The position numbers and the translations under genes are program-made. The notes beneath the pieces are model-generated. The model saw nothing but the letters and a program-made list of their open reading frames with translations, was not told where the DNA came from and ran no database searches. A DNA stretch of 33,417 nucleotides from IMG/VR virus record IMGVR_UViG_3300033153_008111, positions 1 through 33,417 of that record; one strand, 5' to 3'. Below, piece by piece: positions 1 through 33,417 of this stretch (within the stretch, counting starts at the first letter, position 1; every line of letters starts with the position of its first letter). The stretch comes from a virus. Taxonomy: Duplodnaviria; Caudoviricetes.

Positions 1-108
1 GATGCTGGGAATACAAATGATTTTATTATTGTAAATATATTATCCCCAGCATTGCAAGAAGAGACTGAAAAGGCTATCAACCAAATAGTACAATTGGAGG
101 CAGCATAA
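1..108 (+). CDS. Possible 3' end of a gene entering from the left edge (DAGNTNDFII...QIVQLEAA*)
   Basis: Frame 1 is open from base 1 to TAA 106-108. It contains GGAGG (96-100) 7 nt before an overlapping ATG at 108 (TAATG coupling). Confidence 0.4.
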   Translation, partial: DAGNTNDFIIVNILSPALQEETEKAINQIVQLEAA

Positions 109-292
109 TGAAAACACCATCTGATTTTTTATCTATTGTCAGAGGATTGTAAAATTTAATATTTCTATCAGTTCGTTTTAAAAACCTATTGAATAGTTGT
201 TCAAACTCGTCTATATCATTTAATTCAGATTCAATAGTTAAAATAAAACTAGCAGAACTAGAGTTAGTTACAAAATCTGTTTTAGTTTTCAT
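77..292 (-). CDS. TNSSS-leader protein 1 (MKTKTDFVTNSSSASFIL), possibly C-terminally truncated
   Basis: AAGGAG RBS upstream. N-terminal motif shared with 302-757 and 3113-3499. Only 71 aa versus 128-151 aa for the other two. Confidence 0.75.
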   Translation of the reverse strand: MKTKTDFVTNSSSASFILTIESELNDIDEFEQLFNRFLKRTDRNIKFYNPLTIDKKSDGVFIMLPPIVLFG

Positions 293-301
293 ATTACTCC
301 T

Positions 302-757
302 TTAACACATTCTAGTAGTTCCGTATATACTGGCAGGTTCATCAAGACCTAATTTCTCTCTTAAATTTTCCAATATCAATATTTTTTTGGATAAGTCATA
401 ACCAGAAACCTTTTCGGGATTACCACAATCATCAATATCCATCAATCCAAACCCTACAAGTGTTTTTCCTTCCGGAGCTCCATCTTCTATATCAGATAAA
501 ATGGTAATATCATTATTATGTGAAACTTTGATGTCTCCATATATAGTAATGAATTTAAAAATTTTCTTATAATCATCTTCATCAAGAAACAATTTAGGTT
601 CACTTAACTCTTTATATTGTGCCTCAATTTCATCTATCTGATCTTCATAAAGAGTTGTTAGTAATATTTTATAGTTAACTTTTTTGACTACTTCAAGACC
701 AAGAAATACAAATGAACAACTTGAACTATTTGTTATAAAATCATTTTTTGCTTTCAT
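302..757 (-). CDS. TNSSS-leader protein 2 (MKAKNDFITNSSSCSFVF)
   Basis: ORF track gives 302-763; start moved to the second Met (757) to align with the shared motif. Acidic body of unknown function. Confidence 0.8.
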   Translation of the reverse strand: MKAKNDFITNSSSCSFVFLGLEVVKKVNYKILLTTLYEDQIDEIEAQYKELSEPKLFLDEDDYKKIFKFITIYGDIKVSHNNDITILSDIEDGAPEGKTLVGFGLMDIDDCGNPEKVSGYDLSKKILILENLREKLGLDEPASIYGTTRMC

Positions 758-926
758 ACCCATCCCTTCCCCAACCAGATCCTTTTAAAGTAAAACTGGT
801 TTGTGAAATTATTTTTTTCATTTGAACTTTACATTTATTGCATATAATTGTTTCTTCTTTTATCCTGTTTGTGATGACCTCTTTAATGTCACCACATTCA
901 GGACATTCAAATTCATAAACTGGCAT
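741..926 (-). CDS. FmdB-family zinc-ribbon protein
   Basis: MPVYEFECPECG...CNKC...KKIIS...F.LKGSGW matches the FmdB/Zn-ribbon_8 pattern. Confidence 0.85.
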   Translation of the reverse strand: MPVYEFECPECGDIKEVITNRIKEETIICNKCKVQMKKIISQTSFTLKGSGWGRDGYESKK

Positions 927-935
927 ATAATAAAA

Positions 936-1355
936 TTAACACCTTTCTTGATAGCTTTTGAATTTATAACCTATAATAGAATTAGTTATACAAAGGATTA
1001 TGAACCCTCCCATAAATATTGTACAAGTTATCATCCAACCATTTACAGCTAATAAAAAGCCGATAATAATATTTATAAAGAAGGAGCCAATAATAAAACC
1101 AATATTGGTTTCAAGTCCTATTTCTATTAAATTACCAAAGTTTTCAAAGTATTCATAATCACTATTAAAATCCATATAAAATGCAGACCCGAAACCATAT
1201 ATAACACTAGATACTGTATATAAAATCATTAAAAAGGATGCTCCATTTGTAATTTGTTTCGAATCAGGATACGTCATACTTAAACCTATTATAATCAAGT
1301 AAAATAAATAAACAATTCCTTTAGCAATTCTTATAATATTTTTATTTGATAACAT
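936..1355 (-). CDS. Hypothetical membrane protein (about 4 TM helices)
   Basis: Four hydrophobic stretches, AAGGAG RBS, abuts the Tpt1 stop. Confidence 0.75.
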   Translation of the reverse strand: MLSNKNIIRIAKGIVYLFYLIIIGLSMTYPDSKQITNGASFLMILYTVSSVIYGFGSAFYMDFNSDYEYFENFGNLIEIGLETNIGFIIGSFFINIIIGFLLAVNGWMITCTIFMGGFIILCITNSIIGYKFKSYQERC

Positions 1356-1892
1356 TTAATACTCCTTAATATATACTAATGGTACATGATTTGTTAACCA
1401 CACATTATTATCAGATAAGAAAAATTTATATCCATTATTATTCATCTCTCCTGCTTTAATAGTCATAACTAAAGCCTTTCCGTGTCGTGTTCCAACTTGT
1501 TTGGCAGTTTCTATTTCATGAGATAAATGAACATGATTTCTATTCATAGACAATAACCCATTAGATTTTTTAATAGAAGGAATAAATTTGACTGCGGTAC
1601 CATGATATAGAAATTCAGGAGGCTTTTTTGATTCAAGCCCTAAATCTATATCAATCGAATGCCCTTGATTTGCTCGAATCATTAATCCATCATCACTAAA
1701 GGAAAATCGTTTTTTATTATTAGTTCTAACAATCTCCTTTAGTGATGAAAGATTTAATTTACGCCCGTGTGAGTTAACACAATCAAGTAGACTTTCAACA
1801 GATGCCCAACCATGTTCATCTAGTTTTAAACCTATCGCTTTCGGTTTGTGCCGAAGTACATAACTGAGAAATCTACTATCTGTATTTTTCAT
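1356..1892 (-). CDS. kptA: RNA 2'-phosphotransferase (Tpt1/KptA)
   Basis: SRFLSYVLRH, NNKKRF, IRANQGHS, LYHGT, RNHVHLS and NNVWLT are the Tpt1 signature motifs. Likely start MKNTDS at 1892, 2 nt after the rSAM stop (ORF track gives 1916). Confidence 0.95.
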   Translation of the reverse strand: MKNTDSRFLSYVLRHKPKAIGLKLDEHGWASVESLLDCVNSHGRKLNLSSLKEIVRTNNKKRFSFSDDGLMIRANQGHSIDIDLGLESKKPPEFLYHGTAVKFIPSIKKSNGLLSMNRNHVHLSHEIETAKQVGTRHGKALVMTIKAGEMNNNGYKFFLSDNNVWLTNHVPLVYIKEY

Positions 1893-1894
1893 TT

Positions 1895-2956
1895 TTATTC
1901 CATTAGTGCTGGGCAACAGTTAGGAGTTTCGCTTAAAATTCTTCTAAATCTACCAAACCCTTCTCCGTTTAACCAAGCATCTGCAATTGTTGTATTTTTT
2001 AAACTTATTGAATGAGTATCATGATCAGCAAATGAACAAGGAACTAATTTCATATCTGGTGTGATATAAACTGACATTCGACTCGATTCACAAGTATCTA
2101 TTGACATTTCCTGTTGTGGAGTTAATTCGGCATAAGGTTGAATTTTATTAATTAGACAACTATCCATTCCTATTTTAAAAGAAAGTTTTGTCTTATTAAT
2201 CTCTTTAGCCAATTCTTTAATTTGAAATTCATTAGGAACCCACGTAACTAAATTCTTACCATTCCCTTTCATTTTAAACAGAAGAAGAACAATGGCATTT
2301 AATGTTTCTAGATCTACAAACTTATTATATACTTCATTTTCTCCACGAAACAGTTTCATTACATCAGTATGAGTTTTAGCTGAATATATTTGATGAATAT
2401 TTGTTTTACACCCAGCGGTCATAAACATATTTAAAGCGGTATATGTAAAAGTTTTATCGTACATAGAAACAGCTACGGCTCCTACATATTCTTTTGTTAT
2501 ACCGACTATTTTACTATTAACATTATTTCCAGCAGTAGTATAGTTAGGAACAACTCCGTTTTCTCTTGCGTATTTAACTATTTCTTCAAAATCCTCATGG
2601 TCTTCTGGGTTCCCTCTTCCTCCCAGAGCGACCTGAGAAGCATGATGTTTAACTTGATCAATGATTCGTTTGAAGTCTTCTATCTTCATATTTGGTTCTA
2701 CTTTTGACCCTTGATAGCAAAAATTACAATTGTTTTTACAATGCCCCATAATTCCTACATCACACATTGTAGGGAGCTCGGTCATGAAAGGATCTTTTTT
2801 ACCTTCAAGAGGATTTAAAACTTCAACTCCTGTTTTGGTATTGAAAAATAATTCATAGTTTTTATTTTTGAAAAACTTATCAAACTCTCCAACAATTACC
2901 ATTTTTGTGTTTGGATCAACTATAATTCGTTTCATCATTTTGTTCATCGAATTCAC
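1895..2956 (-). CDS. Radical SAM enzyme with C-terminal SPASM/twitch-like Cys region
   Basis: CKNNCNFC (CX3CX2C), VALGGRGNP (GGE-like motif), PNYTT, and C-terminal CESSRMSVYITPD...PCSF...CCP. Exact start uncertain because of several Mets. Confidence 0.92.
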   Translation of the reverse strand: MNSMNKMMKRIIVDPNTKMVIVGEFDKFFKNKNYELFFNTKTGVEVLNPLEGKKDPFMTELPTMCDVGIMGHCKNNCNFCYQGSKVEPNMKIEDFKRIIDQVKHHASQVALGGRGNPEDHEDFEEIVKYARENGVVPNYTTAGNNVNSKIVGITKEYVGAVAVSMYDKTFTYTALNMFMTAGCKTNIHQIYSAKTHTDVMKLFRGENEVYNKFVDLETLNAIVLLLFKMKGNGKNLVTWVPNEFQIKELAKEINKTKLSFKIGMDSCLINKIQPYAELTPQQEMSIDTCESSRMSVYITPDMKLVPCSFADHDTHSISLKNTTIADAWLNGEGFGRFRRILSETPNCCPALME

Positions 2957-3116
2957 AATTCCTTTCTTCTTTACTAAAATAAAAGAGATCTATTGGAGTC
3001 CATCCTTCTTTTAACATATCAACGGTATCTATTAATCTTTTTTTATCTTCTTCAAGTTTTTCAATACCACGATTAAAAAGATTAGATAATCTTCGGTAAT
3101 ATAAAGACATTATCAA
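2916..3116 (-). CDS. Small hypothetical protein
   Basis: Fills the operon between TNSSS protein 3 and the rSAM gene. AGGAGG upstream; start may be 3110. Confidence 0.55.
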   Translation of the reverse strand: MIMSLYYRRLSNLFNRGIEKLEEDKKRLIDTVDMLKEGWTPIDLFYFSKEERNCEFDEQNDETNYS

Positions 3117-3499
3117 AATCCTCCTTCGCCTTGTATAACACGAACACCCTGATCTTTAAAATCTGATTGAAATATTCCTCTTTCACATATAAGAGCTTCT
3201 TCTGGTTCTCCTTCATTAGTTGCATGAATAATATGTAAATGGCCACCTTTTTCAATAATTGCTAGTTGTTCTAGATATTGTTCATCGTCTTTTCTTTTTT
3301 CTCCAGTTTCTATTTCAGTTCCGTACCATTCATCCCAATATTTATTAAGTTCAACGACATTTGTTAGACTTTCAGATAGGAGAGTTTTTATTTTTATCGG
3401 AACCATAATCTCAACTTCTCCAATATCAATATCAGGAGTACTTGATATTATAAAAGAAGTACTAGAGCTATTTGTTACAAAATCTCTTTTTGTTTTCAT
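3113..3499 (-). CDS. TNSSS-leader protein 3 (MKTKRDFVTNSSSTSFII)
   Basis: Shared N-terminal motif, AAGGA RBS, acidic body. Confidence 0.8.
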   Translation of the reverse strand: MKTKRDFVTNSSSTSFIISSTPDIDIGEVEIMVPIKIKTLLSESLTNVVELNKYWDEWYGTEIETGEKRKDDEQYLEQLAIIEKGGHLHIIHATNEGEPEEALICERGIFQSDFKDQGVRVIQGEGGF

Positions 3500-3500
3500 T

Positions 3501-4541
3501 TTATCCTTTCAAATTATAAATTATCCCATTTTCAATTTTTGGAAAATAATCAAATGAAGGTTTTGTATTGATCTTCATTAAATTTTCTAATATTTTTAAT
3601 TGTTCTTCAAAAATAAGATAAACACTTATATTTGATAGTTTTGTTGCATTTATCATTTTATTTTTATCTTTATTATTAAACCATCCTTTTGTTTCAATCA
3701 AAATCGCATCATTAATTTTAAAATCAGGAATGTAGTTTCTAGTTATTTCTCCATCAAAATAAGGAAATTTTGTATAATTTCTATTCCATTGATTTTTAAA
3801 AAAATATTCTAAAATATAAATGAATCTTTCTTCATAAGAACTTTGATAAAAAATTTTTCCTATTGATGTATTTATATAACCAGTTTTAAATTTAGAATTC
3901 ATAGAAAATTTACCATCAATATAAGCTTGAGCTATACAGTTAGATTGTTTTTCCCTTTCTTTTGGATCAGAAAATCTTTTTATTCCTCTGTCTCTCATAA
4001 TGATTCTTTCATTTGGATCTTCAAGTCTCTTTTTAGTTATTTCGCTCATACGAGATCTTGATTGTTCAGTCCATTGAGATTTCCTTACGTCTAACATATG
4101 ATCCCTTTTAAATTTCCATAATTTAATTGCTGCTTGTTTACATTGTTCTTTTTTATGTTTTTTATATTCTGGATCAGATTCTAATTTTTTCTTAATTATT
4201 TCATTTGCTATTTTAGAAGCTCTTCTATTATCTTCTCTTCCTTTCTTAGTGTTTTTTGCTTTTTTTATTCCTAATTCTCTTTTTTTTCTTACTTCTGAAT
4301 TTTTCCTACTTTCTTTTATTTTTTCTTTTTTTTTGGTTATTTGTTGATCAGTTAAATTTAATTTTTTACCTTTATTATTATGACCCATAATAAATCTGTT
4401 TCCTGATTTAGAAGTTTTATTACCACACCCACATTCACACAATTTTAATTTTTTAGGTAATTTTCTTCTATTATGCCCAAGTATAAAACGGTTATCTTTT
4501 TTAACTAATTTACCACATCCACATTCACAATATTTCTGCAT
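3501..4541 (-). CDS. Free-standing putative homing endonuclease: CECGCG repeats, basic NUMOD-like linker, C-terminal TnsA-like PD-(D/E)xK nuclease
   Basis: Two CECGCG...RF(I)xGHN repeats and YQSSYE...YIPDF...IETKG. AAGGAG RBS supports the start at 4541 rather than 4601. Confidence 0.8.
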   Translation of the reverse strand: MQKYCECGCGKLVKKDNRFILGHNRRKLPKKLKLCECGCGNKTSKSGNRFIMGHNNKGKKLNLTDQQITKKKEKIKESRKNSEVRKKRELGIKKAKNTKKGREDNRRASKIANEIIKKKLESDPEYKKHKKEQCKQAAIKLWKFKRDHMLDVRKSQWTEQSRSRMSEITKKRLEDPNERIIMRDRGIKRFSDPKEREKQSNCIAQAYIDGKFSMNSKFKTGYINTSIGKIFYQSSYEERFIYILEYFFKNQWNRNYTKFPYFDGEITRNYIPDFKINDAILIETKGWFNNKDKNKMINATKLSNISVYLIFEEQLKILENLMKINTKPSFDYFPKIENGIIYNLKG

Positions 4542-4581
4542 GTTAGAATTATCTCCTTTTATTTTTTGTTCTAACATGCAG
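4536..4581 (-). promoter_or_regulatory. 13-bp perfect hairpin pairing the endonuclease start codon, with RBS in the loop and an overlapping late-promoter-like motif
   Basis: Minus strand reads CTGCATGTTAGAA-caaaaaataaaaggagataa-TTCTAACATGCAG. Arms are 4569-4581 and 4536-4548. Confidence 0.75.
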
Positions 4582-4600
4582 CACACATTATGTGAATACA

Positions 4601-5653
4601 TTATGAATTTAAATTACGTTTAATTATATCTATACATAATTCATTAATCTTAATTCGATTAGGTTCTCTTGGTAAATGAGAATCTAAATATAACGCTTCA
4701 AGTTGTTTGTCATAATCCTCAGTAAATTCCATTAATTGGTCGTATGTATAAACTCCGTTTCTTATAGCAATTAAAAATTCAGCGTCTGGACGTGGAAACG
4801 TTATTTTTCCGGTTGTAAGTAATTCTTTACATTCCGAAAATAAACGTACAAGGTGGGAGGCGTGTTTTGTATCCAGTCCAAACCTTTTTTCCATTTCTGC
4901 TCTTGCTGGATTTCTATTTTTCTTCCATTGTAAATAATTATTCCACCCTTTTAGAGCATTAGCAAACGCCTTTTCTCTTTCAAGTGTATGTAACATATTA
5001 TCGCTCACTTCAGGAATTACATCTCTTAAAGCGTTATAATCAACATCAACTAAATGTTGAGCAACATCAATATAAGCAACTGTTTCTTCCATTTCTTCAA
5101 GTTGTTCTCTTAATGGGTGAGACTTTCCTACTTGCTCTAGATATAAAGCTACTAATCTATTGAATGCTCCGATTTGCTCTTTAGGTAATAATGAACGATT
5201 AACAGGAAGTCCATAGTCTGGTCTCTCAGGTTGTTTCTTGGGAGGATTTAATAACCATGATCTGTGTCGTTTAATCCGTTTAAATTGTGAATGAGCATAT
5301 CCTGAAAATGTCCATCTACATTTAGTAGATATAAAATGATCTCTTACGTTAATAATTCTTTCCCACTCTTCTGTATAACTTAAACATTGTTCAAGTGGAA
5401 TAAAAAGAAATTCCACAATATTTGGATTGTTGTTCAATGCTAAAAATAAGAATTTTCTTATTTCATATAATTCATCATCAGCACCGTCCTTATCTTGTAA
5501 TTGTTCTACTTTGTCTAAGAACCCATAGAAATATTTTTCTGTTGGGATGAAAACGCCACGAACATCCGTATCAGAATGTTTAGTAGCATTTCCATATAAG
5601 TGGGATCCAGTTACGAATGTACTAATTACTTTGAATCCTTCAGGTACTTTCAT
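4601..5653 (-). CDS. Pol-beta-superfamily nucleotidyltransferase, RlaP/Nuc-transf-like
   Basis: GSHLYG...SDTDVRGVF catalytic motif, NPNIVEFLF, DTKHASHLVRL. Confidence 0.88.
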   Translation of the reverse strand: MKVPEGFKVISTFVTGSHLYGNATKHSDTDVRGVFIPTEKYFYGFLDKVEQLQDKDGADDELYEIRKFLFLALNNNPNIVEFLFIPLEQCLSYTEEWERIINVRDHFISTKCRWTFSGYAHSQFKRIKRHRSWLLNPPKKQPERPDYGLPVNRSLLPKEQIGAFNRLVALYLEQVGKSHPLREQLEEMEETVAYIDVAQHLVDVDYNALRDVIPEVSDNMLHTLEREKAFANALKGWNNYLQWKKNRNPARAEMEKRFGLDTKHASHLVRLFSECKELLTTGKITFPRPDAEFLIAIRNGVYTYDQLMEFTEDYDKQLEALYLDSHLPREPNRIKINELCIDIIKRNLNS

Positions 5654-5877
5654 TATTTTTTATCCTTCTTCGGAACTTCAATTCCGGCTTCTTTTAGAAA
5701 GTCTTCCCAATCGTCACCGGCTTGGGCTTTTAACATTCCTATTGCAATTTTTGCGTTTGTCATTTGCAGATCCAAAAGCAAATCAACCCTTCGACAAGTT
5801 CTTTCAAATGATTCCGCAATATCACAAACGGCATTTACAAAATCGTTATCCTGCTGATATTCAGAAAATAGACTCAT
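5653..5877 (-). CDS. Small hypothetical protein
   Basis: Overlaps both neighbours in operon fashion; AAGGAG RBS. Confidence 0.7.
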   Translation of the reverse strand: MSLFSEYQQDNDFVNAVCDIAESFERTCRRVDLLLDLQMTNAKIAIGMLKAQAGDDWEDFLKEAGIEVPKKDKK

Positions 5878-7214
5878 ATATTCTCCTTTAATATTACTGC
5901 TATTTGAGTTAATAAATCAAAATCATTCCAATCAGGATTAAGAATAACTAGATCCAATAAAATAGTTTTGATTTTTCCTATTTCTGGACCTGGTTTCAAC
6001 CCTGTAACTTCCATAATATGTTTTCCATTGATAGCTAAATCGCCGAATTTATTAGGGGATTTTCTCTTAATTTCAAACATAATATTATGAACAATTTTAT
6101 TAATCTTTTCTTTAGGATACCCTCCTTTTGTCGAGTTAGCAAGACTATCTGACATTTTCAACTGAAGAAACTCTTTCCAAGAAATTTCATGTTCATTTAA
6201 CATTTGTAGAGTTCGTCGTGTTGCTCTAGGTGTTTTGAAATTTCTCATATGTTTTCCAGTGAGTGTTGTTATATATTTGATTTCTTTATTTGAAAATCTT
6301 AAATGTTTTAATTCAACGTTAAGGCAATCAGCTCCTTTTTCAGCATGTCTATGAAAATGCAAATCATTGGTTTTTGGATTCCAAGAACATGCACCAGGTT
6401 TTCCAACATCATGAAGATAACCAGCTAATTTCAGTAGAGGTTTTCTTATAGGAAGATTATCACCACAAATATATGAATGGTCAATTACTGATTCTTCATG
6501 CCATCTACCATGATCCTTATAAGCATAACAATCATCTAAAGAAGGAAATATATATTCAAGAGCACCTATTTCATATAAGGCATGAAAAAAACGAGATGAT
6601 TTCTTGATCCTTGTTATAGTTTTCATAATCTCCTTATTGATTCTTTCTGGATCAACAAAATCAGGGATTAAATGGGCAAAGTAAATAAGTGCTTCTTTTG
6701 TCTTTTCTTCAAATGTTCCATTGATTAACGCTTTGAATCTGCATGCTCGAATCATCCTATTCGGGTCTTCAAATATTCGCTTCTCAGGACTCCCCACGAA
6801 GCGTATAACGCGTTTTTGTAAATCTTCACGCCCATGATATGGATCCACAACATCACCGGTGTATTGACAAAATGCTGCGGCATTTATGGTTAAATCACGA
6901 CGTTTTAAATCTTCAAGAATATCCCCAGCTACTTGAACTTCAACTTGTTTATCTGATAATCCTGTGTATCTATCAGTTCTGAAAGTAGCCACTTCAATTC
7001 CATCAACCATTACCACTTTAAACGATTTTCCAACCGTTTTGATATTATGCCCTTCAAAAATTTTCTCTACTTCTTCAGGTAAAGCTGCGGTCACAACATC
7101 TTCATCATCTGCGGGAACTCCTCGTAAAAGATCACGAACAGCTCCCCCAACTATGTATGTATCATAACCGCAATCACAAAGTCTTTCAACTATTTCCTCT
7201 CTAGTTATTTTCAT
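5874..7214 (-). CDS. cca: Class II tRNA nucleotidyltransferase (CCA-adding / poly(A) polymerase family) with HD domain
   Basis: VGGAVRD...DED, EVATFR, DLKRRDLTINA, EDPNRMIRACRF, ERINKE, LHDVGK, PGPEIG; GGAGGTG RBS. Confidence 0.92.
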   Translation of the reverse strand: MKITREEIVERLCDCGYDTYIVGGAVRDLLRGVPADDEDVVTAALPEEVEKIFEGHNIKTVGKSFKVVMVDGIEVATFRTDRYTGLSDKQVEVQVAGDILEDLKRRDLTINAAAFCQYTGDVVDPYHGREDLQKRVIRFVGSPEKRIFEDPNRMIRACRFKALINGTFEEKTKEALIYFAHLIPDFVDPERINKEIMKTITRIKKSSRFFHALYEIGALEYIFPSLDDCYAYKDHGRWHEESVIDHSYICGDNLPIRKPLLKLAGYLHDVGKPGACSWNPKTNDLHFHRHAEKGADCLNVELKHLRFSNKEIKYITTLTGKHMRNFKTPRATRRTLQMLNEHEISWKEFLQLKMSDSLANSTKGGYPKEKINKIVHNIMFEIKRKSPNKFGDLAINGKHIMEVTGLKPGPEIGKIKTILLDLVILNPDWNDFDLLTQIAVILKENI

Positions 7215-7230
7215 TTTTCACCTCCAAAAA

Positions 7231-7371
7231 TTAATTTATTACAATATAGAATACAAACATTACACATCCTAAAAAAATACAACTTAAAAAAGTAATCCCG
7301 GTTAGGCATGCAACTTTAAGAATTACTTCTTTTGTATTATTATCAAATTCAATCCTTATAACTTTTTTTTC
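7231..7371 (-). pseudogene. Small membrane-protein reading frame lacking an in-frame ATG
   Basis: KKVIRIEFDNNTKEVILKVACLTGITFLSCIFLGCVMFVFYIVIN*. AAGGAG upstream is followed by AAG and an A8 run where a start codon is expected. Confidence 0.45.
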
Positions 7372-7402
7372 TTTATTATCTCCTTTAATTTAACTAAACA
7401 TT

Positions 7403-7426
7403 TCATTCACTAATTAATATATATAG
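7403..7426 (-). promoter_or_regulatory. Putative early promoter CTATATATATTAAT-N3-TGAATGA (copy 1)
   Basis: 21/24 identical to 31455-31478. Both copies head minus-strand transcription units. Confidence 0.7.
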
Positions 7427-7465
7427 CATTTTTATTTATAAATAGAACAAACCTACTATAAGTTT

Positions 7466-7480
7466 AGAACAAAAAATAAA
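7466..7480 (+). promoter_or_regulatory. Putative late promoter AGAACAAAWAATAAA
   Basis: Identical to 4558-4572 (minus strand) and 14/15 to 31505-31519. Lies 17 nt before ATG 7498. Confidence 0.7.
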
Positions 7481-7497
7481 GTTAAGGAATAGGTGAT

Positions 7498-7650
7498 ATG
7501 GTTAAATATGTTCTAAAGAATTATCTTGAAAACTTACAAAAAGATGAGTCTATATTCCCAATGGACTCAGTACATACTGGAAAGAAATTAGTTTTAAAAC
7601 CAGGGTACCCCGAATCAAAAGATGAAGACAAAAAGAAGGATGACAAATGA
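7498..7650 (+). CDS. 50-aa hypothetical protein (MVKYVLKNYLENLQKDESIFPMDSVH...), absent from the ORF track
   Basis: AAGGA/AGGTGA upstream, follows the late motif, ATGA overlap with the HNH gene. Confidence 0.7.
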   Translation: MVKYVLKNYLENLQKDESIFPMDSVHTGKKLVLKPGYPESKDEDKKKDDK

Positions 7651-8528
7651 AAGGTAGTTCAAAAGGAATTAAAAAAACATATACTAATGAAACGGTTGAA
7701 ACTGAAGAATTATGCGTATATGGGTGTGGGTTAATTGCTCAATATAGACTTAAAAATGGAAAATTATGTTGTAGTAGAATGTCTAATAGTTGTCCTGAAC
7801 TAATAAGAAGAAGTGCTGAAACTAGAACAGGGTTGAAGAGAACTAAAGAAATACGAGAAAAATTTTCCAAATCTCATAGAGGGCAAATATCTAACAAGAA
7901 AGGTAAAACTTATGAAGAAATATATGGAAGAGAACAAACTTTAAAAATAAAGGAGAAAATGAGTATTTCAGCAAAACATACTCTAAAATCTCTAAATAAA
8001 AAATATCCATTATTTTGTAAAGTGGAGCAATTAAGAGAAGATCCTGAAACAGGAGATATTCAATGTAGGTGTAAAAACCATAAATGTAATAATTCAAAAG
8101 AAAATAATGGTTGGTTTACTCCATCATATACTCAATTATATGAAAGGATGAGAAATATTGAAAGAGGAGCGTATTTTTATTGTTCAGAAGATTGTAAACA
8201 ATCATGCAATCTTTTTGGAAAATCAACAAATCAAATAATAAAAAATTTTGAAATTGAATCCGGAACTTATGAAGGTAAAAAACAATATTATACAGATGAA
8301 GAATATAGAACATTCAGAAGTGAAGTTTTAAAAAGAGATAATTATAAATGTATTTACTGTGGTGAAAAAGCAGAACATGTTCATCATACAAGACCAAAAA
8401 AACTAGAACCACTTTTTGTTTTAGACCCAGATTATGCAATATCATGTTGTATTGAATGTCATTATAAATATGGGCATAAATCTGGTACTGAATGTTCCAC
8501 GTACAAGTTAGCGATAAAACAATGTTAG
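7647..8528 (+). CDS. HNH homing endonuclease with NUMOD3-like and Cys-rich segments
   Basis: RDNYKCIYCG...HVHH...CCIECH HNH domain, GLKRTKEIREKFSKSHRG NUMOD3-like segment, N-terminal CVYGCG. Confidence 0.85.
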   Translation: MKGSSKGIKKTYTNETVETEELCVYGCGLIAQYRLKNGKLCCSRMSNSCPELIRRSAETRTGLKRTKEIREKFSKSHRGQISNKKGKTYEEIYGREQTLKIKEKMSISAKHTLKSLNKKYPLFCKVEQLREDPETGDIQCRCKNHKCNNSKENNGWFTPSYTQLYERMRNIERGAYFYCSEDCKQSCNLFGKSTNQIIKNFEIESGTYEGKKQYYTDEEYRTFRSEVLKRDNYKCIYCGEKAEHVHHTRPKKLEPLFVLDPDYAISCCIECHYKYGHKSGTECSTYKLAIKQC

Positions 8529-8555
8529 GCATTGAAATAACAGGAGGAAATAATA

Positions 8556-9254
8556 ATGAAGTATTCATTTGCAGAGTTAGGATCCAATATATTAACTAGA
8601 CGTTTCGGAGGAACATCCGTAGGAGTAGCAGATCCTTATGTTTCTGGATATCATTTTATCTGGTTTGATAAGTTACCTGCGGATATTATCAAATATACAT
8701 CACAAGGTATTAGTGGAATTTCAAGTGAAGCAGAAGTTAAGAATATTCTTGCTGCTTCTTGTTTAGGTGTAACACCTCCGGGTGGAACTCTTAACAAAGT
8801 AGAATTCACAGGGTTGGGAGGAGTCAAATGGAGTGTGCCCGGCAATGTTGATTATGGGAATACTGTTTCAATTAAGTTTCTTGAAATGAACAAAACTCCT
8901 ATTCTTGATATTATGCATGGATGGGTAAAAATGATTCGTGACTATAGAACTGGTGTTACTGATTTGGTAGATGGTGATAGTGGTGATGGTTACACAAAGA
9001 AAACATATGCAGGTATGATGTATTACTGGACAACAGCTCCGGATGCAAAAACTGTTGAATATTATGCATGTTACGATGGTATGTTTCCTGGTAAAGATCC
9101 TCAAGATCTATTTACAAGTGATGTTGAAACAGTAGGAAGATTAGATGTAGAAATCGAATTCAACGTAGATTATGCATGGCGTGAAACATTCGCAGAAACA
9201 TTTATGTCAGCTAAATCAGAAGTTGAAGGTTATGGCGAAACTCAAGCAGGTTAA
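8556..9254 (+). CDS. Tail tube-like protein (T4 gp19/gp54-type fold)
   Basis: Size, PGGTLNKVEF..LGG...VPG and SIKFLE...WVKMIRD...FNVDY pattern, strong AGGAGG RBS, downstream terminator, baseplate context. Confidence 0.6.
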   Translation: MKYSFAELGSNILTRRFGGTSVGVADPYVSGYHFIWFDKLPADIIKYTSQGISGISSEAEVKNILAASCLGVTPPGGTLNKVEFTGLGGVKWSVPGNVDYGNTVSIKFLEMNKTPILDIMHGWVKMIRDYRTGVTDLVDGDSGDGYTKKTYAGMMYYWTTAPDAKTVEYYACYDGMFPGKDPQDLFTSDVETVGRLDVEIEFNVDYAWRETFAETFMSAKSEVEGYGETQAG

Positions 9255-9267
9255 ACAAATTACAAAT

Positions 9268-9289
9268 GGGGTCTACGGACCCCTATTTT
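9268..9289 (+). terminator. Intrinsic terminator-like hairpin with UACG tetraloop
   Basis: GGGGTC-TACG-GACCCC followed by TATTTT, just after the tube-like gene. Confidence 0.75.
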
Positions 9290-9311
9290 ACACAAATAAG
9301 GAGATTTAATA

Positions 9312-9776
9312 ATGAATATTAATGATTTAAAATTAAATGCAGCTGGTTTTGTAGTTGATTCAAAAATGAGTAAGCCTGCTAAATTACAAATGTTAAAGTT
9401 TATACAACATGAAGCTACAGAAGAACAACTAATGGTTATTCTATTGGATGGAAAAATTGAAGTTCTTGATGAACAAGCATCTGAAATTGTAAGAGATAGA
9501 TTTGCAGTTAATGAAGCAATGACACAGGATACTAAAGATGCTATAACTCCATATAACAGAATGTTTGGGGTTTGTGCTAAAAAATGTGGACGAATTGCAT
9601 TATCTACTAAAGCGGCAGCATGTAAAAAAGCATGTCAAAATCAAAGAGATCAAGCGATCTATAAAGCAAGATTAAAAATTAAAGCAGCTAAAAAAGCAGG
9701 TGGTCCAAATAAAAAAGCTAATGTTGCAGCAATAAAAGCTAAAAGAGCAAAAGAATTAGAAGCATCAAAAAGATAA
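9312..9776 (+). CDS. Basic twin-CX3C protein, probable virion component
   Basis: CAKKC-X11-CKKAC, Lys/Ala-rich tail, AAGGAG RBS. Confidence 0.7.
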   Translation: MNINDLKLNAAGFVVDSKMSKPAKLQMLKFIQHEATEEQLMVILLDGKIEVLDEQASEIVRDRFAVNEAMTQDTKDAITPYNRMFGVCAKKCGRIALSTKAAACKKACQNQRDQAIYKARLKIKAAKKAGGPNKKANVAAIKAKRAKELEASKR

Positions 9777-9805
9777 AATAAAACAACAAGAAAGGAGATA
9801 GACTA

Positions 9806-10597
9806 ATGGTTTTCAAAGGATTTAATGTGAAGTATCCCGAATACGAGGTTATCACCCCTCAGACAAAATTGTCATTCCATGTCAAATCATTGAATGTACA
9901 AGAAGAGGAAAGAATGAAAGGGAGTCTTATGACTCCAACTAAAATCACAGAACATTTAAATAAATGTCTGTTTGAATCAATTACTGTAAAACCTGAAGGA
10001 ATCCAAGACTTTGGAAGTTTTTTAAAAAATGTTACATTAAAAGATAGAGATGCATTGTTATATGGATTATATCATATTACATATGGTGAGATACGAAATT
10101 ACGATGTACGTTGTGGTTCTTGTAATAAGGAGTTCCCTATAAATATTGAAATTTCAAGTACTTTTAATTTCAATCCATATCCAGGCGATAACATTCTTAC
10201 GGAAAAAGTTAAAGTTCCATTAAAAATTACTGATGGGGTTTCCGTAGTTTTAAAACAACCTACCCTTCAAGATGAAACTTTAGCGCTTAGAAATCTTTCA
10301 TCTAGACCTGGATCAAATACAGATCTTATTATTGAAACATTAATAATTGATAGTTTTGAAGAAGATGTTCCTGAAAGTACAGAACCAAAAGTGTACAATG
10401 AAAAAACTGATATTATTGATGCATATTTGACTCTGCCTGCCAAAGACAAAAGAATCATCCATGAACAATACCTAGAAAAATTTGGTAAGTATGGTATTGA
10501 ATTAAAGATGAAAACTTTTTGTCCTTCTTGTGGTGCAGAGGAAGATTTAAATATAGATCTGGTGGAAAACTTTTTTCGTGAAATCCACTCAGCATAA
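9806..10597 (+). CDS. Baseplate hub / assembly protein, T4 gp26-like
   Basis: P.YEVITP...V.EE N-terminus, DRDALLY, two CxxC pairs (CGSC, CPSC), ends in NFF; lies upstream of the gp25-like gene. Confidence 0.7.
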   Translation: MVFKGFNVKYPEYEVITPQTKLSFHVKSLNVQEEERMKGSLMTPTKITEHLNKCLFESITVKPEGIQDFGSFLKNVTLKDRDALLYGLYHITYGEIRNYDVRCGSCNKEFPINIEISSTFNFNPYPGDNILTEKVKVPLKITDGVSVVLKQPTLQDETLALRNLSSRPGSNTDLIIETLIIDSFEEDVPESTEPKVYNEKTDIIDAYLTLPAKDKRIIHEQYLEKFGKYGIELKMKTFCPSCGAEEDLNIDLVENFFREIHSA

Positions 10598-10784
10598 TGA
10601 AATAGCTGAGTATAGGCAAATTTTACACGATAATGTTTTTTCTTGTATGGAAATGAGTAAACAATCCTGGATTGATACTATGATGATGCCCGTAAAAACA
10701 TTTTCTGATTACCTTAAGTGGAAGTCTACTCTTGAGGAAGAAAAGAAAAAATTAATGGAAGAGGAGGCTGCAAAAGGTGGCTAA
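10578..10784 (+). CDS. Short gp51-like / chaperone-extension ORF, possibly a frameshift extension of the upstream gene
   Basis: +1 frame overlapping the gp26-like 3' end, weak GTG start, S..D.M.MP...YL.W...EEEKKK pattern. Confidence 0.6.
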   Translation: MKSTQHNEIAEYRQILHDNVFSCMEMSKQSWIDTMMMPVKTFSDYLKWKSTLEEEKKKLMEEEAAKGG

Positions 10785-11214
10785 TTTACTAGATAGATTT
10801 AATAAAAATGCAATAGGATCCAAAGGAAACATTGCTGATTATATTTCTATTATAATATCTTCCGGTGATTTTAAACGAGTCACAAATCTAGAAGTAATAT
10901 TAAATTCGTGGAGTAATATTTTATTAACCCCTCTCAGAACTTATGATCATGACCCTACATACGGGAGTGATTTATATAAGATGATATTTGAACCTGCTGA
11001 TGAAATGACATCTGAAAAAATTGAAAGAGAGATTGAATCTAAAATTACTTTGTTTGATGATCGTGCCACAATTGAAGATATTTCTATTGATTTTCTTACA
11101 AATCAAAAAGGATTTAATTTGAGCATTACAGTTGATTACGAAGGAACTTCTGGAGAATTAAAAACTACAATTGATGAATCTCTATATTTTAAATTTATGG
11201 AAGTTACTGAGTGA
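10777..11214 (+). CDS. Baseplate wedge / sheath initiator, gp25 (GPW_gp25) family
   Basis: NILLTP.R...DPTYGSDLYKMIFEP.D...I...I..FDDR gp25 pattern; GAGG RBS, GTG start. Confidence 0.85.
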   Translation: MANLLDRFNKNAIGSKGNIADYISIIISSGDFKRVTNLEVILNSWSNILLTPLRTYDHDPTYGSDLYKMIFEPADEMTSEKIEREIESKITLFDDRATIEDISIDFLTNQKGFNLSITVDYEGTSGELKTTIDESLYFKFMEVTE

Positions 11215-11226
11215 GGATAAATTAAT

Positions 11227-11871
11227 ATGACAGAGATAGATAAAAAATTATTAGAAGAAGCTTGTAAACATGTTCTTCTTGATATAGCTGTTAATAGTAC
11301 CCATTTAAAAGAGAATGTTACATTTAAGCAACATGTTGGTGTATGTAATACAATAACTGAAATGACTTACGAAGAAGCTGTATCTTATGTTTTTAATAAA
11401 GGTGAAATATTAGATGAATTTGGAATAAGAGATTTTGAAGGTAAATTTAAAAAAATGTTAAAATATGGAATGGCAGCTATTGCAGGAGGAGTTGTAGCTG
11501 CTATGGGAGCTGTATCAACAGCATTGGTTGCCCCCGCAATAGGAGTTTTTGTTTATTATTTATTTAGAAAAGTAACTGATCCTTGTTGGCAGGCATGCAT
11601 TAAAAAGATGCCGATGAGTACAGAAAATCAAATATGTAAATATCAATGTCATGTAACTGCTGCTAAAAATATAGTTCGTGATATAAAAGTAGAAATGAAC
11701 AAATGTAGTCAAACCAAAAATCCACCAAAATGTACTAAAGCACTTCAAAAACAATATATAAAATGGTCTAAAAAATTACAATCAGAGATAATAAATTTAA
11801 GACAAGCAACTGCTAAAGCAGATGAGAAAAGAAGAAAACAGCAAGAAAAAGAAAGAAAGGCCAAAAGATAA
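11227..11871 (+). CDS. Twin-CX3C protein with hydrophobic Gly/Ala segment
   Basis: CWQAC-X12-CKYQC...CSQTKNPPKC; paralog of 11874-12410. Confidence 0.75.
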   Translation: MTEIDKKLLEEACKHVLLDIAVNSTHLKENVTFKQHVGVCNTITEMTYEEAVSYVFNKGEILDEFGIRDFEGKFKKMLKYGMAAIAGGVVAAMGAVSTALVAPAIGVFVYYLFRKVTDPCWQACIKKMPMSTENQICKYQCHVTAAKNIVRDIKVEMNKCSQTKNPPKCTKALQKQYIKWSKKLQSEIINLRQATAKADEKRRKQQEKERKAKR

Positions 11872-11873
11872 TT

Positions 11874-12410
11874 ATGGAGAAACTAATGACCAGAGATTCT
11901 TTATTAGAAATAATATCAAATAATACTTCAATACGAAATAAATTATCATTTAAAGAACACTTAGAATTATACGATTATGTTACAAATCTTTCAGAAATTA
12001 ACTTAGCTAAATTAATCGAAGAGGTAGAACCTCCTGAAACTAATCCTAAATTACAAAAGTTTTTAACTATGGGACTTGCAGCAGCAAGTTTGTTATTGCC
12101 TGTTCCGGGATTAACAGCTGTTGTTTTATATGCAACAGATATAAATATGTATAAGTGTAGAATGAGATGTGAAAAGGAAGGATCTTCAAATAAAGAATTA
12201 TGTTATAGGAAGTGTAAATATTTAGCGACTAAATGGGCGGTGAAATGGGTAGAAGGTGAAATTAAAAAATGTAGTAAAACTAAAACTCCTTTTAAGTGTC
12301 AGAAAAAATTATTCAAACTTTTAAAAGCGGTTAAATTAAAAGAAACGAAAGAAGAAATTATATTCAAGCAAAAACAAAAGGAAGCTAACTGGAAGGCATC
12401 AAGGAGATAA
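11874..12410 (+). CDS. Twin-CX3C protein with hydrophobic segment
   Basis: CRMRC-X10-CYRKC...CSKTKTPFKC. N-terminus LLEIISNN...LSFKEH aligns with LLDIAVNS...VTFKQH of the previous gene. Confidence 0.75.
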   Translation: MEKLMTRDSLLEIISNNTSIRNKLSFKEHLELYDYVTNLSEINLAKLIEEVEPPETNPKLQKFLTMGLAAASLLLPVPGLTAVVLYATDINMYKCRMRCEKEGSSNKELCYRKCKYLATKWAVKWVEGEIKKCSKTKTPFKCQKKLFKLLKAVKLKETKEEIIFKQKQKEANWKASRR

Positions 12411-12412
12411 AT

Positions 12413-13060
12413 ATGCAAAAATTTCAGCGTATTTATGATTACATTCATGAATATCAAAGTTTGGTTTATGACTATTATTCCAAAATTGCCGTTGCATATT
12501 TAGTTACTTATTATAACCTTGATAAAGATGAAACCGTTTGGGACGATACTGATTTGTTTGGTGGTTCTTATGAAAGAACAGGTACTGATCTCAGTGGAAT
12601 AAAACGAAATAAAATTTTATTACTTCCTGTTTTCTTTCCAGAAGAAGTTAGTACTGTATTTGATGGTCAAGAAACAGGTTACCATAAGGTAAATGAAACC
12701 TCCTTTGTAATGCCAAGTACATATGGAATAACTCCATACCCGGGAGATATAGTCAAATTAGAACAAGAATATTTAAATCCAACAGATGATACATATCCAT
12801 TATTTATAGTGGAAGGAGTTGAAATATCAGTAAATACTGAAAGACGTTTTTGGAAAATTAAATTAAAAACATTTGAAAATCAAAAAGTTTCTGCTATTGA
12901 TGTTCAAGTTACAAATACTTATGCTTTTATGGAATATGATAAAACAATTCATACATTAGAAGATTCCGCACTTATGACAAAGCTCCTATATAAAAACAGT
13001 CTATTACGGGAAAATCTAAAACATCTATATGACGACAATTCGGGTTTCTATTTAATATAA
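12413..13060 (+). CDS. Virion structural protein, possibly neck/head-closure (T4 gp14-like)
   Basis: PYPGDIVKL...LFIVEGVE...WKIKLK resembles the head-closure beta-barrel pattern; structural context. Confidence 0.45.
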   Translation: MQKFQRIYDYIHEYQSLVYDYYSKIAVAYLVTYYNLDKDETVWDDTDLFGGSYERTGTDLSGIKRNKILLLPVFFPEEVSTVFDGQETGYHKVNETSFVMPSTYGITPYPGDIVKLEQEYLNPTDDTYPLFIVEGVEISVNTERRFWKIKLKTFENQKVSAIDVQVTNTYAFMEYDKTIHTLEDSALMTKLLYKNSLLRENLKHLYDDNSGFYLI

Positions 13061-13072
13061 AAGGAATAATAT

Positions 13073-15520
13073 ATGTCAGATTCTATTTCAACTCAGATTA
13101 ATTTATCAAGAGATTCTATAAGAGAGCAATTGATTTCCTATATGAAGAATAATCTTGAACTTGAAAATGTGGATCTTACGAAATCGTCATTTCTATCATT
13201 TTTAGTAAATGTTTTATCAAGTCTAACAAGTAATTTATTATTCTATCAAATGTCTGTTTATAAAGAATTCTTTTTAACACAGGCGCAACTTCCCGAAAGT
13301 ATTTTTAATTTATCTGCCTTTCTAGGTTATAATTCGCCAAATGCAAATTATTCAAATGCAACTGCAATTGTTACCGTTCCGTTTGGGTTTCCAGATGCAA
13401 CCAATATATTTACAATTCCTACTGGGTTTAAATTTAAAACAGATAATGAAATTCAATTTGTTACCTATTATACAGTGACAGTTACTGTAACTAGTAATTC
13501 AAGTGTAACTGTTGTATTAACAGAAGGAACTAAAAGATATAATTTAGCCGTTGATGTTGGTAGTTCGGATTTTTCATTTGCTCTACCATTAAGACAATAT
13601 AAGACAGTTATACAAGAATTTAAGATTGATGATTATCTTGAAGAATATCAATTTGTTACAATTGATGTTCCTATGACGGGCAAAGTTGCTGAAATGGAAG
13701 TAAAATTTATAGATCCAACTGATCTATCAGAAACAATATGGACGGAATTTGATAGTTTATATCTTATGAATGAAACATCAGAAGGGTATGTTTCAAGAAG
13801 AACCGATTCAGGAAGAAGATTATATTTTGGAAATAATTTAATTGGGGTTCAACCTACTGCTGGATCAACATTAATAGTTACAACGAATGAAACAGAAGGA
13901 GCTAATGGAAATATAATAGCCGGATCAATTAGAACAGGCGAACGTCTTTATACTACAATTGATTTAGGAACAAATCAATTAGTAAGTTATGATGTAACAA
14001 ATCCATCTTCAGCTACTGGAGGAACTGACGAAGAATCTCTAGAAGCGATTAGAAGTAATTCTATTGCTGCTCTTACAAGTTTAACAAGATTAGTAACTGA
14101 AAATAATTATAAAAATATAGATACTGTAATTCCAAATGCCCCTCTTGGAGCAAATTCTCTTACAGTCAAAAAAACATCTGATATAAAAACAAATGAAACT
14201 AATTTATATAGTTCAATTGAATTTGATGGTGATATTGTTCCTACAAGATCTATTTATTATGAAGTTCCTTATTCTACTACTTTTATTCCTCGTGGAACAA
14301 CAATAACATTTGATTCAATAGACTACTATACTATTTTTTATATGAACATTGATATTTTAAATTCGGTTGCTGAATATATATATATTTTGGACGAACTTGA
14401 GCAAATTCCTACACTTATTACTAGTTATTCTTCACAATACGATCTTATTATAAGTAATCTTGTTGTATCTAAAGTTGGTAACAAAGCGGTATTTACACTT
14501 CACTATATAAGTACAGAAACTAATTATGAAAATTGTACTTGCAAAATGCAATTTGCTTCAACTGAAATTACTCACGCAATGACAAATGATTCAACTGCAA
14601 GTACTTTCACATATGAATTTCCTTTATATACCACAATTCCGGAAGATGATCAATTATATTACTTTACATTAACAGATCCATCATCTATAGATATGGCTAG
14701 ATATTCAGCAACACTTACATTTGCCAAAGATTGTTCTGGATTCATGTTATCAAATACCAATTATGACGGGACAGATACAACAACTATATATGATATTCCA
14801 GTAATAAAGAAAAGTTATTATGATAGTATTAATCAAAGAACATTTGAAAGTTCTGTATTACAACCTATAATTTCATCATTAGGATTAACTAGTTATAGAA
14901 TGTTATCAGATTTTACAAATTTTAAATTTGTAAATACTACTGGAAATTGTGTAAATATGAAATACAATCCCCCAACTCGAACCTCAGTTATTAATTTAAG
15001 AGGTTCCGCCCCAACAGGAATGGATGTAGGGGATAGATATATTTTAACTACTGGAACATATCAAAATTATATATTCGAAGCAACTGATTCAACATCTGGA
15101 ACATATATAGAAGCTATAACTGATGATATTGTACAAGTTACTAGTTTAAATAAATTTTATATTTATTCAGATATAGGTTGGATTGAAATTCCAGAGTATA
15201 CAATTCCATTTGAAATTGAAATTGAGATATTCAAGGAATCATCATATGCAGATTCTAATACTACATTATCAGACACAATTAAAACAGCTATTGTAAATAA
15301 TTTTCAAAGTCGATTTGGAGCAAACCTTGCTTTATACAGGTCCGAAATAATTGACACGGTTCAAAGTATAGATGGTATAGATCATTGTAGGTTATTACAA
15401 CCTACATCAAATATATTTTTCAGTTTCGAAATAAGTGATTTGTCTGAGGATGAACTATTGGAATATACCCCTGATTATGTTTATTTCGATTCTTCTAATA
15501 TTACGGTAAGGATAATATAA
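13073..15520 (+). CDS. Baseplate wedge protein, T4 gp6/baseplate-J-like (uninterrupted copy 1)
   Basis: EFFLTQAQLPESI..L...LGY, LYFGN..IG..P..G, GGTDEESLEAIR...RLVT..Y and SEIIDTVQSIDGIDH motifs. Confidence 0.85.
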   Translation: MSDSISTQINLSRDSIREQLISYMKNNLELENVDLTKSSFLSFLVNVLSSLTSNLLFYQMSVYKEFFLTQAQLPESIFNLSAFLGYNSPNANYSNATAIVTVPFGFPDATNIFTIPTGFKFKTDNEIQFVTYYTVTVTVTSNSSVTVVLTEGTKRYNLAVDVGSSDFSFALPLRQYKTVIQEFKIDDYLEEYQFVTIDVPMTGKVAEMEVKFIDPTDLSETIWTEFDSLYLMNETSEGYVSRRTDSGRRLYFGNNLIGVQPTAGSTLIVTTNETEGANGNIIAGSIRTGERLYTTIDLGTNQLVSYDVTNPSSATGGTDEESLEAIRSNSIAALTSLTRLVTENNYKNIDTVIPNAPLGANSLTVKKTSDIKTNETNLYSSIEFDGDIVPTRSIYYEVPYSTTFIPRGTTITFDSIDYYTIFYMNIDILNSVAEYIYILDELEQIPTLITSYSSQYDLIISNLVVSKVGNKAVFTLHYISTETNYENCTCKMQFASTEITHAMTNDSTASTFTYEFPLYTTIPEDDQLYYFTLTDPSSIDMARYSATLTFAKDCSGFMLSNTNYDGTDTTTIYDIPVIKKSYYDSINQRTFESSVLQPIISSLGLTSYRMLSDFTNFKFVNTTGNCVNMKYNPPTRTSVINLRGSAPTGMDVGDRYILTTGTYQNYIFEATDSTSGTYIEAITDDIVQVTSLNKFYIYSDIGWIEIPEYTIPFEIEIEIFKESSYADSNTTLSDTIKTAIVNNFQSRFGANLALYRSEIIDTVQSIDGIDHCRLLQPTSNIFFSFEISDLSEDELLEYTPDYVYFDSSNITVRII

Positions 15521-15523
15521 AAA

Positions 15524-18500
15524 GTGTCAGATTCTATTTCAACACAAATTGATATATCAAGAGATTCTATAAAAGAACAGGTTAGTACATATCTTAAAGA
15601 ATATCTTGAAATTGAAAATGTAGATCTTTCAAACTCCTCATTTTTATCATTCCTGGTAAATATTTTATCAACACTCACAGGAAATATATTATTTTACCAA
15701 CTCTCCGGTTATAAAGAATTTTTCTTAACTCAAGCACAACTTCCTGAAAGTATTTCCAATTTATCTGCATTTCTAGGTTATCATTCAAACATGGCGGAAT
15801 ATGCGACTACAAATGTTGTTATGACTGTTGAGTTTAATTTTCCAGACGATTCAAATACATTTACAATTCCATCTGGATTTAAATTTAAAAGTAATAGTAT
15901 AGAATTTGTAACTTATTATACATCTGATGTAGAGGTCACAAGTAATTCAGAAGTTAATATTTTAATTACAGAAGGTGATAAAAAATACTATCTTCCAGTA
16001 ACAATAGGAAGTGGAACCTTTTCTTTTGCATTGCCGGTACGTCAATATAAAACAAATACACAAGAATTTCAGATAGATTTGGATATTGAACCTTATCAAT
16101 TTTTAACCATTGATGTTCCCTTATCTGGAAAAGCTACATCTATAAATGTAACTATTTCAGAACCAGGAAATGCAGCAACTATTTTATGGACTGAATATAA
16201 TAGTTTATACTTTTTAGATCAAACTACCAAAGGGTATGTCGTAAGAAATACAAGTTTTGGAAAAAGATTATTTTTTGGAAATGGTTTAATTGGAAGTCAA
16301 CCTTCTGCAGGATCTAATATAACAATAGTTATAAATGAAACTGAAGGAACTATTGGAAATATTGATGCTGATTCTATTACATCTGGAGATAAAGTATATA
16401 CATTTATAGAAACAGGAACTAATCAAGCAGTTAAATATACTATGACAAATCCTGTATCAGCTACATGTGGAAAAGATGAAGAATCGGATGAAGAAGTTCG
16501 AAGTAATTCTATTAAACATATCACGAGTTTAGGAAATCTAGTAACAAATAATGATTATAAAAATATTGATGTTGTTGTTGACAATTCTCCTTTATCAGAA
16601 AATATTCTGGCAGTTTTAAAAAGATCTGATATAAAATTAAATGATATTCAACTATATAGTCCAATTGAATTTTCAAGTGAAATAACACCTACTAGAAATA
16701 CTTATTATACAGATCGTACCGACTCGGGTATTGTTTCAAGAGGGACAATAGTAACAACAGATAATGTTGATTATTACACTCTTTTTGATTTAATATTAGA
16801 TTATACTACTTTAATTGCTAAATATAAATATGTAATGTATGAAATTGAACAAATCCCATCCTTAATAATAACACATACCAATTATGGTTTATATGTTATT
16901 AATTTAGTTGTTTCTAAATCAGCTTCTAAAGCAGTTTTTAAATTATATTATACAAGTACCGAATCAAATTTTGAGAATTGTACTTGTGAAATGCAAATTG
17001 TATCAAATGAAACATCTTATAATATGGTTAATGATTCAACCTCGCAAACATTTATATATGAAATTGACCCATATACAACAATCCCTGATGATAAACAGAA
17101 ATATTATTTTTCTATATCAAATCCATCATCCACATTAGTTTCAAAATATTCTACTTCTTTTACATTTGTTAAAGATTGTTCAAAATTTATGTTATCAACA
17201 TTTGAATATACAGATCCATATATTCCAGTTGAATCTTTTGATCCTGTTTCGGTTTCTCCTTTTTATACATGGGTTATTGAAGAAGATACTTATAGTAAAA
17301 CAGATCCTCATCTAGATCATAATATTATATTTAATTCTATTACTGGTAAAGTTGAAATAGTGTATATTGATGATAATGTAAATGAAGGAAGTTATCATAT
17401 AAGCGGAAATAAAGATTCCTTTACAGCCGGAGATTATAGATGCTCTAATATGCAATATCAATCCAAAATAATGTTGGATGATTTTGGTAATATATATTAT
17501 GTTGGTTGGAGTGGAACTGGTTATTTAGGTATTAAAGGTAATGGGTATGGTAGTTATTCTGCCGATGCTTATGATCTAGCTCCCGGGTATAAAATACACA
17601 ATAGTGTGGGCGATAGATATAGTTACAGAGGATTTGATGTAATAACAGGTCTAAATGAAGGTGATATTCATGCGGTTTTTTATGGGTATAATTCAACTTT
17701 AATGATAAATTATGGGACTTACTATACAACAAATGTAACTGGATCATGGGTAACCAAATTTATTTCTGATAAATTTTCATATGTACCTAAAATCAAAATT
17801 GACAGTCTCGGAAATTTATATATTGTTCTACCAAATACAACAACAAATGCTTATACAACAGTTATAGAAAGTTTAGGTACTTGGGAATCAACAAACTATT
17901 CTGCTATTGTTAATTCGTCAATTTCAATGGTTGGAATTGATTTTGATTCTAGTAATAACCTTCATATGGTTGGATTTCATTCATCTATAAATAGTTTAAT
18001 TTATGCCACAAATGTGACAGGTGAATGGGTAAGTCAAACTATTACCCAAATTGATCCTTTAAATAATACAAGTGAATGGACCGGGTCTTATAAACAAATT
18101 TCATTTAAAATAGGTCGTAATAGAACGGTTTATATTCTTCATTATTACACAAGTCTATCAACTACAGCTGCCAAAATGGTTATGAGTAATAATGTTTCAG
18201 GTCAATTTATTAGTTCTATTGTGGATCAAGAAAATGAAACAGGAAGAACATATACTGATTCTGGTGTGCAAATGGATCTTTATATAAATAATATTCATGC
18301 TGTTTATTGTAAATATAATCCTGGTTCTACAGTAATATATTCTTCTCTAGTTTACGGGGTATTCGGGGAATCAGGATATGTTTCATTAACAGATACTAAT
18401 TACTGGGCTCCAGATTCCACTATTTGTAGTTTTGACAGTACTTCTAATACATGGGTATCAGAGGATACATATTCACCAAAAGGTATAAGTCTAACTCCTA

Positions 18501-20791
18501 TAAATAATTGGCAAACAGAGTTTAGACCTACAAAAGCAATAGTCGATTATACAACAGATGTATATGGAAATGAGACCATAATTAAAGATTCAAATGGATC
18601 AACTATCGGAAGTTATTCAGAAGTAGCCCCAGTATTACCTAGTGATATAACTTCAATTGAATACTCACTTCCACATGACTATGCTTGGATTTCAAATACA
18701 TCCAATTTAGACCCAGTTATTACAAAAATAGATCTTACTACAAATATCGCTACGCTTCTTGATGTAGGACCAGAACCAGCTCATAATTATTTTGATGGAG
18801 AATGGTTCTGGGTGTCTCATATTAATGAATATTTTGCAAGATTATACAAAAGGTATGTAAGTGGGGGGTCAGCCGGTTCTAAAGATTTTGGTGATTGGAC
18901 GAATCCAGCATATATGGTAAGTGATGGAACTTATTTATGGCTCTCGTTTTATTCGACATCTACTACAACTAGAATAGCTAAAATAGATGGAACTCTAGCG
19001 CCCGGTAGTTGGATAGTAGATTCAATAGACGATCCTGATATACAATCTACCGTTGTAAGTCCTATATTTAATAGAACTGATATTTGGGCTAGTATAGGGT
19101 TTTCTTGGGATAATCCTGGAACTTTAGTAAAAATTAATACTACTACATGTTCAGTAACAAGTACATATTCTGATGGACCTACTATTAAAAACGCTATTAC
19201 TGGTCTGATATTTGATGGAGAATATTTGTGGTTTTCATGTTCTACATCATCAAGCCTAAATGACGCTTGGATTTCTAAATTTGATATTAATACAGGAACT
19301 GTAATTAATAGTGTTAATATTTATTCAGGGTATACGTTAGAATATGATGGAACTTATATGTATGTAAATGGATTTCTGACTAATACTATAACTGTAATAA
19401 ATGCTGAAACATTTAGCATTGTAAACACTATATTACTTTCTGATACGTCAGGGTCGGGGTCATCAAGTTTGAGTTTTGACGGGGAAAGTATACTGTTGGC
19501 ATGTGGGGATGGTTTTTATAGAGTAAATATTGAAACATATGATGTAAGTGGAAAACTTACTCTCGGCGGTTATAAATCTACTTTTATTACAACTAATGCT
19601 ATACCAATAATAATGGAACCTAATTGTGCAACCATAGATAATAATCAATTAATTAGTATGAGAGTTCTTGCTTTACCATTTTACTCAATATATTATACTT
19701 TAGATGGAACTACTCCAACTAATCAAAGTAATTTATATACAGTTCCATTTTCACTTCCAAATAATTCTACAACCACAGTTAAAACGGTTGCAATTCATCC
19801 AGGGAGAAAAACATCTAAAGTAAAAACTATTGACTATACAACCGGTGGGGGTGAGATGGGACATATTTGGACTGTAAATAGGATTAGCAATACACTTTCA
19901 AAAGTAAATACAATTACAAATACTACGGTTCAAACTATACCTGTAAAATCTAATGCATCTAAAATAGTTTATGATGGTACCTATCTATGGGTTTCAAACA
20001 CATCAACAGATAGTGTATTGAAAATAGATCCAATATATGGGCATGTTTTATACCAGATAGATGTGCAAAATACCCCACAATATATGGTATATGACAATGG
20101 CTATCTTTGGGTATCTAATATAGACAGTCATAGTATATCAAAAATAGATACAACTTCAAATATTGTTGTTGTTAATATTCCATTACCAAACATTTTTCCG
20201 CAAAGAGGATTAGTATTAGATGATAATAACGGTCTTTGGACTGCGGATAGTAGTAATGATCAACTGCTTCGAGTAGATATAATAACTCATGCAGTTACTA
20301 CAGTAGCTGTAGGTACCTATCCATATGGGGTTTTCTTCTTAGATGGTTATATTTGGACAGGAGATGTTCACCAAATGGCTGTTAATACTGTTTCAAAAGT
20401 TGATCCGATAACACAAACTCGAGTTGCACAAATAATGGTTGGAGATGAACCGGTAGGAATGACATTTGATGGTACCTATATTTGGGTTGCTAATTATTAT
20501 GACCAGAATGTATCTAAAATAGAGGCTTCTACCAATACAGTTGTAAATACAATAGCTGTTGGTACTTCAAACCCACACAATATGCTTTTTGATGGAACCT
20601 TTGTTTGGGTTGTTTGTTTGGGTGGTTCGGTGTGTAAAATTGATCCTTTAACTGATAATGTAACTGAGATTTCTTTAACTACCAGCGCTTACAATATTAT
20701 TATGGACGGAACTTATATATATATTGGTCATTATGGGATTGAAAATAAATTAACAAAAATTCATAGAATATACAGTAGGATCTGGAGTTGA
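15524..20791 (+). CDS. Wedge copy 2, N-terminal part, fused to beta-propeller repeats and an FN3-associated (CHB_HEX_C-like) domain
   Basis: First ~555 aa are paralogous to copy 1. Then D..G..H-type repeats, (F/Y)DG.Y(L/I)WV YVTN-like repeats and IYYTLDGTTPT. GTG start. Confidence 0.85.
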   Translation: MSDSISTQIDISRDSIKEQVSTYLKEYLEIENVDLSNSSFLSFLVNILSTLTGNILFYQLSGYKEFFLTQAQLPESISNLSAFLGYHSNMAEYATTNVVMTVEFNFPDDSNTFTIPSGFKFKSNSIEFVTYYTSDVEVTSNSEVNILITEGDKKYYLPVTIGSGTFSFALPVRQYKTNTQEFQIDLDIEPYQFLTIDVPLSGKATSINVTISEPGNAATILWTEYNSLYFLDQTTKGYVVRNTSFGKRLFFGNGLIGSQPSAGSNITIVINETEGTIGNIDADSITSGDKVYTFIETGTNQAVKYTMTNPVSATCGKDEESDEEVRSNSIKHITSLGNLVTNNDYKNIDVVVDNSPLSENILAVLKRSDIKLNDIQLYSPIEFSSEITPTRNTYYTDRTDSGIVSRGTIVTTDNVDYYTLFDLILDYTTLIAKYKYVMYEIEQIPSLIITHTNYGLYVINLVVSKSASKAVFKLYYTSTESNFENCTCEMQIVSNETSYNMVNDSTSQTFIYEIDPYTTIPDDKQKYYFSISNPSSTLVSKYSTSFTFVKDCSKFMLSTFEYTDPYIPVESFDPVSVSPFYTWVIEEDTYSKTDPHLDHNIIFNSITGKVEIVYIDDNVNEGSYHISGNKDSFTAGDYRCSNMQYQSKIMLDDFGNIYYVGWSGTGYLGIKGNGYGSYSADAYDLAPGYKIHNSVGDRYSYRGFDVITGLNEGDIHAVFYGYNSTLMINYGTYYTTNVTGSWVTKFISDKFSYVPKIKIDSLGNLYIVLPNTTTNAYTTVIESLGTWESTNYSAIVNSSISMVGIDFDSSNNLHMVGFHSSINSLIYATNVTGEWVSQTITQIDPLNNTSEWTGSYKQISFKIGRNRTVYILHYYTSLSTTAAKMVMSNNVSGQFISSIVDQENETGRTYTDSGVQMDLYINNIHAVYCKYNPGSTVIYSSLVYGVFGESGYVSLTDTNYWAPDSTICSFDSTSNTWVSEDTYSPKGISLTPINNWQTEFRPTKAIVDYTTDVYGNETIIKDSNGSTIGSYSEVAPVLPSDITSIEYSLPHDYAWISNTSNLDPVITKIDLTTNIATLLDVGPEPAHNYFDGEWFWVSHINEYFARLYKRYVSGGSAGSKDFGDWTNPAYMVSDGTYLWLSFYSTSTTTRIAKIDGTLAPGSWIVDSIDDPDIQSTVVSPIFNRTDIWASIGFSWDNPGTLVKINTTTCSVTSTYSDGPTIKNAITGLIFDGEYLWFSCSTSSSLNDAWISKFDINTGTVINSVNIYSGYTLEYDGTYMYVNGFLTNTITVINAETFSIVNTILLSDTSGSGSSSLSFDGESILLACGDGFYRVNIETYDVSGKLTLGGYKSTFITTNAIPIIMEPNCATIDNNQLISMRVLALPFYSIYYTLDGTTPTNQSNLYTVPFSLPNNSTTTVKTVAIHPGRKTSKVKTIDYTTGGGEMGHIWTVNRISNTLSKVNTITNTTVQTIPVKSNASKIVYDGTYLWVSNTSTDSVLKIDPIYGHVLYQIDVQNTPQYMVYDNGYLWVSNIDSHSISKIDTTSNIVVVNIPLPNIFPQRGLVLDDNNGLWTADSSNDQLLRVDIITHAVTTVAVGTYPYGVFFLDGYIWTGDVHQMAVNTVSKVDPITQTRVAQIMVGDEPVGMTFDGTYIWVANYYDQNVSKIEASTNTVVNTIAVGTSNPHNMLFDGTFVWVVCLGGSVCKIDPLTDNVTEISLTTSAYNIIMDGTYIYIGHYGIENKLTKIHRIYSRIWS

Positions 20792-20840
20792 TGGTCTGAT
20801 TAAACACAATACAATCTTATTATAAGGAGAATAATAATTC

Positions 20841-23123
20841 ATGCAAGTTGGTACTGTATATATATCACCTGGAGATGGATCAGAAATACAACCAACTGAT
20901 ACCATTACCATTACATGTGATACATCCGATGTTTATATTTATTATACTTTGGATGGAAGTACTCCTACACAGTTATCAACTTTATACACTGTCCCGTTTA
21001 TAATTGGAGATAACACAACTCAAGTTAGTGCACGAGCGTTTGCTGTTCCTCAAGAAGTAACCCATTATATGAGATTAGAAAATGACGAAGCAATAGCAAA
21101 TTTTGATATTGTATCAGACACAACTAATTCTATGGAATTGAGTGACATATCTTTATATAGTGATATTCCTCTAGTAGGAACATTAACAACTACATTAATA
21201 GATGAAACTAATTTTTATGAACTTAGAGGGGCAAAAACAGATCCAAACACTAATATTCAACATATCTTTTATGTTGATAATGAAAATACTTTATATCATG
21301 CATATGGGAATGGAGATTCATTTAATATAGAAGAAGTTACATCTAGTAGTCTTTATACACAATCTAATGTAAGTATAGCGTTTGATTCTTCTGGTGACAT
21401 TCATTTAGCAGTAGCAGCTTTCAGCGAAGATGATATAAATTATCTAACTACCCGTGGGTATCTTGGATGGGGGGGTGTACAACGAGTAGGGCATTGCACT
21501 CCAGCTGATTCTTCGTATGATATTATAGACATTGTGGTTGATTCAAACGATGATATTCACATAATTTATACATATGGAACCTCCGGAATATTTCGATCAA
21601 GTAAAATATCAGGAATTTGGTCAAAATTTCAAGTTGTATATGCTACAAATGATATTGAATCAACTGATATTGTTTCATCTCCAAAAATTAGTATTGATTC
21701 TGATAATGATATTCATATATACTTTAGATGGTATGATAATCTTGGAAGTGAAACATGGCATTTATATTATATGGTTCTTTATAGTAATTTCTATATAACA
21801 ATCCCAATAGATACATCGTTTAAATCAGGAACTTCTTTAGCCACTGATTTTAATGATAAGTCTTTCTTTTCAACTAATGAAGGGGTAACTTCTGAAAGAT
21901 TAATATTAGGAGTTCTTGATTCTACATCAAGTCTATCATATGGAACTTCTGGAAGCGCTGGAGTGACAACACCTCCTATTGATTCCACATCTAATTGGAC
22001 AATATACTCTATATTACTTCCTCCTATTATTGATTCATTTGGTTTATTTCTAACTATATCTTTTAATAAAATGGTTATTATAGATGATATTATTTATTTA
22101 TTGAGTGTTTTTGAAAGTATAGAAGCATCACCAAATACATCGTATTCTATATTATCATCTATTCAACAAAGCAAACTTGGGATTAATACTTGGAATTCAT
22201 ATATTCTTACAGATGGTGACGAAATTATTATAAATGAATATAACGATATTTGGGCTGTTAATAATACACTTTATATTACAGGATATCAAAATAATACAAT
22301 TACAGGTGATCGTTCATTGTTTACATCTGAGTATGATTCAGAAAGAATTATATATGGGTCTCCTGGACCAGGGGCTGCTACTATTTATGATATACCAGTT
22401 ATAAAGAAAAGTTATTATGATGGTATTAACCAAAGGGTTTTTGAGAGTCAAATTTTACAACAAATAGTTTCAAATATAAGTTTAGAAGACTATAAAATAC
22501 TGACAGATTTTTCAAATATTAAATTCACTAATACAGATGGTAAATGTATAAATATGGGTTATAATACAACAAACCGGGTATCAATAATTAATTTAATAGA
22601 TACGCTTCCTTCTATTTCTAATGATGGAGATAGATATATTTTAACAAGTGGGGATTATACAAATTATATAGCCCAATGTACTGATTCAACTGCAAACACC
22701 TGGATATATAAAGAACCTACAACAAACGATATTGTTACGATTACTGCTTTATCAACAAAATATATTTATTCATATAATGGTTGGCTTGAAATTCCAGAAT
22801 ATCAAATTCCTCTTGAACTTGATATTGAAATATTTAAAGAAAATTCATATATAGGATCTAATACAGAGTTAGCAACATTTATCAGAGAAAGTGTTCTAAC
22901 ATCATTTCAAAGTAGATTCGGGTCTAATATTTCTCTATATAGGTCTGAAATTATTGATGTTGTTCAAAGTTTGACTGGAGTTGACCATTGTAGATTATTA
23001 CAACCAGTAACTGATATATTTTTCAATTTTGATTTAACAAATTTGACAAAAGCTGAATTATTAACCTATGGACCAGATTACATTTATTTTGGATCTGATA
23101 ATATAACGGTAAGGATTCTATAA
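20841..23123 (+). CDS. FN3-associated domain, propeller repeats and wedge copy 2 C-terminal part
   Basis: N-terminal IYYTLDGSTPT; last ~245 aa (from TIYDIPVI, 22380) paralogous to the copy 1 C-terminus; AAGGAG RBS. Confidence 0.85.
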   Translation: MQVGTVYISPGDGSEIQPTDTITITCDTSDVYIYYTLDGSTPTQLSTLYTVPFIIGDNTTQVSARAFAVPQEVTHYMRLENDEAIANFDIVSDTTNSMELSDISLYSDIPLVGTLTTTLIDETNFYELRGAKTDPNTNIQHIFYVDNENTLYHAYGNGDSFNIEEVTSSSLYTQSNVSIAFDSSGDIHLAVAAFSEDDINYLTTRGYLGWGGVQRVGHCTPADSSYDIIDIVVDSNDDIHIIYTYGTSGIFRSSKISGIWSKFQVVYATNDIESTDIVSSPKISIDSDNDIHIYFRWYDNLGSETWHLYYMVLYSNFYITIPIDTSFKSGTSLATDFNDKSFFSTNEGVTSERLILGVLDSTSSLSYGTSGSAGVTTPPIDSTSNWTIYSILLPPIIDSFGLFLTISFNKMVIIDDIIYLLSVFESIEASPNTSYSILSSIQQSKLGINTWNSYILTDGDEIIINEYNDIWAVNNTLYITGYQNNTITGDRSLFTSEYDSERIIYGSPGPGAATIYDIPVIKKSYYDGINQRVFESQILQQIVSNISLEDYKILTDFSNIKFTNTDGKCINMGYNTTNRVSIINLIDTLPSISNDGDRYILTSGDYTNYIAQCTDSTANTWIYKEPTTNDIVTITALSTKYIYSYNGWLEIPEYQIPLELDIEIFKENSYIGSNTELATFIRESVLTSFQSRFGSNISLYRSEIIDVVQSLTGVDHCRLLQPVTDIFFNFDLTNLTKAELLTYGPDYIYFGSDNITVRIL

Positions 23124-23125
23124 AA

Positions 23126-26100
23126 ATGACAGACCCTATTTCAACACAAATTGATGTATCAAGAGATTCAATAAAAAGTCAAGTCGGTATGTACTTGAAA
23201 GAATATCTTGAGCTTGAAAATGTTGACCTTACAAAATCGTCATTTTTGTTATTCTTAGTAAATATATTATCAACATTAACAGGAAATATATTATTTTACC
23301 AACTTTCATTATATAAGGAATTCTACTTAACACAAGCACAATTACCTGATAGTATATTCAATTTATCAGCTTTTCTTGGGTATAATTCATCATCTGCAAC
23401 ATATGCTACTTCTAATGTAACAATGACAGTTGATTTTAATTTTCCTGATTCGTCAAATACATTTACTATACCTTCAGGATTTAAATTTAAAAGTGATAGT
23501 ATAGAGTTTGTAACTTATTATAATTCTGCTATTACAATTACTAATAATTCAGCAGTATCTATTTTAATAACTGAGGGGAATAAGAAATATTATCTACCTG
23601 TAACTATAGGAAGCGGATCATTCTCATTTTCATTACCTATCAGACAATATAAAATTACATCCAAAGAATTTAAACTTGCGTCTAATCTTGAACAATATCA
23701 ATTTGTTACAATTGATGTGCCTATAGATGGAAAAGTTTCATCCTTATCAGTAGGTATAACTGTACCTGGAGATGCTATAGTAAAAACATGGACAGAGTAT
23801 AATAATTTATATTTAATGAGCGACACAATTGAAGGGTATGTTTCAAGAAGAACTGCCGATGGAATTACATTATTTTTTGGAAATGGTCTAATAGGAGCAC
23901 AACCTGTCGCTGGATCATCGGTAACTGTTAATATAAATGAAACAGAAGGTATAAGTGGAAATGTTGCAGAAGGAACAATTAATAAAGGAGAAAAAATATA
24001 TACCTATCTAGATTCTGGAGCAACCCAAGTTGTTAAATACACAGCAACAAATTCAGTTGCGGCATTTAATGGAAAAGAAGAAGAAGCATTAGAAGAAATT
24101 AGAAGTAATTCTATTAAGTCAATAACAAGTTTAGGAAATCTAGTCACTAATAATGATTATAAAAATATAAATGTTGTAGTTGATGATTCTCCGTTAGAAC
24201 CAGATACTATAGCTGTTTTGAAAAGATCAGATCTTAGATTGAACGATATTCAATTATATAGTCCTGTAAAGTTTGAAAATGTAATAACACCGACAAGAAA
24301 TGAACAAAGATCTCAAAATTATTATGGAGTTCCTATTCCTAGAGGAACAGTAATATCGTCTAATGGTACAGATTATTATACGCTTTTTGATTTAGATGTA
24401 AATACAGATAGTTCAATGGTAAATTATAACTATGTAATGTATGAGATTGAACAAATTCCATCTTTAATTAAAGATTATGAAACTACATATGATTTTGCGG
24501 TTACTAATTTAATAGTTTCTAATAGTAATAATACATCTATATTTGAATTGTATTATACAAGTACTGAGGTAAATTGTGATTTGTGTTCATGTGAAATGCA
24601 AATAGCTTCAAACGAACGAACATATGATATGACAATTGATTCAACTTCAAGTATTTTTACATTGAATATAACTCCTTATACATTACTACCTGCTGATGAG
24701 CAAATATATTACTTTACAATAACAAATCCAAGTGGTACGGCAGTATCTAAATATTCAGCAACGTTTACTTTTATTAAAGACTGTTCAAAATTTATGTTAT
24801 CAAGTATTGGTGATTATATTGATTCGACCTCTGTACCAGGAGATCCTATAATAATAGATGTAGATCCAGAACCTCCAATTGTTGGTCCTTTATATACTTG
24901 GGAAATTACTGATGATATATATAGTTTTCTAAATATAATATATAATCATATTGATGGAAATACACATATAACATATGAAGGTAATGAAGGAATTTATTAT
25001 ATATATGGAAATAATGGGGTGTATTCAAATCCAGAATTTTTATTTCCTGATGAAGACTATAGTGAAGAATATTGTACAATGGCATATGATAGTACAGGAA
25101 CTATGTATTTTAGTGGAAGAACTGATGATTGGGAGCTACGGTATTATAAATATGGAACCCAGACAGAAATATTAGATGAAGGTCCACTTGGATCAACTTT
25201 CAGTGTAGATATGATAATAGATGATAATGATTATGTTCATATTTTTTATCGAAAATCGAATATACTATATCATACAACAAATTTAAGCGGGGCATTTGTA
25301 AGAGAAGTAATATATACCCATTCTGATGAAAACCCTTGGGGGGCTTCAGTTGTTGCAAAAATAGATAGGGATCAAAATTATCATATTGCTGTTATAATAC
25401 CTGCTCAATATATTCCTGAAACACATGTTTATACTTCTAATATTGCTTATATTTATGGAAATACTGGGAATTGGAGTTCCCCTGACATAGTAGATATTGA
25501 AAATAGATGGGTTCGTGTACATATGGATATTGATAAGATAGAAGTAGGAGTAGTTCATATATCATATTATTCACATGATGATGATCATATTAGATATACT
25601 TCGAATAGTTCAGGAACTTGGGAATATACTAATATACACACATTACCTCCTGTTGATTTAAATAATGATTGGGATATTGCAACCAATAATGTAATTACAC
25701 AAAATAATAAAGTATATATTATAACATGTTATCGTAAGTATGTCTGGGCCCTTGATATTTATAAGTCTACTATAGTAATATCGGTTAAAATAAACAATAA
25801 TTGGATTTCATATAATTTACTTGAGTATACAGATAAAATTATTGCTTTTAGTAGCATGGCTACAAGTTTGTATCATAATTTAATATATTTAGTTTATAAG
25901 ACTACTGCTAGTGGAAATATTAAAAGTGTAACATCTGGAGTATATGGTGAAAGTGGATGGGTTGATGTAACAAATGATCAATTTTGGGAACCAACTCCAT
26001 TGTTGGATAATACTAGTTGGGATAGTACCTCAGAATCTTGGATTTCAAATGATTTAACAAATAGTATTGATCTTATTCCAACTGGAGACTGGGAAACAGA

Positions 26101-27382
26101 TAAAACATTTTCAGAAGCAAGAGTACTTTGTAATGTAGAATCCCCCCCGATTGTTACTGCTTCATTTAAAGATATTAATGAACAAATGATTGGTGAAACA
26201 TCAGCTTTTTCTGAAGAAACTAGTAGTGAAGCATCAGTTACATATTACGAAGCGGCTCCTTTTGCTTGGGTAGGAACTGGAACCGGTTATATAGATAAAA
26301 TTAATTTAGATGATGATTCTATAGAAAACATACTTGTAGGCAGCAATGCCGAAAATACTTTTTATGACGGTGAATATATGTGGGTTTCATGTAGTGACTC
26401 TTTTAATCCATTGATCCAAAAACTTCATAAATATACAAATGAACTTCTTTGTACAACTTTAACTTCTAGTGGAGCTTATGGAACAGTTTTATCAAAGTTT
26501 CCAGAACAAATGTGCAAAGCTAGTTACCTTTGGTTTGTTTGTAATACTAATGACTCAGGAAGTTATAGAGTTCAAAGGATAAGTCTTTATAATTGTTATA
26601 AATATATAGGTATTTCAGAACCTACAGTTGGTGATTATGCTAAAGGTATAGCATATGATGGGAGTAGTATTTGGATTGCTTGGAGTGGCGTATTAGGTAA
26701 TTTTAGTCAGTATGGTATTCATTTAGAGTCTTATGGATCATTTGGAATAAGATCAGAAAGATTATTATTTGCTGGAGGGTATTTATGGTTTTCAGCATAT
26801 GTAGCCGGGGAGTATAGAATATGTAAATTTGATGTATCTTCTAAAACTGTTCTTGATTATGCAGTAATTCCTGATTACACATATGATTTAGCGTTTGATG
26901 GAGTTAATGTTTGGACTACTATAAGAAATGACGCTATTGCAGTTAAAATAAATGCTTCAACAATGACAATTGCAGATAATGTTGCTGTTGGGAATGACCC
27001 AAGAGGAATTACTTTTGATGGAAGTAATATTTTAGTATGTAATTATTATGATGATACTATATCAAGAATTGCTGTTTTAAATGGAAGTGGAACTACAACA
27101 ATAACAGGCATAACAGAAGAACCATGTAATATTGAAATTAGTGAACCTGTTATATATCCGAATCCACATCCTGGTTCAGTACAAGTAGGAACTACTTTAG
27201 CATTAACATGTAGTATATTAGATTATGATATTTACTACACAATAGATGGTTCAGACCCTAATCCCGGTACTTTATATACTGCTCCTTTTACAATACCTCA
27301 TGGCGTAGTTAAAGTAAAAGCAGTAGGAACTTATAATGGTAAAATACAATTATACAATTATACAACTTATTCTCCTTTATAA
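23126..27382 (+). CDS. Wedge copy 3, N-terminal part, fused to propeller repeats and an FN3-associated domain
   Basis: Same architecture as 15524-20791 but lacking the last propeller. Confidence 0.85.
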   Translation: MTDPISTQIDVSRDSIKSQVGMYLKEYLELENVDLTKSSFLLFLVNILSTLTGNILFYQLSLYKEFYLTQAQLPDSIFNLSAFLGYNSSSATYATSNVTMTVDFNFPDSSNTFTIPSGFKFKSDSIEFVTYYNSAITITNNSAVSILITEGNKKYYLPVTIGSGSFSFSLPIRQYKITSKEFKLASNLEQYQFVTIDVPIDGKVSSLSVGITVPGDAIVKTWTEYNNLYLMSDTIEGYVSRRTADGITLFFGNGLIGAQPVAGSSVTVNINETEGISGNVAEGTINKGEKIYTYLDSGATQVVKYTATNSVAAFNGKEEEALEEIRSNSIKSITSLGNLVTNNDYKNINVVVDDSPLEPDTIAVLKRSDLRLNDIQLYSPVKFENVITPTRNEQRSQNYYGVPIPRGTVISSNGTDYYTLFDLDVNTDSSMVNYNYVMYEIEQIPSLIKDYETTYDFAVTNLIVSNSNNTSIFELYYTSTEVNCDLCSCEMQIASNERTYDMTIDSTSSIFTLNITPYTLLPADEQIYYFTITNPSGTAVSKYSATFTFIKDCSKFMLSSIGDYIDSTSVPGDPIIIDVDPEPPIVGPLYTWEITDDIYSFLNIIYNHIDGNTHITYEGNEGIYYIYGNNGVYSNPEFLFPDEDYSEEYCTMAYDSTGTMYFSGRTDDWELRYYKYGTQTEILDEGPLGSTFSVDMIIDDNDYVHIFYRKSNILYHTTNLSGAFVREVIYTHSDENPWGASVVAKIDRDQNYHIAVIIPAQYIPETHVYTSNIAYIYGNTGNWSSPDIVDIENRWVRVHMDIDKIEVGVVHISYYSHDDDHIRYTSNSSGTWEYTNIHTLPPVDLNNDWDIATNNVITQNNKVYIITCYRKYVWALDIYKSTIVISVKINNNWISYNLLEYTDKIIAFSSMATSLYHNLIYLVYKTTASGNIKSVTSGVYGESGWVDVTNDQFWEPTPLLDNTSWDSTSESWISNDLTNSIDLIPTGDWETDKTFSEARVLCNVESPPIVTASFKDINEQMIGETSAFSEETSSEASVTYYEAAPFAWVGTGTGYIDKINLDDDSIENILVGSNAENTFYDGEYMWVSCSDSFNPLIQKLHKYTNELLCTTLTSSGAYGTVLSKFPEQMCKASYLWFVCNTNDSGSYRVQRISLYNCYKYIGISEPTVGDYAKGIAYDGSSIWIAWSGVLGNFSQYGIHLESYGSFGIRSERLLFAGGYLWFSAYVAGEYRICKFDVSSKTVLDYAVIPDYTYDLAFDGVNVWTTIRNDAIAVKINASTMTIADNVAVGNDPRGITFDGSNILVCNYYDDTISRIAVLNGSGTTTITGITEEPCNIEISEPVIYPNPHPGSVQVGTTLALTCSILDYDIYYTIDGSDPNPGTLYTAPFTIPHGVVKVKAVGTYNGKIQLYNYTTYSPL

Positions 27383-27400
27383 AAATAGGAATTTTAATTT

Positions 27401-29704
27401 ATGACAATATCTAATGTAGTAATATCACCAGCAAACGAATCAGCAGTATATCCTACTGACCTGATTACGTTAACGTGCTCGAGTTCGGGGGTTGCTATAT
27501 ATTATACATTAGATGGAAGTACTCCAACTAAAGATTCTAATTTATATACAGTACCGTTTGTTATAGGAAGCGCTACAGAGGTTACCGCCAAAGCATTTAC
27601 TATTTATGGAGATGAATATATAGAGTTAGAGACTGGAGAGGATATAGGGTATTTTAAAATAGATTCAACTTCTGAAATTGATATAATTCTTAATAATGTA
27701 TCGTTATATTATAATAAAGATTTAAAAGGGACTGTTACACAATGGGATACGTCATTCGATGAAACAACATGGAGTGGAGGGAATAGAGGAGAATATAGTA
27801 CAGCAGATGAAAAATATCATGTTATATATTTTGGAGAACCTGGAATTGATCCCCGTGGGGGAGTAACAAGAGGTAATATGATGTATATAAAAGGAACTGA
27901 AGATAATTTCAGTACTCCTATAGATTTAATAGCAACAATGCCACATTTTTATCATAGTCACACCTATCCAAGAATGACAGTAGATAGTAATGGATATGTT
28001 CATCTAATTATATATGACGGTTATATATATTACGGTACAAATAAAACTGGTACATGGGTTGAAGAAGAATTAATAGAAATATATGATATGGATGATGATG
28101 ATAATGATTTAGATATAGTTGTTGATGCTAATGGGTATGTTCATATTGCAGCTTTGATGTCTGAGTATGATGATGGTGATGATGTTGGAGTTTATTATAT
28201 TACTAATAAAACAGGATCATGGACATCTGAGAGAAATGTACAAGCTACGGATTATGATTATATGGCAGGTGGGGTTCAAATAGATGTAGACAAAAATGGA
28301 ATAATTCATATTATTTATGGGATAGTTCCTTATTCTGGAAGTGAAGGATATTATTATATATATGGAAGTATGTGGAGTTGGTCAAGTCCTTCTTTTACTG
28401 GAGTAGACCTAAATGATGGTTCAGCTTTAAGTATGAAAATTGATGCTAACTCAGTAGTTAATTTTACATCATTAATAAATCCTCCAGGCAAATTCTCTAC
28501 TGTGTTATATACAAAAAATGAAACTTCAACTCCTTTGGCTTTTACATCAGAAATCCTTTATCCACCTGCTTCAATTGATTTAACTTTATGGAAATCAAAT
28601 ACTATTATTCTAAGAGAAGAAAATTCTCATATTTTTATACTTATTAGTTATTATAAGACCTACTCACAGAAGATAGTACTTTTTGAAAATTCACAAGATA
28701 TATGGAGAACAGATACTTTACTAGAAGGATATGAGTATAAATCAGGATCTACTGATTACTTACTAGATTTTGTTTATGATTTTGATGTAAATTCAAACAT
28801 TTTATATTATTTTAATATAACTCATTCAATGATTGGGGTATGGGTAGAAACTGTTTTTACAAAAACTGTGACAAATACGGAATACGACCTTAATGTAGGT
28901 AAATCATCTATATCAATACCTGGCCAAGAAGTAACAATTCCTGCTTCTTTAACTATTTATGATATTCCAGTTATACAAAAAGAATTTTACGATGGAATTG
29001 ATAAACGAACATTCGAAACTCAAGTGTTACAAAAAATGATAACATCAATTCATTTAGAAGATTATAAAATACTAACAGATTTTGCAAATATCAAGTTTAC
29101 AAATACGGATGGTATTTGTGTAAACATGCAATATAATTCTACAAATAGAACAGCTGTTATTAATTTAACAGATACCCTTCCATCTGGCATTGATATTCTA
29201 GATGATGGAGATAGATATATTTTAACAAGCGGAGAATATACAAATTACATAGCAACGTGTAGTGATTCAACTTCTGAAATATGGATTTATAAAGAACCAA
29301 CTACAGACGATATTTTGACAGTTACAGAATTATCTGCAAAATATATTTATTCAGATAATGGATGGATGGTAATTCCACAATATGAAATACCTCTTAAATT
29401 AGATATTGAGGTATTTAAGACTTCAAGTTACACAGGTTCTGACACAGAATTGGGAACAAAAATAAGAGAGACTCTCATAAGTTCATTTCAAGATAGATTT
29501 GGATCTAACATCTCATTATATAGATCCGAATTAATAAATGTTATTCATGGAATATCTGGAATAGATCATTGTAGAATTCTAAACCCTGAAACAAATATTT
29601 TCTTTAATTTTGATTTAACTAAATTAACTAAAGAAGAGTTACTAACTTATGGACCTGAATATATTTATTTTGATTCATCTACTATAACCATAAGGATTAT
29701 ATAA
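27401..29704 (+). CDS. FN3-associated domain, propeller repeats and wedge copy 3 C-terminal part
   Basis: Same architecture as 20841-23123; TIYDIPVI at 28952. Confidence 0.85.
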   Translation: MTISNVVISPANESAVYPTDLITLTCSSSGVAIYYTLDGSTPTKDSNLYTVPFVIGSATEVTAKAFTIYGDEYIELETGEDIGYFKIDSTSEIDIILNNVSLYYNKDLKGTVTQWDTSFDETTWSGGNRGEYSTADEKYHVIYFGEPGIDPRGGVTRGNMMYIKGTEDNFSTPIDLIATMPHFYHSHTYPRMTVDSNGYVHLIIYDGYIYYGTNKTGTWVEEELIEIYDMDDDDNDLDIVVDANGYVHIAALMSEYDDGDDVGVYYITNKTGSWTSERNVQATDYDYMAGGVQIDVDKNGIIHIIYGIVPYSGSEGYYYIYGSMWSWSSPSFTGVDLNDGSALSMKIDANSVVNFTSLINPPGKFSTVLYTKNETSTPLAFTSEILYPPASIDLTLWKSNTIILREENSHIFILISYYKTYSQKIVLFENSQDIWRTDTLLEGYEYKSGSTDYLLDFVYDFDVNSNILYYFNITHSMIGVWVETVFTKTVTNTEYDLNVGKSSISIPGQEVTIPASLTIYDIPVIQKEFYDGIDKRTFETQVLQKMITSIHLEDYKILTDFANIKFTNTDGICVNMQYNSTNRTAVINLTDTLPSGIDILDDGDRYILTSGEYTNYIATCSDSTSEIWIYKEPTTDDILTVTELSAKYIYSDNGWMVIPQYEIPLKLDIEVFKTSSYTGSDTELGTKIRETLISSFQDRFGSNISLYRSELINVIHGISGIDHCRILNPETNIFFNFDLTKLTKEELLTYGPEYIYFDSSTITIRII

Positions 29705-29705
29705 T

Positions 29706-30827
29706 ATGGAAAAATTGCTTGCAAAAATTAAAATAAACAAACCAAGAATGAAGTCTGTTCTTGTAAGAGCTGTTGCAACAAATATATCTGGTTTATCAAC
29801 TCCATGTTTCAGACCTTCTATGAAAAAACACTATTATGAATTTTTAAAACTATCTGGATTAACTGAAAAAGATGTTAGAGATTACGCAAAAAGGGTATGG
29901 GTAGGTAGAAAAGAGGCTGTATTTCAACTTCATAAAGAACCTCTTGCTAATTTTTATATTTTTCTAATGCATTATTTTTTAAATAAAAATGACAAATTGA
30001 TGGCACAGTATTTTATGATATTTTATGAATTACGACATTATGCTGCTAGATTTGAAATTCATTTCAAATATTGTCAAGAAGATGTATTTAAATATACATT
30101 AGATACATTAACAAAAACTCATCTATTTTCTAGGGAGAAAACAATTGGGAATGCTATATATTTTCTATCTAAAGAACTTATGAAACAATGGGGACCTGCA
30201 ATTAAAAATTATGATCTTGATAAAATTTCAAAATTTATAACATATGCACGACATAGAATTGCCCAGTCAACTCGTTCATTTGCTGAAACATACTATAAAA
30301 ACGCTGAATTAGGACTAGGAATACAGACTCAAAGAGAACCCGCTGACGACGAAGAGAACTCGTATCAGCATGTTACGACTGACAAATCAACAAGGATTGC
30401 AGAAGAAATAACCAAAAAAATAACGGTCTATAGATATGTAGATCATATAGCTCAAGAAGAATCAAGAAAGCTTACAAAGATTAATAGTTCATTAGCTACA
30501 TTGATTGTTAATAATTTAGGAAATACTAAATACACTGATAAAATTAAGGTTTCATTAGTATTGTTTACCAAAGAGTTAAAAGAAATGAAAATGTTATGTG
30601 GAAAAGATTATTATAAACATGTAAGAAAAATAATGTCAATTAAAAGGACTAAGAGTGAAATTTATTTTAAACAACAAATAAATTCATTAGTTATTGAAGT
30701 ACTAACTGAGGTTAAGTATATAGACAGATACAATAAAGTTACATCTCAAACTCAGTTTTTAATAAATTTATTCTTAGCGTATTATTTAACAATGGTAATG
30801 AGACGAACAGTCTGCCCAAATACATAA
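29706..30827 (+). CDS. Hypothetical basic, probably helical protein (373 aa)
   Basis: Long ORF coupled to the last wedge gene; no motif recognised. Confidence 0.8.
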   Translation: MEKLLAKIKINKPRMKSVLVRAVATNISGLSTPCFRPSMKKHYYEFLKLSGLTEKDVRDYAKRVWVGRKEAVFQLHKEPLANFYIFLMHYFLNKNDKLMAQYFMIFYELRHYAARFEIHFKYCQEDVFKYTLDTLTKTHLFSREKTIGNAIYFLSKELMKQWGPAIKNYDLDKISKFITYARHRIAQSTRSFAETYYKNAELGLGIQTQREPADDEENSYQHVTTDKSTRIAEEITKKITVYRYVDHIAQEESRKLTKINSSLATLIVNNLGNTKYTDKIKVSLVLFTKELKEMKMLCGKDYYKHVRKIMSIKRTKSEIYFKQQINSLVIEVLTEVKYIDRYNKVTSQTQFLINLFLAYYLTMVMRRTVCPNT

Positions 30828-30839
30828 AAAATTACACCG

Positions 30840-30881
30840 AAAAATGAACCGCGACTTGAATAAGGGAGCGGTTCATTTTTT
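30840..30881. terminator. Bidirectional intrinsic terminator
   Basis: AAAAATGAACCGC...GCGGTTCATTTTT inverted repeat between convergent genes. Confidence 0.85.
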
Positions 30882-30888
30882 CGCTGGG

Positions 30889-31422
30889 TTACTTATCATG
30901 TGCTTTTTTGGTAGCATGGAAAATAGCTTCCATTTGAATTTTTAATCCTTCGGGTCCTGACAGAAAGTCATAAACCTGGAAAGTATACATTTGCTTCATA
31001 AACTGGGTTTCCATTCCCATTTCTTGTGCATTTGTGGCCGCCATAGCAGTTGGTGCCCGGATGTAATTTGTAACAAAGACAAGTTCATTTATATTTTGAA
31101 GTGCCGGCGATACCGCCTGAACAATGCTGAGATGAAGGAGTTTTAATGAAAACTCCCCATTGTCCTTTACAAATTCTAAAATTTCTTTATCGCATCGCTG
31201 TTCTTTAAGATTAGAATACAGCACATCCGGGGAACTTATAATAGCGGTCAAATAATCGTTCATTTGTGGAACCTGCTTCTTCATCTGGTAGAGACCTTCG
31301 AGTTGTTTTTGAATGGTCGTATCGCTTTTCATAAAATCATAATCGTTTGACCCCCAACCACCATAAACAGTTGAAACTGACATCAACACAGCTAATACAA
31401 TAATGAATATTCTTTTAACCAT
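30889..31422 (-). CDS. Exported protein with Sec-type signal peptide (moron-like)
   Basis: MVKRIFIIVLAVLMSVSTVYG signal; AAGGAGG RBS; own promoter motif and terminator; appears more GC-rich than the flanks. Confidence 0.8.
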   Translation of the reverse strand: MVKRIFIIVLAVLMSVSTVYGGWGSNDYDFMKSDTTIQKQLEGLYQMKKQVPQMNDYLTAIISSPDVLYSNLKEQRCDKEILEFVKDNGEFSLKLLHLSIVQAVSPALQNINELVFVTNYIRAPTAMAATNAQEMGMETQFMKQMYTFQVYDFLSGPEGLKIQMEAIFHATKKAHDK

Positions 31423-31454
31423 TGTATACCTCCTTTAGTGGGTAATGATACTTA

Positions 31455-31478
31455 TCATTCATGGATTAATATATATAG
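31455..31478 (-). promoter_or_regulatory. Putative early promoter (copy 2)
   Basis: TCATTCA-tgg-ATTAATATATATAG matches 7403-7426. Confidence 0.7.
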
Positions 31479-31504
31479 TAACTAAAACTATACGTACTTT
31501 TATA

Positions 31505-31519
31505 AGAACAAATAATAAA
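31505..31519 (+). promoter_or_regulatory. Putative late promoter AGAACAAATAATAAA upstream of terminase
   Basis: 14/15 match to the other two copies. Confidence 0.7.
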
Positions 31520-31547
31520 TAGAGAATAGAATATAAAGGAGCGATAG

Positions 31548-33221
31548 ATGGCATCAATTACTAAAGCGAGTAAAATACAAACAAAAGCAAATAAGTATAT
31601 TACTGAATTTATTCGTTGTAAAAATAATTTTAGATATTTTTGTGCTACTTATGTTTTACTTGAATTACCAGGTGGTGACACTCCTTTAATGTTATATGAT
31701 AAACAGGATGAATTAGTTAAATTAGTCAACAGTAATAAATATGTTATTGTTTTAAAATCAAGACAAATTGGAATATCAACTGTAATTCAAGCATATGCTA
31801 CATGGCTAGCTATATTTTATGATAATGCAGTTGTAGGGATTATTTCAAAAGATGGAAAAGAAGCAACCCATTTTGCGAGAACTATTCGTGGAATGATTGA
31901 AAAACTTCCTGATTGGATGAAACCTCCAAAAGGAGTATTAGGAAGAGGATTTGCAAAAAGAAGCGAACAATCATTTATTCTTACAAATGGTTCAAAAGTA
32001 ATTGCATCTCCTGTTAATCCAAATGCTCCAGAAAAAGCTCTTCGTGGTCAGGCAATAACATTTCTTGTCATTGATGAGGCTGCATTTGTCCTATATCTGG
32101 ATAAAGCATGGACTTCAATGGTTCCAGCTCTATCTACTAATCAGATGCATGCTAAGAAAAATGGAGTACCATATGGCACTGTGGTGTTATCCACTCCTAA
32201 CAAAACAGTTGGAATTGGAAAATGGTATTTTGATAGATATAATAAAGCTATTGCAGATAGAAACGAAATTTTCAAACCATTTATTATTCACTGGAAAATG
32301 ATTCCAGAATTAGCAGATGATCCAGATTGGTATCAAGTTCAATGTAAACTATTCGAAGATGATCCTAGAAAAATTCAACAAGAGTTGGAATTAAAATTCC
32401 TTCCTTCTGAAGGTTCATTCTTTGAAGCAATAACTGTTGAGAAAATGCAAGATTCTTCTGCTATTATAAATGAAACAAAGAGGATTAAATTATTTGGAGG
32501 GGAATGTTGGAAGTTTGAGGATGCCAATCCTGGATCTTATTATTTAATTGGGGTGGATACAGCGAGTGAACATGGAGCTGATAAAAGTGCTATAACAGTT
32601 TGGGATTGGGAAACATTAAATCAGGTTTGGGAATATAAAGGAAAATGTAAAGTACTTGATTTTGTAAAAGTTGTTAAAGTAGCTTGTTCATTATATAGAA
32701 ATGGAACAGTTATAATAGAATCAAATTCATATGGAAATCAAGTTGTTGAACATATAAACGATTCGGCTGAATATACAACAATGGTATATTCTGAAAAAAG
32801 AGGTGAGCAAACAATTGTTCCAGGGTTGTCTACTAATGCCAAAACACGGCCTTTGATGATTGATGCTTTGTATTCATATATTAGTCAGTTTCCAGAAATT
32901 GTAAAATCTGAAAGACTTGCTCTTGAACTAACAGGTCTTATTACTAAAAAGAATGGTAAAGTTGAAGCGGAAGAAGGTTCTCATGACGATTTAGCTCTTA
33001 GTGCAGCTTTATGCTTTTATGTAAGAAAATATGATTCAAGTAGAGTATTAGTAACAACAGATAAGATATCTGAACAAAGCCAAGAAATAAGTAGTTTGAT
33101 AAATTCAAATACTTCCCACATGGATGAGATGTCAAATGCTCAGATAATGAAATATGTTAAAAATAATATTAGTGAGCATCAAGGATTTGTTGATGTGTTG
33201 TCACTATATGATAATATGTAA
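31548..33221 (+). CDS. terL: Terminase large subunit (T4 gp17-like)
   Basis: KSRQIGIST (Walker A variant), FLVIDEAAF (Walker B), LSTPN, and nuclease motifs IGVDTA, IESN, HDDL. Confidence 0.95.
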   Translation: MASITKASKIQTKANKYITEFIRCKNNFRYFCATYVLLELPGGDTPLMLYDKQDELVKLVNSNKYVIVLKSRQIGISTVIQAYATWLAIFYDNAVVGIISKDGKEATHFARTIRGMIEKLPDWMKPPKGVLGRGFAKRSEQSFILTNGSKVIASPVNPNAPEKALRGQAITFLVIDEAAFVLYLDKAWTSMVPALSTNQMHAKKNGVPYGTVVLSTPNKTVGIGKWYFDRYNKAIADRNEIFKPFIIHWKMIPELADDPDWYQVQCKLFEDDPRKIQQELELKFLPSEGSFFEAITVEKMQDSSAIINETKRIKLFGGECWKFEDANPGSYYLIGVDTASEHGADKSAITVWDWETLNQVWEYKGKCKVLDFVKVVKVACSLYRNGTVIIESNSYGNQVVEHINDSAEYTTMVYSEKRGEQTIVPGLSTNAKTRPLMIDALYSYISQFPEIVKSERLALELTGLITKKNGKVEAEEGSHDDLALSAALCFYVRKYDSSRVLVTTDKISEQSQEISSLINSNTSHMDEMSNAQIMKYVKNNISEHQGFVDVLSLYDNM

Positions 33222-33232
33222 GGAGACCATTA

Positions 33233-33417
33233 ATGAATGAATTAGATGTTATTATAGAAGCTGTTGAGAATAATATTAAAGAAGGGGAAGATCTAAAGGA
33301 ATTATGGGCAGTTCCAATAGGACTGAAACCAATTGTTAAACTTGATGGTTCTTTATTATATGGATCAAACAAACTCAATGATAAATTTATTAAGGCTTTG
33401 GGAAAACAAAGTCGAAG
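33233..33417 (+). CDS. Hypothetical protein, 5' part (runs off the window)
   Basis: AAGGAG RBS, ATG 33233, open to the end (MNELDVIIEAVENN...). Confidence 0.7.
   Translation, partial: MNELDVIIEAVENNIKEGEDLKELWAVPIGLKPIVKLDGSLLYGSNKLNDKFIKALGKQSR

Follow-up and report, generated by a model that had tools for sequence, protein, structure and literature searches.

Known leader-guided radical chemistry acts on short peptides, and known motif-guided chemistry on single protein families. The sulfatase substrates of the maturase anSME carry a (C/S)xPxR motif. According to one report, anSME/AtsB abstracts a C-beta hydrogen from a Ser or Cys within a whole protein and so oxidises that residue to formylglycine, and TqqB is a radical SAM-twitch enzyme (PMC10114670). 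In the maturation of threoglucin, a streptococcal RaS-RiPP, TqqB forms a Thr-Gln ether between neighbouring residues and accepts Asn as acceptor (PMC9389541). A third source presents Avap1/Avap2 of KpAvs2 as a radical SAM gene with a small uncharacterised protein in an anti-phage setting, and Avap1 as not viperin-like (PMC11564622).

The window analysed here is a stretch of 33,417 nucleotides of DNA from a large phage. It encodes a radical SAM enzyme and three otherwise dissimilar small proteins that share a 16-residue tag, consensus MKxKxDFVTNSSSxSF, fixed at the N-terminus. The tag/enzyme pair spans phages and bacteria, and we consider it probable that the enzyme binds this tag, with the Thr-Asn-Ser-Ser core as the likely site of modification. 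The features are as follows.

1..114, no strand: inverted contig-end segment (blastn against L001, a second assembly, and junction word)
77..292, minus: tagged protein 3, 71 aa in the window and 116 aa in L001; tag 245-292 (L001 comparison)
302..757, minus: tagged protein 2, 151 aa, whose family has Cys14 and a Cys at the C-terminus; tag 710-757 (ORF, family conservation)
741..926, minus: FmdB-type zinc ribbon gene, not core (TIGR02605 above cut-off)
1356..1892, minus: Tpt1/KptA RNA 2'-phosphotransferase, directly after the enzyme, not core (PF01885, E 2e-52)
1895..2938, minus: radical SAM enzyme, 347 aa, with N-terminal beta extension and twitch-like four-Cys tail (PF04055, phrog_7293)
1913..2158, minus: region of four conserved Cys, 261, 283, 301 and 342 (invariant in 46 homologs)
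2717..2740, minus: CX3CX2C motif, C67, C71 and C74, for the SAM-binding cluster (invariant in alignment)
2810..2833, minus: enzyme residues 36-43, strand predicted to pair with tag residues 1-7 (complex model and alignment)
3113..3499, minus: tagged protein 1, 128 aa, of a family ending GEGGY/F; tag 3452-3499 (ORF, model)
4601..5653, minus: RlaP nucleotidyltransferase, upstream, not core (PF10127)
5874..7214, minus: CCA-adding enzyme, upstream, not core (PF01743)

As with anSME/AtsB, the likely clients here are whole proteins that share a conserved Ser motif. They differ in carrying TNSSS behind a predicted N-terminal docking strand in place of (C/S)xPxR; unlike sulfatase substrates, tags of the TNSS-like set never have Cys at position 11 or 12, and Pfam gave no sulfatase match in the three clients or among 79 other tagged proteins. 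The invariant Thr/Ser9-Asn10 of the tag is in keeping with TqqB, compared by description. TqqB, however, works on a short, quorum-sensing-controlled precursor, close to its end, and it takes Ser, the residue at position 9 in the RB16 group of tags, only marginally. The leader-guided peptide threading of SuiB and SkfB resembles the enzyme-tag complex predicted below, but their sequence match to the phage enzyme is at superfamily level, the phage N-terminal extension is only about 55 aa in comparison, and the window holds neither a KxxxW or sactipeptide precursor nor a protease or exporter; no operon ORF matched a protease or transporter. RiPP maturases in general use short precursors, whereas the window clients span 116-151 aa. 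As for KpAvs2, Avap2 is DUF6375-like, while 0 of 79 tagged proteins scanned match DUF6375 and the window has no match to Avs or DUF6375; Avap1 was compared by description, not by sequence. The published FxSxx peptide system is a different one.

The enzyme falls within the radical SAM superfamily by its CX3CX2C motif and a PF04055 match (E 1.4e-7, 32.3 bits against a cut-off of 29.5). It matches phrog_7293, of unknown function (E 2e-29), and 510 of 1382 candidates are homologs at E<=1e-20. No NCBIfam family cut-off was exceeded: the best score was 45.7 against 380, and WgkB, StsB and SkfB lay far under theirs. A prokaryotic viperin was rejected, the pVip match covering only residues 63-159 (27.6 bits) and NF038283 scoring 20.2 against 180. 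The sole solved sequences matched by the enzyme profile were the peptide maturases SuiB (5V1Q, E 1e-4) and SkfB (6EFN, E 7e-4). The preliminary description had proposed a SPASM/twitch-like tail, of which the four invariant Cys stand, whereas the SPASM family PF13186 falls below its cut-off (17.8 against 21.5). A full SPASM domain, as in anSME, with two auxiliary clusters and seven to eight tail Cys, is rejected, only four tail Cys being conserved; one bacterial homolog passed the TIGR04085 cut-off. Cys 261, 283, 301 and 342 recur in the RB16 enzyme and in 74-77 of 78 bacterial homologs, with conservation from phages to Firmicutes, and we infer that they are ligands of one auxiliary 4Fe-4S cluster. 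G37 and D49 are likewise invariant across 46 homologs.

Re-reading of the minus strand bore out that the ORFs starting at 3499 (MKTKRDFVTNSSSTSFII), 757 (MKAKNDFITNSSSCSFVF) and 292 (MKTKTDFVTNSSSASFIL) open with the shared motif, each behind a purine-rich Shine-Dalgarno-like stretch, and that the genes from 7214 down to 77 form a tightly coupled run on one strand, abutting or overlapping, around a CX3CX2C enzyme. The tag serines are encoded by AGC-TCT-AGT, AGT-TCA-AGT and TCT-AGT-TCT, respectively, and this use of both TCN and AGY boxes rules out a DNA repeat. A six-frame check of every NSS triplet in the window showed the tag at only these three sites, and 100 base shuffles of the window gave 0 matches to the pattern. 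A promoter/terminator scan stayed at chance level.

A pattern blind to positions 9-13, applied to loci found via the enzyme, returned TNSS-like sequences in 177 of 182 matches, with T9 in 177, N10 in 177, S11 in 176 and S12 in 177 of these. Residue 7 is Phe in 201 of 202 tag matches, and positions 14-15 differ family by family. The tag heads 401 proteins that fall into 90 body clusters; in a scan of 79 tagged proteins it was fused to BRCT, BspA LRR, TIR and beta-propeller bodies.

No profile similarity was detected among the three client bodies and no Pfam family was found for them, in line with the divergence noted before; full-length paralogs of a known fold were looked for and were not detectable. 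The 128-aa client and the 116-aa client (L001 form) are both predicted to fold (monomer pLDDT 80.7 and 78.9), with about the first ten residues unfolded (pLDDT below 50 for residues 1-9 and 1-10, respectively). The two models did not show a common fold, and neither had a BFVD match at E<=0.001, which does not amount to a new fold. PDB Foldseek gave only weak ferredoxin-like matches for the 116-aa client, whose ferredoxin-like topology (best Z 7.2, Trop2, rmsd 3.5, 94 aligned) is within background; the best Z for the 128-aa client was 3.4, and a single known fold for all clients is unsupported by these comparisons. The same Z values apply to the comparison with self-processing proteins of the pyruvoyl or SEA type, in which Ser sits at a strained internal loop. 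The ESM Atlas returned unnamed viral clusters, with weak YflT/ActD matches (TM ~0.5) under the bar. Conservation patterns alone hint at a site that the clients might share.

The preliminary description had taken the tag for a shared substrate or docking tag, a reading that it tied to genomic association with this enzyme. The tag lies in the flank of the enzyme at 57 of 80 viral loci (the best 80 of 222) and at 71 of 80 genome loci (the best 80 of 380), against 4 of 80 terminase control loci, and always on the enzyme's strand (203/203 tag genes); the loci are non-independent. Among 300 sampled Clostridia-class genomes, a sample whose centre genome was pre-selected, the same 10 have tag and enzyme and the other 290 have neither; in nine of the ten both lie on one contig within about 2 kb. 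When the search started from the tag, a hand count over 56 contigs put the enzyme at ~6 kb or less from it on 36 and elsewhere on 5 more; 13 of the 56 have no visible enzyme, two of these being 78-84% complete. Exceptions run both ways: the flank is untagged at 23 of the 80 viral loci (22 of these short contigs are tag-free throughout), two of the four tag-bearing genomes in a second phylum sample (301 genomes) lack the enzyme, genome G042 has the enzyme and no tag, and no tag accompanies the distant homolog (E 1e-22) of a 462-kb phage. Among the tags without an enzyme, one sits next to nifV.

The pair also occurs in cultured phages. RB16p156 and its kin in PHROG 7293, from Pseudotevenvirus/Slopekvirus-type phages and annotated only as putative radical SAM proteins, belong to the same enzyme family and share their genomes with tagged genes. 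In E. coli phage RB16 the enzyme (hhalign 99.9%) is accompanied, at a distance of ~20 kb, by two tag genes, p106 and p111, one of which belongs to the most frequent partner type, and Vibrio phage D479 has the enzyme and five tags; T4, RB49 and KVP40 have neither. Since RB16 is an E. coli phage that carries a module absent from T4 and RB49, chemistry and phenotype are directly testable. A tblastn search of cultured phages with the 22-aa tag (no match) and a body-only search with the 116-aa client (itself only) are too insensitive to count.

A prediction of the complex, suggested in the preliminary description, placed the tag alone in the enzyme, consistent with a substrate or docking role. The model with the 128-aa client resembles the leader mode of RiPP maturases, with a predicted beta-strand at the N-terminal element and the core predicted to enter the barrel, and scored 0.86 against 0.00 for the best of three controls; the mark is reached by 116 of 157 solved pairs and 2 of 215 mismatched pairs, and the job, with ligands and its own alignments, goes beyond what the tool was calibrated on. 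Part of the score may reflect resemblance to solved leader-bound maturases. Contacts agree between runs to 78% or more, the partner pLDDT is 61 or higher, and the interface on the client comprises residues 1-16 only. The best-resolved portion is the docking strand, with antiparallel pairing (enzyme:tag) 41:2, 39:4 and 37:6/7 at an expected error of 0.6-1.0 Å and Phe7 in a predicted pocket of Q102, V130, N132 and A154. The path predicted for residues 8-16 leads along the barrel interior as far as the SAM-binding Gly106/Tyr75 and the auxiliary Cys; it seats TNSSS in the barrel without singling out a residue beside SAM. Invariant residues make up 30 of 57 interface positions and 35 of 290 elsewhere, although radical SAM barrel interiors are conserved anyway.

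These data are best explained by what is likely a leader-guided radical-SAM/twitch maturase oxidising the TNSS core of whole proteins. The earlier reading is supported, with a refinement: residues 1-7 are predicted to form the docking leader, and TNSS is the likely target. In the proposed mechanism, residues 1-7 would pair as a docking beta-strand with enzyme residues 36-43, and residues 8-16 would thread the barrel, passing the residues that bind SAM and reaching the Cys of the auxiliary cluster. In the monomer model the first strand of the client begins with residues 12-16, so that the enzyme would need an unfolded or nascent N-terminus to act on; sulfatase maturases also act on unfolded or nascent substrate. 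A 5'-deoxyadenosyl radical would then take a hydrogen from the core, the electron passing to the auxiliary cluster. If the core is modified, we tentatively favour, a little short of even confidence, a two-electron oxidation that puts a reactive carbonyl where the folded domain begins, either as formylglycine at Ser11/12 or through backbone scission, which would remove the leader and leave a keto-acyl cap. Epimerisation or some other outcome is possible, though somewhat doubtful, and a TqqB-like Thr9-Asn10 ether is unlikely. Family-specific acidic loops and C-terminal His/Cys/Asp might complete a catalytic or metal site beside the new group, and one enzyme would serve several clients, some from distant genes. 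The tag is portable, since it heads unrelated BRCT, LRR and TIR proteins as well as Cys-Asp peptides. That one radical SAM enzyme clips or converts these N-termini into a carbonyl cofactor or covalent warhead, arming phage and bacterial BRCT/LRR/TIR conflict proteins, is a rather unlikely extension; a role in phage-host conflict is at most hinted at.

An improbable alternative makes the tag a non-catalytic docking peptide that completes or regulates the enzyme, the tagged proteins being interchangeable adaptors for a true substrate such as a nucleotide, RNA or host protein. It would suit the well-resolved docking strand and the diverse bodies, among them protein-binding BRCT, LRR and TIR domains. 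RNA-repair genes, moreover, often neighbour the enzyme in phages: among 79 other viral loci RlaP is near it in 12 and the CCA-adding enzyme in 11 (Tpt1/KptA in 0, the FmdB-type zinc ribbon in 2). Most loci nevertheless lack such genes, which are rejected as core parts of the system. Residues 8-16 fill the modelled barrel up to Gly106/Tyr75 and the auxiliary Cys and so leave little space for another substrate, and T9-S12 are conserved above the docking strand.

Still less probable is that the tag in its entirety serves as a RiPP-type leader, with the enzyme modifying body residues further downstream. Two Cys-Asp repeat peptides headed by the tag, one followed by a PapB-like maturase, do resemble RiPP precursors (peptide-like precursors lie at loci L098 and L111), and the family-variable positions 14-15, where 11 of 16 cases of Cys14 come with a C-terminal Cys, would fit. 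Yet the 90 clusters have no common residue past position 16, the model puts TNSSS itself in the barrel, and the additional radical SAM enzymes at the Cys-Asp loci can explain modification of those cores. Very improbably, the clients are distant paralogs whose TNSSS serves, independently of the enzyme, as a structural loop or self-cleaving site, with inherited adjacency: 6 of 253 body-cluster pairs exceed 50% hhalign probability, so that by sequence some tagged families outside the window are distant paralogs of one another, body-only searches return almost solely tagged proteins, and tags occur without the enzyme, but the exact co-occurrence in 300 genomes and that in RB16 despite distance also disfavour the enzyme-independent Ser-Ser self-cleavage raised earlier, the tag stands on bodies without a common fold such as Cys-Asp repeats, and residues 1-10 are unfolded in both client models.

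Literature searches found no published account of an SNSSSSSF/TNSSS tag with a radical SAM enzyme and no pyruvoyl or backbone-cleavage work on the tag; other motif spellings led to unrelated work, and the main text of a jumbo-phage review does not contain 'radical'. The searches turned up no publication on a phage enzyme that addresses up to seven dissimilar folded clients per locus by way of an N-terminal tag. Many hypothetical proteins of big phages and anaerobic bacteria thereby gain an enzyme of their own and a candidate site of action, and, if a new modification is installed, the system would add to radical-SAM chemistry and provide a ready-made tag, genetically encoded, for protein labelling.

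At the contig end, bases 1-114 match another part of L001, a contig 99.7% identical to the window, in opposite orientation (blastn), and the inversion junction sits at a 10-base shared word. The inverted segment is likely an assembly chimera outside the tag/enzyme system. The 71-aa length of ORF 77-292 is attributed to this likely mis-join, which cuts the ORF; by comparison with the 116-aa L001 form, the genuine codons of the window copy are its first ~62.

The radical SAM enzyme and the proteins sharing the 16-residue N-terminal motif MKxKxDFVTNSSSxSF (the tag) make up a real, widespread system, probably a form of radical-SAM peptide/protein maturation, in which a portable tag with an invariant core (T9-N10-S11-S12) is shown to accompany a dedicated enzyme clade. 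The window genes concerned are:

1895-2938, minus strand: radical SAM enzyme of 347 aa; carries C67/C71/C74 and a GGRG motif, is extended by ~55 aa at the N-terminus and has four invariant Cys in its tail
3113-3499, minus strand: tagged client, 128 aa
302-757, minus strand: tagged client, 151 aa
77-292, minus strand: tagged client, 116 aa in the overlapping public contig L001

The window, a complete virus record of 33,417 bases, is a fragment of a large myophage genome; its plus strand carries genes for baseplate, virion and terminase. The preliminary description placed the enzyme and clients in one closely packed operon, and they do lie in a run of abutting minus-strand genes from 7214 down to 77. 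The three tags and their Ser codons re-read as described, and 100 shuffles of the window yielded no match. The third tagged ORF kept its tag but not its 71-aa length: window bases 1-114 are a piece inverted relative to L001 (left), joined at a 10-base shared word and likely an assembly chimera, and the gene is truncated there as a result. The right-hand contig, L317 (overlap identity of both contigs, 99.7-100%), holds three further tag genes distant from the enzyme; the phage therefore likely carries at least six. The enzyme's gene run also includes an RNA-repair set (Tpt1/KptA, RlaP and CCA-adding enzyme, 1356-7214), likewise described for jumbo phages (PMC7824862). Near the enzyme in other viral loci, RlaP occurred in 12/79, the CCA-adding enzyme in 11/79 and Tpt1 in 0/79.

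The proposed pairing of tag and enzyme held across genomes. A tag gene was present in 57 of 80 viral enzyme loci (the best 80 of 222, with the window phage itself and near-duplicates among them) and in 71 of 80 genome loci (the best 80 of 380, some being phage contigs within bins). Terminase loci from related phages, the control, gave 4 of 80 (Fisher value 2e-19, which overstates the independence of loci). All tag genes (203/203) were on the enzyme's strand. The same sets of 80 gave 57 viral and 70 genome loci with a slightly stricter tag pattern, and 46 and 68 with ATG-only starts. No tag lay in the flank of 23 of the 80 viral loci, nor was one found by whole-contig search of 22 contigs of such loci, all 1-12% complete; tags were located elsewhere in RB16 and in 4 of 6 genome records lacking one at the locus. 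Conversely, a DNA pattern for the tag, applied to a third of the viral collection, gave 152 viral loci, 80 with flanks, on 56 contigs by hand count. The enzyme was within ~6 kb on 36 contigs, farther off on 5, and not found on 13, of which two are 78% and 84% complete and one is the window phage's right-hand contig; 2 of the 56 were left out of the whole-contig search.

The class of the pre-selected Clostridia record G046 was sampled evenly for 300 genomes (one further genome unscored). With cut-offs of E ≤ 1e-5 for the tag and E ≤ 1e-30 for the enzyme, both occurred in exactly the same 10 and neither occurred in 290; were genomes independent, the other 9 of 299 would coincide by chance with a probability of 2e-17. 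In 301 genomes from the phylum of the Desulfobacterales record G349, 4 had the tag, and the only 2 with the enzyme were among them. One orphan tag lies in a mobile element; the other (L414:5843-6202, in genome G621, where no enzyme of this clade was found) directly follows nifV within a cluster of nif genes (nifE-like, nifA-like, amt). Among complete phages, RB16 carries the enzyme with every tail Cys kept (hhalign 99.9%) and, ~20 kb away, two tags, one of the commonest partner type; Vibrio phage D479 has the enzyme and 5 tags. Neither was found in T4, RB49 or KVP40, and a 462-kb phage had a distant enzyme homolog and no tag. Of 50,697 phage records, 171 were matched by the enzyme and 174 by one RB16 tag protein, all close kin, with nearly equal host spread. 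RB16 and its kin are Pseudotevenvirus/Slopekvirus-type phages.

Residue 7 was Phe in 201/202 tag matches. A pattern blind to positions 9-13, applied to loci that the enzyme search had yielded, gave 182 matches, of which 177 were TNSS-like, with T9 in 177, N10 in 177, S11 in 176, S12 in 177 and S13 in 172, and no Cys at position 11 or 12. Tag Ser codons were drawn from both Ser codon boxes, and the RB16 and D479 tags have Ser at position 9.

Beyond the tag, the three window proteins and their clusters lacked profile similarity (probability under 1%), in line with their first reading. With the first 20 residues removed, 401 tagged proteins formed 90 clusters; because 6/253 cluster pairs exceeded 50% probability, some families are paralogs. 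Pfam matches were found in 12 of 79 tagged proteins scanned, all bacterial (BspA LRR, BRCT, TIR, beta-propeller), and the BRCT/LRR/TIR fusions, like the batteries in large phages, are weak pointers to a role in conflict. AlphaFold models of two clients left residues 1-9/10 unfolded. The 116-aa client was modelled in beta-alpha-beta-beta-alpha-beta order, with weak ferredoxin-like matches; the 128-aa model had unpaired strands and no match, and so no common fold was seen. In most small families, conservation outside the tag falls in two places: an acidic loop that follows the next-to-last predicted strand, and the extreme C-terminus (His-His, Cys paired with Cys14, Asp-Asn/Gly, GGY). Judging from sequence, both would adjoin the start of strand 1 in a ferredoxin-like fold.

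At L098:9152-9427 and L111:9627-9884, long peptides of Cys-Asp repeats carry a TNSSE variant of the tag. Their loci contain two or three radical SAM genes (one PapB-like), and the peptides are candidates for a new RiPP that two enzymes modify. In Firmicutes, a family of tagged proteins 470-500 aa long (L103, L105, L107, L110 and others, ~9014-10535) has a hydrophobic helix immediately past the tag, coiled coils and no Pfam match. A leaderless member of a tagged family, starting at the Asn position (L235:5080-5469), is a natural untagged control.

The enzyme scored above the cut-off of no curated NCBIfam family; it falls within PHROG 7293, a group of unknown function, has 510 homologs at E ≤ 1e-20 and, among solved sequences, matched only SuiB and SkfB, both weakly. 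Its polar barrel residues (D60, Q102, N132, T134, S158, N180, H182, D259, E284, R287, Y291, S302) were kept in 77/78 bacterial homologs. Bacterial enzymes (L153:7968-9059 and others) retain the barrel residues with a cluster motif lengthened to about CX7CX6C, compared with CX3CX2C. In an enzyme homolog at L119:6706-8564, an endonuclease-like ORF splits the gene, likely an intron or mobile insertion.

A predicted complex of the enzyme, two 4Fe-4S clusters, SAM and the 128-aa client scored 0.86, where the best of 3 controls reached 0.00; it passed a mark reached by 116/157 solved and 2/215 mismatched pairs, counts that apply only roughly in this case. No less than 78% of contacts agreed between runs, partner pLDDT was 61 or higher, and confident contacts involved client residues 1-16 only. 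In the model, client residues 1-7 run antiparallel on enzyme 36-43, with Lys2 at Asp49 and Phe7 in a pocket, and the remaining tag residues follow the barrel as far as Tyr75, Gly106 and Cys261/283/301. The model supports tag binding, with predicted leader docking and threading of the tag into the enzyme, and names no attacked residue; its pass may be partly owed to solved leader-maturase complexes. The tag core is probably the enzyme's substrate. The enzyme would act on the unfolded client N-terminus, abstracting H within TNSS, with oxidation via the auxiliary cluster. The favoured product would be a carbonyl where the folded domain begins, either formylglycine or a keto-acyl cap left by scission; a TqqB-like ether is next in preference.

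The maturase anSME works on unfolded protein, the sulfatase motif being (C/S)xPxR. Its oxidation of Ser in whole proteins (PMC10114670) resembles that proposed here, as does the working of leader-guided twitch maturases such as TqqB (PMC10114670 and PMC9389541, the latter also treating NxxcB), yet the enzyme falls in neither class. Avap1/Avap2 of KpAvs2 (PMC11564622) also pair a radical SAM gene with a small protein; no Avs or DUF6375 match occurred in the window. The system is apparently undescribed: searches of mainly open-access main texts, PMC7159879 and PMC7824862 included, found no description of it, and supplementary tables (PMC10288494, PMC7159879) could list the clade.

Elsewhere in the window, 13073-29704 comprises duplicated baseplate/receptor modules. 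Of its three baseplate-wedge proteins (phrog_219), two are very long, and behind each of these comes an Fn3-associated protein of ~760 aa. Two free-standing genes at 3501-4601 and 7647-8528 (endonuclease I-like, HNH), whose endonuclease-like products have Cys-rich repeats at the N-terminus, probably encode homing endonucleases.

Follow-up and report, generated by a model that had tools for sequence, protein, structure and literature searches.

How does a core structural gene of a phage survive being cut in two? The question is raised by a baseplate locus of an uncultured large phage in which three genes for a gp6-like wedge follow one another, the first (A) intact and each of the other two (B and C) divided into an upstream and a downstream gene (B1 and B2, C1 and C2; Table 1). 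The stretch of DNA analysed, here called the window, is 33,417 nucleotides long (positions 1 to 33,417 of IMG/VR record IMGVR_UViG_3300033153_008111), and the phage's own genome is about 11% complete. A first-pass annotation had proposed that B and C were each split by a circularly permuted gene which left reciprocal halves of domains on the two chains, and that either the inserted circle may still excise at short direct repeats or the chains assemble by exchanging strands. The four open reading frames and both pairs of repeats do lie where it placed them, in phase. The reading favoured here keeps the permuted insert, the reciprocal halves and the complementation between two chains, and draws its support from sequence profiles. 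With a probability of about 0.57, the splits in B and C lie at the same point inside a CBM-like jelly roll and likely go back to a single old insertion, in frame, of an Fn3-propeller gene that was circularly permuted; the two chains of each likely come together again, each supplying what the other's jelly-roll or Fn3 domain lacks.

Table 1. Wedge genes, domain parts, spacers and repeats in the window
Feature	Position	Strand	Remark
Wedge A	13073..15520	+	intact gp6-like baseplate wedge, 815 aa; unsplit reference paralog
B1	15524..20791	+	1755 aa; wedge-N, propeller-like P1, jelly-roll N part, G-like strand, P2, Fn3, P3
B wedge N half	15524..17197	+	aa 1-558; ends at a variable loop of 10-17 aa in intact wedges
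B jelly-roll (CBM-like) N part	18359..18625	+	aa 946-1034
Pair-1 repeat, upstream copy	18619..18629	+	10/11 match; five codons off best junction register; probably chance
B G-like segment	18626..18670	+	aa 1035-1049; resembles last (G) strand of Fn3-associated domain
B propeller P2	18671..19588	+	YvtN/YNCE-like, judged by likeness to P3
B internal Fn3-associated domain	19589..19846	+	complete; Pfam/profile
B propeller P3	19856..20788	+	Vgb/YNCE/YvtN-like; C is without P3
B spacer	20792..20840	+	ribosome site AGGAG
B2	20841..23123	+	760 aa; Fn3 head, jelly-roll C part, propeller-like P4, wedge-C
B Fn3-associated head	20841..21044	+	aa 1-68; without last strand
B jelly-roll C part	21045..21170	+	aa 69-110; candidate last three strands
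Pair-1 repeat, downstream copy	21053..21063	+	
B wedge C half	22386..23120	+	aa 516-760
C1	23126..27382	+	1418 aa; wedge-N, P1, jelly-roll N part, G-like strand, P2, C-terminal Fn3
C jelly-roll N part	25940..26209	+	aa 939-1028
Pair-2 repeat, upstream copy	26203..26212	+	8/10 match; on best register; expected by chance
C G-like strand	26210..26254	+	aa 1029-1043; may equally be the jelly roll's own strand
C C-terminal Fn3-associated domain	27128..27379	+	Pfam/profile
C spacer	27383..27400	+	18 nt, AGGA; three in-frame stops before ATG, including the C1 stop
C2	27401..29704	+	767 aa; Fn3 head, jelly-roll C part, P4, wedge-C
C Fn3-associated head	27401..27598	+	aa 1-66; without last strand
Pair-2 repeat, downstream copy	27592..27601	+	
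C jelly-roll C part	27599..27715	+	aa 67-105; candidate
C wedge C half	28958..29701	+	aa 520-767

Three wedge genes, two of them in two parts

The wedge-subunit profile phrog_219 matches the N-terminal region of A (E 1e-27), B1 (2e-23) and C1 (2e-23). The match of the wedge to TIGR02243 scores under the family cut-off, and sequence searches gave no match for the gp6-like wedge among solved structures or for wedge A among cultured phages. Around the wedges is a baseplate module with gp25-like and hub genes (GPW_gp25 at 10777 and T4_baseplate at 9806 in a Pfam scan). [Counts of promoter-like and terminator-like sequences are close to chance, 150 against 138.8 and 5 against 5.0.] The terminase nearest to that of this virus is 31% identical, and both adhesin-bearing split wedges are known from the one lineage only.

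B and C are ancient paralogs of the wedge gene, each with adhesin inserts and each split into two genes. They are sisters in the tree of the N half (support 1.0) and in that of the C half (0.995), with A sister to the two together in both. They differ at synonymous sites by 0.54-0.64 in nine of ten regions, which is near saturation in appearance. The conserved columns are kept in B, C and intact A alike: 104, 103 and 103 of the 114 in the N half, and 49, 48 and 46 of the 51 in the C half (for trees and conservation, 8 of 72 wedges were dropped as duplicates).

Both splits are also present in a second contig, 99.87% identical over window positions 10861-28684. At about 20771 this contig has 20 nt more, with B1 extended to 1773 aa, a spacer of 15 nt and three in-frame stops ahead of the ATG. 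Read-through from one chain into the next is excluded: C, like B of the second contig, has three in-frame stops, and in the window's B the frame differs. This discrepancy at the end of B1, the single in-frame stops seen in two foreign wedges, and the intactness of A, which could be enough, would suit B and C being broken spares beside a working wedge, or the splits being assembly errors. That is hardly credible, however, as both halves are as conserved as A (simple decay had been doubted from the outset), the inserts are still open despite the state of the synonymous sites, ribosome sites stand upstream of both downstream genes and the splits are common to both contigs.

Fn3-associated and jelly-roll domains at the split

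All four copies of the Fn3-associated domain (PF13287/PF13290) score 38-51 bits against Pfam cut-offs of 22-23. As had been noticed, the heads of B2 and C2 stop before the last strand, at position 77-78 of a profile of 109; in B1 the internal copy extends to 94, and 227 of 291 foreign matches reach the last strand. To judge from the continuations, which score at null level, the G strand appears not to lie in the same chain as either head. The two incomplete heads are 60.6% identical (pN 0.25, pS 0.64) and the complete internal domains 34%, although local identity among unrelated Fn3-associated domains is already 45-55%, so that conservation of the heads is partly generic. Viral genes with the start methionine at an Fn3-associated domain do occur elsewhere.

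The beta-rich domain begun upstream corresponds to the first two-thirds of a jelly roll. Compared with intact homologs it gives an HHalign probability of 96.6 (E 6.7e-10) and ends at column 87 of 128, both copies in the window breaking off ahead of the last three strands. Sixteen intact homologous domains were found, and they are present in 6 of 50 related records. One is predicted to form a ten-strand sandwich (pLDDT 93.9) whose fold resembles CBM86 (Z 10.9, rmsd 2.6, 110 aligned), CBM6 (Z 9.7) and CBM29. 'CBM-like' denotes this resemblance of the predicted fold of an intact homolog; a shared fold shows no function, and carbohydrate binding is putative. The ESM Atlas had no match for the N half and gave an F5/8-type lead for an intact homolog. 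The window's own halves gave no confident fold (pLDDT 40.9 for residues 940-1369 of B1 as a single sequence). [One MAFFT run aligned the G-like segment of B1 with the jelly roll's last strand; this placement was not adopted, since the score of the native continuation is at the level of the null.]

Where the two folds would have been joined was scanned with profiles aligned from foreign domains only, the window's own loci being excluded from every profile and null and the jelly-roll seeds having originally been found with the window's N parts. For B the scan peaks at 1034|68, with 124.3 bits against 104.8 for the native arrangement, which none of 711 random-tail grids reached. The peak for C falls at the homologous register and is weak, 70 of 733 null grids reaching it. 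Tails were swapped at one shared register, picked from the same data, with a slack of 2 residues either way, and the swapped tail outscored the native continuation in all four tests, three of them at 8/534 or better. In B, null blocks scored as high as or higher than the swapped tail in 2 of 538 cases for the Fn3 domain (native continuation 199/538) and in 1 of 533 for the jelly roll (native 108/533); in C the numbers are 8 of 534 for the jelly roll (native 30) and 48 of 538 for the Fn3 domain (native 449/538). Tails exchanged between B and C also work. By these scores both domains appear to be better completed by the swaps than by random tails, clearly in B and weakly in C, and both pairs point to a single homologous crossover. 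That the missing Fn3 strand lies upstream, as first proposed, has strong profile support for B and weak support for C, where another junction is equally good. For the proposed continuation of the jelly roll downstream, the N part is real and the swap scores are favourable, but the downstream tails alone go undetected by local HMM or profile-profile search, and the 10.4 and 7.2 bits that they contribute are at the bottom of the range for natural tails (7.8-33.3, with a median of 21.6).

The other junction in C lies after the G-like strand, so that only the jelly roll is split, and scores 101.6 against 101.8-103.0 for the one originally proposed. It would fit a one-sided arrangement, in which the Fn3 heads close with a strand of their own downstream sequence and the G-like segment upstream belongs to the jelly roll itself; contact between the chains would be by two jelly-roll strands or by the wedge core only, and the permuted look would be partly the likeness of two similar beta strands. 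The foreign jelly-roll profile does put the C1 segment on a jelly-roll strand, and by PSSM the native windows of B2 and C2 are as G-like as the upstream segments (ranks 6 and 9, against 11 and 12, of 4648 windows). Even so this arrangement is unlikely, though it deserves to be taken seriously: in pair B the reciprocal junction, at 124, exceeds the later one (at most 115), the native Fn3 continuations are no better than random, and B and C are of single origin.

Short repeats and the origin of the split

The repeats had been taken to mark the points of crossover, and this interpretation is not confirmed. An in-phase 8/10 match such as pair 2 is expected by chance 0.9-1.9 times per box of 30-45 nt. 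For the 10/11 match of pair 1 the expectation is 0.04-0.08, but it corresponds to register 961, whose joint score of 108.2 is close to the null mean of 109.4, and the best register, 966 (124.3), is without DNA microhomology (4/10 matches). Removal of 2434 or 1389 bp does, as pointed out earlier, yield stop-free fusions of 1721 and 1729 aa, with circle ORFs of 794 and 456 aa; in-frame fusion is an automatic consequence of picking in-phase points.

These open frames, the in-phase repeats and the place of pair 2 on the best register are what could be cited for an active DNA switch, a cassette still excising at the repeats and toggling the wedge between fused and split forms. Such a switch is very improbable. 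The pair-2 repeat is no better than chance, excision at pair 1 would shorten the jelly roll and add 5 residues to the Fn3 loop for a null-level score, and the best register of B lacks microhomology. No empty-site or circle junction is present among assembled contigs, every contig on record being split, and tyrosine integrase (PF00589) occurs in none of five records, two of them complete relatives, though most of the phage's own genome is missing. The split being common to diverged sister paralogs and pointing to one homologous crossover, the excisable circle of the first-pass annotation gives way to a DNA arrangement that appears fixed.

No donor gene was identified, since PF13287 is absent from all 50 related records and a P2/P3 profile has no match among foreign ORFs. 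Searching viral contigs with B2 or with the N part of the jelly roll returned the sister contig only, and two metagenome scans gave no match. [Against 1.84 billion representatives, a profile built from two sequences of the jelly-roll N part matched the window's own protein and, besides it, two repeat proteins that were rejected as unrelated.] Looking for unsplit homologs in related phages, as had been suggested, brought up no unsplit P1-jelly roll-P4 wedge in the searches for relatives, in which 50 of 77 foreign wedge loci were searched as whole records.

That a stand-alone donor gene was not found agrees with another origin for the same two-chain product, by gene fission: a permuted segment from within a tandem Fn3-propeller array would have been inserted as a continuous chain, the stop and ribosome site coming later at a domain boundary. 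The ORFs of C, 18 nt apart, and those of B in the second contig, 15 nt apart, are in the same frame, as such fission would have it; however, given one ancestral event this is a 1-in-3 chance. The start is placed where natural Fn3-first genes start and no continuous form is on record, and fission is judged improbable.

A proposed two-chain, branched wedge and its counterparts

Under the favoured insertion of a permuted gene, a wedge copy evidently acquired propeller-like P1, the jelly roll and propeller-like P4 within the variable loop. A gene circle, consisting of ribosome site, ATG, Fn3, propeller, Fn3 and stop, would then have recombined once, at its Fn3 F-G turn, into a loop of the jelly roll, giving chain 1 the G strand and the propellers, and chain 2 the Fn3 head and the last three jelly-roll strands. 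The split unit was evidently duplicated to give B and C, both of which are retained. The chains would co-assemble 1:1, the G strand of chain 1 entering the Fn3 domain of chain 2, the three strands of chain 2 entering the jelly roll of chain 1 and the wedge halves pairing as in wedge A. The resulting wedge subunit would be Y-shaped, carrying an adhesin loop together with a free propeller arm, probably for binding to the host surface.

More tentatively, and short of what can be called probable, a gene circle that was opened within an Ig-like domain of its own may be a self-healing insertion, which cuts its target in two, supplies the clasp that rejoins it and makes a linear protein branched; the phage may use two Y-shaped two-chain wedges and one plain one, its baseplates bearing, directly on the wedge ring, about seven propellers and two jelly rolls. 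Single chains cannot branch, and permuted in-frame insertion with halves that complement in trans would, if true, be a one-step route to branched proteins. It would also explain the survival of a core structural gene after being cut, and make the gp6-like wedge, in three paralogs, a direct platform for adhesins. The natural strand-swap clasp would be small, about 15 and 40 donated residues. For phage annotation there is the caution that neighbours separated by a stop may be halves of shared domains.

The arrangement is not described in the literature searched, which took in few subscription papers, and several known systems share parts of it. In the donor-strand complementation of chaperone-usher pili, a second chain completes an Ig-like sandwich that lacks the last strand. 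Unlike there, the donor strand proposed here is internal and not an N-terminal extension, the exchange is apparently reciprocal across two folds, the product would be a heterodimer and not a polymer, and no chaperone is in view.

A gene cut by an insertion and proposed to work as two chains has its likeness in nrdA, split by the mobE homing endonuclease gene; there the two chains remain functional, with insertion-derived tails as interaction domains and no splicing or DNA rearrangement (PMC3045599). The difference is that no free-standing nuclease lies between the halves here, the insert itself being divided and joined in frame to each half in the form of a permuted folded domain, and that the host gene is for a structural wedge. 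In the fractured genes with split inteins (PMC2677866), adjacent genes likewise each contain half a domain, to meet in trans. However, a Pfam scan (E 0.01) found no intein families in the four chains of B and C; since the domains split here are of the Fn3-associated and jelly-roll kinds, the halves are not expected to become covalently ligated.

For Region B of wine yeasts, where the insert is a permuted 17-kb cluster of five genes, the circular permutation was read as the signature of a DNA circle (PMC5499181); here the opening point lies inside a domain and the outcome is two in-frame chimeric genes. As to the wedge, each wedge of XM1 or T4 has two copies of the subunit, gp16 or gp6 (PMC10457771), and in cyanophages P-SSM2 and P-SSM4 adhesin-like sequence is fused to gp7-, gp9- and gp10-like baseplate proteins (PMC1079782). 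In contrast to these as there described, the present phage has three gp6-like paralogs, two of them split, with the adhesin in an internal loop and, on the favoured reading, branched.

Wedge locus and its expanded copies

The window, a fragment of 33.4 kb, comes from a virus record that is 11% complete by CheckV; among its genes are a T4-like terminase gene, a hub gene and one of gp25-like type. The nearest terminase of a cultured phage is 31% identical to its own, its wedge has no match among cultured phages, and complete relatives have genomes of 277 and 312 kb. The N half of A, the intact gp6-like baseplate wedge gene, is the start of the upstream chains B1 and C1, and its C half is the end of the downstream chains B2 and C2. 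The insert site in these split paralogs, B and C, is a loop of 10-17 residues in intact wedges (n=45). Both wedge halves are in a single ORF at 72 loci among relatives (64 unique). As no expanded copy was found among foreign loci, and the gene directly 3′ of C2 is also the wedge's immediate neighbour in 67 of 74 related cases, the expansion is confined to the lineage of the window phage. That conserved neighbour encodes 373 aa and has no family match. (Two otherwise intact foreign wedges have one in-frame stop each, TGA and TAA, either error or nonsense allele.)

Within the baseplate module are three basic, cysteine-patterned proteins without family match that are alike in their C-terminal helices. 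Elsewhere there is an RNA-repair-like cluster (Tpt1/KptA phosphotransferase, RlaP-like nucleotidyltransferase, a CCA-adding-like enzyme with HD domain and a radical SAM protein), and two small ORFs with no family match, whose common DF-NSSS-SF type start motif suggests paralogy.

Positions of features, in the window unless a contig is named
Feature	Position	Remark
Wedge A	13073-15520	intact
B1; B2	15524-20791; 20841-23123	split paralog
C1; C2	23126-27382; 27401-29704	split paralog
Pair-1 repeat (B)	18619-18629 / 21053-21063	
Pair-2 repeat (C)	26203-26212 / 27592-27601	
Fn3 cores compared	19688-19750, 20937-20999, 27497-27559	DNA identity
G-rich stretch and P3 start	19844-19858	
B1 end	20748-20791	differs in L005
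Gene 3′ of C2	29706-30827	
RNA-repair-like cluster	1356-7214 (-)	
Small ORFs	302-763 and 3113-3499 (-)	
Cysteine-patterned proteins	9312-9776, 11227-11871, 11874-12410	
Foreign wedge stops	L069:6989-6991; L188:2825-2827	TGA; TAA
Jelly-roll modules	L161:4134-13464 (G022), L165-L186, L038, L149	

Reciprocal domain halves and junction placement

The Fn3-associated domains (Fn3) heading B2 and C2 both end with the F strand, at profile position 77-78 of 109; the profile reaches 94 in the internal copy of B1 and 81 in the terminal copy of C1, and the last strand is reached in 227 of 291 foreign matches. With a simple PSSM the upstream G-like segments rank 11 and 12 of 4648, native windows being ahead at 6 and 9.

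A search of 50 related records found a homolog of the upstream jelly-roll half in a fibre-like protein, flanked by poly-serine linkers, and iteration yielded 16 intact domains. The predicted fold of one (ten strands, pLDDT 93.9) is close to CBM86 (Z 10.9, rmsd 2.6, 110 aligned), with further matches to CBM6 (Z 9.7) and CBM29 (Z 9.2), so that as modelled it resembles carbohydrate-binding jelly rolls (Foldseek best E 1.4e-3). (The module, to which the searches made here gave no name, recurs in fibre-like proteins of the same uncultured phage clade, often between such linkers and sometimes in tandem.) The B1 and C1 copies, which match the intact domains at probability 96.6, lack the final three strands, ending at column 87 of 128. 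Searched for by themselves, the putative tails of B2 and C2 were undetected. When the window's proteins were cut into 9357 tiles, each joined to the N part, and the tiles collapsed into stretches, the B2 tail came second; the C2 tail was not in the top ten, lying slightly over the 99th percentile. The two tails add 10.4 and 7.2 bits, respectively, versus 7.8-33.3 for natural tails.

Every reciprocal junction was then scored jointly against the two foreign profiles, one of 224 Fn3 domains and one of 16 jelly rolls. The B peak, 124.3 bits at 1034|68 versus 104.8 for the native order, was attained by 0 of 711 random-tail grids (mean 109.4, sd 2.9). The C peak is 101.8-103.0 bits versus 94.8 native, and of 733 null grids 70 attained it; splitting the jelly roll alone, at a later junction, gave 101.6. 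The C peak is at register (junction position) 961-962, whose equivalent in B by alignment is 966-967, where B peaks. The first-pass annotation, made without profiles, had placed the C junction exactly and that of B within five residues. Run singly at the register common to B and C, four tests gave 2/538, 1/533, 8/534 and 48/538 null blocks that equalled or exceeded the observed score, compared with 199, 108, 30 and 449 for native continuations; for cross-paralog swaps the numbers were 2, 33, 1 and 7. The single-test and swap counts are somewhat flattering since the register was drawn from the same data.

That annotation had proposed a circularly permuted insert leaving reciprocal domain halves on the two chains, and on the profile scans this stands. 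It had also taken short direct repeats as marking the crossover points. These are where it put them and in phase, and excision leaves open frames, which is automatic for in-phase points. However, chance would yield about 1-2 matches of 8/10 in a box of 30-45 nt (and 0.04-0.08 of 10/11), and the B repeat, at register 961 (score 108.2), is five codons off the best junction, so the repeats do not hold up as att-like sites.

Age and possible origin of the split

B and C group as sisters in both half-trees (support 1.0 and 0.995), and A joins them at the next node (0.997 and 0.99). A, B and C keep 103, 104 and 103 of 114 conserved columns in the N half and 46, 49 and 48 of 51 in the C half. At synonymous sites B and C differ by 0.54-0.64 in all but one of ten regions, the exception being the G segment of ten codons (0.23). 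Their non-synonymous differences are 0.22 and 0.17 for the two wedge halves and 0.25 for the Fn3 heads, and reach 0.45-0.53 across the propellers, the jelly roll and the internal Fn3. The adhesin parts are far diverged with frames still open, and the incomplete Fn3 head is conserved. Tree topology, equal column retention and this divergence pattern argue for a single split older than the old B/C duplication, with both chains kept under selection.

(Over 63 nt of Fn3 core DNA, the internal B1 copy is 86% identical to that of C2 and 73% to that of B2; gene conversion between copies is possible. P3, a propeller module, starts at Met (aa 1445), immediately preceded by a G-rich run, perhaps a former ribosome site, and C1 ends near the equivalent point; P3 may once have been a separate gene, later fused to B1.)

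Both splits are also in a second contig, L005, whose identity to window 10861-28684 is 99.87%; the two differ by 4 mismatches and a single indel of 20 nt. The indel alters only the B1 end (1773 aa there versus 1755), and three in-frame stops precede the B2 start. With the extra 20 bases, at about 20771, P3 regains a longer, blade-like end and the spacer is 15 nt; their absence from the window reflects either a deletion in the strain or a slip in assembly. B2 is known from 3 contigs, whose samples may not be independent, the C2 cluster includes another protein, equally long and with one residue different, and no fused form is in either cluster; a cassette acting as an active DNA switch is unlikely.

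If a circular Fn3-propeller-Fn3 gene recombined once with the jelly-roll loop, that crossover would create the reciprocal breakpoints and bring along stop, ribosome site and start. This route is favoured because linear routes need two matched deletions. Viral genes starting with an Fn3-associated domain exist. As the donor gene was not found in the related records or foreign ORFs searched, fission following a continuous permuted insertion is also possible. By either route the product is likely a heterodimer with three interfaces (wedge, jelly roll and Fn3), topologically a Y in which one propeller arm is free. A wedge has two positions of gp6 type (PMC10457771), and A, B and C might, speculatively, form mixed baseplates.

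Comparison with known systems

B/C pass neither the intein nor the recombination-site test, and are accordingly filed in neither class. No description of the combined arrangement was found in the literature searched, and it is seen in a single lineage. In donor-strand complementation one chain completes another, and the wedge chains are proposed to work alike. Fusions of baseplate and fibre parts are known in cyanophages (PMC1079782). For the chains, a further parallel is split nrdA, where an enzyme is assembled through insertion-derived tails (PMC3045599); for the proposed origin of the insert it is yeast, where circle integration was deduced from permutation (PMC5499181).
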